Shown here piece by piece: positions 1 to 64,000 of a DNA stretch of 64,000 nt (position 1 is its first letter; every line of letters starts with the position of its first letter). The stretch lies in IMG/VR virus record IMGVR_UViG_3300020421_000004; one strand, given 5' to 3'. A model generated the notes under the pieces. That model worked only from the letters and a program-made list of their open reading frames with translations. It was not told where the DNA came from and did not search any database. This DNA comes from an uncultured virus (IMG/VR IMGVR_UViG_3300020421_000004). Its lineage: Duplodnaviria; Heunggongvirae; Uroviricota; Caudoviricetes. Made by a program: the position numbers and the translations under genes.

Positions 1-31
1 CTTTGCGTCTCCCCCCCAATTGTAGTTAATA

Positions 32-154
32 TCAGCCAGTTTTATTATGGCGGTGGTAATACCAGCCTTTTTTTCTAGCCTCAATCAGCCGCTTTTTCTT
101 GTGGCCAATTTCTTTCTTGTTTGGGTTGTGCGCGTCGTTTGTGTTTTTTGACAT
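32..154 (-). CDS. small basic hypothetical protein (40 aa)
   Basis: Manually translated MSKNTNDAH...KTG*, just after the ACUA|G site at 164. Confidence 0.4.
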   Translation of the reverse strand: MSKNTNDAHNPNKKEIGHKKKRLIEARKKGWYYHRHNKTG

Positions 155-172
155 TACGTCATACTAGTAGTT

Positions 173-691
173 TCACTTTTTGTGAAACAATTTAATTGGA
201 AGTATAATATGTTTGTCACGCATTTTTCGTTCAGCATGATTCTTGAAAGCAATCCCTTCGGACCACGTCAATCGTACTTTGCTGTTCTCCAAATGGTATC
301 TTCTAATACCATTCTTATTCTTGACAATTCTTTTAACTTCCAGTTTAGCACCTTTGATATCCTTTGTATTATAGATATCGTGCTTAAACAAATTTCTAAC
401 CTCTTTGGCAGCGAGTTTGTCGCCAACTTTGAAGTCAGGGAAATCATTTCGCATTCCTTTGATGTAGTCTTTATATTTAGTAGACTTGCCATCGGGCAGG
501 AACGCTATAACATGTCGACCGTCACCAGAAAGGTATCCTTTCCTACCATCAGTTGCTAGGAGTTTATCCTTCTTTGGTGGTTTTTTCGGTGTCTTTGTTT
601 TGATTTCTTTTTTGTGAAAAACAGAGTTATGCAGTTTTTCTGCAGCCTCTGTTGTAAATTTTAAATCGCATATTTTGCAATTGTATTTCAT
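173..691 (-). CDS. hypothetical protein with N-terminal C2H2 zinc finger
   Basis: CKIC-x12-H-x4-H; leaderless start TACTAG-ATG. Confidence 0.75.
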   Translation of the reverse strand: MKYNCKICDLKFTTEAAEKLHNSVFHKKEIKTKTPKKPPKKDKLLATDGRKGYLSGDGRHVIAFLPDGKSTKYKDYIKGMRNDFPDFKVGDKLAAKEVRNLFKHDIYNTKDIKGAKLEVKRIVKNKNGIRRYHLENSKVRLTWSEGIAFKNHAERKMRDKHIILPIKLFHKK

Positions 692-710
692 CTAGTATGG
701 CTTTCGCCAA

Positions 711-2315
711 TCACTCTTCTTCAAGACTTTCCTTTCTAAGAAAGTCTCCAAAAATCCTTCTAGCACTTCGACGAACACCGATTTTTTTAGTAGGTAGTTC
801 GCTTGTGCTCTCAGTGGTAGATAACGTTCTATTTCTTCTAGAGACTCGCAGAGTTTGCGAAGCACCAGAATCCATAGTCAGTCTTCCCCTATTTGCCTCA
901 ACCGTTATTTCGGCCAAAGCGTTGGAAACTGTATCTACATATTGAATGATATCCACATTCGAGTCTATACAGACTCGATAGATACCGTTATTCATTTTTG
1001 CAACCTTTTTGTCGCGACGCAGAGTCGAACTGTGAGACAAGCGTATTTTATACACGCCGTCTTCAATTTGACCATAGTCGGTTAAGGTTGAACCAGCCTG
1101 AGTACCATCAAAGTCTCCTTCTCTCCATAAAAAGAGTTCAGAGCCCATGATACCCGGCAGTTTTAGAATATGCTCCTCAAGGGGGCCATCAGTATATGTT
1201 TTCAAGAAAGCATTTGCATTCAGCAATACTTTCTTATTAGTTTCGGGGTAGATATTAGTAGCCACCTTACTTTTCAGCAAGCGAAGTAATTCTTCGTCAT
1301 CAACACCAGGATCGGTGCAGACTATATTGGCTATAGTGTATCTTCCACTTTCGTCAAAAATGCCGTTAAACATTTTGTTATTTTTTCTTTTTGAAAAAGT
1401 GTTTGTAGTTACTGTTTTGCTGTGCAAAGTTTGTTGACCGATTCTGTTTTTGGTGTTTCGGTCATTAAAAAAACCTTGACGTATTTCAAATGTGCTCATC
1501 GAACCAAAGTCTACCCACCCTGTTGAGCGGATTGGATTCTGGTTTAGTATCGCCCGTGTGGGTGCAGTATATTTGAACTTTTTAATTGCGACACAAGTAG
1601 TAAGACCGCCTTCGGTTCTAACTATGGTGTCACGATTGGTATCTGTGGCGTGGGCACGAATTCTTGGAAAACGGTTTTCATGCAGCCATTGCCTAAGTCG
1701 GTTATGGTTGCGGTAATTGTTCGTAATTCCAGTTCTGTTCCTTTGCGACGAGGTTGTAGTCTGCGCTTCTACTAAAGAGGCGCGGAAATCGGACCATTCG
1801 CTGTCCTCCTCTAAAAATCGAGGAGTCGTAGGTAAAAGGAAATATGCCTCAGAATATCCGTCATTATAAAAATTCGTAACAGTATCTAACACTGTGTTAG
1901 TGTAGATGTCGAATTTCGTCGTGATATAGAAGTATTCTTCGTCTTCATTTATTGTATAATTAGTTCGCCGGTAATAAATACCAGCACCAAGTGTACAATA
2001 GCCATCAATACCCATGTTATTACTTCTTGCCCGTGCGTATTGACGGGTGTTAGTTAAAACAAAAAAGTCTTGATACATTGGGGTAAATGTCCGTAAATCT
2101 GCTGCGTAGCCTACCAGACTTCGTCTGGTTTGATCTAGGGACTCTGTCAAAATTAGTAACTCTATTGTGTCAAATGGAGTGGTAGTTATACCGCCACTTG
2201 TCACAGTGATTTTGCCGCACTTATTGTTTTTTATAAGACTCAGAGCCTCGTCAGAGGTTATGAAGTCTAATTCATTGCGTGCGAGCATTTGTTCAATATT
2301 TTCTCTATTGTTCAT
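711..2315 (-). CDS. hypothetical protein (534 aa)
   Basis: Long ORF; TACTAG-ATG start. Confidence 0.85.
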   Translation of the reverse strand: MNNRENIEQMLARNELDFITSDEALSLIKNNKCGKITVTSGGITTTPFDTIELLILTESLDQTRRSLVGYAADLRTFTPMYQDFFVLTNTRQYARARSNNMGIDGYCTLGAGIYYRRTNYTINEDEEYFYITTKFDIYTNTVLDTVTNFYNDGYSEAYFLLPTTPRFLEEDSEWSDFRASLVEAQTTTSSQRNRTGITNNYRNHNRLRQWLHENRFPRIRAHATDTNRDTIVRTEGGLTTCVAIKKFKYTAPTRAILNQNPIRSTGWVDFGSMSTFEIRQGFFNDRNTKNRIGQQTLHSKTVTTNTFSKRKNNKMFNGIFDESGRYTIANIVCTDPGVDDEELLRLLKSKVATNIYPETNKKVLLNANAFLKTYTDGPLEEHILKLPGIMGSELFLWREGDFDGTQAGSTLTDYGQIEDGVYKIRLSHSSTLRRDKKVAKMNNGIYRVCIDSNVDIIQYVDTVSNALAEITVEANRGRLTMDSGASQTLRVSRRNRTLSTTESTSELPTKKIGVRRSARRIFGDFLRKESLEEE

Positions 2316-2333
2316 CTAGTAGCAGGCCACGAA

Positions 2334-2552
2334 TCAAGATTCGTCTTCTGCGCGTAGAACCTTAAGATGGTACTGCGGTGATTTTGCAGTTCGGTCTTTG
2401 GCTCTGGTTTCATACATGTGGACTTTATCGCCAGCGTTGAGGGTTATAGTTTCCCTAATCTGTCCGTAAAAGTGGGTCTCTGTTTTCCCACCTACGGTCT
2501 TGCGTCTTTTCCACATGCCTGTTATGTTTTCAAAAGTTCTTTTCAAAGTCAT
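2334..2552 (-). CDS. hypothetical protein
   Basis: ORF between two punctuation sites. Confidence 0.75.
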   Translation of the reverse strand: MTLKRTFENITGMWKRRKTVGGKTETHFYGQIRETITLNAGDKVHMYETRAKDRTAKSPQYHLKVLRAEDES

Positions 2553-2572
2553 AGTTATCTAGTAAGACGAAA

Positions 2573-3028
2573 CTAAAAAGTTTCATCTAAGTTTAATGGG
2601 TTACCTCTTTCGTCAGTAATCTGGCTTAGCGCCCTCTTGACGAAGTTCATTACGAGTCCTGCATTTAGTCCATCGCGGGTTCCGACATTAGTGTCGACCC
2701 ATCTGGCCTTTTCATCATACATGTTAACTTGGTTAAGATATATCTGCATCTCGGAAGGTTGCTTCCAATAGTGTAGTATTTGATATTCATCAATTACTTC
2801 GAGACTACGATCTAAACAAACGAGATATACGTTACAGTATTCGTCGTTTTGTATCAAAGTAAAAGTAGTCACCGAATTGTTAAGTTCGTCATTAAAAACG
2901 AACTCCTTTGGTGGTAGGTTTCCTTTGAGCCTTCTCGGTGTGACGTTGGCAATCGGGATGATTGGTATATCAGGCTTCTTTTCAGTCTGATTATTTAATC
3001 TGTCAACTATTCGTCTCATATTGTTCAC
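2573..3028 (-). CDS. hypothetical protein
   Basis: GTGA overlap with upstream ORF. Confidence 0.75.
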   Translation of the reverse strand: MNNMRRIVDRLNNQTEKKPDIPIIPIANVTPRRLKGNLPPKEFVFNDELNNSVTTFTLIQNDEYCNVYLVCLDRSLEVIDEYQILHYWKQPSEMQIYLNQVNMYDEKARWVDTNVGTRDGLNAGLVMNFVKRALSQITDERGNPLNLDETF

Positions 3029-3453
3029 TCACCATTCATCCATTCGTTGAATAGTAGTAATCCATTATAGTGCTCTTGCATCCATTCACAGTCATTTGCT
3101 GACAAGTGTCGAATGCAGTGCATAATTTGTGTACAGGCTTTTCCGTCTCGGGAGTGTGGGATTCGTAGTTTGAAATTTGTCATATCAAAATATAGTCCTT
3201 GGCTCCGTCCACGATAGTGCCTGTATTCAGTGTTTATTGAATTTAGTATCGACAAAGTACGTTCACGAGACCTAGCATTATCTGCGGTCTCTTGGTTACT
3301 TCGGTTTATAAAATACTCATTTACACGAACGAAAAAGTGGGTGGATTCTCTGGTGTGAAAATCGTGACTTCCGTTCATATAGTTTCGCAGCGCCTCGCGC
3401 TCCTTTAGCGTATTTCTAATCGGCCTAAATCCGTTATCGTATGTTATTATCAT
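3025..3453 (-). CDS. hypothetical protein
   Basis: TACTAG-AT-ATG start. Confidence 0.75.
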   Translation of the reverse strand: MIITYDNGFRPIRNTLKEREALRNYMNGSHDFHTRESTHFFVRVNEYFINRSNQETADNARSRERTLSILNSINTEYRHYRGRSQGLYFDMTNFKLRIPHSRDGKACTQIMHCIRHLSANDCEWMQEHYNGLLLFNEWMNGE

Positions 3454-3471
3454 ATCTAGTAAGGCTCTCGC

Positions 3472-4245
3472 CTAATCTTGGTTTTCTTCATATATATCGT
3501 CTAATTCGGATTCTGTTCGAGTCTCCAAGTAAGTGCGATATATGGCATCTTTCGCCATCTTATCAAGATTAATCCTACCGTTAGCGAAGCCTTTGATGAC
3601 TCCTCTTGTTGTAGGATGGAATTGCTTTAGTAAATCTGTATTTACTAGGGTAGTAAAGTCTTCTCGCAAGATAGAAATAGCGACTTGATCACCATATACT
3701 CGATCAATTGCTTTTGTTGCAGCGGCCACGTTGTTCAATGAAATCACGTCGATTAGGTAAGTTAATACCCTCTCTTTGTAATTCATGAACGCCAAGCCGT
3801 TGTCCCATCTCCATTCCATAATTTCCCTTTGATGTGGTCGGTTGCCCCAGTACTGTTCAATAGCACCTTTGGACAAAACCTGGGAAAACTTGTAATCTTT
3901 CATATTGTTTCGTATGTAGAAAGCCTTTAGTTCGGATAAGTTCAAGTCTGCATCAGAAGCATTCATATTCATCTTTTTTTCTACAACACTCGTAGTTATA
4001 AATCTACAATCGTTGTTAGAAAAGTTTTCAGAAATACTTTTGTTGTTCTTTATCAGTTTGCTGGTAGGACTGCATATTGCTTTGTTTATTGCATATTTAG
4101 TAACCATGTCGTCGCAAAACGACAGGGCTTGTTCTTCGCTAAAAGTTAGTTCGGTCATATTACCGATTTCTTTTGCGCTTGCTTTGTCCACCATTTGGCT
4201 TATCATCCATTCTAAGTTTTTTTCTTTATTGTTATCATTGTTCAT
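3472..4245 (-). CDS. hypothetical protein (start moved to MNNDNNK)
   Basis: TACTAG-AGAG then ATG at 4245; avoids overlap with 4278 ORF. Confidence 0.75.
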   Translation of the reverse strand: MNNDNNKEKNLEWMISQMVDKASAKEIGNMTELTFSEEQALSFCDDMVTKYAINKAICSPTSKLIKNNKSISENFSNNDCRFITTSVVEKKMNMNASDADLNLSELKAFYIRNNMKDYKFSQVLSKGAIEQYWGNRPHQREIMEWRWDNGLAFMNYKERVLTYLIDVISLNNVAAATKAIDRVYGDQVAISILREDFTTLVNTDLLKQFHPTTRGVIKGFANGRINLDKMAKDAIYRTYLETRTESELDDIYEENQD

Positions 4246-4277
4246 AATAATCTCTCTAGTAAAAGAACTTGCGTTCT

Positions 4278-4883
4278 TTATTGGTTGTTTGCACGCCAAA
4301 CTCGTTCTTGTTCGGCTGCTAGGTCATTGAAGTAAGTCATAAAGTCTTCTGGGGTTGGTAGGTTATCTAAGTCCCATGAAACGGTTAATCTAACCGGATC
4401 ATCTAGGTCTTCGAATATGCCCTTGGAACCGTCACTAGAAGAATACACTTCTAGTTGATTCGAGTCCAGGTCAATTACCCATGCCCATTCGCAAAAGACT
4501 TTGTCTCCTCCAAATTTAAAACTATTTTGTAATAGCATTCTCTTAGGCCCACCACCATAATGTGGTAAATCACCGAGAATTAATTCTAGTATACGACAAC
4601 CAGTGTTTCTATGGAATGCAGGAAATACTGCAAGCCAAGTATCGGAGTGCATTGTTAAATTATGTTCTTCAATACTTCCAATAATTTCGTCCATTTTTAC
4701 CAGTTCTTCTGTAGTAGCCCAAGAGCATCGCTCTAGTTTACGTATGAAGTCTGGTCTGACGAGCCGTTGTAAGAAATTCAGTATGTACAAACCTGCCGAG
4801 TCCGGATATCCGTCCCATTGGCAGTATTGTGCTACTTTTATTTCTTCATTGTGCTTCACTATGGTTAAATTTCTTGTTCCCAT
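4278..4883 (-). CDS. conserved phage hypothetical protein (MGTR...WDGYP family)
   Basis: MGTRNL...QYCQWDGYP and EWAWVIDLD motifs, recalled from phage proteins. Confidence 0.75.
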   Translation of the reverse strand: MGTRNLTIVKHNEEIKVAQYCQWDGYPDSAGLYILNFLQRLVRPDFIRKLERCSWATTEELVKMDEIIGSIEEHNLTMHSDTWLAVFPAFHRNTGCRILELILGDLPHYGGGPKRMLLQNSFKFGGDKVFCEWAWVIDLDSNQLEVYSSSDGSKGIFEDLDDPVRLTVSWDLDNLPTPEDFMTYFNDLAAEQERVWRANNQ

Positions 4884-4905
4884 GTTATCTAGTAAAACGA
4901 CTTAA

Positions 4906-6354
4906 TTACTTAAGTCGATTAAATTCGTCCCTATCTTCATCAGTTATGGTTCCACCGGAACCAGTAGTCTGTAGAAAGTAATTTAGAAATACCTTTTGTA
5001 AATCAGCAACTTTTGGTTCGTTGCGGTCAGTACAGTATCGGTCTGAAACTTCTTTCCACTTTACGTAGAAAGGTTCGTCTCTTAAGACTGCTTGAGCCAT
5101 AACTTGTGTAAGGAGTTCTTCCTCGCTCAAAACTATGGGTGCTTTGACAGACTTTGTTTTTCTTTTCTTGATTACTGCTACTGCAGTTTTATCCAGCGCA
5201 TCCTTGTCAAAGGCTGGGCTTGTTTCAAGGTTAGAAAGCGAAGTCATTATTGTCGCAGTCTCTGTTTTTAAACCGTATACTATGGCGCCACTTTTAGTGA
5301 CACCAAACAGTTCTTGGGGTTGTAACGAATCAGTGGAGTCAGTCAGTGTAAAATTATTTACACTGGGTACTTGTCTTCTTGTTTCAACCGCATCGAACCA
5401 TGTTGGGTAAGTTATACTACTACTTCCTGATATATTATCTGGACTAGTATATATTATATTATTACTTATAGAAGTTGTTTGGACTTCAGATGTTTCATTG
5501 AGTACTCTAACGACTACTTTGCCATTAGTTGTATCATATAAAACATTTAGTTCACCAAATGGTTTACTTTTCTTTATTTTCGTAATTGCTTTACGAATAG
5601 TGCCGCGAGGCATTTCACAAAGGAAAGCCAAGTTAGCAATGTCGTAATCATTTGGTAGAGCATTTTTTACGATGCTTTCATTTTTTATGCTGTGTATTAA
5701 ACTGAGTGAGTTAACATCGAAACCGCTTGCATAATATGCATGCGAAGTCAAAGGCAAATTCGTAGTCGCACCATGTTCTAACAGGTACGATGTCATTGGT
5801 TGGTTCCCACTTGAGGGAGACCTGAGTTCACTTGTGACTATATCACAAAAGTACCCATGTACGCCCTTTATTGGACTCCAAGCCAAAGGAATTGCAAATC
5901 CAGTCAAACCTAGTTCTAGGTTGTATATTTGAGTAGTATTATTTACTCGTCTTGTGTTATGGTTATATCCGCTTCGCCCCGAAGGGCTAATTGGAATATC
6001 CGACTGCTCGTTTGCATTTGCATGTACGCCCGAAGTGTAAATATTCCTTCTTAACCGGGATTTACTTTCAGGGTCGCTCGTGCCTTCAAGTAAGAAATCA
6101 CCTTCAATTGGAAGGCGAGTCTTCTTAGTTAATTCATTTAGTTTCACAAACAAAACATTACCGATTTTGGCGTGTAAAGCGAAAGACAAATTGTTGTCTT
6201 TAACTTGTATATACGCCTTTTCGATGTTGTAGTCTTGCTTGAGAAAAATACTCATCATATTACGATACGCTGAGCGAAACTGCTCGGGTATTTCTACCGT
6301 CGTTGTTTTTCTGTCGCCAGTGCATCCTAAGTTAATTAGTGTGTTTGTATTCAT
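4906..6354 (-). CDS. hypothetical protein (482 aa)
   Basis: Long ORF after a TACTAG site. Confidence 0.85.
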   Translation of the reverse strand: MNTNTLINLGCTGDRKTTTVEIPEQFRSAYRNMMSIFLKQDYNIEKAYIQVKDNNLSFALHAKIGNVLFVKLNELTKKTRLPIEGDFLLEGTSDPESKSRLRRNIYTSGVHANANEQSDIPISPSGRSGYNHNTRRVNNTTQIYNLELGLTGFAIPLAWSPIKGVHGYFCDIVTSELRSPSSGNQPMTSYLLEHGATTNLPLTSHAYYASGFDVNSLSLIHSIKNESIVKNALPNDYDIANLAFLCEMPRGTIRKAITKIKKSKPFGELNVLYDTTNGKVVVRVLNETSEVQTTSISNNIIYTSPDNISGSSSITYPTWFDAVETRRQVPSVNNFTLTDSTDSLQPQELFGVTKSGAIVYGLKTETATIMTSLSNLETSPAFDKDALDKTAVAVIKKRKTKSVKAPIVLSEEELLTQVMAQAVLRDEPFYVKWKEVSDRYCTDRNEPKVADLQKVFLNYFLQTTGSGGTITDEDRDEFNRLK

Positions 6355-6376
6355 TTTAATCTAGTAGAGATTAGAT

Positions 6377-6571
6377 TTATTCTAGTTTCTCAATTTCTTC
6401 TTGCGCGTCTTGAGGTTTGACCTCTAGCACAAAATCGCTAAAAACCTTAATAAATTCTTTAATCTCGGTAAACAAAGCATTGTTTGCTTTTTGTAAAGCA
6501 TTGCCTGCTTTTTGTAAGTTGATAAGTTCATCAAGTTTTTCTTCCACACTCATACTTAAGCCTCCATCCAT
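6377..6571 (-). CDS. small coiled-coil hypothetical protein
   Basis: ORF; likely start at MSVEE after GGAGG. Confidence 0.6.
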   Translation of the reverse strand: MDGGLSMSVEEKLDELINLQKAGNALQKANNALFTEIKEFIKVFSDFVLEVKPQDAQEEIEKLE

Positions 6572-6831
6572 GATTCCAAAGTTTTTTGCTCCTTTGGTAT
6601 TAGGTTGTCGGCATCGTATAATGGCGTTATGCCATATTCTGGTGCTCGGTCTTCTTGTGATAAACTAACATAAAGGCTTGCTGCAGATTTTAATGCAGTG
6701 CCTTCTGTGCGAAATGTCGCACAATCAAGCCAGTATTGTTCGTCAAATTGTTCACCTATTTCTAAGTGAGCAACTTCGAACTCATGGCGTTTTCTGGTGT
6801 ATCGTACAAATATTGATGTATTATCTGACAT
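6556..6831 (-). CDS. hypothetical protein
   Basis: CACCAG-AAGGAG then ATG. Confidence 0.7.
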   Translation of the reverse strand: MSDNTSIFVRYTRKRHEFEVAHLEIGEQFDEQYWLDCATFRTEGTALKSAASLYVSLSQEDRAPEYGITPLYDADNLIPKEQKTLESWMEA

Positions 6832-6843
6832 ATTATCTCCTTC

Positions 6844-7423
6844 TGGTGAAGAGTAAACTATATTGTTTTTTTGAGAAAGTCCAATCCGTGAAATGCATTA
6901 GCATTCGCCATTGGTCTGTGTCTTGTCTTTCAGGTAAGAATCGCTTAATTTTGCGCCGTGTTAACGGTTTGCCCTTTTATAGTGTTGAGCGGAATGTTCC
7001 GCGTCCACCTTGTGCTTTGCGGATGCAAAGTAGATGGGTTGCACCTCTAGATTATACTAGGGGTGACCTTAACAGGGTCAAAAGTAACGATGTCTTCCCT
7101 AGGCTAGAACTGCACGCTTCAGAGTGCTGTTTCTATCCTCAATCTTTCTCAAAAAAACTTACACAAATGTTAATGTTGGTTTTTAGGCCAAAATCGCAGA
7201 AAACAATTTTTGTTTAACCCTTAACAAAGGGTGTTGTTGTTTGCCGCAATCAGGTGTGCAGTGTTAACTTGCGTCACACCGGTTCCGTCAAAGTGTCATC
7301 AAGAATAAGACCAGGTCTATGGTTTTACTCTTACATGATTTGTGTCACTTTGCGGACTCGGTGTTTCGGAAGTTAACACTACGTCATTGGCCTTGCGGCC
7401 TCAGTAGTTTAATCTAACTCTTC
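6844..7423 (-). ncRNA. putative 580-nt structured RNA with K-turn, 7-bp terminal stem and ACCA tail
   Basis: 5' GAAGAGU pairs with 3' ACUCUUC+ACCA; K-turn 7379-7407; long internal stems GUAGUGUUAACUU/AAGUUAACACUGC and GUUUUUUUGAGAAAG/CUUUCUCAAAAAAAC. Confidence 0.7.
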
Positions 7424-7715
7424 TAGTGAATGGTAAGTCCTAATGTGATAATATTATGAGTCACAAGTTCTTGTGGCGATAGTTCATTAATTCTCGTTGA
7501 ACCACGTCAAGTTTATCTTGACAGTGTAATATTATCACTGGTGTCAGAACGGCTAATAATCGATGAAGACCGAAAAACATCGTTTTGCGGATGTAATGTA
7601 TCTTCACGTATTGTTAGGGCTTTGCCAGTGTAGACTGACAAGGGGTTTATGCCCGTTCAGGCTCTGACGCCATACGTCATTAGCCTCTCGGCTTCAGTGT
7701 GTGCTTTACTCATTC
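7424..7715 (-). ncRNA. putative 292-nt K-turn RNA
   Basis: GAAUGAGUAA/UUACCAUUC termini + ACUA; K-turn 7671-7701; stems GGCGUCAGAGC/GUUCUGACACC and GUGAUAAUAUUA/UAAUAUUAUCAC. Confidence 0.7.
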
Positions 7716-8023
7716 TAGTGGAAGTTTCTAAATTCTCAGTGCAACTGTTTGACGCATGTCATGCACCATTACCTGACCCCAAAGGGCAGGTTATGGCAAG
7801 GCATAGCGCATCGCGTAGCGTGCTGCATGGGGCTGGTTGTGCTGAGACGTCTCATAATCCGGTTCTTCGACTATTGACGTGAAATTTATTTTCACGGTGC
7901 AGGTGTAGAGTGCATACTCTACTCCGACGGTTCTTATCGGCGGGATAAGAAATCGGCACGTATCTATAGTCGCCGGTGTTGAGGCGTTTCGTCATTGATT
8001 TTAATCTCAGATTTTACTCTTCC
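7716..8023 (-). ncRNA. putative 308-nt K-turn RNA
   Basis: GGAAG/CUUCC termini + ACUA; K-turn 7989-8011; nested hairpins. Confidence 0.65.
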
Positions 8024-8052
8024 TAATTGTTGGTTTCTGTCTCTTGTCCATC

Positions 8053-8172
8053 TAGTGGAGGACTAAGCATTTTGATGAAATGAGATAGTTCGCCCATCAT
8101 AGGCAACCGCTATCTCAAAAAAGAGACAATAAAACAAGAACCAACATAACTTGTTAATATGCTTACTCCTCC
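8053..8172 (-). ncRNA. putative 120-nt RNA with paired ends
   Basis: GGAGGAGUAAGCAU pairs with AUGCUUAGUCCUCC (one mismatch) + ACUA. Confidence 0.6.
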
Positions 8173-8180
8173 TAGTAGTA

Positions 8181-9041
8181 TCAACCAGTGATACAATTAC
8201 ATTTTTCTGATTTACAAGTAGTACCATCTGCAAGCAGATTGTTCAATTTGTAAATATTTCCACCATCATATGAGATGGGGTTTTCTGGACATCGCCTAAC
8301 TTGTCCCATTGGGTCAACGTCTACCATCTGGAAATCTTCTCCAGGGCAGTTGTTAATTCCAAGTAGGTTGTTTAGAGCAATGTCTCCAATGTATTTTTTA
8401 CCGTCTCCGGTAATGTTCACCCACGGATATTCTGTGAATACTCGTTGGTAGTTTTCCCAAAACTTAAAACCTTGCTGCTCGTAAATCGAGAGCGGTTTGT
8501 AAATTAGGTGTTGTACAGTGTTAGGGTAATTAATAGACTCCAACATTTCTCCAAATGCATCTTCATTTTCATAAAGCCATTCAAAGACCGTTGGGGTCCA
8601 AAGTAAATTGTAATTAATTACAGTAGTAGAGATTTTACTAAGGTCCCATTCTAGGTGTTTAGTTTGTTCCATAAAATCCTGTATGCTTTCAAATCGCATA
8701 TCGTCTACTGAGATAGTCAGAACATCTAAGTTCTGAAAAAATACTTTGTCATCACCGGCTTCGAGTGTGCTCGCCACAGTTGTTACACTTGTGTTGAAAC
8801 CCAAACTTTTGGCGTAGAGTATATATTTTTTAGTCATCTCAAAAGACCCAGGAAATGGGTTCCATGTTATTGCAAAGTCAGTATAACCATTTTCCGCAGC
8901 AGTTTCAATTGCTCGTAAATAGTATGCTTCTGACTTGGTTGCATTTCTCATCTCTTTTGTAACATCTGTTGTTAAGTAGCACCCTTCGCAACTGAGTTGG
9001 CAGTTGAAACTGGGTGCGATTGAAAATATTTTTTTATTCAT
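8181..9041 (-). CDS. radical SAM superfamily protein
   Basis: CQLSCEGC (CxxxCxxC), TISVD, Cys-rich C-terminus (SPASM/twitch-like). Confidence 0.85.
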   Translation of the reverse strand: MNKKIFSIAPSFNCQLSCEGCYLTTDVTKEMRNATKSEAYYLRAIETAAENGYTDFAITWNPFPGSFEMTKKYILYAKSLGFNTSVTTVASTLEAGDDKVFFQNLDVLTISVDDMRFESIQDFMEQTKHLEWDLSKISTTVINYNLLWTPTVFEWLYENEDAFGEMLESINYPNTVQHLIYKPLSIYEQQGFKFWENYQRVFTEYPWVNITGDGKKYIGDIALNNLLGINNCPGEDFQMVDVDPMGQVRRCPENPISYDGGNIYKLNNLLADGTTCKSEKCNCITG

Positions 9042-9054
9042 TTTCTGTCTCTCC

Positions 9055-9507
9055 TAGTGAAAGAAACTATATTATTCTGCGGTTTTGGATTTATTCCAAA
9101 TGGCACATCCCGACTTATCGGGGAGGGACAAAAATTTCCTAGACAAATTTTGCTCGAGATTCGTGTTAATCAAAATAACCCAACTTTGTTGTCTCTGCGC
9201 GCCTGCGCTGTCGAGTCTCTGGCTTTACTATTGCCGATCTCGGTTATTTATTAATACGTTCCTCGTGAAAAGTTGTCGAAAATGTTTTGCCGTGCATAAG
9301 CAGAATTTTTCCAATAGTACACAACTAACGGAAAAGACAGAGAACACGATTTTATTTTTGCCGCACTTCTAATTGTATTTTTAGAAGTTCTGAAAATACG
9401 TTGTTCTCACGTAAATGTGAAATAGTGTTCTGTACTTGTTCTGTTAGTTGTTAACTCTTGGAAAAAAACGTCATTGGCATTAACTGCCTCAGTGTTTTCT
9501 TTCTTTC
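9055..9507 (-). ncRNA. putative 453-nt K-turn RNA
   Basis: GAAAGAAA/UUUCUUUC termini + ACUA; K-turn 9468-9493 followed by a long stem; no minus-strand ORF. Confidence 0.7.
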
Positions 9508-9524
9508 TAGTAGAGTTGTTACAC

Positions 9525-10256
9525 TCATAGTGCCAAGATAAACTCGGCACCTTGTTGTAGAACAACAAATCCTAAGTTGTTGTCCATGATGATTATCGAC
9601 CATGAAGTAGCAGGCCCTAGGTTATTACGCCCAGCCTTTACCATCTTCATTATGATATCATCTATTTGTTTATACCTTTCAGTTGAATCAAATTTTTTCC
9701 CGGCAGTGATTTCATCACACACGCTTTTCCGCCAATTGGCGTACTCAACATGGCTTGTTTCAGTTGCTGAAAAATGGACTTCCAAATGAGACTCTTGGCC
9801 ACTAGCAACGCTTTGCAAGCGGTGCTTAAAGTGGTTGTGAATCTCGGTCATAAAGTCGTCATTGGACATTCTAAAAACATCATCATCGTCTGGTAGACGA
9901 GGAAGTTTGTGCTTTTTTAACCATGATGTATCTGTCGTCAAAGCAATAATTTCACTCCTTTTTAGTGGAACGTTTAATTCTTTTGCTTTTGTTTTAACAG
10001 TCGTCAGGTCTGGTGAATTTCGAACAATTTCTGCAAGTTGCTGGTGGGCGATTTTAAGTTGTTCCCTTTCCGCTTTAGCAGCGTTCTTTTGGTTCAACTT
10101 ACGTTTTGCGTCCGCCTGCGTCTCGAGTTTTAAGTTCTCTCCGACAACTTTAGTGTTGCTTTGGTTTGCTAAAATAAACGCAACAAGTGCGCTGTTATTT
10201 GCTTCCAGTTTTTTCAATTCATTGGTATCTATATTAATTATTATTTCAATAGTCAT
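9525..10256 (-). CDS. hypothetical protein
   Basis: TACTAG-GAGA leader. Confidence 0.8.
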   Translation of the reverse strand: MTIEIIINIDTNELKKLEANNSALVAFILANQSNTKVVGENLKLETQADAKRKLNQKNAAKAEREQLKIAHQQLAEIVRNSPDLTTVKTKAKELNVPLKRSEIIALTTDTSWLKKHKLPRLPDDDDVFRMSNDDFMTEIHNHFKHRLQSVASGQESHLEVHFSATETSHVEYANWRKSVCDEITAGKKFDSTERYKQIDDIIMKMVKAGRNNLGPATSWSIIIMDNNLGFVVLQQGAEFILAL

Positions 10257-10291
10257 ATATTGGTTTCTCCTAGTAATGGCGTGAAGCCATA

Positions 10292-10975
10292 TTATCCAAA
10301 CATCGAGTCTAGACCATCATTCTTGTCTGCAGGTTCAGTACTGTCGACAACAGGTTGTTCAAAATGGAGACCTATTTCTAGTTGTTCTCCGACTTTAAAT
10401 CCATGTCGTCTTACAGTTTCATAACCGATAGTGGCAACTTTTGGTGCCAATGTATGCAGTGCATCTTTTTGTTCAATACTATGCATTTTCATTTTATCAA
10501 ATATTTGCGGTAAAGTACGATGCAGTAAGTTTGGTAAGAACACTTCTTGGAAGTCTCCCAGTAAATCTGGTAGTGCTTCTTTGACTTGTTCTATTGCTGA
10601 TTCACGATCGACTTTGTCGTCTCTCATAACGACCTGGATTGCTACGTTTCCTATTGCTTTTTTAAGCAACGGGTCGTGCATTATAAAAGAATAAATATTG
10701 ACATCACCAAGGTCTATTTTTCCTTGCATTGGGTCAATATTGTTCTTTTCCATTTCGTTCATCATTGAATGAATAATGCCGTCTAGTCCTTCTGCAAGTT
10801 CTATTGGGGCATCTTCAAAGTCAGTTCTTTTAGACAGTATAGGCATTAAGCCCGTGTCTTCTTTCATTAGTTGGTAATAAAGGACAACTGAAAAATAGTC
10901 TGCGGGAGAAAACATCTCCTTAGTTTTTATCTTTTTTTCTAGTCCTTCTCTTACAAATCCTCTGCTGTTCGTCAT
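10292..10975 (-). CDS. hypothetical protein
   Basis: TACTAG-ATG start. Confidence 0.8.
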   Translation of the reverse strand: MTNSRGFVREGLEKKIKTKEMFSPADYFSVVLYYQLMKEDTGLMPILSKRTDFEDAPIELAEGLDGIIHSMMNEMEKNNIDPMQGKIDLGDVNIYSFIMHDPLLKKAIGNVAIQVVMRDDKVDRESAIEQVKEALPDLLGDFQEVFLPNLLHRTLPQIFDKMKMHSIEQKDALHTLAPKVATIGYETVRRHGFKVGEQLEIGLHFEQPVVDSTEPADKNDGLDSMFG

Positions 10976-11012
10976 CTAGTAAGACCACTAAGTGGTCAGT
11001 TAAAGGTTTGAT

Positions 11013-12779
11013 TCATTCGAGTTCTGTCAGTTCTGCAACTTCTACGTTGTCAGATTGATTACTCGAATCGTCAACAATATTTCTTCGGCGATTCTTATCG
11101 TTGGTCTTTCCAGACTTTCCGATAGAACTGTTGTTATTCGCTCTTCTCATGGATCCATTGTCAACAAAGGATCGCATGACTTCAATTTCGTCTTTCTTAG
11201 TTTTGCTAGTTGGAACCAGCGCCTCTAAGACGTAAACGAGATCTCTCATCTCAAGTGGACGGTCTTCGCTAAAAGACCTAGTCATTGCTTCTTCAATACC
11301 GTCTTCGATGTTACGACCTGAGAACTTGGCAGTTTTGCGAACTAGTTCTTTAATATCAAACTTGCTTGCATCTTGCTTTCTTAGTCCCAGGTGGATTTTA
11401 ATAATCTCTTCTCTTTCTTCAGGTTCTGGAAGGTCAATAAAGAATCTTCCTTCGAATCGGTCTATCAATTCTGGAGCGAACTTATTCATGTTATTTGCTG
11501 TAAAAACAAAGAACACTCCTGAGTCATCTTCCTGCATGAATGTAAGAAACTGTCCGAGAACGGCATCGTGTGCGCCGCCATCGTGGATTCCTTCTGACTT
11601 ACCAAGTAACTTCTCTGCCTCGTCAACGAAGACGATTAGCGGAGCCGCTGCTTTAGCAATCTCCAATAGTTTATGCACTTTTGCTTCGGACTCCCCAACT
11701 AGGGAGCCTTTCAGGTCAGTTGCATCTACCATTAGTATATTCATGTTCATTTCTTTGGCTGCTGCTTTTGCAATGGCTGTCTTTCCACAACCAGGCACAC
11801 CAGCCATCAAAAGTCCGCGAATGTTACGAATAAATCCGTAGTCTTTCGCAGAGTTTGTAAACCGCTTCGATATCAGTGTAACCCATTCTTTCAAAGGGGT
11901 CAATCCACCGATTTGTTCGAAGCCTGTTGTCGGGCGAACCAGGGTAAAACCCGCTCGCTCAACATTTTTTCTTTTTTCATCGAGGATGAAACTTACGTCC
12001 CATCTACCATTGTTGATTACACTCAAGGTGAGCACATCATCAATAGCGTTTCTTGTAAAACCCGCACAGGCATCTGTGAAGGTTTCGATATCTTTTTCAC
12101 TATAATTCCTAAAGGTTGCTATGGTTTGTGGCCTAAGCATCCCATCGGATTCATATGCAAATTGGTGGCGAATACTTTCAACCAAGTCAAGCCTAGTAGC
12201 CTTATCCGGTAAAGGATAATTTATTAGTCTTACAAATTGGTCTAGTTCCTTAGGAACGTTTTCGCTTGTCCATCTTGAAGGGTTGAGCATGACAACATTT
12301 TTGTTGGCACCTCGTAATATTGTTTCAAACAAGTTTAGTTGTCGATCTATATGTTCTGTATTAGAGTCGATAAAGTTGTGCCAGTCTCTGAGGACGAAGA
12401 TTGCTCTTCTTCCTTCATTATGGCCATCATAATCTGTCATGTATTGAACTGCAAACGGTACTTGACAGCCAGGGAAGTCTTCATCACTGGCTTCAATAAC
12501 ACCGGTTGGTCTAACTGCAATATCATCGACTGCAAAGCCGGATACATTTGTTAGTATTTCGTGTTCTTCATTTTGATCATCTTTAGCATATCCAGCGTAC
12601 TCTTCAAAGCCACGGGATACTCTCCACACCAATATTCTTGGTGTTTCAGTAAACTGCTCGCAAGCAGATTTGACTATTTCGTCAATTATGCATTGCGTCT
12701 CTGGCGACGATATCGCCAAGCAGGGTATAGATGCGTTCACTATCATTCTTAATTCATTTTTTGTATGGTTTTCATTCAT
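11013..12779 (-). CDS. Ycf46-like AAA+ ATPase
   Basis: Walker A GVPGCGKT, Walker B VFVDEAEK, FTAN, DRF; degenerate N-terminal AAA domain (FVLRDWH). Confidence 0.9.
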   Translation of the reverse strand: MNENHTKNELRMIVNASIPCLAISSPETQCIIDEIVKSACEQFTETPRILVWRVSRGFEEYAGYAKDDQNEEHEILTNVSGFAVDDIAVRPTGVIEASDEDFPGCQVPFAVQYMTDYDGHNEGRRAIFVLRDWHNFIDSNTEHIDRQLNLFETILRGANKNVVMLNPSRWTSENVPKELDQFVRLINYPLPDKATRLDLVESIRHQFAYESDGMLRPQTIATFRNYSEKDIETFTDACAGFTRNAIDDVLTLSVINNGRWDVSFILDEKRKNVERAGFTLVRPTTGFEQIGGLTPLKEWVTLISKRFTNSAKDYGFIRNIRGLLMAGVPGCGKTAIAKAAAKEMNMNILMVDATDLKGSLVGESEAKVHKLLEIAKAAAPLIVFVDEAEKLLGKSEGIHDGGAHDAVLGQFLTFMQEDDSGVFFVFTANNMNKFAPELIDRFEGRFFIDLPEPEEREEIIKIHLGLRKQDASKFDIKELVRKTAKFSGRNIEDGIEEAMTRSFSEDRPLEMRDLVYVLEALVPTSKTKKDEIEVMRSFVDNGSMRRANNNSSIGKSGKTNDKNRRRNIVDDSSNQSDNVEVAELTELE

Positions 12780-12795
12780 ATTTTTGAACTCCTTC

Positions 12796-14964
12796 TGGTG
12801 ATAGATTTATGGGAAGCGGGAATTTTGGTAGCATTCTTCCCTACATATAGTCGGGTTGCATATTACCAATCGCCAGTGATAAAGTTAAAACAGTGATTCC
12901 ATAAGTTGTTTTCTGTTTTGTTTACATAATTTTAGCCGGCTGCTTAATTTAAAGCAGCAACCCAGACACCCTAAGTGTCTAGAATAGAGAATTGGTCAGC
13001 GTGCTAAACGCACCTTTCCCGTATTCTCCCTTGGGCCAGACGCCGCGACTTGCCAGGTCCCCAGTGTGGGAACTTAGTATGGCGGCTTGAAAATCTTTTA
13101 CAGCCAAATTGGCCATTGCTTTACCACGGCTCTTCCAGGTACTGGACGAACCATTTGTGTGGTATGAAGCACCATTAGTCGTAGAGCCAGAAAAGAACTA
13201 CCTACATTTTCAATGTAAATTCCTTTCTGGCTAGCGTTGTTTAGAAATGTCACATGCTGTTTAAACGCAACCAGTACACAACACCCTTGGGCGCGGCTAA
13301 CTTGGTTTGTGTTCACATGTTTGTAAAGTTCTTTTTGGGCAGTTCTAGTGAACTGTTTGCGCTGCAGGCGCTGCTGGACATGGTCCGTGCACTGAGCGTT
13401 AAGAATTCAGAGGAATTATATCCACTGATTATGGGTATTCAGTATCCTGTTTTCTAAGAAGTGGTCAGTTATCGGACTAGTTGTCGGACAACACCACGAA
13501 CTTATTCATGACCCGGGCGCGCCACTTCTCATTCTAGAGTGGTTTGCTGAGGTAGGAACTTCTTTCCATATGATTTTACATTCTTTTTCTAACGTGTCTA
13601 CTATCAGGTCAGTTGGCCAGGTTCGTAGAAGTTAGACTAATGTTTTGATGTTCTTGTTGTAAACTTATTTATCGTTTAATTCACACTTAAATTTTCGTTG
13701 TCCCAATCCACCTGGCACTTGTACATTGTACTTGTGTCATAGTCGACGGGTTTACTTCATTGTCTTGAGAATTCTTTCGAATACTCTCTGTGCAGGAGTC
13801 GTAGTTAACGTTCTTTTCTATGGTACATGTTATGTCCATAAATCGATTTTCGTTTCCACTCGTGCGCATGTATTACGCGTGTAGAGTCTTGTCCATAATC
13901 CTTCTGAAAAGGTTTTATAGGCATATTTTGTATCAATAATCATCCCGTCTCTGCCATGCATTGCAATGGCTTCGTCCGGGAGTCGTCTTCGTAGTCACCA
14001 GGGTGGGACCACAGATGTTAATCATTGATTGTAAACTATTTTATGAGTTATTCGCCAACTGTTTAGTGGCGCACGGATGTGCACTTTATCGCGAGTGAGC
14101 ACCAGGTGCTCCTTCTGGGTTACACATGTATTCCATGTTAATTCTCTGTAAACTTTTTTTGGTCGTTTAAACCGAGGTAATCACAGTACTCTCTATGGAC
14201 CAGACGGGCCATGGAGTAGAGTGGCGGTAGAATCTTTGTGCTAATAAAAGTCACATTCTACTGTAAATCATTTTCTATCGTGTTCGTATTCGGTTTTCCA
14301 CACTCCAGAGGTACCTGGTGTGAGACCGCGGTCCATTACCACGTGTCTTCAGGAGGAGAAAGAACGGTCCGCCGCTCTTTACTCACCGAGAACTTCCATG
14401 CTGCTTGGGCTCCTAAAGAAATTTCCAATTTCCTTAAGGTTTGCAAACAGAACTGCTTAGTGACCAACACCAGTGTTATAGTAACCAGGTGCTTATTCAA
14501 TTAAGCCTTGTAGAAAATGCCTTTCGTTTACATCACAGTTTACTCATTGCCTAACTTTTCTGGCAGCGATGTTGCTGCTGGAGTCAGGTCGAAGACACAG
14601 TCTTCTTTAGCCGAAGACCTAATTGTCTCCGCTTGAAGACACTATGTCTTCTTCAGAGTGTTCTACAAAAGCATAGCATGCGTTTAGTGACATTATCTCC
14701 CCTGATGTTACCATAGGAGGGATCGAAACTAATCGCGGTAGTCGTTAGACTGTTAGCGTGCTTTCTTGCGTGTTTGACAATTCGATAGGTGTTTTGACTT
14801 CTCCAATCTATGGAGAAGTGCTTTACTTAAATCGTATTGTGTGTGTTTTACGTGTATAATTAGTTTTGGGGACCCGTTAGGGTCATCCCTCCTATGGTAA
14901 CATAACGTCATTGGTTATTTACCTCAGTATTATTATCACTAATCTTCGTAATCCATAATCTATC
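12796..14964 (-). ncRNA. putative ~2.17-kb structured RNA with K-turn, paired termini and ACCA tail
   Basis: GAUAGAUUAUGG pairs with CCAUAAAUCUAUC+ACCA; K-turn 14902-14933; 19-bp perfect stem (~14707-14725 with 14885-14903); dense hairpins; no credible ORF. Confidence 0.65.
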
Positions 14965-15164
14965 TGTTGGGCGACATAAGTTTTGCAATTGCTTATGCCG
15001 CACCGTTGGTGCAAGTGTATGCCTTTACATCAAGTCGAGGATAGCCAGCCAAAGCAGAGTTGTGAGGCTCTGCTTATTCTGCTCCAAATTCCCGACAAAT
15101 TTATCCTTCGGGCAACTGATCAAGTTACTTTTACTTGGTGTAAAAGTTTGTGTTATACTCTTGC
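14965..15164 (-). ncRNA. putative 200-nt structured RNA
   Basis: Bounded by ACUA|G and AACA|G; several hairpins; no minus-strand ORF. Confidence 0.45.
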
Positions 15165-15207
15165 TAGTAAGGGTGATACGGTTAGTATCCCCAATTGGAT
15201 GTGCGTC

Positions 15208-15420
15208 TCAACCTCTGTGGATTGATTCGCCGCCGGTAGCACCGTCACCTTCGTACTTGATGTGAGTTTGGGTAACCTTTGCATCAGTCATTCCCAAAGC
15301 CCCTTTCAAGAACTTGGTTAGGTCTAAACATTGTTGGTCTGGAAGACCATCAATCTTTACCGTCATTTCCCCTGTGTCGGGGTCATAGTAAATATCTACT
15401 TGCTGACTCATCAGACCCAA
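15208..15420 (-). CDS. DUF2997-like protein
   Basis: DPDTGEMTVKIDG...QCLDLTKFL..ALG; usual partner of DUF1257/Ycf46. Confidence 0.75.
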   Translation of the reverse strand: MGLMSQQVDIYYDPDTGEMTVKIDGLPDQQCLDLTKFLKGALGMTDAKVTQTHIKYEGDGATGGESIHRG

Positions 15421-15875
15421 CCCCCTGAGGTGTTGTTCTTTTTATTGCCAGAAGTAAATCCGCCTGTTAAGCGGATATGCTTTACTTTCTTTTCTTTGCC
15501 ATCCTTCATAATCACAGCGTCTTTTACGTCGCCGTTCATTTTCATGCCTGCCAACTGTGGGTTGCCTTTGAGTGCTTTCTTAACAACACTCTTGACATAT
15601 GATGTATAGACAGGATTCATGATCGTTTGGATCTTCTTGGCATCGCCATAGCCGGGGTTGTATTGCTTTACAGCATACGTTCCGTCTTGCTTTGCTTTCA
15701 GACCAATATCATGTTTACCTGATTGACGAATAACGTAATCGCATCTTTCGCGGATTCCATTACATATTTCGTTCTTCAGTATCGTCGCATTAGGCATAGC
15801 CTCTTGTAACGCTTCTTCTATACAATCATTGTTTTCTACAGTCAGGCTGGTTTTGCCTTCCATTTTGTGTGACAT
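15411..15875 (-). CDS. DUF1257 (Ycf35-like) protein
   Basis: MSH...EAL...DYVIR...DIGL...DGTY. Confidence 0.75.
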   Translation of the reverse strand: MSHKMEGKTSLTVENNDCIEEALQEAMPNATILKNEICNGIRERCDYVIRQSGKHDIGLKAKQDGTYAVKQYNPGYGDAKKIQTIMNPVYTSYVKSVVKKALKGNPQLAGMKMNGDVKDAVIMKDGKEKKVKHIRLTGGFTSGNKKNNTSGGWV

Positions 15876-16055
15876 ATTTTTTCTTTCTCCTTACCCTTTT
15901 CGGGTCTAATAACCAAAAAAAAAATGCCCCCAACACTCACGATTCGATAATCGTAAACATTGGGAGCCTGTTTTAAACTTGGTGTTTAATTCTAGTAAAC
16001 GTAGGTTGCGGGCAGAATATTATATTCCATCCGCAACTTTACGTTATTTGTGATA

Positions 16056-17003
16056 TCATTCTTCGCTGTCATTATGCATAGAATAAAATGCAGCCATAAA
16101 TTCGGGATTCGAATCACCCAAAGTTACTGGGCGTTCTTTCTCAACTTTGGCTTGTTGCTTCTTGTATTTGCCAAGTGCTTTCCATATTCTGGAACTCATT
16201 CTTAGCCATAGGAAATTGTAGCGATTATCTCGCCTTCCTCTCAAGTGTCTTATGATACGGTGTTGAAACTTTGGTAGACGCATAAATTGCGTTCGTGCAG
16301 GTTGGTCACCTTTATCACGATTACCAATGTGGTATTTTGTTCTTCCACTTGCGTCTGGCTTTACAGCCATTCGCTCTACCTCAAAGGCTACTTTAATTAC
16401 AGTAGCATCTTTGTGGTTGTTTTTCATTTCACCTTTGTAACTTAAAACTTCGAGTTTAGCAGGGACGTGGGTTTGAAACCAGTCTTCTGCGTCTTCCTTA
16501 GTTCTGTCAGCAGGTTTTGGATAACTGGAAACTTTCTTTCCTGTCATCGCTTTCTTCCCTGTTGTAAGGAAGCCTGTAATACAATCTGCTTTCCATTCAG
16601 TGTCTTCAACCCACTTAGCCTCGCTAAATGGATATGTTTTATTGAATACGATATCGCAGTCTTCTTGGTCGATGTATCCTTCGGTCATTAGTATGGCCAT
16701 AACATCGATTACAAGATTTGGGTTTGCTTTATACCAGTTGCTTTGGAAACAATCTACTAGAAAGTTTCCCGACAACTTGTGCGGCATAGAAGCAAGAGTT
16801 CTAGCAAGTTCATTACAATTTGGTTTCTCTTGGAGTAATATCCAATAAGAATTCTTAGGGTCTTCACCTATTAGTTCGAACTTCAAGGCTTTGCCTTTAA
16901 CGTTCTTTCTTCTAGGTAATTTACCTCTCTTTGTAATTGTAACTGGACCTATTCTTCTAGATCCATCATTGCTTTTGTTTTTATTATAGTCTTTATCAGT
17001 CAT
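16056..17003 (-). CDS. basic hypothetical protein
   Basis: ORF after hairpin + TACTAG. Confidence 0.8.
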   Translation of the reverse strand: MTDKDYNKNKSNDGSRRIGPVTITKRGKLPRRKNVKGKALKFELIGEDPKNSYWILLQEKPNCNELARTLASMPHKLSGNFLVDCFQSNWYKANPNLVIDVMAILMTEGYIDQEDCDIVFNKTYPFSEAKWVEDTEWKADCITGFLTTGKKAMTGKKVSSYPKPADRTKEDAEDWFQTHVPAKLEVLSYKGEMKNNHKDATVIKVAFEVERMAVKPDASGRTKYHIGNRDKGDQPARTQFMRLPKFQHRIIRHLRGRRDNRYNFLWLRMSSRIWKALGKYKKQQAKVEKERPVTLGDSNPEFMAAFYSMHNDSEE

Positions 17004-17411
17004 AATAGTCTCTCTCTAGTAATCCCCTATAGGGATAAAGTATGTATTAGTAATATATTATACTAATAGCCTTTATATTTATCATTATTCTTTGTATTCA
17101 TAAGTGTTCATTCTAATGCCGCCTGCAAATGTTACAGGTTCATTATTGTACAATTCTTTCATTGCGTGTACACTTTGTGCCATACTTGTTCTTAATGGTA
17201 TTGCCATCTATTAACTAGGATTGCAATTTACCTAGTTCACTTATACCTCTCTTGGTCACTATTTCAAGTCTCTAGAGGAAGATTTTCCACAGCCGTAAAT
17301 GCTTCACGACAAGTATGCTTACGTCAAGACAGTAAACAGGGACTGGGCGCTTATTTTGCGCGGTCTATCTAAAAAAAATGACATTGATTATTTTACTAAT
17401 CAATGCCGTTC

Positions 17412-17540
17412 TATCTGATAAGATTGGTAGTCTTATCTCAATGAATCCTTCACTGAATAAATTCAGTTCGAGACCCAAAGCGTTTATCCGGAAAGATATC
17501 CGGATAAATCGTCTTCCCAATAAAGGAAAGATAATCTATC
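17412..17540 (-). ncRNA. duplicated ~125-nt structured RNA, copy 1
   Basis: Near-identical to 21471-21595; paired ends; UUUAUCCGGA/UCCGGAUAAA hairpin. Confidence 0.65.
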
Positions 17541-17641
17541 TGATGTAAGTGCTCTGGGGTTATCGTTATCAGGTTGTACAGTCCTTTCCTTTCCCCCCGC
17601 GAAGAGAACCTGGCCCCACATAGTGGTAGCGAGGTTACCTC

Positions 17642-17678
17642 CCTTACATTATTATAACGTTTCATTTTATACCGGTAT
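17642..17678 (-). promoter_or_regulatory. conserved promoter-like element, copy 1
   Basis: ATACCGGTAT-N8-ACGTTATAATAATGTAAGG; extra palindrome at 17696-17705. Confidence 0.75.
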
Positions 17679-17731
17679 ATGGCATTATGCTTTCAATACC
17701 GGTATAACTCTGTCTAGTAGTGGGATATCGC

Positions 17732-17950
17732 TTATCTTATAAGAAAGCGTAGTTCTTTTTGGACATCTAATGATTGGCTTGCGTCCACTGTAAATATGGT
17801 ATCACCTTGTAGGAAGATTTGCAATCTTTCTATCTTCGGATTCGTGGTATCTCGTACCATCTGCCATGCAGTGACGGCTGATATTACAATATCAGTCATT
17901 CCATCAGTTGTCTTTATATCCCTTAATGTTTTATCGTATTTAAACGTCAT
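17732..17950 (-). CDS. hypothetical protein
   Basis: Hairpin + TATTAG-ATG. Confidence 0.7.
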   Translation of the reverse strand: MTFKYDKTLRDIKTTDGMTDIVISAVTAWQMVRDTTNPKIERLQIFLQGDTIFTVDASQSLDVQKELRFLIR

Positions 17951-17995
17951 CTAATAACGGCTCACTTAGAGATGTCCCTAAGCAGCGTTATGGTT

Positions 17996-18214
17996 TCAGC
18001 GCATCCTTCCGTTGCTAGCATGTTTCCTTCCGTGTCTACTGGAAGTACTGTTATTTCTAGCAATGTTCTTGCGGTGTTCTTGTAGCCGACTCATGTCTTC
18101 ATAGCGGGACATTTTAACATCCCACCATGAATTATTCTGGAGACATACTGGTCTCTCAGGTTGTTCAGTTCGTGCGTCTACTTCCTTTCGGTATTCTTCA
18201 ATATCCCGGGGCAT
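17996..18214 (-). CDS. hypothetical protein
   Basis: TACTAG-ATG. Confidence 0.65.
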   Translation of the reverse strand: MPRDIEEYRKEVDARTEQPERPVCLQNNSWWDVKMSRYEDMSRLQEHRKNIARNNSTSSRHGRKHASNGRMR

Positions 18215-18231
18215 CTAGTAAAAGAAAGATT

Positions 18232-18588
18232 TCACTCTTCCTCTGTTTTTGTAAATAGTGAACTTAATGCAGCCAATGCCCAAGATGGGGCATCTTCTGC
18301 GGTTGCACTTTCCAAAGTCACCGGTGTCGGTGGCTTGTATTCTTCCTCAACGTATAGTATAGTATTGTATTTGTTGCGGTGATTAGCAACGCATATTTCG
18401 TACTTGCCAATTTTAATATCAGCAAACTTGTCGTCGGTAGGAAGTTGATCTTTGTAGTGTTCTTCTATAAAGTTCAACAAGCGGTCCTCGGCTTCGTTTT
18501 GAGCCTTTTTTGCTTGCTTTTCTTTGTCAGTCCAATACACTATATCATTGCATACTTTCTTAATTGATTCTTCAATTTCTTGATCCAT
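18232..18588 (-). CDS. hypothetical protein
   Basis: Hairpin + CATTAG-ATG. Confidence 0.75.
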   Translation of the reverse strand: MDQEIEESIKKVCNDIVYWTDKEKQAKKAQNEAEDRLLNFIEEHYKDQLPTDDKFADIKIGKYEICVANHRNKYNTILYVEEEYKPPTPVTLESATAEDAPSWALAALSSLFTKTEEE

Positions 18589-18639
18589 CTAATGAGCGCA
18601 CCTAGAGTATACCCTAAGCCGCATCATAACTTTTTGGTG

Positions 18640-19359
18640 TTATGCACACATAGCCTTGTCACTCCACCATTCTCGTGAAGTGCGAAGAGCCGTTGTGAAC
18701 TCTTCAGGCGACATATTAGTGTCTGTGCCTCCATCATCGCCAAAATAATTGGCACATAATGTCTCAGGATGTATAGGCATCTCGCCTACCACTGGACTAG
18801 CATTAATACTAATGATTTCCCAATCAGCGTGAACGTCAGGGGTGTTGTCATTAGACTCTGCTAGTACATCCTTTCGGTATAGTACAATGTCTGTTTGTCG
18901 TGCAGGAACTTTCTGGGCTCCTTTTGCACCAATTTGCTTTCTTGGCAATTCGCCTTTCCTTCGTGATTTAAATGAACCCGAGAGTTCATCATCTTCTTTC
19001 AGTTGGGCGACGCCGGAGTAAAATCCCTCACTTGGAACACGGACGGTTATTACGCCGTCACGATATCCTGGGGTTTGTTCTTCCCAATGGGTTTCAACCA
19101 AACGCACCACCTCCGGAAGTTGTCCAGCATAGTAACTGAACGGGCTTTCTTTGGTTTGGCGTAGGACGAATCCATTGGCAATAATTTTCACATTATTCAT
19201 TTTATCTCTCCTAGTATCGTCCTCCGTTTCTGGAGGCGCGTTCAGTAATAGATCTAATTCTATTCTGTTATTGCATTTCTTACAAATGCGTGTGTTATCT
19301 TTGTTAGACCATATGATTCCTCTTCGGGAACATAGGTCGCAAGTGTCAACGACTTTCAT
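18640..19359 (-). CDS. DUF3228-like protein with in-frame N-terminal zinc finger (second start at 19200)
   Basis: SRRKGELP, DIVLY, DWEIISINA, PIHPETL..N..GG, EWW motifs. Confidence 0.7.
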   Translation of the reverse strand: MKVVDTCDLCSRRGIIWSNKDNTRICKKCNNRIELDLLLNAPPETEDDTRRDKMNNVKIIANGFVLRQTKESPFSYYAGQLPEVVRLVETHWEEQTPGYRDGVITVRVPSEGFYSGVAQLKEDDELSGSFKSRRKGELPRKQIGAKGAQKVPARQTDIVLYRKDVLAESNDNTPDVHADWEIISINASPVVGEMPIHPETLCANYFGDDGGTDTNMSPEEFTTALRTSREWWSDKAMCA

Positions 19360-19418
19360 CTAATACCGCACCGGAACGTGTCCCGGTGGGTTTTAAGTCT
19401 GCAAGTTATCGTGTTCTG

Positions 19419-20180
19419 TTACCAACAATTACTGAGTTTGTTCATTATATCATTGTAATCAAAACTATACGATGCTCTTGCGGTAGTCCATCCTTCACCA
19501 TTTACTAATCCGATGGGTGCCATTCTTGTCGCCTCAGAGACGTCCGTATCGCAACCACTATTATCGGGTCCGAAAGGTTCGTCGCTGACGTATATGCTTA
19601 CGGTTCTATGATCGACAACACTGTCGTTCATTCCCAACATATAATAGCAGCCATTAGTGACTCTACATTCCGGCACGCTTGCACTGGTGTGGAAAACCCA
19701 TAGTGAGTCTTCGTTCCAGACTTCGTTCATGCGGAACGAGAATGTCATTGCTGCTGACATCATTAATTGTTCATCAGTATAGTTTGGTGGTGGTGTCCAT
19801 AGCCCATAACTTCGGGTCCGAGTGCTTGCTTCGACGAATCTGTCGTCTGCTGCATAGCCTTCATGTTCCTTCCATTCTTGGGGGCTAACTAAGGTTTTAT
19901 CCACAGTCGTTCCATTTGGTAAGTTTATTCTAACATCCAAAAGGAGACAAGTGTCTATTATACCATAGTCATTTGTTGTGTTATTAGAAAGATAGCAACT
20001 TACGTCGTATTTGAAATACAGCATATTGCCGTCTTCTTCTACTTCGTTTTCTGCACCTGTATTTGTTACGTATCCTATTGGCAGCAACATCATTAAGATA
20101 ATTGCCGATATAAAATATGCATTAAAATATCTGTGTCCTGTTACTTTCTTTCTTATTGTATTAATTTTTTCAAAAATCAT
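19419..20180 (-). CDS. membrane-anchored hypothetical protein (start moved out of the tRNA)
   Basis: N-terminal hydrophobic helix; TAATAG-AT-ATG at 20180. Confidence 0.75.
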   Translation of the reverse strand: MIFEKINTIRKKVTGHRYFNAYFISAIILMMLLPIGYVTNTGAENEVEEDGNMLYFKYDVSCYLSNNTTNDYGIIDTCLLLDVRINLPNGTTVDKTLVSPQEWKEHEGYAADDRFVEASTRTRSYGLWTPPPNYTDEQLMMSAAMTFSFRMNEVWNEDSLWVFHTSASVPECRVTNGCYYMLGMNDSVVDHRTVSIYVSDEPFGPDNSGCDTDVSEATRMAPIGLVNGEGWTTARASYSFDYNDIMNKLSNCW

Positions 20181-20192
20181 ATCTATTAATGG

Positions 20193-20269
20193 TGGCGGGC
20201 CTAGCAGGGTTCGAACCTGCGACATTCCGGTTAAGAGCCGGACGCTCTACCTGACTAAGCCATAGGCCC
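20193..20269 (-). tRNA. tRNA-Lys(CUU) with encoded CCA
   Basis: Acceptor GGGCCUA/UAGGCCC, anticodon arm UCCGG-CUCUUAA-CCGGA, T-loop GGUUCGAAC, G-CCA end. Confidence 0.97.
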
Positions 20270-20316
20270 ATTCCATCTATTATGCGCCCCGTAGGACGAC
20301 TTTTGGTTTTTCCTAT

Positions 20317-20634
20317 TCAGTCACCGCCCCAGAAGGGGCCTTTGGTAACCGAACATGCTGCAGGAGAGTCCTCAGTAACCGTGATATAGAGATCGTAGTG
20401 TAACGCACCACGACCCCCGCACCAGGCGTCGGCTTTCCATGCTAACTCATCTGCGACAGACTCAGCATCCTCCTTCGTCCCGCAAATAACGGAACAGAAG
20501 GTAACGACTGCGTCGCTTTCTTCAAAGAAGAGGCCACCAGCGGCAGCCACCTCCTTAGGGCAGAAATAAGAGTCCGGCCCGTAGCAGATTAGTTCAATTT
20601 TATAGTTTAGTTTTTTTTCAGTCATATCTGTCAA
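20317..20634 (-). CDS. hypothetical protein flanked by 16-bp direct repeats
   Basis: ORF; TGCGCCCCGTAGGACG at 20283 and 20651. Confidence 0.65.
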   Translation of the reverse strand: MTDMTEKKLNYKIELICYGPDSYFCPKEVAAAGGLFFEESDAVVTFCSVICGTKEDAESVADELAWKADAWCGGRGALHYDLYITVTEDSPAACSVTKGPFWGGD

Positions 20635-20674
20635 CTACCTATATAATAAGTGCGCCCCGTAGGACGGCTTATAT

Positions 20675-20884
20675 TTATTCTTCACTCCACTGTTCTGCGA
20701 GTGCTTTGACTTGTTTCCAAGTTGTTTTCGCTGTGCCAAGTGGCTCCATCGAACTAAGTATAACATCGTCGTCGTCCAGTATGTCTTCTACTGCTTTACG
20801 CCAACGAATATTTTTCTCAGCAATCTTTAATAATTTGATTATCTTTGCTTGTTCATCTGTTTGTGTCATCATTTCTTCTGTCAT
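20675..20884 (-). CDS. hypothetical protein
   Basis: ORF after ATCA|G. Confidence 0.65.
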   Translation of the reverse strand: MTEEMMTQTDEQAKIIKLLKIAEKNIRWRKAVEDILDDDDVILSSMEPLGTAKTTWKQVKALAEQWSEE

Positions 20885-21470
20885 GTGTATCTGATAAAAA
20901 AAAAGACGCCACAGTTGTTACACCGTGACGCCTTTCCTTTTGTTTCTTCCCAACTTGAAATTAATCAAGCCCTTCCATGAGCAGTAGATTCAACTTGCAT
21001 TGCTGAATTTCCCACTCGCCTAAGATGTAGATGTGTAATTCCTATCCGGAGCAGGGGGCCGATCTTATGCGGCTGGTCCCAACATCTGTCATGTTATGGT
21101 ATCGTCAGTCTTACAGAGACAAAATCTGTAAGTCCTATTCGGTCATAGAGAAACCGCCGGGGTAGGTGTTGTGCACCTCCATAGCAGTTTTTGTTTATCC
21201 TCTCTCAAAATGATACTATAACAATAGCATCTAATATCTATCTGATACATAGCAGTCTGAACCTTGCTATGAAAATTATATTTTCCCATGGCCTCTCGGC
21301 TCCTGTATCATGGGAGGCATATTAGTTAGTCTATCGGACATTTGCCTTTTTTTGATTTCGTTTATCATTACCACCCTGGCAACCCAAGACACCTTAGAGC
21401 ACACTTTCAAAATGCTCTAAGGTGATTCAGACTTGGTTACTGTTGGTATGTGGTTTGTACCCGTAGGTTC

Positions 21471-21595
21471 TAATAGGATTGGTAGTCCCATCTCAATGAA
21501 TCCTTCGCTGAATAAATTCAGTTCGAGACTCAAAGCGTTTATCCGGAAAGATATCCGGATAAATCGTCTTCCCAATAAAGGAAAGATAATCTATC
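21471..21595 (-). ncRNA. duplicated ~125-nt structured RNA, copy 2
   Basis: Near-identical to 17412-17540; bounded by AACA|G and AUUA|G. Confidence 0.65.
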
Positions 21596-21664
21596 TGTTG
21601 ACACGTTTATGGCTTAGGTGTGTGAAGCCTATTGGGTTTCTTACCGCGCCCAAGCGTGAGACCC

Positions 21665-21943
21665 TCAAAAGAGATAGTCGTCGCCGAAGTCATCTTTATG
21701 TCTCTTCCAAGATTTCTGCTCTGACACATACTTTCTTTTCTGATTCAGTAAAAACTTATCTTTGTTCGATAATCCCTTTCTTGGGTTTGCCTTCAGCCAC
21801 CTTGCGGCAGCCTCTTCGTCGGCCCATCTCTCTCCGTGAATGAAGGATGCCTTAATTAAAAGGCGCTCCTGTTCCACGGTCAAATCTGACCGAGCATGCA
21901 ATCTCGTGTAGTCTTCCAATGTAATACTATTAATATCAAACAT
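21665..21943 (-). CDS. hypothetical protein
   Basis: TAATAG-GAGA leader. Confidence 0.75.
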   Translation of the reverse strand: MFDINSITLEDYTRLHARSDLTVEQERLLIKASFIHGERWADEEAAARWLKANPRKGLSNKDKFLLNQKRKYVSEQKSWKRHKDDFGDDYLF

Positions 21944-21953
21944 CTTAATCTCC

Positions 21954-22455
21954 TATTAACCGTTGGGAGGCGGCGAACCGCCCCTCCATTGGTTTTTATT
22001 ACTCAGTTGGTTTATAGTCTGGTTTGAGTAGTCCAGACACGATGTATTCATCTCAAATGCTAAAATAAGACACTCCTCGAGGTTCCTCACAAAGTCCATC
22101 CTGCGCCTTAAAGCGGTCAGGTTGTTAATGACAATGCGTATAAGTTCACTTCCAAAAGGAAGGTACTCGAAGTTCTGTTTTTAAACTTAAATTGCTAATC
22201 GCAGTTCAACTGTACATTTCTGCACCGTCCATCCCCCCTTACGGGCTTTTGCTGCTCTTGGCCTTATTTTAACTCGAATCATACGGGATGATAGAGTTTT
22301 TGTAGTGGGTTTTGACACCCACTACGGAATCTCACGAACCGGGCCGAAGCCCGAAGTAAATGCCGCCTAAGCAGCGAACGTGAGTTGGCAGCCTGTGAGG
22401 GCTGCCGGCATCTAAAAATGCCTTTTCTGTTAAAGAGGGTGCTTTCCCTCCTTAC
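21954..22455 (-). ncRNA. putative ~500-nt structured RNA with H-type pseudoknot
   Basis: Directly downstream of promoter copy 2; GC-rich hairpins; 13-bp long-range stem; pseudoknot 22000-22038. Confidence 0.55.
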
Positions 22456-22486
22456 ATTATTATAACGTATTAACCGATACCGGTAT
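22450..22486 (-). promoter_or_regulatory. conserved promoter-like element, copy 2
   Basis: Same motif and spacing as copy 1. Confidence 0.75.
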
Positions 22487-22594
22487 GTTACAATAATCTC
22501 TTACTGGTAGCCATCTAGGAATAATCCCCTAGTGGCTCTATGTCCGCTTTAGTAGGTGCGTCGTCCTAGGCGTTTCAGGCCATATTATCGCGGC

Positions 22595-22726
22595 CTAACC
22601 TCCACAGTTTATGCAAATAGATGAACCCCACGCTAGGCTGTGTATTCGTCCTTTACAACGAATACATCTAGGCCAACCGTCATTAAGTTCATCTTCTTTG
22701 CTATTCAATTCTTTTATTGTTATCAT
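22595..22726 (-). CDS. small zinc-ribbon protein (43 aa)
   Basis: MITIKEL...CIRC...CINCGG*; GGAGGAG SD. Confidence 0.6.
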   Translation of the reverse strand: MITIKELNSKEDELNDGWPRCIRCKGRIHSLAWGSSICINCGG

Positions 22727-22788
22727 ATTTATTTCTCCTCCCTTTCGGGACTAATAACCAAAGGTGCGCCCGAAGACGTCTTTTTATT

Positions 22789-22908
22789 TCATGCTGGGGC
22801 GGTTTCCACCATGTACTCTAGAATACACTCTTCTGTGTATTCTCTAGCCCATAGTTTTCCGTCATGCTCTGCATATACAATTAATTTTGATTTCCCATCA
22901 CTGTTCAT
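22789..22908 (-). CDS. small hypothetical protein (39 aa)
   Basis: MNSDGKSK...; AGGTGA SD; first ORF after promoter copy 3. Confidence 0.55.
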   Translation of the reverse strand: MNSDGKSKLIVYAEHDGKLWAREYTEECILEYMVETAPA

Positions 22909-22941
22909 TGTTTCACCTTTTGGTTGTGTAAGGAGTTCTCT

Positions 22942-22978
22942 CCTTACATTATTATAACGTATGAACCGATACCGGTAT
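22942..22978 (-). promoter_or_regulatory. conserved promoter-like element, copy 3
   Basis: Same motif and spacing as copy 1. Confidence 0.75.
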
Positions 22979-22979
22979 C

Positions 22980-23423
22980 TTACTTTTTATTGACTAAAGG
23001 CAGATTCGTCTCTACATCGACCCATCTTTCATAGCCACGGAAATCAGCAGCGGCTTCGACGTCTCCTAAAGACCACCAAGATTCAATTTGGTTAGAGTTA
23101 ATTCTTCTTGCCTTTCTATGACGCACAAACTGCGGACGTCTTTGTAATAGGCTGGAAACACGCTTTCTAGCCATTCCACCTTTTGTATTATCTTTGAGCC
23201 AGTTTGAAATGTCAGATAGACTAACTACCTCGATGTTCTTGTGGCGGTAGTCTATCAAACACTTTTCTATGTGACTAACAATACGCTGGTATCTTTGTCC
23301 AAGTTTTGGTTGCGGTGCAAGATTGTATGATGGGTGCATATGCTTCATATGCATAGTCCAATTAGATTTGGTAGTTAGTGTTCCAATATCGCAGCAAGGG
23401 CAAGCCAGTGTTTCTTCTTCCAT
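22980..23423 (-). CDS. C2H2 zinc finger plus possible winged-helix DNA-binding protein
   Basis: CPCC...HMKHMH; helix-helix-wing-like pattern. Confidence 0.6.
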   Translation of the reverse strand: MEEETLACPCCDIGTLTTKSNWTMHMKHMHPSYNLAPQPKLGQRYQRIVSHIEKCLIDYRHKNIEVVSLSDISNWLKDNTKGGMARKRVSSLLQRRPQFVRHRKARRINSNQIESWWSLGDVEAAADFRGYERWVDVETNLPLVNKK

Positions 23424-23696
23424 TCACTTTTTCCTCTGAGCCATTCTTTTGACTGTAAAAGAATCTTTCATTCTTTTCACAGTTTCCCACAGTGCTTCTC
23501 TTGGCAAGGCTAACTTCTCTAAGTCGGCTTTATCTTTCTTACGAATACGAATAGTCGTAAAATCAGCCTCTCGTGTCGCTTCCTTTGCCACGACTTGTCG
23601 GTTATCTATAGGTTATTTAAACCATTCTCTATGGATTACTGTATGTTTTGTTGCTATAACCGTATTTTTTAAGTATCTTATCATGTCATCGTATGC

Positions 23697-24281
23697 TTGA
23701 TGAAACTGTACGAAGTCACGATGACCTTCTCTATAGAAGCCATGCATGAAGAAAGCGCCGATAATAAATTAGACTCATTTCTTTCTGCCTTAGACCAGAA
23801 AAAGAATGATAAAATAGACTTAGTAGAATTAGGAGAACTAGTTTCTGTTGATGATGAACCAAAAGACTCCAAAGAGGAAGAGCCGACTAAGAAGAAAACA
23901 CCAGATTTGGTTATGCCTGAAGAGGATGACTGGGAAGATGACTGGGAAGAACTTGATTGGGATTCACTAGACGAAGACGAACCTGAAGACGAACCTGAAG
24001 AAGAACCTGAAGAAGAACCTGAAGAAGATGACGATGATGGAGAAGCAGAAGTACCCGCACCCCCTGCGGAAGATGAGGAAGTCGCCGATGTTGAAGATAC
24101 AACTACCGATACTGACGTGGGAGACGATACCGAAGGCGACGAAGAAGAGTCTGCCGATACTGAGGTCGACGATAACCCTGAAACCGAATCGGAAGAATCA
24201 GATGACGAAGACTGGGATGAAGACTCTGATGAAGCCTACGATGACGATGAAGACTGGGATGACATACCTTGGGAGGATTGA
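23697..24281 (+). CDS. highly acidic low-complexity protein
   Basis: D/E-rich with EPEE repeats and spaced Trp. Confidence 0.8.
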   Translation: MMKLYEVTMTFSIEAMHEESADNKLDSFLSALDQKKNDKIDLVELGELVSVDDEPKDSKEEEPTKKKTPDLVMPEEDDWEDDWEELDWDSLDEDEPEDEPEEEPEEEPEEDDDDGEAEVPAPPAEDEEVADVEDTTTDTDVGDDTEGDEEESADTEVDDNPETESEESDDEDWDEDSDEAYDDDEDWDDIPWED

Positions 24282-24285
24282 TTAA

Positions 24286-24525
24286 ATGCGCTTTGAGTGG
24301 AAATATGCACCAAAGCACATCAAATTGACCCCAACTCAGGCTAAAAGAGAACTAAAAGCAATAAATGTCTCTCTAGAAGAGATACCGTTAATCAAATATT
24401 CAGATGCTGCTATCACCAACCTAGTAGAACAAGGTGAAGAGATTGAAGTTAATGACGTAATTAAGATAATAAGAAATTCTAAAGTCGGTGGCGAAGTGCC
24501 ATACTATAGAAGAGTAATATACTGA
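24286..24525 (+). CDS. rpo5: RNA polymerase subunit Rpo5 (RpoH), archaeal type
   Basis: PKH..L, PLIKYSDAAI, VIKIIRNS..GG...YYRRV; 79 aa, assembly domain only. Confidence 0.93.
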   Translation: MRFEWKYAPKHIKLTPTQAKRELKAINVSLEEIPLIKYSDAAITNLVEQGEEIEVNDVIKIIRNSKVGGEVPYYRRVIY

Positions 24526-24530
24526 TTAAT

Positions 24531-24959
24531 ATGGTAGTCTATAATTGTTATACTGATGCCTCTACTATAGAGAGTAGTATAGAGTATAGTTCAGGTCTAT
24601 CTGCTATACTAGTAAATATAACGGATAACAGGTTAATGCTGTCTATGGGTAGGACTAACGATGTTGATAATTGTACGGTTGCAGAACTGTTTGCTATAAG
24701 GCTAGGTTTGTTTCTATCTAAGTCGACTGTGAAAGAAGGAGATCTTCTTAGAATCTGTTCTGATAGTCTATCCGCAATAGAGCATCTTGAAGACGCTGTC
24801 GAAACCAATAACGAAGACGTTGGAGAGATTAAACATTTCATACAAAGAATACTAGAGACATATCCGTGTGATGTTGAATTCCAGTGGGTTAGAGGTCATT
24901 CCGATCATCCAATGAATGACATGGCTGATTACATTGCCTACCGTCATGCGCAGGGTTAG
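24531..24959 (+). CDS. rnhA: ribonuclease HI
   Basis: YTDAS, AELFAI, SDS, WVRGHS..NDMAD. Confidence 0.93.
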   Translation: MVVYNCYTDASTIESSIEYSSGLSAILVNITDNRLMLSMGRTNDVDNCTVAELFAIRLGLFLSKSTVKEGDLLRICSDSLSAIEHLEDAVETNNEDVGEIKHFIQRILETYPCDVEFQWVRGHSDHPMNDMADYIAYRHAQG

Positions 24960-24978
24960 GCTTATTGCTTAATGCACG

Positions 24979-25713
24979 TTGGCGCTTAACATGGTCGACT
25001 TTGCGAAGAGAGCAAAAGATAGGGCACGTATCAACGAAAGGAATGCTACATTAAACTCAAGTAGAGTCAATTTTAGACAGAATTATATCAGGCGCAATAA
25101 TATACATCATTTCTTGTTGGGTGGAAAAGGTGTATCATTTGGTGCGCCCTTTGACGGTGTTGGTTTACCATCACATAACGTCATAATGTGCATGGTCAAT
25201 GATGCTGGCGAACTACCAATGGCAGTAGTCAACATTGGTTACAAGCAGAATAATACATTTCCTAAGACACTAGATGTTTCTCAGTTGAATAATATTCAAA
25301 TTAGAGGTGATGAAATAGTAATTACTATGCCTAAAGACGAAGAAGGTATAGCAAACGCAACAGGAATGTACTATGGATTGGATTCTGCCTTCACACAACA
25401 CGGTAAAATATTTTCTGCAGTACCATTGAGAGTATTGGTATCTTATCATATTAGCAGCAATACCACATCAAATGCTTTCAGCGTCAAATCAAAGTATGGT
25501 AGAACTAAACTAATCAAAGAAAGTATGACGAATGAGTCAGAATTTACCAAAGAATTCAGGGTTGGCGCCAATGGTGTGGTCAATCTTGGCGAATTAACTC
25601 AAGCATTAGTCAAAATCCCAGATGTTGCGGAACTAGACCCAGAAACAGGATTGGTAATGTATCCTCAGTATCTGATTACCGATAGAGTTACTATCAAGTT
25701 AATTAGAACGTGA
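24979..25713 (+). CDS. hypothetical protein in the RNA polymerase operon
   Basis: ORF between rnhA and rpo1. Confidence 0.8.
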   Translation: MALNMVDFAKRAKDRARINERNATLNSSRVNFRQNYIRRNNIHHFLLGGKGVSFGAPFDGVGLPSHNVIMCMVNDAGELPMAVVNIGYKQNNTFPKTLDVSQLNNIQIRGDEIVITMPKDEEGIANATGMYYGLDSAFTQHGKIFSAVPLRVLVSYHISSNTTSNAFSVKSKYGRTKLIKESMTNESEFTKEFRVGANGVVNLGELTQALVKIPDVAELDPETGLVMYPQYLITDRVTIKLIRT

Positions 25714-25717
25714 GAAT

Positions 25718-28700
25718 ATGGAAGAGCCTGAAGCGGTTGGGATACGGTCTTTTATTTGGTTTATCAAACCAGAAGACATCTATTCAGAAGAAGTCGAATT
25801 ACCTTCTACCAAAGAAGAGGGTGCGACATTCGTAGGTGTAAGAGACTTCATCGATTTCGATTTAAACAACGGTAGGCTGAAACACAAATGGGTGCCTAGA
25901 TGGAAGACTGAAGCAATAAGATATCTAACGACGCACGAAGATGCAGCAGGTTTACGAGCAGCATCAGACGTCTACTACCTAGTTACAATCAAAACAGAAG
26001 AAGATATTGTTGACAAGTCTGAAACATACCCAAAAATGATTCCTGAGGGGTGTGATGGAATGATATTAGAAGTACCAATAAAGGGGAAACTAATGAAGGG
26101 TGACCCAAGTCCTGATTTACCTATTTCATTTTATACAAACTACAAAAACGACCGTATTGACCTAAAAGAAGCCGGAGAAATAGGCGGAGTCAATATGGAA
26201 ATAATGTCACCAGAAGAGATAATAAAAATGTCAGTGGTCGAAGTTATCACTGGTGAGGCACTTAGAGAAGATACGGATCAAATAACACCTGTTATTGGTG
26301 GAACAATGGATCCTAGAATGGGTTCTTTGGCTAAAGATTCTGATTGCCCAACTTGCTACTTACCATTTGACCCATCGACCAACGACTCTACCAAAAGTTG
26401 TTCGGGGCATTTTGGCCATATCTCACTACCAGAACCTATACCTAACATACTTTTTCTAGGAGAAACGAAAAGAAAAGGAGATACCTCTAAGCCTTTGCTA
26501 GACGCATTAAATAAGACCTGTCATAGTTGCAGTAGAGTTATGTTACCTAACGATTTATTAGAAAGTCTAAGACCTAGAATACTTGAGGAATTTACGCTAG
26601 GTGGTAAAAACATAGCATCGAGAAGAAGAGTTAGAGCAATAATGAGTAAATTTTTCAATAATGTTGATAAGACTGGAAGAAACTGCCCACATTGTTCTGC
26701 AATAACACCAAAAATTACTTTCTACTTTAACTCTGGAGAGTTTCAATATGATACTAAAAGAGAAGATGGTGTAGATTTACTTAGTTACAGGGCAGTTCGA
26801 GACATCTTTAGCGACATCCCTGACGGCGATTGTTATTTTCTAGGGATAAATCCTGTAACATCTAGACCTGAAAATATGTTTTTTGAAGTCTTACCAGTCA
26901 TACCAAATACATCTCGGCCAATAAAGCAAAGAAGTGACGGCAGAACAGATGTAGATGATTTAACTAAACTCTACGGTGCTGTGGTTAACGATGCCAATAA
27001 GTTGCTCACAATCAAAAACTCAGGACGAGCGGTAAGGAGTGGACGATATGCTAGGAAAATGCTTTTGTTTTCGGTATCTAGATTAATTGACAATAGTAAT
27101 CAAACAATAGGTTCTGGAGGCAGTAAGCAGACTTTTACCTACGGTGCAGGGGTTCAACTAGAATCCTTAAAGGGGGTTTTGAATAGGCTAGAAGGTAAAA
27201 AAGGTAGACTTAGGAATAATCTGCAGTCTAAATATGTAAACAACGTAGGTTACTCAGCAATAAGCCCAGATCCAAATTTAGCAATAGACGAAGTCGGTGT
27301 ACCAATGGCCATGTTATTGGGTGACGATGGCATAACGTATCCTGTAACAGTCACTAACGAAAACATAGTTCGAGTTAAACAGTATATACAAAACACCATT
27401 GATGACGTACACCCAAAAGCCAAGCGTTTGTTCAATCATATCAACGAACAAGGTGGTGATGTTTTAGAACGCAGTTCAGCAGAACATCTCACTCATGTTA
27501 TGGATGGCTTGAAACCAGGAATGGTAGTAAAAAGGGAATTGATGGATGGCGATATTTGCTTATTCAATCGAGCACCGTCTTTACATAGACAATCAATAAT
27601 GGCATTCAGAATAAGAATTGTGCCAACAAAAAGCCTTAGTATGAACCCAACAGTTTGTATTCCCTTCAACGCAGACTACGATGGAGATGCAATGAAAGCA
27701 CACTTTGTTCAATCTGAAGCAGCAAAGCAAGAAGCAATCAAATTGATGTCATTAACAAAGAACATCATTCATTCTAGGTACGGGATGCTAACAGTTGCTA
27801 CCGACCAAGACCAAACTTCTGGCTTGTATCTATTAACTTACACCGACAAAGCCAAAGCAAACACTTGGAATAGTGGCACAGGATTTGGATTCAATGCAGA
27901 AGGGCTACCGTATGTCTCTAAGCAAACTGCAATTGAATGTTATTCGACTGTATTTAGTGAAATAAGAGACGGTAAAGAAGGCAAAACTTACCGCACGATG
28001 GATTCATTACCAGAATCTGACGCCGCGACACCTGATGGACCTGGGTATACTGGCAGAGCATTATTTAATCACCTATTTACAATACTGGACGCAGAGTATG
28101 TTTCTGCTAGTTTTCCTGGTGACACACCGTTGACTGAGGTACTTGAAGACGGCTCTGTTGCTGTTAAGCGAGAAAACGGCAAAGCCATCAGAGAACAGGT
28201 AGTCATTAGGAGTGGTAAACTAGTTTCTGGTACACTTGAGAAGTCAGCATTTGGCGAAGGAGGTGCATCTATTGCTCCATCTTTCATTTACCATGAGGGC
28301 TATGAAGCAGGACAAGAGAAGTTAGTAGAATTTATAGAACTGGCTACTAGACTCGGATTTGCTGCTCACAAAGTTGTCGGCTATACAATGGGAACTGCTG
28401 ATGTTTCCGCAGTTCCGGTACAACAAGATATAGATAGGCTCTACAGTGATTGTGCAAAAAAGATACTAAAAATAGACCAAGCGTTTGCTAATGGACAACT
28501 GAAACAGTATGTTGAAAACCACACACCAGAAAAAGCAATAGAAGCATTAGCAGATCCATTGTCATACATTGAAGATCAGATACTTACATTTACAGACACC
28601 TTTGAGAAAAAGATGCTAAACAAAATAGAAGACTATCAAGGTAGCGGAAATGCCATGCAGATTGCTGTCAGGTCAAAAGCAAGAGGCAAACCGATGAATA

Positions 28701-30406
28701 TCCAACAAATGGCCGGTGCTTTCGGCTTAGTTAGGCTGGCAGGGCTGAGAGTAACATCAGGTGTTCAACCAAGAAGAGTCTTACCACACTACCCAAAAGG
28801 CAGTCTTGAGCCAAAACACCGTGGCTTTGTTAGAGGGAATTACTCAAAAGGTATGGAACCAGATGAGTACTTTATGACTTCTATTGCAGGAAGAAGGTCA
28901 ACAGTAGAGTCTGCTCAAGGAAATATTGCTAAATCTGGCTACCTAGAGCGTAAAATGATTAAGGCTTTAGAGTCCTGTGTAGTTAATCAACGTAGACAAG
29001 TCGTCAATTTACGTACCAAAAGAGTCATTTCTCCAATAGTAGGCGACGATGGGTTGTCTCCATATCACATTAGAGGTAACACAGCATCTACTAATGAGCG
29101 AGGTTATACTATTACGCTTCAACCGTTCTTCTACGACCATGCTTGTAAACATGGTTTGACTTTAGAAGATGACTGCCTACACTGTGCTAAAGGCTCTGAT
29201 ATTGCTACGTTCGCTAGAAATATAGACAAAATAGTTTCAAATATGACACAAAATGCAGTTCTTAACAAACTCAGAGTCAGAGAGATGGGTAAAACCGACG
29301 TGAAAAACTTAGCAAAGCGACTCAACACATACTATGAAGACAGCCTTTGTCGAATAGGCGAAGCAATAGGGGCTACAGCAGGGGCAGATATTGGTGAACC
29401 GGCTACTCAGGCTGCGCTTAGAACGTTCCATTTCGCTGGGAAAACATCTGTTCAAGGTTCTATTGATAGGTTAAGACAAATTTTGGAATACAGTCCCTCT
29501 AACAATAAGTCGCCTATGACGAAATTGTATATGCAAGAAGGTTCTACAGAAGCAGAAGCAACAAGAGTTCAGGCTTTACTAGCAGAAGTCAAAGGTAAAC
29601 AGATAATCAAATTGATATCCTACGACCTAGAAAAGAAATTATTGTTTGTTAAGTTTGACTTTGAGGCAATGGGAACATACCAAATTTCCCCAGACATTGC
29701 TTTGAATCAAATAAAGACTGCGCTAAGTTCTGGTAGTAGCAGCGGGTTGTTCAAGTTTAACATACTTCAAGGTAGAATAGCACCAGAACAAGCATTCGTC
29801 GTACAAATAATGCCGGTTGGCTATAAAATAGCAGAAGGTAGAGAAAATTACGTCAGTGATGCAGCACTATTGTACGCTAAAGAATTGATTTTTGGTTCAA
29901 ATTTCAATGGTGTTGCAGGTGTTACCAGTATAGAACTGTCACAAAATGAAGAAAGTAGATGGGTACTAACGATGAAATCAGCAGAAAGTAAATTACTCGA
30001 CACAGTTGCAGATACTTTTGCCGGAATGGTGGACCTAAGTATGCTAGAAACTAATAACCATCAGTGGGTAGAAAAGAATTTTGGGTTAGAAGCAGCGATA
30101 GGCAACTTATACGAAGAGTTAGATTTCCAAATGAATTTAACTACTAAGAGTATAGGAGACTATGATAATAGATATATACGTACTATAGTAGATTGTATGG
30201 GAGAATATGGGTATATCAAATCTCTAGCACCTACTGGTTTGGGCGGCAATGACAACCCTAGTATATTGGGTGGAATATCTATACAAGGAATAAAAGAACA
30301 AATTATTGGTGGTGCTGCAATGGGTAATGAAGACCCAATTAGAGGTGTCACTGAATCCATTGTGGTCGGTGCAATGCCTACAATCGGTGACTTCACTCCT
30401 GAGTAG
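25718..30406 (+). CDS. rpo1: DNA-directed RNA polymerase largest subunit, fused A'+A''
   Basis: MDPRMG, CSGHFGH, GKKGRLRNNL, NRAPSLH, NADYDGD, bridge helix SGYLERKM, trigger loop GEPATQAALRTFHFAG. Confidence 0.97.
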   Translation: MEEPEAVGIRSFIWFIKPEDIYSEEVELPSTKEEGATFVGVRDFIDFDLNNGRLKHKWVPRWKTEAIRYLTTHEDAAGLRAASDVYYLVTIKTEEDIVDKSETYPKMIPEGCDGMILEVPIKGKLMKGDPSPDLPISFYTNYKNDRIDLKEAGEIGGVNMEIMSPEEIIKMSVVEVITGEALREDTDQITPVIGGTMDPRMGSLAKDSDCPTCYLPFDPSTNDSTKSCSGHFGHISLPEPIPNILFLGETKRKGDTSKPLLDALNKTCHSCSRVMLPNDLLESLRPRILEEFTLGGKNIASRRRVRAIMSKFFNNVDKTGRNCPHCSAITPKITFYFNSGEFQYDTKREDGVDLLSYRAVRDIFSDIPDGDCYFLGINPVTSRPENMFFEVLPVIPNTSRPIKQRSDGRTDVDDLTKLYGAVVNDANKLLTIKNSGRAVRSGRYARKMLLFSVSRLIDNSNQTIGSGGSKQTFTYGAGVQLESLKGVLNRLEGKKGRLRNNLQSKYVNNVGYSAISPDPNLAIDEVGVPMAMLLGDDGITYPVTVTNENIVRVKQYIQNTIDDVHPKAKRLFNHINEQGGDVLERSSAEHLTHVMDGLKPGMVVKRELMDGDICLFNRAPSLHRQSIMAFRIRIVPTKSLSMNPTVCIPFNADYDGDAMKAHFVQSEAAKQEAIKLMSLTKNIIHSRYGMLTVATDQDQTSGLYLLTYTDKAKANTWNSGTGFGFNAEGLPYVSKQTAIECYSTVFSEIRDGKEGKTYRTMDSLPESDAATPDGPGYTGRALFNHLFTILDAEYVSASFPGDTPLTEVLEDGSVAVKRENGKAIREQVVIRSGKLVSGTLEKSAFGEGGASIAPSFIYHEGYEAGQEKLVEFIELATRLGFAAHKVVGYTMGTADVSAVPVQQDIDRLYSDCAKKILKIDQAFANGQLKQYVENHTPEKAIEALADPLSYIEDQILTFTDTFEKKMLNKIEDYQGSGNAMQIAVRSKARGKPMNIQQMAGAFGLVRLAGLRVTSGVQPRRVLPHYPKGSLEPKHRGFVRGNYSKGMEPDEYFMTSIAGRRSTVESAQGNIAKSGYLERKMIKALESCVVNQRRQVVNLRTKRVISPIVGDDGLSPYHIRGNTASTNERGYTITLQPFFYDHACKHGLTLEDDCLHCAKGSDIATFARNIDKIVSNMTQNAVLNKLRVREMGKTDVKNLAKRLNTYYEDSLCRIGEAIGATAGADIGEPATQAALRTFHFAGKTSVQGSIDRLRQILEYSPSNNKSPMTKLYMQEGSTEAEATRVQALLAEVKGKQIIKLISYDLEKKLLFVKFDFEAMGTYQISPDIALNQIKTALSSGSSSGLFKFNILQGRIAPEQAFVVQIMPVGYKIAEGRENYVSDAALLYAKELIFGSNFNGVAGVTSIELSQNEESRWVLTMKSAESKLLDTVADTFAGMVDLSMLETNNHQWVEKNFGLEAAIGNLYEELDFQMNLTTKSIGDYDNRYIRTIVDCMGEYGYIKSLAPTGLGGNDNPSILGGISIQGIKEQIIGGAAMGNEDPIRGVTESIVVGAMPTIGDFTPE

Positions 30407-30713
30407 ACTGCCAATACTTAGCAGCCGCACGATAGAAAACGTCTTCTGATGCTATTGGACCCAATTCACGGTACATATACCACATATTAGTTTTCAAAGA
30501 TTTTAGAAAATCTTTTTCGTCATCTATTTCGAAGTTCTTTACCAACGCTTTGTAGTAAATTTCTTTTCTATCACGGTAAGTACAAACAAGACAGCCTCTA
30601 GTTGAAGAGTATCTGTAAATACTTTGTCGATCTAAGTCTTTGACGACTTTATAGTGGTTTCCGCAAATACAGCATAACTTCCATGCGATAGCATTTTCAG
30701 CCAAAGTAATCAT
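30393..30713 (-). CDS. hypothetical Cys-motif protein
   Basis: CxxC pairs; coupled to the polB stop. Confidence 0.6.
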   Translation of the reverse strand: MITLAENAIAWKLCCICGNHYKVVKDLDRQSIYRYSSTRGCLVCTYRDRKEIYYKALVKNFEIDDEKDFLKSLKTNMWYMYRELGPIASEDVFYRAAAKYWQSTQE

Positions 30714-33423
30714 CCACCGTAAACTTACGGTCAGGAACACGAAGGTCATCCAACGACATTCCCATACCATACATTATGTGGTCTAATTTACCGACAACAA
30801 ACTTTTCGATAATTAACTCCACATCAATTTCGTAGTCAGATATTTGCTCAAGGTCATGGAAAGAAACATAGCCACCTTCTGGAATCCACGTAGGCCCATC
30901 TTTGACAAAAGTGGTATAAAATGAATCACCTTTGTCAAGTGTGTCGTATTCTTCATTAGCCAAAACTATGTTATGCCAAGCAGCACCACGAGCATCTCCA
31001 GATAAACTAGAATAGCAAGCATCATCGCCATCAGAGTCAACAGAAGTGTTGTCATTAGTAGCACCATCAGAATAATGCCATGACACATTTTTGAGAGCAA
31101 GTTGTATCTTTTCTTCGGTATCTTTGCTACTCGCTACTTGTCGCATGGCTTTTCGATTTGGCAACCATTTACCCAATCTAGCCCTAGATATCAAATCCGT
31201 AGTTTTGACATTACCGTCTCGTATGTTTGCAATATACTCTAGCAAAGACTCCTTAACTTCCTCAGGTGTATGGTCATCCCATAACATATGTAGTGCCTTT
31301 AGTTGAATACCACGTCCTACAGGCGACGTATTTGCGTGCTTGGCCTCCAACCCCTGTATCTTCATTCTGTCCTCTACAGCCTCGTTAGAGATACTAAAAC
31401 CGACCTCTGGCATCCAAACTACCCTTCCACCGTAGCGATTCCGCCTCGGTAAGTAGAATCTATCCATCAGCATCTCACAATCGACAATCATAGCCTTTGA
31501 CTGTAACTTAGTTTGCATCATCTCTGTCAAATGTGTACCAAGTTCCTGTGCCTTTTGTACACACTCTTCGGTTGATAGGTCATCGCCCATCTTTACGAAG
31601 ATAGAATCAGTATGACCATAAATTACAGGATAACCTAGTTTGTTAGACTCAACCATAATAGCGTTCAAAGAATCCCTACCAAACTTAGTGATTGTTCTTG
31701 CAATATCTATATCGCCCCAAGAGTAGCCTTTGAAGGCCATCAAGCCATAAAATGTGGCTCTTAACCGCTTCACAGTCTTCTGTGCATCATCCCACTTCCT
31801 AAACTCGTTAGAGGTCTTACCATGCTCTGCACCGGCTTCATCTCTCTTAGCCTTGTATTCGTCTCTTAACTCATCTAACTCCAACACAGAAGCGGGCAGA
31901 ATACCAATTGGGTTACGTCTAAACCTGCAACCGTCACCAATGATATCATCATCCTGTTCATCTCCTTTTGCTACTTTTGTCTCAAACGAACAATTAGCGG
32001 CAATCATGCACGATGGATACAGACCTGCGAAATCTAGGATTGCTACGTTCTTATGCAAACCAACAGAGTCTAAATCTTCCGGGTCTAAAACAATAGCACC
32101 TTGCAATGCCATGTCATCTGTTCCCTTACCAGTCTTCGCCGCATAATAACCGCTTCTTTGTTTGAAACTAGCCTTTCGCATGAAATACACTCTAGCGTAA
32201 GACGAACCATAGAAGGTACTACTGATTTGACATTTAGCCAATTGTTGTAATGCCATCTGTCCATTAACTAGGTTATACTTATCTTCTATCTCTACCATTA
32301 GTAATACATCTCTAAAGTTATAGTATAGATAGTCCTCTAGGAATAGGTGATAATCACCATCATAGAAATCTGGTCTGAAATCAGTTTTACCCCTGCCAAA
32401 TAATTTCTGTCCAACTATGTCTAACTTGTTAGATGGAAGGTTCGTTGACTTAGAATCACGATAGACACGCTCGAATAACCTGTCTAAAGATATAACCGTA
32501 CGACCCCTAATAGGTTGTCTTGTCCAGTTGTATCTATCCTTAGTCCACCTCGACGGCTCATCAACATGCCTATTCTTACCTAGTGAAGATGGCGACAGTT
32601 TGTCAGCGCCAATACCTAATGACTCTAACCGCGCATACAATGTAGGTAAGTCATAAAAGCCCATACCCCATGCTAATAATATATCTGGGTCTATTAATTC
32701 TAACCACTTTACAAAGTCTTGCATCATAGTATACTCATTAGCGAAATGGCGTATCTCTACGTCTATACCGTCAAACTTCATCATTTTTACAGGTGTTATT
32801 TGTGAGAAACTATGTAAGTGCTCATGTGCTAATGGATGCTGTGTCCATATCGTGTATATGTTAGTATAGTTATCGTAACAACCTATTACATTGATACTTT
32901 GCCTATCAGCCCATATAGCGCCTTTCTGTCTCATTTCTTTTGGCCCACTACTTTTACGATTGTATTGCAAAGCCTCTAAATCTATAAACACTTTTCTAGG
33001 CTCATATTCAGGTAACTCATTCATGTTATCTATGAGATACCTATCTTCATATGGAACATCCGCTTCGTAAGTACCACTAACCTCTCGTGCAAATTTCTTC
33101 AATCGTGATGGAGAATCAAAAGTAACCTTCCATAGTGGGTCGCCGTTTGCAGCAACTGCATCTGTGACCTTCTCGTGACTATCCACATCGTAGCGGTCTA
33201 CTAGGAAAGCATCCAAAGAATGTCTATCAAGTCTTCTTTCTTTCAGCCCTTTGCTTTTATCTGCTCTGACCTTAGTATGATTTGGATGAACAAATAAGTA
33301 CGGCTTAAAATCGGTAACTACCTTTTCTTTACGCATCCACTGTCCTAATTCGTTCTGTTCTCTCCAACGTAGGTTAAGTTCATTTGATGGCCAACCGTCG
33401 TTAATTCCTGTACTAATAATCAT
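30697..33423 (-). CDS. polB: family B DNA polymerase
   Basis: Exonuclease DLE / YDL / YNFRD; DFAGLYPS; KRLRATFYG; YGHTDS. Confidence 0.96.
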   Translation of the reverse strand: MIISTGINDGWPSNELNLRWREQNELGQWMRKEKVVTDFKPYLFVHPNHTKVRADKSKGLKERRLDRHSLDAFLVDRYDVDSHEKVTDAVAANGDPLWKVTFDSPSRLKKFAREVSGTYEADVPYEDRYLIDNMNELPEYEPRKVFIDLEALQYNRKSSGPKEMRQKGAIWADRQSINVIGCYDNYTNIYTIWTQHPLAHEHLHSFSQITPVKMMKFDGIDVEIRHFANEYTMMQDFVKWLELIDPDILLAWGMGFYDLPTLYARLESLGIGADKLSPSSLGKNRHVDEPSRWTKDRYNWTRQPIRGRTVISLDRLFERVYRDSKSTNLPSNKLDIVGQKLFGRGKTDFRPDFYDGDYHLFLEDYLYYNFRDVLLMVEIEDKYNLVNGQMALQQLAKCQISSTFYGSSYARVYFMRKASFKQRSGYYAAKTGKGTDDMALQGAIVLDPEDLDSVGLHKNVAILDFAGLYPSCMIAANCSFETKVAKGDEQDDDIIGDGCRFRRNPIGILPASVLELDELRDEYKAKRDEAGAEHGKTSNEFRKWDDAQKTVKRLRATFYGLMAFKGYSWGDIDIARTITKFGRDSLNAIMVESNKLGYPVIYGHTDSIFVKMGDDLSTEECVQKAQELGTHLTEMMQTKLQSKAMIVDCEMLMDRFYLPRRNRYGGRVVWMPEVGFSISNEAVEDRMKIQGLEAKHANTSPVGRGIQLKALHMLWDDHTPEEVKESLLEYIANIRDGNVKTTDLISRARLGKWLPNRKAMRQVASSKDTEEKIQLALKNVSWHYSDGATNDNTSVDSDGDDACYSSLSGDARGAAWHNIVLANEEYDTLDKGDSFYTTFVKDGPTWIPEGGYVSFHDLEQISDYEIDVELIIEKFVVGKLDHIMYGMGMSLDDLRVPDRKFTVDDYFG

Positions 33424-33872
33424 TTTAATGCACCTACTATGTCGAACCTAGAGCATTGTGAAAAACAATATATCACTGATTGCTCTGGATTGAATCTGAA
33501 ATGATTGGAATCGGAATCCTTGCCTCTTTTAGCACAAGAAGGACAGCGACCAGTATAATATCCGCTACCATCTGGCCCACGAATATTCTCTATTCTCTCT
33601 AAAACCAAACCAACAGTCAGTCCATCAGTCTCTTTGTCCCATTCGTAATCTATAGTTTTCTGACGATATACCTCTGTTTCTGGCTGTGTTCCTAGTTCAG
33701 AGGCTCTTAGGAGGTTCTTGAAGGCTAGGATGGCTCCAGACGTCCTAAAATAGACAAAACCGTCACGAACGTCTTGATTCACTAGTGCGTGTTCCTTTGA
33801 TGCCGTGACTTTTGTATTACGCAGCAATTTAAGGTAGTCTGCAACTACCATTTTCGGCACTTTCATCGTCAT
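33420..33872 (-). CDS. zinc-ribbon protein (primase Zn-domain-like)
   Basis: RCPSC...DSDSNHF...YCFSQC; coupled to polB. Confidence 0.6.
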   Translation of the reverse strand: MTMKVPKMVVADYLKLLRNTKVTASKEHALVNQDVRDGFVYFRTSGAILAFKNLLRASELGTQPETEVYRQKTIDYEWDKETDGLTVGLVLERIENIRGPDGSGYYTGRCPSCAKRGKDSDSNHFRFNPEQSVIYCFSQCSRFDIVGALK

Positions 33873-33893
33873 GGATTACTTACCAAAGCCAGT

Positions 33894-33923
33894 CGGTTTA
33901 TAATGATAACCTAGTTTGAGTTA
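33894..33923. repeat. 30-bp direct repeat, copy 1
   Basis: CGGTTTATAATGATAACCTAGTTTGAGTTA, identical at 35029-35058. Confidence 0.9.
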
Positions 33924-35005
33924 ATAGTTTTCTTGAAAACCATTACTATTTCGTTAGTATTCAAATCATCTTTTGCACTTGGTCTAGTTGTGTTTTTCAA
34001 AAGAATCGAATCAATGCGTTCGAATCCGTTCGCTTTGGCGATGCGTTGCGTATCTTGGACTAATTCGTACTCTGAAAAGTTTTTTACATTGATTAAAAAT
34101 AACCCGTCAGGTACCAAATACTTGTGAATATTTTGTATTGTCCGTGTCAAATAGCCCGCTAACCACTGTTCGTAAGTAGTACCTTCTGTATATGACTGGT
34201 TTCCTATTTTGTAATCTTCTAGCGAAAAATACGGTGGGCTACTAAATGCAACACCAATGGTGTTTTCCCATTCGACATGGAAAACCTCTGAACCACTACA
34301 CTTGATATTTACCTTATTTTTAGTACCATTAACGTTATTGTAGGATTCATGCAGTGAATTAAGCCTATCAACTAACATATAATTTGGATCTGTTCCGAAA
34401 TATTCTACATTATTTTTCATAGCAGAAAGCATTCTGACTCCCCAACCACAAGAAAAATCGTAGTATTTGCCATTAACATTGTATTGTTCTAGTATTTGGT
34501 CAATACTTTTCATAGGAAAATTAGATGGTTTCATTGCAACGCCACCACCCGACAGTCGAAGCGCAGTCTCAAAATTATTGATGTCAGTTTTATGAGGTGG
34601 ATATACCTTTTCGCTACTCATTACTCTACTCCAAAAGTACCTAATCAAGTCGTTGCTTTCAAATATCTCTTCTATCGACCATCGTGGAGACAGCAACTTA
34701 ACTTTAGCCATCAAGTCTTTGACAAAATAATTGGTAATATGTGCAACCTGTGTACCACCATCAGCAATCTTTTTTAGATTACGAACAACTAGTTCACTAC
34801 TGGGTTTTGTATAATATGCTTTTTTCAAAGCAAGACACTCAGCATCAGTTAACGGATACCAATGATTAGTCCTAAGAGTTTTGTTTTTGTGAGTAATAGT
34901 GTATTTTTTACCCTTTTTTACAGTCTTTTCTTCTGTTTCTAACGAATCTACAATACGGTCAAGAGCAATAGCGATTCTTTTCTGCTGCTCAGTAACCATT
35001 GTCAT
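33911..35005 (-). CDS. amino (N4-C/N6-A) DNA methyltransferase
   Basis: YDFSCGWG SAM-binding motif and FSSPPY catalytic motif. Confidence 0.9.
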   Translation of the reverse strand: MTMVTEQQKRIAIALDRIVDSLETEEKTVKKGKKYTITHKNKTLRTNHWYPLTDAECLALKKAYYTKPSSELVVRNLKKIADGGTQVAHITNYFVKDLMAKVKLLSPRWSIEEIFESNDLIRYFWSRVMSSEKVYPPHKTDINNFETALRLSGGGVAMKPSNFPMKSIDQILEQYNVNGKYYDFSCGWGVRMLSAMKNNVEYFGTDPNYMLVDRLNSLHESYNNVNGTKNKVNIKCSGSEVFHVEWENTIGVAFSSPPYFSLEDYKIGNQSYTEGTTYEQWLAGYLTRTIQNIHKYLVPDGLFLINVKNFSEYELVQDTQRIAKANGFERIDSILLKNTTRPSAKDDLNTNEIVMVFKKTINSN

Positions 35006-35028
35006 CCCGACTTAATCAGAAGTTACTG

Positions 35029-35058
35029 CGGTTTATAATGATAACCTAGTTTGAGTTA
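35029..35058. repeat. 30-bp direct repeat, copy 2
   Basis: Identical to 33894-33923. Confidence 0.9.
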
Positions 35059-35059
35059 T

Positions 35060-35320
35060 TTATTCTTCTTCCTCTGGCCAAAAGTATCGGTTGACATCCC
35101 CCATTCTAATGGCCGAAAAACCAGATCTTTTTAGCCAATAAGCAAATGTTCGTGGAGATTTGCGCCATTGTTCGTTACGTCTGTCTTTATGTGTTCTCCC
35201 TAGCAAGTAGTGATAACCAGATTCTGCAGTTAAACCATCATGTAGGTATGGATGTTGTAGTAATATACTGAGAATATGATGGTCGCGCTCACTCTGAGCC
35301 TGCACCATCTTCCTCACCAA
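35060..35320 (-). CDS. hypothetical protein
   Basis: ORF in gene-dense run. Confidence 0.55.
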   Translation of the reverse strand: MVRKMVQAQSERDHHILSILLQHPYLHDGLTAESGYHYLLGRTHKDRRNEQWRKSPRTFAYWLKRSGFSAIRMGDVNRYFWPEEEE

Positions 35321-35798
35321 TTACTGCATCTGCAACTGCTTCTGCTGCATCTACTGTTGTTTCTACTGCATCTTCTGCCACTTCTGCTGTTTTACCAACT
35401 ACTGCCTTTCCAGCATTAGCCACAGCAGTCCCTGCCGATACTGTGGTACTTACGCTTTTATCAACAACTGCTGCTGCTACTCTTGCTGGTGCTTTAATCA
35501 TGTCTTTTAGCAAAGAACCCTTACCAATTGATTCATCGCTGCTAGCATCTTGTAGTGATTCTGGTACTCCTTTGTTAAGAATTTCTAACAAAATAATCCA
35601 TGCTTGTGCTCTAGATACTTCTGGAAATCCTCCATCCTTTAGTATCTGTGCTGGTATTGCAAGAAGTTTATCGTGGCTTCTTTTACCAAAATGATTCTGT
35701 ACTTCGGAGACCCATCCTTCTTCGACTAGTACTACATCATCAATCGCTTTTCGGACGAATCCGACTTGTTTTCCATTGTAGGTGAAATATTTACCCAT
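35289..35798 (-). CDS. hypothetical protein with Ala/Val-rich tail
   Basis: TTATATA about 25 nt before ATG. Confidence 0.75.
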   Translation of the reverse strand: MGKYFTYNGKQVGFVRKAIDDVVLVEEGWVSEVQNHFGKRSHDKLLAIPAQILKDGGFPEVSRAQAWIILLEILNKGVPESLQDASSDESIGKGSLLKDMIKAPARVAAAVVDKSVSTTVSAGTAVANAGKAVVGKTAEVAEDAVETTVDAAEAVADAVIGEEDGAGSE

Positions 35799-35828
35799 GA
35801 TACATCGTGGTTTCCACTGATATATAAG

Positions 35829-36134
35829 TCAATCTTTGTTTCCACTGTTTAGTATATTACTGATACGGCCTTTCTTCCTTGACGAATATGCTGATTTTGG
35901 GCTGTAAGTATAACCTAACATTTTGACGGCCTTCTTTTCTGTAAAACTTTCATCGAGTTCTATCGCATATTCTTGTGCTTTAGTTTTTCCGAACATTTCT
36001 TCTAACATATGTGCTGTTATAGGTCGTGTTTTTCTGAACAATTCCCAGATATCATCTGCAATATCATCAGCACCAAAATAATTCACCTCCTCAAACTTTG
36101 TTTCATCAAGAATCTTAATCGATTCAACTCGCAT
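35829..36134 (-). CDS. hypothetical protein
   Basis: ORF. Confidence 0.7.
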   Translation of the reverse strand: MRVESIKILDETKFEEVNYFGADDIADDIWELFRKTRPITAHMLEEMFGKTKAQEYAIELDESFTEKKAVKMLGYTYSPKSAYSSRKKGRISNILNSGNKD

Positions 36135-36150
36135 ACTAAAGTCACGATTG

Positions 36151-36477
36151 TTAGAGATAGCGCCTAGCCCCCTGTTCCTGCATATCTTCTAGGTCAGTAG
36201 TGTGTTTAATTAGTGCTTTTGCTAGTAGCCTCGCCTCTGTAGGCGATAATCGAAGCACCATTGTGTCAAATTCGTTAGTAACTTGCACCAGTATAGTTGC
36301 ACCTGCTTCAACAAGACCTCTACGTTCTTCGCAGAATGCACAAAAGCAATCATCAATGTGTACCTCTACCCCTACTTCAGACCAACATCCTTCGGTATCC
36401 ACCAGTTCTGGTTCAAATAATGTAGGAATACTCGAGACTATATCGTCAGAAGACGGTTCGATGTCCTCTCCTAACAC
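36151..36477 (-). CDS. hypothetical protein
   Basis: ORF with HxxxCxCxxC. Confidence 0.65.
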   Translation of the reverse strand: MLGEDIEPSSDDIVSSIPTLFEPELVDTEGCWSEVGVEVHIDDCFCAFCEERRGLVEAGATILVQVTNEFDTMVLRLSPTEARLLAKALIKHTTDLEDMQEQGARRYL

Positions 36478-36788
36478 AAGTCATCTGAGACTTCACTTGG
36501 TTTATTAGACATTCTAATCATGTGTGGTAAAGGTAATACGATCTCTAAATCTTGTACCAATCCTGAGCGAATATAAACGCCAGACTCTTTATTACCTTCT
36601 TCTACTAATAATACGAAGTAAGTATTATCCTTATATTGTATATCTGATATAGAATAACATGCACCATCATCTATACTAACCTCAGTAAAACCAAAAGTTT
36701 TAACGGATTTTCTGCTTAGAAGATGTTTTACAATGTTATACATTGCATCTAGTTCGGATTCTATCAACTCTCTAGGTGGAGGTTCCAC
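36471..36788 (-). CDS. hypothetical protein
   Basis: ORF. Confidence 0.65.
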   Translation of the reverse strand: MEPPPRELIESELDAMYNIVKHLLSRKSVKTFGFTEVSIDDGACYSISDIQYKDNTYFVLLVEEGNKESGVYIRSGLVQDLEIVLPLPHMIRMSNKPSEVSDDLC

Positions 36789-36826
36789 ATGATGTCGGGG
36801 GATGTCAGTGGTAATTAGTCTTTGCT

Positions 36827-37276
36827 TTAATAGTGAGTGACAAAATATACGTCTTTTTCGCCATCCGAAAGATATTTTTGTACAAGATGCAGTACATCTT
36901 CTTGGACTAAACCGTCTTCATCATAGTATCCTATCGCTGGAAAATAGATTCTATGTTTATCATGCAAGCGATAACTCGCCAAGGTCTGTAAACCGCTTTC
37001 TATCCAGTCTAGTCTATATTTGGTATTGTACAATTTATGCATAGGAAACCACAAAATAGGCTCTTTTGTGTTAGAGTCAGAGAATATTAGTTGGCCTTCT
37101 TTAATACCGTTTTGTTCGACAAAACCTAGTAGATGGCCATATGCGATAAGATCGCTTTTCTTAAACTCGCTAATTGGATAGTTGCTCATATACCTATACT
37201 GCGTGCATACAGGACAAACAATAATACCATCTTCACATAGGTTTATTTTGGTATTCGTGTAAAGTAACACTGACAT
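36827..37276 (-). CDS. divergent macrodomain (Poa1p-like)
   Basis: ILWFP..K...RLDWIESGL...IYFPAIG...GL...V..LV.KYL pattern; Gly loops degenerate. Confidence 0.6.
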   Translation of the reverse strand: MSVLLYTNTKINLCEDGIIVCPVCTQYRYMSNYPISEFKKSDLIAYGHLLGFVEQNGIKEGQLIFSDSNTKEPILWFPMHKLYNTKYRLDWIESGLQTLASYRLHDKHRIYFPAIGYYDEDGLVQEDVLHLVQKYLSDGEKDVYFVTHY

Positions 37277-37309
37277 TTTCGTTCCTCTTAAACATAGTTA
37301 GAGTTAACT

Positions 37310-37654
37310 TTACTCTTCTTCTGCTGGGTCTGCTATGTCGCTGTAAAGAGTGAATATGTGATTTAGCCACCACTTTGACTGACCTAATGACACACCGCCA
37401 TCAGGATATATCTTAAATGGTACATTTTCTGGCACAAATGGCGATTCTATCTTAGTATCGTTAAGTTTTACCCACATTGCTCTATGGAAATCATGTCCAG
37501 GTGGCAGTGTAATTTGCTGAGATTTGGCCCATTGGACATAGTTATCTATACTACGTTCGTGACTTTCTTTAACCATCATACCGGCAGTATTACCTTCTGG
37601 ATTTTTCACTTCATAGAAGCATAGTATATCACCCGCTTTTAGTTGTTCACTCAT
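37310..37654 (-). CDS. hypothetical protein
   Basis: ORF. Confidence 0.65.
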   Translation of the reverse strand: MSEQLKAGDILCFYEVKNPEGNTAGMMVKESHERSIDNYVQWAKSQQITLPPGHDFHRAMWVKLNDTKIESPFVPENVPFKIYPDGGVSLGQSKWWLNHIFTLYSDIADPAEEE

Positions 37655-37750
37655 CTATTTCATCTCCAGTATATGCTGCACTTCCCGCAGCGTTGTTATC
37701 TAATGCTATCATACTGTTTGTCGTTTGTTGTCCTTCTATAAATGTTGTAT

Positions 37751-38497
37751 TCATAATATTCCTCCCCAAGAGAATTCTTTTTCTTCGCCGTCTAACTCGT
37801 ACACTCCTTTGTATAGGCGTTCGTTCTTTAGGATACCGCTAATAGTGGCGGGAGACCAACTAAGTTTACCCTTCTTTGTTTTGATTCCACTTTGGATTAG
37901 ATGTTCACAGATTTCAGATAGGCTTAGAGCCTTCTCTTTACACTGGAAAATAATTTTCACAATCTCTGCTTCTGCTTTATTGATAACTAATATGCCTTTA
38001 TCTGTATCTTTACCTGTGATTTTGAACTTAGAATCATACCCATATGGCGGTGGCCCTAGTTTCCTACCTTGATGCCTAACTGCATCTAAGCCCATCTTCG
38101 TTCTTTCACGTGTCATCTCTACTTCTAATTGCGCTAATGAACTCATTAATTGGAAAATAAACCTACCCATAGGAGTAACAGTATCGATATCTATGTCTAT
38201 TGCTGCGAAGTTTTTGTTACGAGAGTTGAGATCCGCTGCCCATGTAGCAGCGTTTGCAGCACTACGGTGGAATCGGTCTAGTTTGTAAGCAATAGTGATA
38301 TCCCAAGTATCTATATCTTCCATCATTTTCTCGTATCCTTCACGTTCCGTCTTCATACCAGAACCAACGTCAGAGTACACTTCTACGACTTCGTAGTCTT
38401 TGAATGCACAATACTCCCTACACTTACGTATCTGCTGTTCGACAGAACCTTCTGATTGATGGTCAGTAGACACTCTAGAATAGATAACTGCTTTCAT
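37751..38497 (-). CDS. serine recombinase (resolvase + recombinase domain)
   Basis: YSRVST, DVGSG, LDRFHR, ERTKMGL, PPYGY. Confidence 0.92.
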   Translation of the reverse strand: MKAVIYSRVSTDHQSEGSVEQQIRKCREYCAFKDYEVVEVYSDVGSGMKTEREGYEKMMEDIDTWDITIAYKLDRFHRSAANAATWAADLNSRNKNFAAIDIDIDTVTPMGRFIFQLMSSLAQLEVEMTRERTKMGLDAVRHQGRKLGPPPYGYDSKFKITGKDTDKGILVINKAEAEIVKIIFQCKEKALSLSEICEHLIQSGIKTKKGKLSWSPATISGILKNERLYKGVYELDGEEKEFSWGGIL

Positions 38498-38582
38498 CTC
38501 ATCACCACTATTCTACAAACCTTTGATTCTTCGTCGTAGTACATATAGTCAGGAAGTTTTTTTTGACAATGTGGACACAGCA

Positions 38583-38888
38583 TTACTCTTCCTCCGTCCT
38601 TTTCGTTGGAGTTTCTACAAAGTCGTTAACTGAAAGAGGTTCTTTATCTGCGAAAAATGTTTTACGTATTGCTCTACGCTTACGAATAGTGCGCATAGTT
38701 AGTATCTCTACCCAAAAGGCTAGGAAGAAATACGCAATAACTACGCTAGATATTATCATACCATTTTGACAAAGTAACTCTAAGTTGCTATTTGTTTCAT
38801 AACGTATCTCTAACTTACTTGAGTTGAATAGCCCTAGACCTCCTATGCCCATAGCAATCAAATAATTGAATAACTTCCGATAACCCAC
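38583..38888 (-). CDS. membrane protein
   Basis: Two hydrophobic segments. Confidence 0.65.
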   Translation of the reverse strand: MGYRKLFNYLIAMGIGGLGLFNSSKLEIRYETNSNLELLCQNGMIISSVVIAYFFLAFWVEILTMRTIRKRRAIRKTFFADKEPLSVNDFVETPTKRTEEE

Positions 38889-39440
38889 TTATTCTTCCTC
38901 CATCTCTGCAAGTTCGTAATCTAGGAATTTTATGTCATGCTTTGCTTTAATCGCCTCTATTTCGTCGATTGCTAATTGGATATCTGCATGAAAGACTTCG
39001 CTTTTACCTCGTAAAAACAAGACCTCTCCGTGCTTTTTGTCGTGTTTTTTATTCAACTCGAGAATAGTTACGTTAAGGGCATCTATGTGCAGATGGTGAC
39101 TTTGTGCTTCGTCAACTGCTTTCATCATTTTATCGTGATACTTGTTTTGCTCCGCATCGTACTTCTTCTTAGTATCCTCATCTTTTGCTTTGTGTTGTTT
39201 TGTTACCGCTTCATTACGTAGCGTCTTGTATTTGTTCGCTTCTTCGTTAGACTTGTTTCTAAGAACAATAAGGTCTCTTACCTTTCCTACAGTTTCTCTA
39301 GACAGTGTGTTTAATTGAATACGTTCTTTCTTCGCTGCTCTCAACAACTTGTGTTGATAGTTTCGCTTCATACGACTTATTTTGATAGAATGATACAACT
39401 CATTCGCCCTAGTTAGGTCTTTCTTTAGGATAAAATCCAT
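38889..39440 (-). CDS. archaeal coiled-coil protein (COG1340-like)
   Basis: RN..N...K..RNE, YH..M...EAQ.HH pattern. Confidence 0.6.
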   Translation of the reverse strand: MDFILKKDLTRANELYHSIKISRMKRNYQHKLLRAAKKERIQLNTLSRETVGKVRDLIVLRNKSNEEANKYKTLRNEAVTKQHKAKDEDTKKKYDAEQNKYHDKMMKAVDEAQSHHLHIDALNVTILELNKKHDKKHGEVLFLRGKSEVFHADIQLAIDEIEAIKAKHDIKFLDYELAEMEEE

Positions 39441-39441
39441 C

Positions 39442-39600
39442 CTAGCATCTCCTTCGTGCTTTCAGAGCATCTCTTTTGCTGAGATGCTTATGTCGCTTTC
39501 CTCTACCTTGCTTTACTGAGGCAACAGGTTTACTATTACCTACTCTTGTTCGCTTGTACTCTTTCATTAGTTTCCTAAACTTCTTTCCATTGTGTTTCAT
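39442..39600 (-). CDS. small basic protein
   Basis: K/R-rich ORF. Confidence 0.55.
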   Translation of the reverse strand: MKHNGKKFRKLMKEYKRTRVGNSKPVASVKQGRGKRHKHLSKRDALKARRRC

Positions 39601-39601
39601 A

Positions 39602-39883
39602 TTACTCACTCTCCATGTCTTCAAATAACGTGGAATCTTTTTTGGTGTTTATTTTAGCAACAGCATCTTGGGTTAACTCTTCAAGTAACTCAAACTCACC
39701 GTCTTCTAGGGCTTCTACTAGTACAGCGTGTGTTAAAAGATGTGCAAGCACATCGTGCATTTCACTGACCATCTCTAATGCCTTACCAATAACTGCTGCG
39801 TTAATGTATAGTGCAATCAAGGTAATCAGATTAAGGACTATCAATATTTCAAATTCATACATAACTATCTCTCCTAAAATCAA
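39602..39883 (-). CDS. membrane-anchored hypothetical protein
   Basis: N-terminal hydrophobic helix. Confidence 0.6.
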   Translation of the reverse strand: MILGEIVMYEFEILIVLNLITLIALYINAAVIGKALEMVSEMHDVLAHLLTHAVLVEALEDGEFELLEELTQDAVAKINTKKDSTLFEDMESE

Positions 39884-39909
39884 CTCTGTTTACTTATTTA
39901 CTTAATTCT

Positions 39910-40461
39910 TTACCAAGCAGTTTGCATGGTATTTCTAGCGTATTCATCTGGGTCTTGTATTATCGGTAACAATGCTGAGTACCATTCTGGAGGATTAGAT
40001 TTACCTTTATTCCATATACCCATATAGGACTTATCATATAGATAGTATAACCTATACTTAGTTACTATAGGTAGATTATCAAAGTTATAGAAAGACCTAC
40101 ACTTCTGGTCAGCACTTATAGCGGCTACAAATGGTGTCATTTCTCCGTTTACGGGTAGGTTAGGGCGATTATCTCTGACCCATTCAATAACGTCTTGACA
40201 CTTATGCCTACGTCCGTAGCGGTTGGTATATTCCATACATAGTGCAAGACCATGTTGTATTAGCCAATCGTGATTCTCTCTGCAGGTTCTAGCCCATACT
40301 GTAGACGGGTGATTGTAATGTGTTTTCTTATACGGTGCTACACCGTCAGGATATGCAGCGCATAGCATTTGTGCGGTTTCTAGGGGCATTTTCACAATGT
40401 GCTTATCTAGTTGCATCACTGCTGCTTCCACAGGATCGGTTGAAAGAACAAAGATATTCAT
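39910..40461 (-). CDS. pyrimidine-dimer DNA glycosylase-like (DenV superfamily) protein
   Basis: MNIFVL..DP..AA...DKHIVKM..E.AQML, HYNHPSTVW, EYTNRYGRRH. Confidence 0.85.
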   Translation of the reverse strand: MNIFVLSTDPVEAAVMQLDKHIVKMPLETAQMLCAAYPDGVAPYKKTHYNHPSTVWARTCRENHDWLIQHGLALCMEYTNRYGRRHKCQDVIEWVRDNRPNLPVNGEMTPFVAAISADQKCRSFYNFDNLPIVTKYRLYYLYDKSYMGIWNKGKSNPPEWYSALLPIIQDPDEYARNTMQTAW

Positions 40462-40522
40462 TGTAGTAGCCTCCCTATGAATAAGACCCACTTAGGCATA
40501 TATTGTGCAACAGCGTCAGATA

Positions 40523-40777
40523 TCATGCTTCCACCTCATCTTCTAACCAACCTTTCCTCAGTGCATACTGATAATACCATTCTTCCTCCAATTGCTCATA
40601 GAGTCCTTCCGGTAAGCAATTGACGTTGACATATTCCTGCAATACCATTTCTTTACAAAGTAAACACTGAACCTTCTTCTTGTGGGTTCTAATGCCGCCT
40701 GTAGGTAAGTTCTCTTCTTTGGCGGCTAATTCATAAATATGGTTCCCACCGTTAAGATCATGTGAGCACTCTTTCAT
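40523..40777 (-). CDS. hypothetical protein
   Basis: GAGGTGG SD. Confidence 0.6.
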   Translation of the reverse strand: MKECSHDLNGGNHIYELAAKEENLPTGGIRTHKKKVQCLLCKEMVLQEYVNVNCLPEGLYEQLEEEWYYQYALRKGWLEDEVEA

Positions 40778-41373
40778 GCTTCCACCTCATGTACTGCCAT
40801 TCTTATATCTTTTAGGATTCCTTCCATTTTGGAGACAGCGTCTAGTAACTCCTGTCTGAACTCCGGTTCCTTCTTACATCTTTCTAAATATATTTCCATC
40901 AATTTACTTTCTATCATTTGCGTCTTCTCCTTAACTATGTTTGCAGCAATCCTAGTTACATTGAACTATACCTTGGGTGCGGCTATGCCTATACCCACCT
41001 ACAGGCGGTATATAAGTTAATGGGGCCTTATACTTATAGCAAATGGGTAGGGACCTGGTTCTCATATGTATAACGTCCGTTACACATATACATATACCCT
41101 TTTACATATAGGCGGATAAGTGTACATATCAGGGGTAAAAGGCTATTATTCGATGTTTTCACTAGGGTATAATAGTAGGTTGCGGGAATTGGGCATGGAA
41201 AAACAGATTATTGGTTGCAGCACAATAGGAGTTGTTATCAAAAGGAGGTTGTCCAACCCCGCAATATAACCGAGTGGGCAGGTGATTATAACCCCATCTC
41301 AGGCAAACATAGTTTATATGAATACTAGGTTAGAATGACAATGTTTAATTACCTTCGGTTACGAGCAAGGCTC

Positions 41374-42105
41374 ATGTCTGATAATTATCAAGAGAGAATC
41401 GCAGATGCTCTTGAAAGAATCGCAGGCTCCCTTGAGGAAATGGTTAATCGACCATTACCATTAAGGACAGTTGAGAAGAGATTGGAACAGGCCATTGACG
41501 CCAATGACCAACTCTCTGAGATATCAGTAGCATCTGTAATAAAAGAAAGCAAGCAAGAAACTGTGGAGGTAGTAGAAAAGGAGGCAATCCAGACTACTAC
41601 CCTACCTAAAGCAAGAGAGTCGGTATTCACTACTGACCTAGAAGTAGGGGTTAGAGTACTAGTCTCTGGCTCTGATGGACCAAATGAGGGTTGTGTCGGT
41701 ACAATAGTCGATAAAGCCAAGAATTGGATTACCGTCTCTGTAGAAACCGGAAACAATGTCAAGAAAGCAGGAGAGACAATCTCTGTAAGAAAGTCTTGGT
41801 GTCAAGTTCTAGAAGGAGAAGAAAACGTAGAAACAGCCACTGAAGTAGAAGAAGATACTATTGGTGTAGAAAAGACTACAGAATTGTTAATAGACGAATC
41901 TGATGTAAACCACCCTGGAAACTTCACTTTTGACAAAGGTGCTAGAAAGGGTGAGACTGTTCACCAAGCATATATGTCTGGTGATGAAGGCAAGACTTTC
42001 GTACACTATGTAGCATTCTTGGCAGCAAATCGCCCAGAGTGGACTGAACACTGCAAGAGATACTGTGCATTAGTGGGAATAACTTCCCATCCGGACAGGT
42101 CGTGA
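41374..42105 (+). CDS. hypothetical protein with KOW/SH3-like segment
   Basis: EVGVRVLVSG..GPNEG.VGTIVD; TTTAATTA about 25 nt before ATG 41374. Confidence 0.7.
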   Translation: MSDNYQERIADALERIAGSLEEMVNRPLPLRTVEKRLEQAIDANDQLSEISVASVIKESKQETVEVVEKEAIQTTTLPKARESVFTTDLEVGVRVLVSGSDGPNEGCVGTIVDKAKNWITVSVETGNNVKKAGETISVRKSWCQVLEGEENVETATEVEEDTIGVEKTTELLIDESDVNHPGNFTFDKGARKGETVHQAYMSGDEGKTFVHYVAFLAANRPEWTEHCKRYCALVGITSHPDRS

Positions 42106-42109
42106 TATC

Positions 42110-42373
42110 GTGACACTGGAAGACGAAGAGTGGGATAATCGACATGAACCTGGATTCAATTTCGAAGCGTATTTGGCGCAGAAACTGGTAAAATCACATG
42201 AGATAACCATAGACGAATTGCTTGAAGCCCATGCTGAATTGGCGAAGAATAATGCTTATTGGTTCAAGCAGTATACGGATTTGAAAGAGGCTCTTGTAGG
42301 CGACAGTACTAACTGGACTCACGACGAACTCGTTGGAAGAGCACTAGAGTTAGTAGACTTGGGAAGTGAGTAA
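42110..42373 (+). CDS. hypothetical protein
   Basis: ORF. Confidence 0.65.
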   Translation: MTLEDEEWDNRHEPGFNFEAYLAQKLVKSHEITIDELLEAHAELAKNNAYWFKQYTDLKEALVGDSTNWTHDELVGRALELVDLGSE

Positions 42374-43375
42374 ATGGGTAAAGATTGGGGAGACTGGAGA
42401 AGGCACGATATATCGCCATCCAGGTTGAAAACCTTTTCAGATTGTCCTAGAAAGTACTTTTACCAGTACGTTCAGAAGATAAAGACACCTAACAGACTCT
42501 TTTTCCTTAGTGGTAACGTTTTCGACGAAATCGCTATGGAAGAGTTTAGAGCAGATCCTAGTCAAGATGTAGAACCAATCGTTGAGTTGGCTGGAGATAT
42601 CTTACTTATTAGAATCAAAGAAGCACAGAAAGATGAAGACAAACCATTGTTAAATCTAGATGGTAGTCCTGTCACTGATGCACAAGGCTTACAAGAAGTC
42701 ATGGACTTTAGAACATGGACTAGAGGCTTCCTTTTAGCATGGCAAAATGGTGAAGATTACTTAGGTAACAAGTTCCAAATGCCACCTATTGCAGATACAC
42801 AAGTACAATGTATATGGCCTATACAGATTGATGGACAAACTATTAGGTTGAATGGATTTGCTGATATAACACATACAGATGGTTCTGTTACTGATTTGAA
42901 GATGGCTTCTTATTGGAAGTCTTCTCGTTGGACATCTGGCCGTATAATGTCAGAATTACAATGGGTTCCTTATTCACAGGCTCTAAATACCAACAAATTC
43001 AGATATATCGTGACAGATAAGCACAAGTCTGGTTGGAAAGATAAGCGTAAAGCAGACCCACCAACAGTTAGAACATTTGACGTAGACGTGTACCCACAAG
43101 ATGTAGACAATTTTAAGGATTTGGTAACATCTTTTGTACGTACTACAGACTTCCTAAACGACCATTTGGACGGTGTATTCCCTCCAAAGCCACAATACAA
43201 AGGAGATGAAACAGCATTTGGTGCTGAACCATCTAAAAAGAAGTTTAACGAATACAGTCTACCACAGGTTAATTTCTGTAGGAAACTATGCGACTTCAAA
43301 GACGTCTGTTTCAAAGAATGCTTTGGTGGTACATTTAGGTCAGAAAGTACTCCAGATGACATGGAAGGTGCATGA
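42374..43375 (+). CDS. PD-(D/E)XK exonuclease, Cas4/RecB-like
   Basis: SPSRL...CPRKY, GFAD, DLK, Q..PY, C-terminal CxxxCxxxxxC. Confidence 0.88.
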   Translation: MGKDWGDWRRHDISPSRLKTFSDCPRKYFYQYVQKIKTPNRLFFLSGNVFDEIAMEEFRADPSQDVEPIVELAGDILLIRIKEAQKDEDKPLLNLDGSPVTDAQGLQEVMDFRTWTRGFLLAWQNGEDYLGNKFQMPPIADTQVQCIWPIQIDGQTIRLNGFADITHTDGSVTDLKMASYWKSSRWTSGRIMSELQWVPYSQALNTNKFRYIVTDKHKSGWKDKRKADPPTVRTFDVDVYPQDVDNFKDLVTSFVRTTDFLNDHLDGVFPPKPQYKGDETAFGAEPSKKKFNEYSLPQVNFCRKLCDFKDVCFKECFGGTFRSESTPDDMEGA

Positions 43376-43538
43376 TATGAATACAAAGGAAGCAGAGTTA
43401 CTAGAAAACATATTAGCCGCTGGTGGAGAGATAGTCGGTTGGCAAGAAGTCACAGATAGTAAAGGTGGCATTCATATAATTCCTAGAGTCAGAATAGATA
43501 AATCGGCTCTATCGAAATTTGAAAAGGAGAGAAAGTAA

Positions 43539-43850
43539 ATGGGATTCAAGAAGAGTGCTTTACAGAAACAACTAGCAGCAGCGCAGAGTGAATTAGAATT
43601 GTACAGAGGTTTGCTTATGGACAACCAAGAGGTTAGTTTCAAGCAAGCACACGTTATAGATATTGTTCTATCTAATCACTTTAGTGAAGAACCTGTAATA
43701 CCTGTACCGGATCTTGTTGTTGACGATGACTGGCTACATGGTATGAAAGAAGCAAATAGAAGTGCTTTACAGCAGATGACAAACATTGCTCAGTTTAACG
43801 AAAAACAAATGACAAGTAGTGCAACGGTGGTTACGTCAGAAGAGGAGTAG
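43539..43850 (+). CDS. hypothetical protein
   Basis: ORF. Confidence 0.65.
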   Translation: MGFKKSALQKQLAAAQSELELYRGLLMDNQEVSFKQAHVIDIVLSNHFSEEPVIPVPDLVVDDDWLHGMKEANRSALQQMTNIAQFNEKQMTSSATVVTSEEE

Positions 43851-43852
43851 GA

Positions 43853-44437
43853 ATGGCCACCGAAGAAGAGATTAGAACCCATATAGAAGCCTTATGTGCT
43901 GATAAAGATTGGGTCAAATCTTTCAATTCTAAGTTAAAAAGGGTCAAATCTGGAGAACACAAAGGCTGTTTAGAGTGGCAGGGTGGACTAGATAAGGGCG
44001 GCTACGGACGTTTCCATGTCAAGAAACACCACGAAACCGGAACAGGTAGAAACTTCTTTGCACATAGGATGTCTTACATGATTAATAGAGGATACATTAC
44101 ACCGGATGAATTGATACTACATCAGTGTCATAACCGTCTCTGTTGTAATCCATCACATCACAAATTAGGCGATCATATGGACAATATGGATGATTTACAT
44201 GATTCCAAAAGAATTGCTGGAGAGAACAATCCTAGAAGCAAACTAACAGAAGATGAGGTGTGGGATATCCTATCTCTATACTATGATGGTATAGAACCTA
44301 TATATGAGCCTCTATCTATAGGAGATATAGTAAAGTTATATGAAGATGTAGGTATTAAGAGAGGAACCGTATCTGATATAGTATATGGTAGAACGTGGCC
44401 GTACGTCTACAATGAGTTTTTTGAGGAGGAAGACTAA
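43853..44437 (+). CDS. HNH endonuclease with C-terminal DNA-binding helix
   Basis: CLEWQG..GYG, AHRMSY, LHQCHNRLCCNPSH, GENNPRSKLTE. Confidence 0.9.
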   Translation: MATEEEIRTHIEALCADKDWVKSFNSKLKRVKSGEHKGCLEWQGGLDKGGYGRFHVKKHHETGTGRNFFAHRMSYMINRGYITPDELILHQCHNRLCCNPSHHKLGDHMDNMDDLHDSKRIAGENNPRSKLTEDEVWDILSLYYDGIEPIYEPLSIGDIVKLYEDVGIKRGTVSDIVYGRTWPYVYNEFFEEED

Positions 44438-45855
44438 TGTTTGATGGATTAATACTCTTGATGTTAACGGCATTCTTCCCTTTGATCTTATATTGGGGCA
44501 TATCGTACTTCTTTGTATGCAGAGATGTCATCAGATACATGTTAGATGTAGTAGGTTGGAGAGGTTAATATGAGTTTAGGTGCAATATGGCCTTGTGATA
44601 AGTGTAAAAGGCACGTTCCTTTTCACGAATTGAAAGCAGGGCTATGCTGGATATGTCAGGAACGGGTGATATAATATGTCGATTTTAGATGCTATTGGTA
44701 GTATCTGTGCCGGTGCATGTCTAATTTATTTTGTAGTTCTGGTGATCTACACTGCGATAGATATGCAATATTTACCTGGAAAGTCTTTTTTAGTAGTTAA
44801 AAAGAGGGATGATGATGAAAAGTAACGAAGATTTTTGGAAAGCAAAGGTTGGACATTCGTTTATGACCTTAGTTGCAGCAGCCAGACACGTACTTGACGT
44901 GAAGCCAAATAGCCTAAAATACCAAGAATCATACGATAAAATACTTTATTCATTGTCCATCGTGGCACATGAGTTCGATGCAATGTATCCTGGTGGAATT
45001 ATAATGGAGGAAGAGTGATGACTACAGAATACGACTGTCCTATTTGCATAGAATTAGCAACACCTATCAAGAGAAGTATGAGCATTGGTAAGATCCACTA
45101 TATGGATTCCCGATACGTAATGACCTGTGACGAATGTAAGTTGGTTATTTCTACCAATAAATGGAGAGAACTAACTTCTGCAGCGTTGTACAAAACAAAA
45201 CAGGAGGAAGAATAATGCTTGTGAATCGAACTAAGTTAGAAAAATATGAAGAAAAAGATCCCCTATGGTGGTGTCTACATCATAAAAATACACTTTCGTA
45301 TCTCAAATTAAGAGTAAAACAATGGCAAGATGCTGAAACAGAAGAAGAAAAAGATAAAATCATGTCTCTTATCAATGTCGTTGTGCATGCAGATTAGGTG
45401 GTTTAGGAATGGCGATATTAGAAACACTACTGATAATGTTAGTTATATTGCTTGGTTTGCTATTTTTAGGGATACTTGCTCTATATACAGCATTTAGAGC
45501 GCAAACAAATAGACTATTAGACATGAAAAAAGACTTCGATAGAGGTCGACAAGCAGTTGAAAAACGGTTTAACAGGAAGTGATTCGGTGAAGAAAAAACC
45601 CAACGAGTGGCTACAGCAGTACAAACTAAACGATGTTTTAAACAGAATGCAGTATGAAATGTACGAGTTGCCGAACAGAGTTTTGTTTAGGTATGAATGG
45701 ATAGTCCTAACTGGGTTTGTGTTATTTGCTTTAGCCATGACTAATGAGTTAGGCTATACCAATTTTAGCGGTGATTTGTTTTGGGCACTCTGTGGAGCAG
45801 CACTTGCAGGTGAAGGAATCGTCGAATTATACTATGAAAAGAGGAAGCGTGGAGA

Positions 45856-46485
45856 ATGATTAGACGCACACACCTTTACAAAGTACCTTCTGCGTTCTTA
45901 GCGGTTCGTACGGAGGATGTCGTACATTGTATAAAATGTAAAACAAAGACTCATTCTTGTGCTGTATTCGGCCAAAAATTCAAAATTATCGCTAAAAACA
46001 GGTTAATTCAGAAGACTCGTTGTGGACATCACGACTGTAATACTGTTAGGCGTTCTTTTTGCAAATTTAAAAGATACTCTGCCGTAACTGGATATCCTTA
46101 TGCTGGAAAACAATACAAAATGACCCGTTATGTTAGTCCAACTTGGTTTTCAGAAGAATTATCTTCATTGGAGATAGATTGGGAAGAAATGTATAACCAT
46201 AGACTTTTGTATAAGGTATCTAAACCGAAACTCAGAAGAAATAGATTACCAAGAAAATACCCACATAATCGTACCCAACCATACGCACCAGATCCAAACA
46301 TACATAATCAAGTTGGTGACGATTATGTCAGGGCTATTAGAGCACAGAGACAACAAGGACAACCACCTTATCCACAGGTAAACGAAAGACCTTACACGCC
46401 TTCAGAGCCTGCGAATCCGTTTCACAACCGAGATTATTATAACTATAGGAATAACCTAGTTGAACCATCAGAGGAGGTCGAGTGA
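45856..46485 (+). CDS. Cys/His-rich hypothetical protein
   Basis: ORF. Confidence 0.6.
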   Translation: MIRRTHLYKVPSAFLAVRTEDVVHCIKCKTKTHSCAVFGQKFKIIAKNRLIQKTRCGHHDCNTVRRSFCKFKRYSAVTGYPYAGKQYKMTRYVSPTWFSEELSSLEIDWEEMYNHRLLYKVSKPKLRRNRLPRKYPHNRTQPYAPDPNIHNQVGDDYVRAIRAQRQQGQPPYPQVNERPYTPSEPANPFHNRDYYNYRNNLVEPSEEVE

Positions 46486-46808
46486 TGCTAAGGGACCCGT
46501 TTACTGGTGATATCGACTCTGATGCTGTTATTAGAATAGCAACAATAGTCGTTATTCTGGCTGCATTCGCTACTTTAGGTTCTGTTAGTGAAGGCGAAGC
46601 ATGGTATTATCCTTATGAACTGGTCATCGACTATGCAATATTACACTCTACCGCAACAATAGCATCTATTATGATAATGGTAATGGCTTATTGGTGGTAT
46701 GAACAATTTAGAGGTGGTTATTTTTGAGGACTTTAACACTAGAAAACAGTAGACAAACAACACTCCATGAGTACTTCGATATAGGTATTCCAGAGGAAGG
46801 GAATTAAA

Positions 46809-47390
46809 ATGACAAAAGTAGCAGCGTATTTATACAAACCGAAAGGCAAGCAATATGACTTTACTGAGATGGTAAAGTATACAGAATTAAAGGCGAAAGA
46901 TGTAAATGTAGTAATAGATGAGTTTTACGCAGATGGTTGGGACGACATTCCTAATGGGATTGATGAACTACTATCTGATATAAATAACTATAATGGTATA
47001 CTACTATACTCTCTAGAGGGTATAACTAAAGAACAGATTAAACTACTAAGTAAGAAATCAATATATTGTATAACTACCCCATGGATTAAGGGTGCTAAAG
47101 CAGCAACCGAACTAGGTAATGTACAAACTGCAGGAGAGTATTACAAAACTATGCGCTCTCTTAATATACGCATGGGAATAAAAGCCTCTTCTAAGCAATC
47201 TGGATCCGCACCATATGGGTTTATGTTCAATGATGGAGTCTTAATTGAGTCTCCTGTCGAGAAACCAATCCTCGATAACGTGCTAAATTGGAAGAAAACT
47301 GGTATGTCGGTGTCAGAAATATCCATCAAAACTGGTTTAGACACATGGAAAATCTACAGTATTCTAAACTACTGGAGAAATAAGAAATGA
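46809..47390 (+). CDS. degenerate resolvase-like protein with HTH
   Basis: APYGF motif, C-terminal HTH; catalytic YxRVS replaced by YLYKP. Confidence 0.6.
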   Translation: MTKVAAYLYKPKGKQYDFTEMVKYTELKAKDVNVVIDEFYADGWDDIPNGIDELLSDINNYNGILLYSLEGITKEQIKLLSKKSIYCITTPWIKGAKAATELGNVQTAGEYYKTMRSLNIRMGIKASSKQSGSAPYGFMFNDGVLIESPVEKPILDNVLNWKKTGMSVSEISIKTGLDTWKIYSILNYWRNKK

Positions 47391-47767
47391 AGTTACCTTC
47401 TAGCGACCAAAAGATAGTCAACGACTTCTTTAGGGAGCATGTTGAGAGGGCATATAAGAATCCTATGAACTCTGTTAGGTTGAATGTAGACCACACAAAC
47501 GACCATAGAGTTAGAATATTTGAGATATGTAATGTCTTGATAGACAAGAAAATACCTTTCTGGACAGAAGTCAGACTAAAGAATGGCTGTATTCCTGATA
47601 TAGTAGCACCAACCCACGTTGTCAGATTCATAGAAGTACTCGGTACAGAGAGTCCCGAAGACTTCCTACAAAATAAATTTCACAAGTACGAAAGTTTTGG
47701 CTTTTCTAAAAAAGACTTTCTACTAATAGACGCTAACGGTGCGTTTGCACCGGAAGACGTCCTGTAA
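47387..47767 (+). CDS. small PD-(D/E)XK nuclease-like protein
   Basis: TEVRL...IPDIV...FIEV. Confidence 0.6.
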   Translation: MKLPSSDQKIVNDFFREHVERAYKNPMNSVRLNVDHTNDHRVRIFEICNVLIDKKIPFWTEVRLKNGCIPDIVAPTHVVRFIEVLGTESPEDFLQNKFHKYESFGFSKKDFLLIDANGAFAPEDVL

Positions 47768-48335
47768 CAAAGGGGCCCTTGTAGATGGTGAAAGAAAGGA
47801 AAAGGAAAAATAACGATAAAACAGTTTCTAAGCAAGATTCATTTTTGTCTAGTCTGATACCGAGTAATTTAGAGTTGACAATCAAGATGCAAGATGAAGA
47901 TAAAGAAATCTTGCTTGAGAAGTTAGAAGAAACCAAGAAAGATATGCTAAGAAATTGGCGAATTGTTCAAATCATAATGGCAAGTGGCATAATTCTTAGT
48001 GTCGTTGGTAGATTTTACCCATAAACAAATTTTTTGCAGTTTAGGAAAAAACATACCCTTCTGCGTCGCTCCTGTGGCAAGTAATCAACATAAAAGGTAT
48101 CAGAGTGACCGGACACCCTTTGCTGCTCTTAAACAGCGTTTAAACGGGTATTTTTGCTAAAACCAAAATTTTTCTTCAAAATATTGTCTTTTTTTGGCTT
48201 CTTTGTTGATTTTGTCTCTAATTTTTTTTCTTTTCAGCAAATAACACTTTCCGCAGATTTCATCTTTACTTGTTCTAGTGATCGGCCCTTTACAAGTTTT
48301 ACAGATGCCTAACTGTTTTTTCATGCTACTCTCAA

Positions 48336-48641
48336 TCACTCTACATATTTGTAGGCATACTTTAGAACTTGTGTCATAGATATTTTCTTCTTTCCACCAC
48401 ACATTTTCTTCCAATCCGGATCTTCTCCGCAGAAAATAACTTGTCCACCTTTGTAGGTTTTCTTACCGACTTTCAGTGAGTCTCCTTCTCCGCCTTGTAT
48501 GCCGAGTGCATGAATCCCGTTCTTTCCATGCCATAGATTCTTTAGTATGTCTTTCCTCTTTACTGAGGTCTTTCCCATCAGATTCGCTAATGGGCCAGTT
48601 ACTTTTACTTTTACATCTAGGGGCTTTACTTTCTTTGCCAT
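48336..48641 (-). CDS. SWIB/MDM2-domain protein
   Basis: PLANLMG...R..I.K.LW..I...GIQ...IFC..D...K......ISM..V.K. Confidence 0.7.
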   Translation of the reverse strand: MAKKVKPLDVKVKVTGPLANLMGKTSVKRKDILKNLWHGKNGIHALGIQGGEGDSLKVGKKTYKGGQVIFCGEDPDWKKMCGGKKKISMTQVLKYAYKYVE

Positions 48642-48666
48642 GTTGATTCCTCACATTATTATTTAC

Positions 48667-49224
48667 TTAAGCATTCCTGAAAGCCGCAGAAACAGGCGAT
48701 TGACGCATAGTACTTCGGAATTTGACTCCGGCCTTATTTTCTGTGTTGATTAGATAGTATGCTCCGTAACCTATTGCAAGCCACCCTATCATGGTATAGA
48801 CAACTGCTTTATTTTCAGTCATATATGGCCCGTCTCTATAGAACTCTGCCATTTCGTCTCTATTTTTATTCACAACTGCCATTGCCGATCTTTCTTCGCC
48901 TTTTAGTACAGACTGCTCTGTTTTCGATGCTTCCAATAGTCGAGCCTTTGAGTTTCTTTGATTTGCTAATGTAACTATTTCACCTGTGTCAGTAGTAGAA
49001 ACTATGCTTTGGTTAATTGCCTTAATCTCATCCTCTAAAGTCGCTATATCTGCGTTTACTTGAGGTAATCGCTCGGCGACTCTTTCTAAAATTGCTATAT
49101 TTTGTTGAAGAATACCTGCGTCTACACTACTTACAGGAGATGTTCTATCCCAAATCGCTTCTCTTTTCTTGGAGGAACGTATCCTCCAATAGTTATTATT
49201 TGGTATAAGACCTTCCGAAGCCAC
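48667..49224 (-). CDS. coiled-coil protein with C-terminal TM helix
   Basis: Sequence composition. Confidence 0.75.
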   Translation of the reverse strand: MASEGLIPNNNYWRIRSSKKREAIWDRTSPVSSVDAGILQQNIAILERVAERLPQVNADIATLEDEIKAINQSIVSTTDTGEIVTLANQRNSKARLLEASKTEQSVLKGEERSAMAVVNKNRDEMAEFYRDGPYMTENKAVVYTMIGWLAIGYGAYYLINTENKAGVKFRSTMRQSPVSAAFRNA

Positions 49225-49228
49225 TTAA

Positions 49229-51496
49229 TCACTTCCTGTTGGCTACATAAGCCAGTCCAGCAAGTCCAACTAATGCCAATCCTAAATGGCTGTGTGTGGC
49301 AGCAGATGTTACTGGTGTAATATCTGCTGTTGCTTGTTGAATAACGTAGGGATTGTCTTCATAATTCTGTGCTACATACGTTTGTCTAATTATTTGGTCT
49401 TCATAGAATGTCGTAGTATCTTCTCCAGCGTTTACTAGTTCATTGTAGTTTTCCGAACCAGTTTGAGCCTGTGTAATTATTGGGTCTTGATAGACTGTTG
49501 TAGTATCAGTCGTCACTACTGATGCGTCTTGCTGTAAGAATTTCAATGCATCTGCTTTTGCTTGGGCTTCTGCTGCTGCTGCTTCAGATGCTTTTTGTTC
49601 TGCAGCCCTTGCATCGGCTGCTGCTTTTTGTTCTGCAGCCCTTGCTGCTTCTTGTCTCAGAAAGTCTCGTGCAGCCTCTTTATCCGCTTTTGCTTTTGCT
49701 GCTGCTGCTTTTGCCTGCGCTGCTTTTCTTGCTTGTTCCTCTTTCTTTCGCCTAAATCTGGATGCTTCTGCTAATTTTGCCTTTGCTGCGTCTCTCTTTT
49801 TCTTTTCGTCTGCTGCGGTCATTATTGGATCTCGATAGACAGGGCCGGGCTTTGTCACGTTTTGCATCAAAGGATTTGCATCAACCCATGCTTTGGCAGC
49901 GTACGAAGCCCCCGCTGGATCTTGTTCAGACAAACGTGGTAGCGTATTCCTAGGGGTTTGAGGGTCAAACTCCGAGGTGAATGTTTGGAAAAGCCTGTTT
50001 CCTTCTCCACCGTCTGGCCCCATCGAGAAGACTTCTACTATTTGCAATATTTTGGGTACTTTCATTGTCTTTGCAGGGGTGGCGATTTTTCTCTTCGTAT
50101 CTGTTAATTGTTTTCTCAACTCACGTTGCCTGTCAAGACCCCAGTTTCCAATGCGTGCCCTAGGCGCCGCACTAAGGCCAGTAGATGGCAGCAATCCTGA
50201 ATCTACTGGAGTTGGGCGATAAAATCGACTCTGAAGGAAGTATCCCTTGTAACTCATAGGTGCTGCTGCATAGAATTGGAAACCGGCTGGTGGTTGCAAT
50301 CGGTTCTCCGCAGTCCAATTGGTTGCAGGCATTTGACTTGTTATATCGCCACCGTTACCGTTATTTGTAGGCACTTCTAACACTGGTGGTGCGTCTTGGT
50401 CGTAGAAATCGGGTGTGTTTTCTATTGTAGCAACCTCTGCTTGGAACATATCGACTGCTCTTAGGTAGTCACTAGTTGACCCAGATTCTTTCACTACCGT
50501 ACCATCTTTTCTAGATGTGATAACTTTGAATGATTTTGCTGGCATTTCTGACCATTTTGCTGATACTTCCGGTCTATTTGAAGCACTAGTATAGTCAGTA
50601 GTAACCGATGCGCTACTTGCTGCGTGGAAATCTGGTTTAGGGGCATTTCTATTTTGCTCTGCCATTTGGTCAACAGTCAATCCTAGTCCAAAGATATTCA
50701 TTATGCCGTTAAAGAACCCACTGAGTCCTGCTGCTGCTGTTGTGACTTGTAGTTTGACATCGTAGTTGGTTTTAGCGACAGAAAGTGGCTTTTTGCCTTC
50801 GTAAACTGTCTTTTTTGTGGCTAGACTCTTGAACTGTCTGTGTTTTGCCACTGCTGCTGGGCCTTGATCTTGATTAAAAGTTGCAACTTCTTTAACAACC
50901 GTTCCTTCGAAGACGCTAACCATGTATTTTCTGCTCATACCATTGTACATTGCACGGACTGTGTACTTTCCAGTAGTGAAATCTACTGGTAGAGTAACCG
51001 GCGTAAACATTTTTCTAGCCTCTTCTTGGGCTTTTAGTCTGTTAAATCGTGCTACTTCTCCAGGGTCTGTCACAGGTACGGTTGCATCCGTAGTTGATGC
51101 AGACGATGCATCGGTGAAAATTGTCATTTGTGGCTCTACTATACCGAGACTATTGTCTATTTTACTCTTTACTGCATTAACCGATTCGCCTTTTGAGCGA
51201 CCTGCTGCATTAAAAAAGTTCAAGCCCTTGCTTCCCTTAGTAACCCATGAGTTTAGGAAAGCGTTGAAAGTAGACTCTAGTTTGAATCCTCTGTATTCTT
51301 GTATATCTCCAGTCGGTGTGACAACAACCGCAGGTGCCCCTTCACGCATATTTTGCTGAGCCATTTGGTCTATTGTCATTTTGCCCATTGACTTGTATCT
51401 CTTTTTCTGATGATTTCTTCTGCCTCGATGACCTGCTGCTATGCCACTCAATGGCGTATTGGTCTCTCTATTTGAAGTACCAAACCAGCCACTCAT
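49229..51496 (-). CDS. large putative virion/membrane protein
   Basis: A/K/E coiled coil and C-terminal TM helix. Confidence 0.8.
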   Translation of the reverse strand: MSGWFGTSNRETNTPLSGIAAGHRGRRNHQKKRYKSMGKMTIDQMAQQNMREGAPAVVVTPTGDIQEYRGFKLESTFNAFLNSWVTKGSKGLNFFNAAGRSKGESVNAVKSKIDNSLGIVEPQMTIFTDASSASTTDATVPVTDPGEVARFNRLKAQEEARKMFTPVTLPVDFTTGKYTVRAMYNGMSRKYMVSVFEGTVVKEVATFNQDQGPAAVAKHRQFKSLATKKTVYEGKKPLSVAKTNYDVKLQVTTAAAGLSGFFNGIMNIFGLGLTVDQMAEQNRNAPKPDFHAASSASVTTDYTSASNRPEVSAKWSEMPAKSFKVITSRKDGTVVKESGSTSDYLRAVDMFQAEVATIENTPDFYDQDAPPVLEVPTNNGNGGDITSQMPATNWTAENRLQPPAGFQFYAAAPMSYKGYFLQSRFYRPTPVDSGLLPSTGLSAAPRARIGNWGLDRQRELRKQLTDTKRKIATPAKTMKVPKILQIVEVFSMGPDGGEGNRLFQTFTSEFDPQTPRNTLPRLSEQDPAGASYAAKAWVDANPLMQNVTKPGPVYRDPIMTAADEKKKRDAAKAKLAEASRFRRKKEEQARKAAQAKAAAAKAKADKEAARDFLRQEAARAAEQKAAADARAAEQKASEAAAAEAQAKADALKFLQQDASVVTTDTTTVYQDPIITQAQTGSENYNELVNAGEDTTTFYEDQIIRQTYVAQNYEDNPYVIQQATADITPVTSAATHSHLGLALVGLAGLAYVANRK

Positions 51497-52089
51497 CTAA
51501 ACTGCCTCCTAATACGAGAACCAAAGAAATATGCGCCACCTAAGTGTACTGCGCCTATGGTTCCATATCGGGGATACTTTGCTAACCAGTGGTCTTGCCC
51601 TGGAATACCTTTGAGTAAGCCGTGATTTACTCCCAATGTTGGATGTAAATACGCTGCTCCACCGAGGTACATTGCTGTGTTGGCATATGGTGTTGGCACA
51701 CCTCTCTTACCAATCTTGTACATACCTAGTAAAAGAAGTGACGTTGCACCTACGGATTTGACAATTGCTGTCATTTTTGGTGAACCCATGCTATCGTCGT
51801 CTGCATAGAATGGTATTATTGGATGCCAATATTTAGGCTCAGTAGGTTCGGAAGTAATTGGTAATGTATAACCCATATTTGGGTGATTTACTCCAGATGC
51901 ATTACTTGAAGGAGGTGTTTGAGACGCTTGTCTAGGTCTAGTAGTTACTTTTGGTGCGCTTTCTTGACGAGACTGCCTCATTCTAGGGTTTGCTTCATTT
52001 GGCATTCCACCTAAGAATCCAGAGAAGTCTATCATTCCTTCTTCTTCTTCGTCATCTTGGTATAGATTTGACCTGTGGAAACTACTCAT
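51493..52089 (-). CDS. membrane protein
   Basis: Hydrophobic C-terminal half. Confidence 0.75.
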   Translation of the reverse strand: MSSFHRSNLYQDDEEEEGMIDFSGFLGGMPNEANPRMRQSRQESAPKVTTRPRQASQTPPSSNASGVNHPNMGYTLPITSEPTEPKYWHPIIPFYADDDSMGSPKMTAIVKSVGATSLLLLGMYKIGKRGVPTPYANTAMYLGGAAYLHPTLGVNHGLLKGIPGQDHWLAKYPRYGTIGAVHLGGAYFFGSRIRRQFR

Positions 52090-52093
52090 TTAA

Positions 52094-52459
52094 TCACCTG
52101 TTTGCTCTATTTATTAATATCAAAGTTCCTGCACCCAGTAAAACTGCTTGTGTAGTTTGTTTTGGTTGATCGATTCTTCTCTTAACCCAGTCGATGGTTC
52201 CTTCTGCGTAGGGAAAATTAAGCCCTACGTATATCATACCTAACGCAATAATACCTGCGCCACCTAATGCTTCTGTTGGAAAGATTGCTCCCAAGCCTTG
52301 TTTTTCACCTAAAGCAGTGGTTTTCTTATATTTTAGATGTGCTCTAGGATTGTGGTACTGAGCCATTTCTCCCATTGGGGCGTACGCTGGCAGAGACCCG
52401 TTTGGGGTGTTCCCAAACTCTCGCGCTATCATATTTTGATGAGTACGACTACCTACCAT
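52094..52459 (-). CDS. membrane protein
   Basis: Two TM-like segments. Confidence 0.75.
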   Translation of the reverse strand: MVGSRTHQNMIAREFGNTPNGSLPAYAPMGEMAQYHNPRAHLKYKKTTALGEKQGLGAIFPTEALGGAGIIALGMIYVGLNFPYAEGTIDWVKRRIDQPKQTTQAVLLGAGTLILINRANR

Positions 52460-52502
52460 CTATCTATCCCAAGGGGGACTATAACTTAAGCGGTTCGCTT
52501 AC

Positions 52503-53243
52503 TTACTGCATTGCATTAGGTTGTTGGTACATACCTTGTTGCTGTGGATATTGCTGATATTGGTTATAGTTTGGTGCAGGTGGTAAACCTAGTGAGCCTC
52601 TAAGTAGAGTCGAACCGAAACTACCTAACGCACCACTAATACCTTGTGGTTGTTGCTGTTGCATCATTTGTTGTTGATACATTTGTTGCTGGAACATCTG
52701 TTGCTGCTGATCCATACCAGCCTGCATACCGCCCATTTGCATACCATATTTATGTTGATTGATTAAACCAATTGCTTCAGCGTCTGCTGCATTGATTCTT
52801 TGTTGTCCAGCATCCACAGAGTACATCTTACCTAAGATGTTGTCTATATTCTCTTGAGTTATTGTTGAATAACCTAATTCTGCTGCCGTAGCAGCGTTTA
52901 CTGATGCTGCTATTGCCTCCGAATTGAACCATATATACAATTCTCTCTTCATAATGGTGGATATCAATTCTGCTAGTCCAGATAAGAATTCTGGATTCCC
53001 TACGAAGAATAAATCTACTTCGTTTGGATGACGAGCCATCAGATGATACATTAGTTCTATTTCTTCTGTGTTGACTCCTCCACCAGTCATCTGGTCTAGC
53101 ATTCCCATGCCCATTCCAGTCAGTCCCGAGTTATTCGCTGCTTGAGCGAACATATTCATTTGATCTTGCGAAATACCGCCTCCGACACCTGGCGGTACTA
53201 ACGCCGCTGCGGAGGTTGTGCTGCTTCTTCCGAACAATCCCAT
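52503..53243 (-). CDS. Gln/Met/Gly-rich protein
   Basis: Low-complexity termini. Confidence 0.8.
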   Translation of the reverse strand: MGLFGRSSTTSAAALVPPGVGGGISQDQMNMFAQAANNSGLTGMGMGMLDQMTGGGVNTEEIELMYHLMARHPNEVDLFFVGNPEFLSGLAELISTIMKRELYIWFNSEAIAASVNAATAAELGYSTITQENIDNILGKMYSVDAGQQRINAADAEAIGLINQHKYGMQMGGMQAGMDQQQQMFQQQMYQQQMMQQQQPQGISGALGSFGSTLLRGSLGLPPAPNYNQYQQYPQQQGMYQQPNAMQ

Positions 53244-53285
53244 GTTATAGCCACCCTAGTCCTTTGTATTGAACGTTTCTCATAA

Positions 53286-54029
53286 TTATCGCCTCTGCAT
53301 TTCTTCTAAAACCTTGTAATATTCCGCCATGTCCATCGTTTTCATCGTATTATGGCGTGGTGCAGTGTTTTTCAGTACCCTATTGTCAAAGACTAACATA
53401 GTTATGTCATTCTCCTTTGTAATTGGGTTTTTATAATGAACAAGTTGTATGCCGTCTTTCATAGCCTCTTGAATAATAGGTGTCCATTTAACGATTAAAG
53501 GGTGCTCTGGTTCTTCTGCCTGTCTAACAATAGGTACGAATGCAATTCCTTTCTTTGCCATCGAAGAAAAGAATCCTGGGTCTGACTCTCTTTCTTCTTG
53601 TTCTATCCACTCCATTAGATTATGATACAGCATCATATGTTGCGGGCAATATGTTCCAGACATTTTCCTGCCTTTCTGTGGTAATACTCCCGTTGTTGGT
53701 CTGAATGGTTCTATTTCAAGTGTGATTGGATCTCTAAAATATTGGTCAAATAAGTCACCATAGTCTGCTTTTATGCAATCTATACCGTCACAAACGCACT
53801 CATGTGGCTTGGTATGTCTATGCTTACCTCTAAGAAGTCTTTTTGGTGAAAATATGCTTCTTTTATTTGGCTTCAATGCTTTAATTGCAGCCTTGATATT
53901 TGCTCTTCTTGCCTTTCTTGGGTCAGGATTTGCAGACATTCTAAAGTCTACCTGTGCTACTACGTCGTTATATCCACCTGCATCTAGTGCAGGATTTTGC
54001 ATCATGTCTAATATTTCTCTGTTTGTCAT
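53286..54029 (-). CDS. hypothetical protein coupled to the GTPase
   Basis: ATGA overlap; CxC...CxxH. Confidence 0.75.
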   Translation of the reverse strand: MTNREILDMMQNPALDAGGYNDVVAQVDFRMSANPDPRKARRANIKAAIKALKPNKRSIFSPKRLLRGKHRHTKPHECVCDGIDCIKADYGDLFDQYFRDPITLEIEPFRPTTGVLPQKGRKMSGTYCPQHMMLYHNLMEWIEQEERESDPGFFSSMAKKGIAFVPIVRQAEEPEHPLIVKWTPIIQEAMKDGIQLVHYKNPITKENDITMLVFDNRVLKNTAPRHNTMKTMDMAEYYKVLEEMQRR

Positions 54030-54745
54030 ATTGATAGCCCCTTGATTAAAGCGTCCTGTACATTCCATCCGTATTTTGCACTAACCGCATCCATATATAC
54101 AGGAACATTCATGGCTTGTAAGCGGTAAAAGTCTTCTCTAAATACGTCGAATATTTGGTGACGGGCGATAAAACCCTTTTCCCATGTAGCGTGGTCAGCA
54201 TCTGTCATCCAATCGTCTGCTTTATTGGCAAGTACGACTACTCTTTTTGGATAGTATTTCTTTGCTCGCCACCAACCTCTCCAAGTGAGTCCTCTAGGAG
54301 TATTATTCTTATCGCTTAATGCTCTTACTAAATACCCTAGAGCAGTTTGATTATCTACATTATTAGTATCCATTAGGTGTCTATTATCTATTACTAATAC
54401 TACACTACTACAGTTACGGTTAATCATATCTCTCAACCATGTTGAATGGTACTCTATATGACCGCCCAAGTCTCTAGAAACAATTGTTCTTGCTAAACCA
54501 TCTGAACGTATTCGCTTCTTAGTTGCGTCAGGTAACTTATACCTGCCTAACCAGTCTTTACTATGATGAGTACGGTCTTTGTCGTATAGTTTTCTTATTT
54601 CGCCTCTAGTGGTTAATTGCCCATCAAGAGTCGTCTTACCACTATTACTTGCGCCAATAACACTTATCTCATAAGGAACTAATGTCAAAACGCCAGCCAT
54701 GACTCTCCATACGCCGTGTGCTAAGATGATTTCTGCTGAGCCCAT
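54026..54745 (-). CDS. Ras/Arf-superfamily small GTPase
   Basis: G1 GASNSGKT, G3 DLGGH, G4 NKAD, G5 SAK. Confidence 0.88.
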   Translation of the reverse strand: MGSAEIILAHGVWRVMAGVLTLVPYEISVIGASNSGKTTLDGQLTTRGEIRKLYDKDRTHHSKDWLGRYKLPDATKKRIRSDGLARTIVSRDLGGHIEYHSTWLRDMINRNCSSVVLVIDNRHLMDTNNVDNQTALGYLVRALSDKNNTPRGLTWRGWWRAKKYYPKRVVVLANKADDWMTDADHATWEKGFIARHQIFDVFREDFYRLQAMNVPVYMDAVSAKYGWNVQDALIKGLSI

Positions 54746-54749
54746 TCTA

Positions 54750-54983
54750 TCACACCCCTATTATTGCAGTAAATAACCAATCTACTATGCCAGTATGGTC
54801 TGTTGTTTTGTAAACAATATAATCTGTTATGGCTATACCAAGCCCAGACCCGATACCAGATGCCACAGTATAGACCATCCACTTCATTGTAAGATAGCGA
54901 TACTGCCAAGTTAGTCCGACCGCAGTTGTTTGCATCATTGCTTGCTGTTGGTCGTCTCTTTCATCATTGAATATTAGACCCAT
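54750..54983 (-). CDS. small membrane protein
   Basis: TM helix with GxGxGxG. Confidence 0.7.
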   Translation of the reverse strand: MGLIFNDERDDQQQAMMQTTAVGLTWQYRYLTMKWMVYTVASGIGSGLGIAITDYIVYKTTDHTGIVDWLFTAIIGV

Positions 54984-55055
54984 GCTGATGACACCATCCC
55001 GACCTCGTCATTCTCTCGCATTGTGTTCCCATATCTGTTATTGCTTGGCATTGTA

Positions 55056-55790
55056 TTAATTCGTCTTTGCCGGATCCAGATCCAATGTGCTTTGTTGCAC
55101 TGGTTGCTGAATCTGGAATTGGCCTAAAGGGGCTTGTGTGACTGTTAGTGGTGTCGGTGTCAAAGATGGCCCCATTGGTATCGGGCCAATTCTGTGACGG
55201 TCTAAACCTAGTTGCTTTGCTAGTGCTTCTAAATCATATTGCATATTAGCATTGACACTTGGTACTTGTTGGTCTAATTGTTGTACTTGTTGATATTGTT
55301 GTTGAAGAACGTTTTGTTCGCCTGGAGTTAACATACCATCTGCTTGTGCCATCATTGCACTTTGTTGGAATTGCTGTATTTGTTGGTCTAACATCCATTC
55401 TGTACGCTGTTTATCAACTTCATACTTAATTTGTGCCATTCTTCTCTTGTTCTTATTCTTCATTCGCTTAATATTGCGTCTGTAATTAGTAGAATCCTCA
55501 AACATTGTTCTGTAAAGTAAGTAAAGAGATGCTTGGAAACAGAATGCAAGCATACCGTAAAGTAAAGCAGATTGCCATACTTGGTCAAACTTGCCCCATG
55601 ACCAACTTTCGTATAACATAAGTGCTAAAGCAAGGAAAACAGACTGAACCATCATCGATCCAATGAGTCTATTCTCTTGTTCTTTCTGCATTTGAACGAT
55701 ATCTTCGTTCGTCATATCAGTATACTGCGGGCTTGCACCTTGAGTAAACATGGCATCTGTTAGTGGGTTTCTTGTTGGGTCAATTGGCAT
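55056..55790 (-). CDS. two-TM coiled-coil Gln-rich protein
   Basis: Sequence composition. Confidence 0.8.
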   Translation of the reverse strand: MPIDPTRNPLTDAMFTQGASPQYTDMTNEDIVQMQKEQENRLIGSMMVQSVFLALALMLYESWSWGKFDQVWQSALLYGMLAFCFQASLYLLYRTMFEDSTNYRRNIKRMKNKNKRRMAQIKYEVDKQRTEWMLDQQIQQFQQSAMMAQADGMLTPGEQNVLQQQYQQVQQLDQQVPSVNANMQYDLEALAKQLGLDRHRIGPIPMGPSLTPTPLTVTQAPLGQFQIQQPVQQSTLDLDPAKTN

Positions 55791-55932
55791 TTCTTTTCCT
55801 CCTTAATCAATAATGTAAAGACGGTCAGTCTTATCGTTGCTAAATATAGCAACTCCAGATTCGTCTTGAACCATTAGAATATAACTTACGCCGGTTTCTT
55901 TCAGCGCCACTAGTGCAGCATTGACTTTAGTT

Positions 55933-57486
55933 TTAGTATTGGTATCCATCTTCTCCAATCTCCGGTCCTCTTTGCATTTCGATAATGTTATCGATGCGGA
56001 GTAACTGAGAAGCAATATCAGTAGCACTATCAAGTGCTTGTGATACTACACTTAGTGGTTCAATGACACCCATTTCTAGCATATCTACTCCTCCTCCGTT
56101 CTCCACGTCCACTCCGTTGGAGTGGCCTGCTGCAGATGCATGGAGTTGGCGCAAGCGAATAAGGGTATCTAATGGATCTAAACCACTATTTTCAGCCAAA
56201 GCCGCGGGAATTACTTCCAATGCTTGAGCATAAGACTCAACAGCCATTTGCTCTCTTCCACTAACAGTTGCAGCGAATTCTCGTAAGTTTTTAGACAAGT
56301 GTAAGTAAGGTGCACCACCGCCTGCAAGGACTTTTCCATGCTCCATAGCAACACTGATGACGCCGATTGCATCATCGAATGCCCTACCTATTTCATCGAC
56401 AGAATGCAATGTTGGTGCTCTTAGTAATACTGATACTGAGCCAGCAGTTTCTATTTCGGTCAATTTAATCAATGGTTTCTCACCAACAGCGACTTCTTCT
56501 AGGAGTCCAACTGTGGCAAGGTCTGATGCTTTCAGTCCATCAATTGCAGAAACCATTCTGCCTTTCCCTGCTTTTGCAACCGCTTCCATGTCACTCATGG
56601 CAACTCTTCTTGCTGCGTAAACTCCTTTCTGTGCAAATATTTCTACAACAAATGGGTCTATATCTCTCTTACAGAGAACAACATTGGCCCCACTGTCAAG
56701 TATGGTCTCAGCAATTTCTTGTAACTGAGCCTTTCTACTTTCGATAAACTCTTTTACAGCGTTGTTATCGTTTACTTGAATCTGCAACTGTTGCGCAAAC
56801 TCTGGCAGTGTAACGTCAACGCTAATCAAAGCAATCTTTGCATCTTTAACAGAGTCCGGCATATTGTGATCCATCTTTTCTCTGTCAATAAGAAGCCCAG
56901 AGATAGCAAGTGAATCTTTTACTTTACCATTCGGTCTTTTTACGATGTTGATATTATCTAAAGTAGTGGACTTGATTACGTCTAGTGCGATTTGTGCTAA
57001 TTGGTCTTGTTCTGCTTCTGCACTTTTACCTGTCATAGCAGTCTTACCTACACTTAGTAGCAAATCATCTGTAACATCTACACCTATCTCTTCTAACAAA
57101 GACTGTGCTTTCTTGTTAGCCAAAGTGTATCCTTTAGCAATGCGTGTAGGATGGATTTTAAGATTGAGCAGGTCTTTTGCCTTAGACATTAATTCTCCAG
57201 TAATTACAACTGAACTAGTTGTACCATCAAAGCAGTTTTCTTCTTGCGTACGTGCTACTTCTGTAATTATTCTAGCAGTAGGGTGGTGTAATTTTGTTTC
57301 TCTAAGAATTGTTGCACCGTCATTGGTCATAACAACTACGCCAGCAGGGTCTACCATCTCTTTGTCCATTCCATATGGCCCTAGAGTTGATTTTACTAAG
57401 TTAGCCAATTGTATTGCGACTTGAATATTAATATCGTGTGCCGATACTACTGGTGCGTTTTGCTTTGCGTCAACTACTGTTGCCAT
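55933..57486 (-). CDS. ths: group II chaperonin (thermosome subunit)
   Basis: STLGPYGMDK, TNDGATIL, DGTTS, GGGA, LAENSGLD, LLRID. Confidence 0.96.
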   Translation of the reverse strand: MATVVDAKQNAPVVSAHDINIQVAIQLANLVKSTLGPYGMDKEMVDPAGVVVMTNDGATILRETKLHHPTARIITEVARTQEENCFDGTTSSVVITGELMSKAKDLLNLKIHPTRIAKGYTLANKKAQSLLEEIGVDVTDDLLLSVGKTAMTGKSAEAEQDQLAQIALDVIKSTTLDNINIVKRPNGKVKDSLAISGLLIDREKMDHNMPDSVKDAKIALISVDVTLPEFAQQLQIQVNDNNAVKEFIESRKAQLQEIAETILDSGANVVLCKRDIDPFVVEIFAQKGVYAARRVAMSDMEAVAKAGKGRMVSAIDGLKASDLATVGLLEEVAVGEKPLIKLTEIETAGSVSVLLRAPTLHSVDEIGRAFDDAIGVISVAMEHGKVLAGGGAPYLHLSKNLREFAATVSGREQMAVESYAQALEVIPAALAENSGLDPLDTLIRLRQLHASAAGHSNGVDVENGGGVDMLEMGVIEPLSVVSQALDSATDIASQLLRIDNIIEMQRGPEIGEDGYQY

Positions 57487-57488
57487 AC

Positions 57489-57881
57489 TTATTCCTCCAT
57501 TAATTCTTTGATTGCTACGTTATTTTCAAACACTGTTGTACCATCTGCTGTCTTCTTTGAAGCAAATGTTTCTTTTGTTTCTTCAACTACTTCTGCTGTT
57601 TCAACCACTACTTTTGGTGGTTCACCAATAAATACGGGTCCTCCTTGCGGTTCACTGACTGGTGCTGCTGTTAGTGCAGACTGAAATCTCTTCATCATGT
57701 CAAAAGAAAACTCTACCATAGCCATTCCTCGTGGCTGGATGTTTGCTTCTAAAAAGTTGTAAACGAAAAGTGCTTGACCTCTCGTCAATTTCATATCAAT
57801 TTCTTCTTGATATACTGGGTCCAGTATATTTATCTGCTGGCTTTCTGGTTGTGTTTCTGCTGGTGCTGCATCTTCAGGCAT
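57489..57881 (-). CDS. hypothetical protein
   Basis: ORF with upstream TTTATAT. Confidence 0.7.
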   Translation of the reverse strand: MPEDAAPAETQPESQQINILDPVYQEEIDMKLTRGQALFVYNFLEANIQPRGMAMVEFSFDMMKRFQSALTAAPVSEPQGGPVFIGEPPKVVVETAEVVEETKETFASKKTADGTTVFENNVAIKELMEE

Positions 57882-57925
57882 AAAACAAACTTGGCTTACT
57901 TTTTGATATAAAGATTACTAGGTTA

Positions 57926-58288
57926 TCAGCAATCTGTAGCGTCAGTCCAACCATCTGCTGTTTTCAGTCTCAGATAACACTGCTTAATTAGATTATACTG
58001 GTTTTTACTGCCTGCAGTATCTATGTTAAATCTTCCATTGAACCCACCAATGGCTGACTTATCTTCATCATAGGCATTTTTATCTGCCCATACTTTGACT
58101 TTGAATCTAACTACAAACTCTTTTGTCACAATCCATTCGTTGTTTGGATTTGGTACTCCTGGTTCGTTTTCATCGTACTCATGCCAAACCCTATTTACTA
58201 TTTTATTTGTAGTTACATCTACAACTGTCGCATATGCATTATCACAAACGATTCCGTACGGTGTTTCCCATTCTAGTTGTAGTGCCAT
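57926..58288 (-). CDS. tail-fibre-associated hypothetical protein
   Basis: Context; C-terminal Y..LK...W.DA.DC pattern. Confidence 0.6.
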   Translation of the reverse strand: MALQLEWETPYGIVCDNAYATVVDVTTNKIVNRVWHEYDENEPGVPNPNNEWIVTKEFVVRFKVKVWADKNAYDEDKSAIGGFNGRFNIDTAGSKNQYNLIKQCYLRLKTADGWTDATDC

Positions 58289-58332
58289 ATTCTTTCCTCC
58301 TTATCTATTAATATAAATCATTCTATTACTAT

Positions 58333-58893
58333 TTATTGGAAGATGTAAGTGATTTCTACTTCATCTGCGGCAGTTGAGCCGTGAGCGTTAGTAGCCGTAC
58401 AATTTATTTTTATTGTTAATTCCATACCATTTGAAGGGAAGGTAGTACCACCTTTACCACCTGCAAACTGCCATTTAACCCTTTCACCTACACCACTACT
58501 ACCTGTTGCATCTTGATTTGTTGAAGCCGTTCCTATAACAGCCAAAGATAAATTATTCACACTTGTGTTTGAACCAAGTGATACATCCCATAAAAATGAT
58601 GTCGCACCTGTCGCCCTACAATATCCTTGGAATACAAATATCTCTTGAGGACTTACACCAGTAAATGCACTTGCCATATGATTACCTTGTAATTGTTCAA
58701 TCCAAGCACCACTGATAAAACTAGAACCGTCATCCTCAAAAAAAGTAAGATTTGAACCCGCAGAAGAATCAACTATAACTGCATCATCATAATTACCACT
58801 AGAAGAAGTTGCTATACTTACATTAGTAGGAGCAGAAGGAGTAGCAGTTTGTCCTTCTTGCGCAATTGTTCCTATTACTGCGGGCATTATCAT
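58333..58893 (-). CDS. putative structural protein
   Basis: G/S/T-rich beta protein next to the fibre gene. Confidence 0.65.
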   Translation of the reverse strand: MIMPAVIGTIAQEGQTATPSAPTNVSIATSSSGNYDDAVIVDSSAGSNLTFFEDDGSSFISGAWIEQLQGNHMASAFTGVSPQEIFVFQGYCRATGATSFLWDVSLGSNTSVNNLSLAVIGTASTNQDATGSSGVGERVKWQFAGGKGGTTFPSNGMELTIKINCTATNAHGSTAADEVEITYIFQ

Positions 58894-58898
58894 TTTAA

Positions 58899-61800
58899 TC
58901 ACCCAAGTGCAATCCAAGTTGAAGAAGAAGTTGCTATGAAAGTCTTAGCATTATATTGTGTAGTAATAGTAGTATTAGCAGAACCGTTGATTGTGTCGCT
59001 ACTATGCCCATCTATTGTTGTAGTACCTGCATGATCGCTTATGACAACAACTTGGTCGCCTGTTTTTGGTGAATCCCAAAGGGTAAATGTTCCCGCACCT
59101 GTGGCTCTAACGTAAGCACCTGCATGGGTATCTCTACTAAGTGCCGTTGTACCTGTACCCGAATAAGTTACCATTGAACCTGTAAATGCTCTAACACCCG
59201 CAGATGTATCATTAGTTTTGTTAGTACCTATTTCTAAAAAGTCAGTATGAGTATTAGCACACATAGCGGAAAGCATCAAGTTACCATCGGCTGTACCACT
59301 ACTTACATCAACCAAATTACACTCTATTTTAGCATAATCCCGTAAGTCATGTAAGAAAGGAGAAGCCATTCCTGTTTGACCACCCATAAACTTAATCAGA
59401 CCTAATATATCGTCATCTGCGACATCTCCGTCATCAACATAGCGTACTAAACTAACAACGGGTGCAGCACTAGAAGATGTTTCATCTGAAAAGAATGTAA
59501 ATTGACCCAAGCCTTTTGTTTTGAATGACATACCAACATCGGTTGTAGAACCTGTTGCCTCAAGACCCGGCCCTGTCATTCTGCCTGTACCTGTTGTATC
59601 TGTGCTTATTACATCATTACCAAACAAAGTACCATCTGCGTGATCAGCAATACCGTTCCAAACTTGTAAGTACGAATTTGCTTGCTGACCACCGCTACCG
59701 TCAGCAGTATGTTGGAAAAGCAACAACTCCCGACCATTACTTATTGCGTCTGCATAGATTCCCTTACCGTCATCAATTATTATATCATGGCCGTTAGTGT
59801 CCAAATCTCCACCGAGTTGTGGTGAAGTATCTTCAACAACATTGGATATTCCACCACCGCCTATTGCTGAACCGCCACTTGTCAATCCGTTAGGGAAATC
59901 TACTACACCTGTTGAAGCACCTTTAATCCAAGTAACGCCACCATCACCGGATGCGATTATTAATTGGTCGTCTGCTGTTGCCGAATCAGCATCAATAGCA
60001 CCGATAATTACGTTATTATCTCCCGATGTTATATTATCTCCTGCATTTCTTCCGAGCATTATATTATCTGTACCTGAATTAATTGCACCACCTGCGGTTA
60101 CACCAAGTAAAGTGTTATTACCACCTGTTGTTACGTTATCACCTGCACCATATCCTACAAGTGTATTTGCAGATGATGTTGCGTAGTAACCTGTTGCATA
60201 ACCAACAAACACATTTTGCCCGCCACTTGTTACTACCCTACCTGCATCTGCACCTACCGCTACGTTATTACCCGATGTGCATAGACCTAAAGCAGACATT
60301 CCTATCGCTACGTTTTGTCCATTTGTTGAAACAGCGTCTAATGCTTGATGACCAATTGCTATGTTATGGCCGCCCGTTGTTATTGATTTGCCCGCATCAT
60401 GTCCTATCGCTACATTTCCTGTGGCTGTTGTAATATTCGTTAAAGCGTAAGAACCTACAGCGGTGTTATCATCGCCTGTTGTTACATCTTCCATTGAATA
60501 ATGACCTAGTGCAGTATTGTAATTTGCACCTGTGGTGTTAGATGAATGACCTTTGAGAGCGTTTTGACCCATCGCTATGCTGCCTGTCGCTGCTTTCAAA
60601 CCAAACTTACCTGCATCATTTCCTACCGCTACGCTTTGTGTTGCATCTGTTGAGCCGTAGCCCGCTTGCATACCTACGAGAACATTGTTAGCCCCTATAT
60701 CCCCGTTACCTGCTGCTTCTGAACCAATAACAACATTCGACCCACCATCTTGTATTAGACCTCCTGCGTTATATCCTATTGCTATGTTGTGATCAGCACT
60801 TGTTAGTGCATCAAGAGAATAATTTCCAATTGCGATATTCTTTTCACCACCCGCAACAGCACCACCTAAAGCATCGTAACCTATTGCTATATTGTCGCTT
60901 TCTGTTGTAGCAGCATCCATGCTATTTGCACCGATAGCAATTACTCTTGTTCCCGATGTTACATTTAATGCCGCACTTGAACCTATTGCTACGTTATAAT
61001 CCGAAGTAAAATCTTGACCTGCTAAATAACCCATTATTGTGTTATTTGCCCCGCCTTGACCGTAAGCAAGTGCTTGATGACCCATAACTGTGTTATTTCC
61101 ACCTGTATTGTTTAATCCTACACTATTCCCAACAAACGTGTTATTGCTAGTAGCGCCTTCTGTACCTCTTTTACCTGCATTAACTCCAATAAAGGTATTG
61201 GTCGCACCTGAATTAAATCTTCCCGCATTATCTCCTATCGCAACTACACTAGAACTTGTCGTTAAGTATTGACCTGTTTCTCTACCAACTAATACGTTGT
61301 AACCACCCGAAGTAAGGTTCATACCCGCATCAGGGCCAACCACTACGTTGTAATCTCCACTTGTTAAGTCTTGAAATACATTCTTTCCAATACCAATGTT
61401 TTCTGTTGCACTACTTAGTGTTCCTGTTGTTGGTGCTGAACCATCACTATTTGGTTGAATGAGAATACCATCAACAAAGTTAGTAATATCCATTGTTACA
61501 TCTGTTAAGTCGCCTAATACAGAAGCACCACCACCTGCTGCTGCAATACGGTCATTAATCGCCGCAGATGTCATCAAGTGTTCATCAGAATCTACAAACT
61601 CACCCGCTACATCAATATCGTTAACAGCATGACCTCCAAGAGTAATACTACCGCTAAATGTCTTATTACCGCTAAATGTCTGTGTTCCCGAAAGATGTGC
61701 TGTGTCGGCGTCTAAGTAAGCAGAAGCAATCGCTGTTCCTTGCCATGTTCCTGTTCCTATTGTTCCTAATGTTGTAATACTTGTAGTACCTGCTGCTGCT

Positions 61801-63041
61801 ATTGCAGTACCACCAATAGTAATTGCATCCGATTCAAGTGTACCGTGGAAATATCCATCTTTGAATTGATAAGAGGAACTTCCTAGGTCAACACCTGCGT
61901 CGTCGGGAGGAAGCCACGCAGTAATGCTAGTATTTCCTAATACAACCGAGTTATCTGCTAAACCAACTGCACCTTGTCCAATGACAATTTGATTTGATGC
62001 ATTAACCGCACTAGGCTCGGCATCTGCTCCAACCACGGTGTTACTAGATCCTGTCGTGATTGTTTCGCCTGCATCGTGGCCCAGCAGAGTGTTGGAATCA
62101 CCCGTACTTACTGCTGTTCCTGCATTCTCTCCGATGGCAGTATTGTGGTTACCACCGTTGAGTACAAGGCCGCTTACATACTGTGTTAGTGAGTCTAACG
62201 CTCCCTCTCCAAGAGCAACGTTTTCTTGATCTGTTTCAAAATGGAACGGTCCAGTTATTACATCTCTGAAACCACCAACGTCTATTTCATTCATCATCTT
62301 TCTTCTGTCTGCACCACCATCTAAAATAATAAACTCGTCTGCATTATCGGTGACATCAGCAGTCATGTCTGTCAATTCTGACATATCAAGTGTTAGTGTC
62401 ACACCGCCAGTGGTACCACCTCCACTCAGCCCTACGCCTGCTGTGACAGCGGTTATGTCTCCACCACCTGCAGAACCAACAGAGTCGTCTACATATTTCT
62501 TAATTGATTGTTGAGTTGCTAAAGCGGTATCAGAATCAGAAGACATATCGTTTTCGTCTAGGATTGTAGTGACTCTACTGTTAGCACCGCCTAGTCTGAC
62601 CCCGCTATCACTGATATCGAGTCTTGTTGAGCCACCTGTTTCATATGTTTGCGTATCAGTACCAAATGCGATCGAATTGTTGGTATCTCCTGAATGTTGT
62701 ATTTCTCCTGCTACGGATACTGTGGAAGAAAAGGTCTTAGCCCCTGAAAAAGTTTGTGTTCCCGAAAGATGTGCTGTGTCAGCATCCAAGTAAGCAGAGG
62801 CAATCGCTGTTCCCTGCCATGTTCCTGTTCCAATAGTCCCGACTGTGACTATACTTGAACTGCCTGCTATAACACCAAATTTATCGTTGATTCCGGCTGA
62901 TGTCATAATATGTGCATCATCATCAGTAAACTCTCCTGAGTCGTCAACACCTGTGATTGTGTTGCCGTCTAAGACAATACCTGAGACCGTTGCATTGCCA
63001 GAGACAATTAATCCATTTTTTACTCTAAACTCATTTGCCAT
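58899..63041 (-). CDS. tail fibre/spike-like protein with beta-helix repeats
   Basis: Many N.AIG..A repeats; duplicated TIGTGTWQGTAIASAYLDADTAHLSGTQTFSG. Confidence 0.85.
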   Translation of the reverse strand: MANEFRVKNGLIVSGNATVSGIVLDGNTITGVDDSGEFTDDDAHIMTSAGINDKFGVIAGSSSIVTVGTIGTGTWQGTAIASAYLDADTAHLSGTQTFSGAKTFSSTVSVAGEIQHSGDTNNSIAFGTDTQTYETGGSTRLDISDSGVRLGGANSRVTTILDENDMSSDSDTALATQQSIKKYVDDSVGSAGGGDITAVTAGVGLSGGGTTGGVTLTLDMSELTDMTADVTDNADEFIILDGGADRRKMMNEIDVGGFRDVITGPFHFETDQENVALGEGALDSLTQYVSGLVLNGGNHNTAIGENAGTAVSTGDSNTLLGHDAGETITTGSSNTVVGADAEPSAVNASNQIVIGQGAVGLADNSVVLGNTSITAWLPPDDAGVDLGSSSYQFKDGYFHGTLESDAITIGGTAIAAAGTTSITTLGTIGTGTWQGTAIASAYLDADTAHLSGTQTFSGNKTFSGSITLGGHAVNDIDVAGEFVDSDEHLMTSAAINDRIAAAGGGASVLGDLTDVTMDITNFVDGILIQPNSDGSAPTTGTLSSATENIGIGKNVFQDLTSGDYNVVVGPDAGMNLTSGGYNVLVGRETGQYLTTSSSVVAIGDNAGRFNSGATNTFIGVNAGKRGTEGATSNNTFVGNSVGLNNTGGNNTVMGHQALAYGQGGANNTIMGYLAGQDFTSDYNVAIGSSAALNVTSGTRVIAIGANSMDAATTESDNIAIGYDALGGAVAGGEKNIAIGNYSLDALTSADHNIAIGYNAGGLIQDGGSNVVIGSEAAGNGDIGANNVLVGMQAGYGSTDATQSVAVGNDAGKFGLKAATGSIAMGQNALKGHSSNTTGANYNTALGHYSMEDVTTGDDNTAVGSYALTNITTATGNVAIGHDAGKSITTGGHNIAIGHQALDAVSTNGQNVAIGMSALGLCTSGNNVAVGADAGRVVTSGGQNVFVGYATGYYATSSANTLVGYGAGDNVTTGGNNTLLGVTAGGAINSGTDNIMLGRNAGDNITSGDNNVIIGAIDADSATADDQLIIASGDGGVTWIKGASTGVVDFPNGLTSGGSAIGGGGISNVVEDTSPQLGGDLDTNGHDIIIDDGKGIYADAISNGRELLLFQHTADGSGGQQANSYLQVWNGIADHADGTLFGNDVISTDTTGTGRMTGPGLEATGSTTDVGMSFKTKGLGQFTFFSDETSSSAAPVVSLVRYVDDGDVADDDILGLIKFMGGQTGMASPFLHDLRDYAKIECNLVDVSSGTADGNLMLSAMCANTHTDFLEIGTNKTNDTSAGVRAFTGSMVTYSGTGTTALSRDTHAGAYVRATGAGTFTLWDSPKTGDQVVVISDHAGTTTIDGHSSDTINGSANTTITTQYNAKTFIATSSSTWIALG

Positions 63042-63085
63042 GCACGGTTCACTTTCCCCAGTGCAAGGGTTTTAACACATTAATA

Positions 63086-64000
63086 TCATATTGCTGATAT
63101 TCTTTGTGTCACCGCCCTTACCTTAAACGACCCTGTTCCTGCTACGGCAGCGGGCACGAAATTTAATGTTATAGTATCTCCAGAAGTAGTGGCAGTGAAT
63201 GTCCCAAGTTCCACGTTGTTGAAAACAACTGCGTAGACTGTCATGAATGCTTCAGCAGTACTTGGATTGTCGTCTCCTAACAATAGTATTTCTGTAGTCA
63301 TTAAATCATTATTGGTTGTATCTTCAACTATTATGAAATACTTAGTGGCTTGATATACTGAGCAATTGAAAGCGTCTATTGCAGTTGCACCGTCACTCTC
63401 TCCAATTGCGGTTGCACCGGTACCCTTTGCTGCTGTTGCAACTCCTATATTGAACATAGAAGTTCCTGCTGTTTCGAACACAACGTGTTCGTTATCTGCT
63501 ACGTTGAGAACAATCTTTCCGTCAGCATCTAGGTTCATGTGGGCTGCTGCGGCAGCGTTATCGACTGTTGCGAGAGTAAATTCACCATTGGTTGCTGCTG
63601 TCATTGTTACGGTGTCGTTTGAAGAACCAGTCATTGTTATGACTTTTCCATCAACTTCAATATCGTCAACAGTCAAAGCAGATGCTGCTATTTCACCACT
63701 ACTGCCGTAAATAACTGCTTTAGAGTTTACAACAGTGTCTGCAACAGCAGTATCTAGTAAATTCAACTCTGCTGGGGTTGAAGTTATTGTTTCAGTGACA
63801 GCCACAGCCATTATAGCCATATGACCCCCTAGATCTGGCATTGTTATTGTTCTGTCAGCAGTTGCATCCGCCGCAGTAAGTATTACTTCATGGTCATTGC
63901 CATCTCCTGCTCTAAATGCTAATGAGTTGTCTTCTACAACCTGTACTGTTTCACTATGGTAAATAGTATCTCCTGTTACAGTTAAATTACCTGCAATCTC
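63086..64000 (-). CDS. tail-fibre-like structural protein, 5'-truncated by the window
   Basis: Frame is open to the window edge (EIAGNLTVTG...); TPAELNLLD motif. Confidence 0.75.
   Translation of the reverse strand, partial: EIAGNLTVTGDTIYHSETVQVVEDNSLAFRAGDGNDHEVILTAADATADRTITMPDLGGHMAIMAVAVTETITSTPAELNLLDTAVADTVVNSKAVIYGSSGEIAASALTVDDIEVDGKVITMTGSSNDTVTMTAATNGEFTLATVDNAAAAAHMNLDADGKIVLNVADNEHVVFETAGTSMFNIGVATAAKGTGATAIGESDGATAIDAFNCSVYQATKYFIIVEDTTNNDLMTTEILLLGDDNPSTAEAFMTVYAVVFNNVELGTFTATTSGDTITLNFVPAAVAGTGSFKVRAVTQRISAI

Follow-up and report, generated by a model that had tools for sequence, protein, structure and literature searches.

A 64,000-nt stretch of marine, virus-like DNA (the window) encodes a complete, fused largest subunit of an RNA polymerase, Rpo1, together with a cognate Rpo5, and we lean, modestly, towards the explanation that these two viral proteins join the host Rpo2 and small subunits to form a hybrid polymerase, of which we infer both the assembly and the purpose. 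The two genes belong to a five-gene operon, all on the + strand and with gaps of 4–19 nt, that comprises, in order, genes for an acidic protein, Rpo5, RNase HI, a further protein termed here protein X and, as the last gene, Rpo1. The shared operon of Rpo1, short Rpo5, RNase HI and acidic protein had been predicted from the nucleotide sequence, and its coordinates proved exact.

Rpo1 (1562 aa; 25718..30406, +) contains the five Rpb1 Pfam domains in order, each above the Pfam gathering score: Rpb1_1 at residues 154–502 (E 7.8e-54, 183.6 bits), Rpb1_2 at 505–678 (E 7.1e-44, 150.4 bits), Rpb1_3 at 682–896 (E 4.3e-09, 36.9 bits), Rpb1_4 at 952–1038 (E 1.4e-12, 47.9 bits) and Rpb1_5 at 1045–1511 (E 7.6e-31, 108 bits). 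Judged by its sequence the protein is a member of the Rpb1/Rpo1/beta' superfamily, of the archaeal/eukaryote type and with A' and A'' fused, and the closest solved structures are archaeal Rpo1N and yeast RPC1/RPB1. Scores against the NCBIfam equivalogs are under the cut-offs for RpoA' (509 bits, cut-off 819, and 495 bits, cut-off 1042.55) as well as for RpoA'' (115 bits, cut-off 420.65); the cellular RpoA' and RpoA'' of metagenome-assembled genome (MAG) G007, taken along as control, pass with 1187 versus 819 and 427.5 versus 420.65. Alignment of 20 Rpo1 family members, 33–78% identical, reveals that clamp zinc site 1 (C210, C213, C228, H231; 26345..26410, +) and clamp zinc site 2 (C268, C271, C323, C326; 26519..26695, +) are invariant in 20/20 sequences. 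The catalytic NADYDGD motif (residues 651–657; 27668..27688, +) aligns with NADFDGD of Thermococcus A' and is invariant at N, A, D, D, G and D, with the Y variant occurring in 9 of 139 non-family rows as well. The bridge helix region (residues ~1045–1085; 28850..28972, +), at the start of Rpb1_5, has many invariant columns and aligns with Thermococcus A' 822–860, and the trigger loop region (residues ~1214–1243; 29357..29446, +), which was aligned with cellular A'', holds G1214, E1215, G1218, A1221, E1227, P1228, Q1231, L1234, R1235, F1237, H1238, G1241 and K1242 as invariant residues. The five domains and these motifs bear out the original prediction of a complete A'+A'' fusion with intact catalytic triad, clamp zinc sites, bridge helix and trigger loop, and their invariance among 20 sequences that share as little as 33% identity indicates that Rpo1 has been kept as a working polymerase subunit and is no relic. 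The same conservation bears on the idea that viral Rpo1 and Rpo5 are a decoy or poison, soaking up host subunits and shutting off host transcription while being unproductive themselves. With a decoy it would make sense that the encoded subunits are just those that nucleate on the host core, and host RNA polymerase is described as a target of archaeal viruses (ATV ORF145/RIP, PMC5123050), but an Asp triad, a bridge helix and a trigger loop that are invariant across the family would be superfluous for such a protein, and we deem this explanation improbable.

Two parts of Rpo1 are particular to the family. The first is an N-terminal domain (residues 1–150; 25718..26167, +) preceding Rpb1_1, in which F12, W14, P60, A66, G78 and R80 are invariant in 26 rows, so that the extra domain of ~150 aa proposed earlier is both real and conserved. 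Modeling of this domain, as the original prediction had suggested, gave a confident predicted fold (pLDDT 87.3) for which Foldseek returned zero matches and the ESM Atlas none. In a wide VIA-align search the top 50 matches were nearly all proteins of the ADP-ribosyltransferase (ART) fold; the best of these is weak (Z 4.6, rmsd 3.4 over 96 residues), under the stated background of the tool, and the Glu at the expected ART strand varies between clades. A search for stand-alone homologues of the domain among shorter proteins yielded four matches, all of them Rpo1 fragments from short contigs. The second part is a CxH-x7-CxxC insert (C1143, H1145, C1153, C1156; 29144..29185, +) at the A'/A'' junction, between the end of the cellular A' alignment (~residue 1119) and the clear start of A'' (~1180). 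This element, likewise predicted, is invariant in the 20-member alignment and family-specific, being found in 25 of 25 family rows versus 0 of 60 other Rpo1/Rpb1 rows.

The Rpo5/RpoH homologue (79 aa; 24286..24525, +) consists of the C-terminal (assembly) domain only, with a Pfam Rpb5_C match (E 2.5e-13; 50 bits versus a cut-off of 23.5) over residues 6–77, and in being without the N-terminal domain of eukaryotic Rpb5 corresponds to the short archaeal form. Its score against the NCBIfam RpoH equivalog (52 bits) is under the cut-off of 83, which makes it a divergent member of the RpoH/Rpb5_C group. A family HMM detects a syntenic homologue in nine of nine family sources, and this constant co-encoding agrees with a canonical multisubunit enzyme in which the partner has diverged alongside Rpo1. 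The RNase HI-like protein (142 aa; 24531..24959, +; Pfam RNase_H, E 2.5e-09) is present with Rpo1 in the same nine sources and is encoded just 5' of Rpo1 in all eight others. The opening gene of the operon encodes the acidic protein (an ORF of 194 aa; 23697..24281, +), the C-terminal two thirds of which are D/E-rich; it has zero Pfam, PHROG or NCBIfam matches, and its N-terminal ~45–100 residues are conserved at the same gene position in two relatives (L007 and L008). Protein X, a 244-aa ORF (24979..25713, +), likely starts at 24991, the fifth residue of the ORF, where its homologues begin, to give ~240 aa. It has 24 homologues of 49–96% identity and distant syntenic ones in locus L001 and in a closed relative (G004), and its AlphaFold2 model (pLDDT 74.7) is a beta-sandwich. 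It was considered whether protein X or the N-terminal domain of Rpo1 hides a second barrel or is a known RNA polymerase subunit, and for neither is this supported: protein X gave Foldseek TM values < 0.3 and a best VIA Z of 5.5, none of them convincing as a fold match, and the N-terminal domain gave, next to the empty Foldseek search, only the weak ART-fold VIA matches.

Magrovirus group D comprises elements associated with archaea of marine group II (Poseidoniales) (PMC5434244, PMC10160649, PMC11706807), with a gene set that includes PolB, thermosome, resolvase and a "DNA-dependent RNA polymerase A" (Philosof 2017, PMC5434244). The window carries PolB, thermosome and Rpb1 (Pfam) as well as a resolvase, and by gene set matches group D. 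Like the window, group D as described is marine and without a recognised capsid/morphogenetic block. Neither Pfam nor PHROGs revealed a capsid, portal or terminase in the window, none was recognised in the closed relative, and the ESM Atlas returned no result for a 482-aa ORF tried as capsid candidate. The closed relative does encode an FtsK/HerA-type ATPase. Tail-like matches in the window consist of tail-spike/virion families for a 1380-aa ORF and a weak baseplate-connector match. Of the earlier designation "virus-encoded", what stands is a noncellular, virus-like element, whereas the capsid, portal and terminase that would complete a virus were recognised neither in the window nor in the closed relative; the literature entertains both a viral and a plasmid-like nature for group D (PMC10160649). 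That the contig is cellular or chimeric, and Rpo1 a divergent cellular paralogue, we hold to be very improbable. In its favour, archaeal MAGs include some contigs of the family and a bacterial MAG includes one, and group D is reported to be richer in the cellular size fraction (Xu 2023, PMC10160649). Against this, ribosomal and other housekeeping genes are lacking in the 64 kb, which instead carry PolB, resolvase, virion-like proteins and nucleases of the HNH and PD-(D/E)XK types; one relative is a closed 140-kb genome, relatives are present in IMG/VR, and near-identical DNA occurs in three viral-metagenome-labeled runs of three studies, one with a 4605-nt contig. Moreover, the MAG containing family member L095 holds separate cellular rpoA' and rpoA'' genes in a normal rpoH-rpoB-rpoA'-rpoA'' operon, and its rpoB means that host Rpo2 is on hand there.

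The Rpo1 family accounts for 108 among the 120 clusters listed, a lower bound on its size, and most of its full-length rows are 1535–1690 aa long; a scan of genome contigs gave one family member among the matches listed, the bulk being bacterial beta'. Family DNA is present in sequencing runs of 14 studies, and contigs of RNA-seq libraries carry pieces of the operon with 0–3 differences, a weak sign of transcription given that DNA carry-over is possible. In phylogenetic trees the family forms its own clade (100/100), outside the sampled Archaea, Eukarya and giant viruses. Under LG+C20 it falls outside the sampled archaeal clade (93/90), with giant-virus rows grouping with eukaryotic Pol II-like rows (100/99). 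An AU test, conducted under LG+G4 only, did not reject a tree that unites the family with the host-like archaeal clade (p-AU 0.81), and in a careful LG+G4 tree the family pairs with the long Heimdall branch, a grouping we read as long-branch attraction. If its deep position is real, the family would be an old Rpo1 lineage instead of a recent host capture. Nesting of Rpo1 among viral polymerases already described would have counted against the original prediction, and in part this applies: the polymerase A gene of group D has been in print since 2017 as part of the published gene set (PMC5434244), and its novelty as a gene is to that extent unsupported. An analysis of the gene was not found in the literature as far as available; the account of group D there devotes one sentence to the polymerase, and in the passages concerned neither Rpo5 and the fusion, nor the N-terminal domain and zinc insert, nor a closed genome without Rpo2, nor a hybrid enzyme is brought up.

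Any two-barrel multisubunit polymerase requires the second-largest subunit. As predicted, Rpo2 is absent from the window as far as Pfam and tblastn reach: zero Rpb2 domains were found in 91 of the 94 nonoverlapping ORFs of at least 50 aa (the other three being small), and tblastn with cellular archaeal RpoB, run against the window, the closed genome and seven loci, returned nothing at E < 0.6. The 1380-aa ORF (58899..63041), the one further very large ORF of the window, was considered as a hidden Rpo2 and set aside, as repeated stretches of it match phage tail-spike/virion families and Pfam gives no match. PF00562, the Rpo2 domain, was found in 14 of 14 control genomes and in none of six family viral records, one of which is rated 100% by CheckV and has terminal repeats. 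In the closed 140,336-bp relative, Pfam analysis of 206 ORFs (three ORFs left out) gave Rpb1 and Rpb5_C as the only RNA polymerase subunit matches, so that beside Rpo1 and Rpo5 no Rpo2 or further subunit is recognisable. An autonomous viral RNA polymerase should bring both large subunits, and by sequence these elements appear to have one. The contrary view, that of an autonomous viral polymerase with its cognate Rpo2 outside the 64-kb window or too divergent for recognition, draws on the window being probably part of a 100–140-kb genome, so that the Rpo2 of this element might be encoded elsewhere, and on the many large ORFs without family match in the window and in the closed relative (in the latter, for example, of 1118, 1439 and 1455 aa), among which a very divergent Rpo2 could evade Pfam and tblastn; jumbo-phage polymerase subunits are described as hard to recognise (PMC7598289). 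Since Rpo1 is itself easily recognised (E 1e-54), however, a co-evolving Rpo2 should be recognisable too, and with the PF00562, tblastn and closed-genome results all negative we judge this view unlikely. The original prediction had left open an autonomous or a hybrid enzyme; the hybrid fits, and autonomy is unsupported by a closed relative that has Rpo1 and Rpo5 and neither Rpo2 nor another recognisable subunit.

In the hybrid-polymerase explanation, the operon would be a replacement module for host RNA polymerase. The fused viral Rpo1 would bring the catalytic Asp triad, clamp, bridge helix and trigger loop, the cognate Rpo5 would occupy on it the place that RpoH/Rpb5 takes on cellular Rpo1, and the pair would then assemble with host Rpo2 (RpoB) and host assembly and small subunits into an enzyme that would transcribe the element's own genes and possibly serve transcript-primed replication too. 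The N-terminal domain, the zinc knuckle at the junction and protein X are candidates for what would distinguish the hybrid from the host enzyme. Compatibility with host Rpo2 is not obvious given the low identity of viral Rpo1 to the subunits of one co-binned cellular genome (29–31% to A', 24% to A'') and scores far under the equivalog cut-offs. Also counting against the hybrid, we know of no virus that encodes the largest subunit alone. A possible variant has the same hybrid working mainly in replication, with R-loop transcripts trimmed by RNase HI into primers for the family B DNA polymerase in a ColE1-like manner. The PolB gene (30697..33423, −; Pfam DNA_pol_B and exo1) is convergent with Rpo1 here and in all eight other family sources, the window PolB being 27–37% identical to those adjoining family Rpo1 genes, and this arrangement and the RNase H in the Rpo5–Rpo1 operon of all nine sources suit such a role. 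Downstream of PolB lies a gene for a conserved 150-aa protein without family match (33420..33872, −), syntenic by tblastn in seven of nine sequences (L001, L003, L004, L006, L007, L008 and L095, and not L005 and G004). The closed relative, however, has an MCM and two archaeo-eukaryotic primase homologues, one with a second RNase H beside it, and thus has a conventional way of priming. A TFB gene adjoins PolB in one subclade of the family, and this private TFB points to promoter-directed transcription and indicates that these elements do manipulate archaeal transcription initiation; a mainly replicative role is accordingly doubtful. No TFB was detected in the window by tblastn with the L001 TFB or by Pfam, nor in the closed relative, and nothing clear emerged as a shared promoter motif in upstream regions.

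Going one step beyond the hybrid polymerase as such, a group of marine archaeal virus(-like) elements may insert its own Rpo1 and cognate Rpo5 into the host core and so take over transcription, with the N-terminal domain, the zinc knuckle and, in some clades, the private TFB retargeting the hybrid to element genes; the odds of this we put slightly below even. If true, such a subunit swap would be a third strategy besides using the host enzyme or bringing one's own, with neither a whole polymerase nor a factor alone being supplied. A host-virus hybrid, if real, would show mobile elements controlling transcription in a novel manner, and would serve as a natural experiment, in the archaeal/eukaryotic lineage, on which regions of Rpo1 govern the use of promoters and the binding of factors. 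Archaeal RNA polymerase can be reconstituted from recombinant subunits, which makes the finding directly testable. Of the roughly 150 archaeal virus genomes sequenced, not one is reported to encode a recognisable RNA polymerase (Sheppard 2016, PMC5123050); group D elements, abundant and diverse in the ocean, are the exception.

Compared with cellular enzymes, Rpo1 shares its unsplit A'+A'' with the fused rpoA of Nitrososphaeria, Aigarchaeota, Bathyarchaeia and Korarchaeota, which are the best cellular full-length matches listed (28% identity, about 400 bits). These are however shorter (~1260–1290 aa), have neither the N-terminal domain nor the CxH...CxxC insert, and are not sister to the Rpo1 family in trees. 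Giant viruses (Nucleocytoviricota) also encode fused Rpb1-type subunits, some with NADYDGD, but they encode Rpb2 as well, and their Rpb1 rows group with eukaryotic Pol II-like ones whereas the Rpo1 family is a separate clade. The mReC and jumbo phages are, like this family, known from large metagenomic genomes of prokaryotic viruses with multisubunit-type polymerase genes (PMC7481178, PMC7598289). Identity with the mReC polymerases was considered and rejected, as those are described as having beta and beta' and being sister to Bacteria (PMC7481178); more generally, the mReC/jumbo-phage enzymes are reported as beta plus beta' and with or near Bacteria, whereas the present family is of archaeal/eukaryote type and without a beta/Rpo2 partner. 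The subunit swap, if true, would be a natural parallel to the origin of plant Pol IV/V. In those enzymes an alternative largest subunit, NRPD1 or NRPE1, combines with subunits shared with another polymerase for a new task; both are paralogues within the cell and have a second-largest subunit gene of their own. In the present case the alternative subunit would stem from a mobile element, with no homology implied beyond the Rpb1 superfamily, and a hybrid enzyme, if real, would bear on how specialised polymerases originate through a swap of the largest subunit.

The polymerase operon consists of five head-to-tail open reading frames on the + strand, spaced by 4–19 nt, that encode an acidic protein (194 aa, 23697..24281), Rpo5 (79 aa, 24286..24525; Pfam Rpb5_C, E 2.5e-13), RNase H (142 aa, 24531..24959; Pfam RNase_H, E 2.5e-09), protein X (an ORF of 244 aa, 24979..25713, with homologues beginning at 24991) and Rpo1 (1562 aa, 25718..30406), the latter with five Rpb1 Pfam domains in order and all above cut-off. 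The coordinates of the original prediction are exact, and its fused Rpo1 accompanied by Rpo5 is confirmed by these positions, by the Pfam domains and by the invariant motifs. Among solved structures, Rpo1 comes closest to archaeal Rpo1N chains (342 bits from the A' part by itself) and to RPC1 and RPB1 of yeast. Across 20 aligned family sequences (33–78% identity) both clamp zinc sites are invariant, as are the N, A, D, D, G and D of NADYDGD, a variant that also occurs in 9 of 139 non-family rows and is thus not family-specific, and a large share of the columns of bridge helix and trigger loop. Equally invariant are C1143, H1145, C1153 and C1156, positioned at the junction between the end of cellular A' and the start of A''; this Cys/His element is present in 25/25 family rows versus 0/60 archaeal, eukaryotic and giant-virus rows. 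Since every catalytic and mobile element is retained, the protein appears to have been selected as a polymerase subunit, and a role as decoy is improbable.

Searching 5.8 billion proteins for homologues gave a list of 120 rows, the first 108 of which, all at 666 bits or above, constitute the family; full-length rows mostly measure 1535–1690 aa, and shorter ones lie mostly on short contigs. The score then drops to 409 bits, where cellular RpoA in fused form sets in (Aigarchaeota, Nitrosopumilus, Bathyarchaeota; 28% identity). This separation recurs when the A' part is the query of an exhaustive HMMER search, in which about a dozen family representatives precede an archaeal, eukaryotic and giant-virus plateau at 30–37% identity. 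IMG/VR holds eight full-length members (loci L001–L008, 30–37% identity) and GTDB genomes at least one (L095). The order Rpo5–RNase H–(X)–Rpo1, convergent with PolB (30697..33423 in the window), is kept across family sources. An HMM trained on six Rpo5 sequences of viral records finds a syntenic Rpo5 in 9/9 sources, these being the six training sources, the closed relative G004 (E 1e-13, also confirmed by Pfam), L007 (3e-09) and L008 (7e-04). Protein X separates RNase H from Rpo1 in the window, L001, L003, L004, L006 and G004, and in L007, L008 and L095, which have no X, RNase H directly abuts Rpo1. The linkage of Rpo1 with RNase H and PolB would suit an enzyme that also, or instead, primes replication, a role that we consider unlikely. 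TFB (zinc ribbon and two cyclin/TFIIB repeats) is encoded beside PolB only in the subclade of L001 (L001:18096-19028, - strand), L003, L004 and L006; none was found in the window by tblastn or Pfam, nor in G004.

The absence of Rpo2 from the window, already part of the original prediction, was reproduced: tblastn with cellular archaeal RpoB gave nothing better than E 0.69 across the window, G004 and seven family loci. PF00562 was detected in 0/6 whole viral records of the family (L001 lies outside those six) and in 14/14 control genomes. G004 measures 140,336 bp, is 100% complete according to CheckV, has direct terminal repeats according to IMG/VR, and is regarded as closed because of a 55-bp terminal overlap. 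A Pfam scan of 128 of its ORFs of at least 90 aa and 78 of 45–89 aa, with three further ORFs left out, returned Rpb1 and Rpb5_C as sole polymerase-subunit matches, and no Rpo2; its genes include MCM, two primase homologues, PolB, thermosome, resolvase and two RNase H genes. Given these searches, an Rpo2 hidden in the element is a doubtful proposition. An enzyme of this kind requires the Rpo2 barrel, and for an element without Rpo2 the partner should be host Rpo2 together with host assembly subunits, which viral Rpo1 would join to form a hybrid polymerase. Rpo5, from its homology to RpoH/Rpb5, would bind Rpo1 directly, and its presence everywhere alongside Rpo1 fits co-divergence of a binding partner. 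Such a hybrid would depart from the host enzyme in clamp, jaw, cleft, N-terminal domain and junction zinc knuckle, regions where factors and downstream DNA would bind. Judging from sequence, we lean towards viral Rpo1 and Rpo5 working within a hybrid with host subunits, and rank a hidden Rpo2, a decoy and a cellular or chimeric origin below it. Of the "autonomous or hybrid" enzyme first proposed, the hybrid fits and the autonomous form, with no Rpo2 found, does not.

A possible host is represented by the archaeal MAG G007 (labelled 'Methanobacteriota archaeon'), which carries L095 on one contig and a normal operon rpoH-rpoB-rpoA' (1034 aa)-rpoA'' (526 aa) on another. Window Rpo1 shares 29–31% identity with its A' and 24% with its A'', window Rpo5 29% with its RpoH over 56 residues, and the two thermosomes just 43–44%; the cellular proteins pass the NCBIfam equivalog cut-offs, and viral Rpo1 and Rpo5 fall below these. 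Because identities are this low, marine group II as host rests on literature and MAG bin names, and binning is unreliable, as one MAG name among the family rows is bacterial. We regard a cellular or chimeric origin as highly improbable. GC content is ~0.40 along the whole window.

In a quick tree of the A' region (LG+G4, 85 rows, 842 columns) the family is monophyletic (SH-aLRT 100) with a long stem, and in a careful tree (LG+C20+F+G4 with PMSF, 53 of the 85 rows, 839 columns) its support is 100/100 and its stem 0.88. The remaining rows of the careful tree fall into three parts, namely a Heimdall row, Eukarya with giant viruses (100/99) and other Archaea (93/90), the last including a host-like clade around G007 A' (99/98). 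In the careful tree, a phylogeny that the original prediction had called for, the family thus falls outside giant viruses and every sampled cellular group. Under LG+G4, the best tree uniting family and host-like clade has a log-likelihood 30.5 above the quick free tree (p-AU 0.81), and in the careful LG+G4 search the family joins the long Heimdall branch. The attachment point is not safe, and the family may be either an ancient lineage or a gene captured from its host's lineage that has since evolved fast. Length was the sole basis for the row labels 'arcLen' and 'unk', and several such rows turned out eukaryote-like. P0130, a 1597-aa Rpo1 homologue without the exact NAD[FY]DGD motif, is placed in the host-like clade of cellular A' and might reflect insertion or degeneration.

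The N-terminal domain of Rpo1 (residues 1–150) is conserved family-wide, with no variation at F12, W14, P60, A66, G78 and R80 across 26 rows, and has a predicted fold at pLDDT 87.3. Foldseek gave no match in the PDB, and a search found no stand-alone homologues. With VIA-align against 48,161 chains the top 50 are nearly all ADP-ribosyltransferase-fold proteins, the best match (Z 4.6, rmsd 3.4, 96 residues) lying under the background quoted by the tool; the strand Glu varies from clade to clade. Resemblance of the model to this fold is a weak lead. Protein X has 24 homologues (49–96% identity) and is predicted to be a beta-sandwich (pLDDT 74.7), for which a fold search returned no convincing match.

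Elsewhere the window encodes an AAA ATPase, a serine recombinase/resolvase (37751..38497, -), a pyrimidine-dimer DNA glycosylase (39910..40491, -), a PD-(D/E)XK nuclease (42374..43375, +), an HNH endonuclease (43853..44437, +) and a small SWIB-domain protein (48336..48641, -), and G004 has several of the last five. There is also one tRNA gene, tRNA-Lys(CTT) (20193..20269, -), overlapped in its 3' part by a mechanical ORF (19419..20225). The region 52503..57486 (-) holds the thermosome subunit gene (55933..57486, -; Pfam) and then four conserved proteins of 239–260 aa, at 31–52% identity to their syntenic counterparts in G004 and including a P-loop GTPase-like protein (54026..54745, -; GTP_EFTU 3.8e-05); thermosome and these four form a conserved module. 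A 1380-aa protein (58899..63041, -) without Pfam match resembles PHROG tail-spike and virion structural families over 4–6 repeated stretches (best E 8.7e-50), and a 251-aa ORF (63086..63841, -) weakly matches a baseplate-wedge connector family; the syntenic 611- and 1118-aa ORFs of G004 give comparable weak matches. G004 further encodes a 2208-aa protein with guanylate kinase, Ham1 and DUF5824 domains (L087:11318-17941, L087 being its coordinate handle), a 934-aa protein with HAD phosphatase and NUDIX domains (L087:396-3197), a 112-aa retroviral-type aspartyl protease and a 242-aa FtsK/HerA-type P-loop ATPase (L087:18396-19121; Pfam AAA_22 and DUF87; PHROG 'terminase large subunit' 3e-19 and FtsK/SpoIIIE-like 9e-06). 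FtsK/HerA-type packaging ATPases are typical of jelly-roll-capsid viruses, and one of this type could explain why no HK97 capsid, portal or terminase has been recognised in magrovirus group D. That the element is a virus is unproven.

The 6.1-kb operon stretch is present at least in part in 20 of the 24 sequencing runs listed, from 14 studies, and with at least half of its words in 14 runs; two runs may be the source itself. Three holders, from three studies, are labelled viral metagenome (shares 0.62–0.63), and in one of these (X7) a 4605-nt contig covers 25002..29603 with 99 differences. A single study contributes two oligo-dT RNA-seq runs that contain 0.36–0.42 of the words, with contigs of 367–509 nt on the operon at 0–3 differences (none in 25450..25899), DNA carry-over being possible in RNA libraries.

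An RNA polymerase gene of magrovirus group D, whose set of PolB, thermosome, resolvase and RNA polymerase A recurs in the window, is already in print (Philosof et al. 2017, PMC5434244). Xu et al. 2023 (PMC10160649) again find group D without structural genes and enriched in the cellular size fraction, suggesting a plasmid-like element, and PMC11706807 terms it 'MCP-lacking'; 'RNA polymerase' has 0 occurrences in the accessible text of either paper, and our literature search found no analysis of the group D polymerase gene. Presence of the gene, as originally predicted, is therefore not new. The additions made here are that the polymerase is partial in its architecture, that Rpo5 is universal, that Rpo1 has domains specific to the family, and that the family is large and stands apart.
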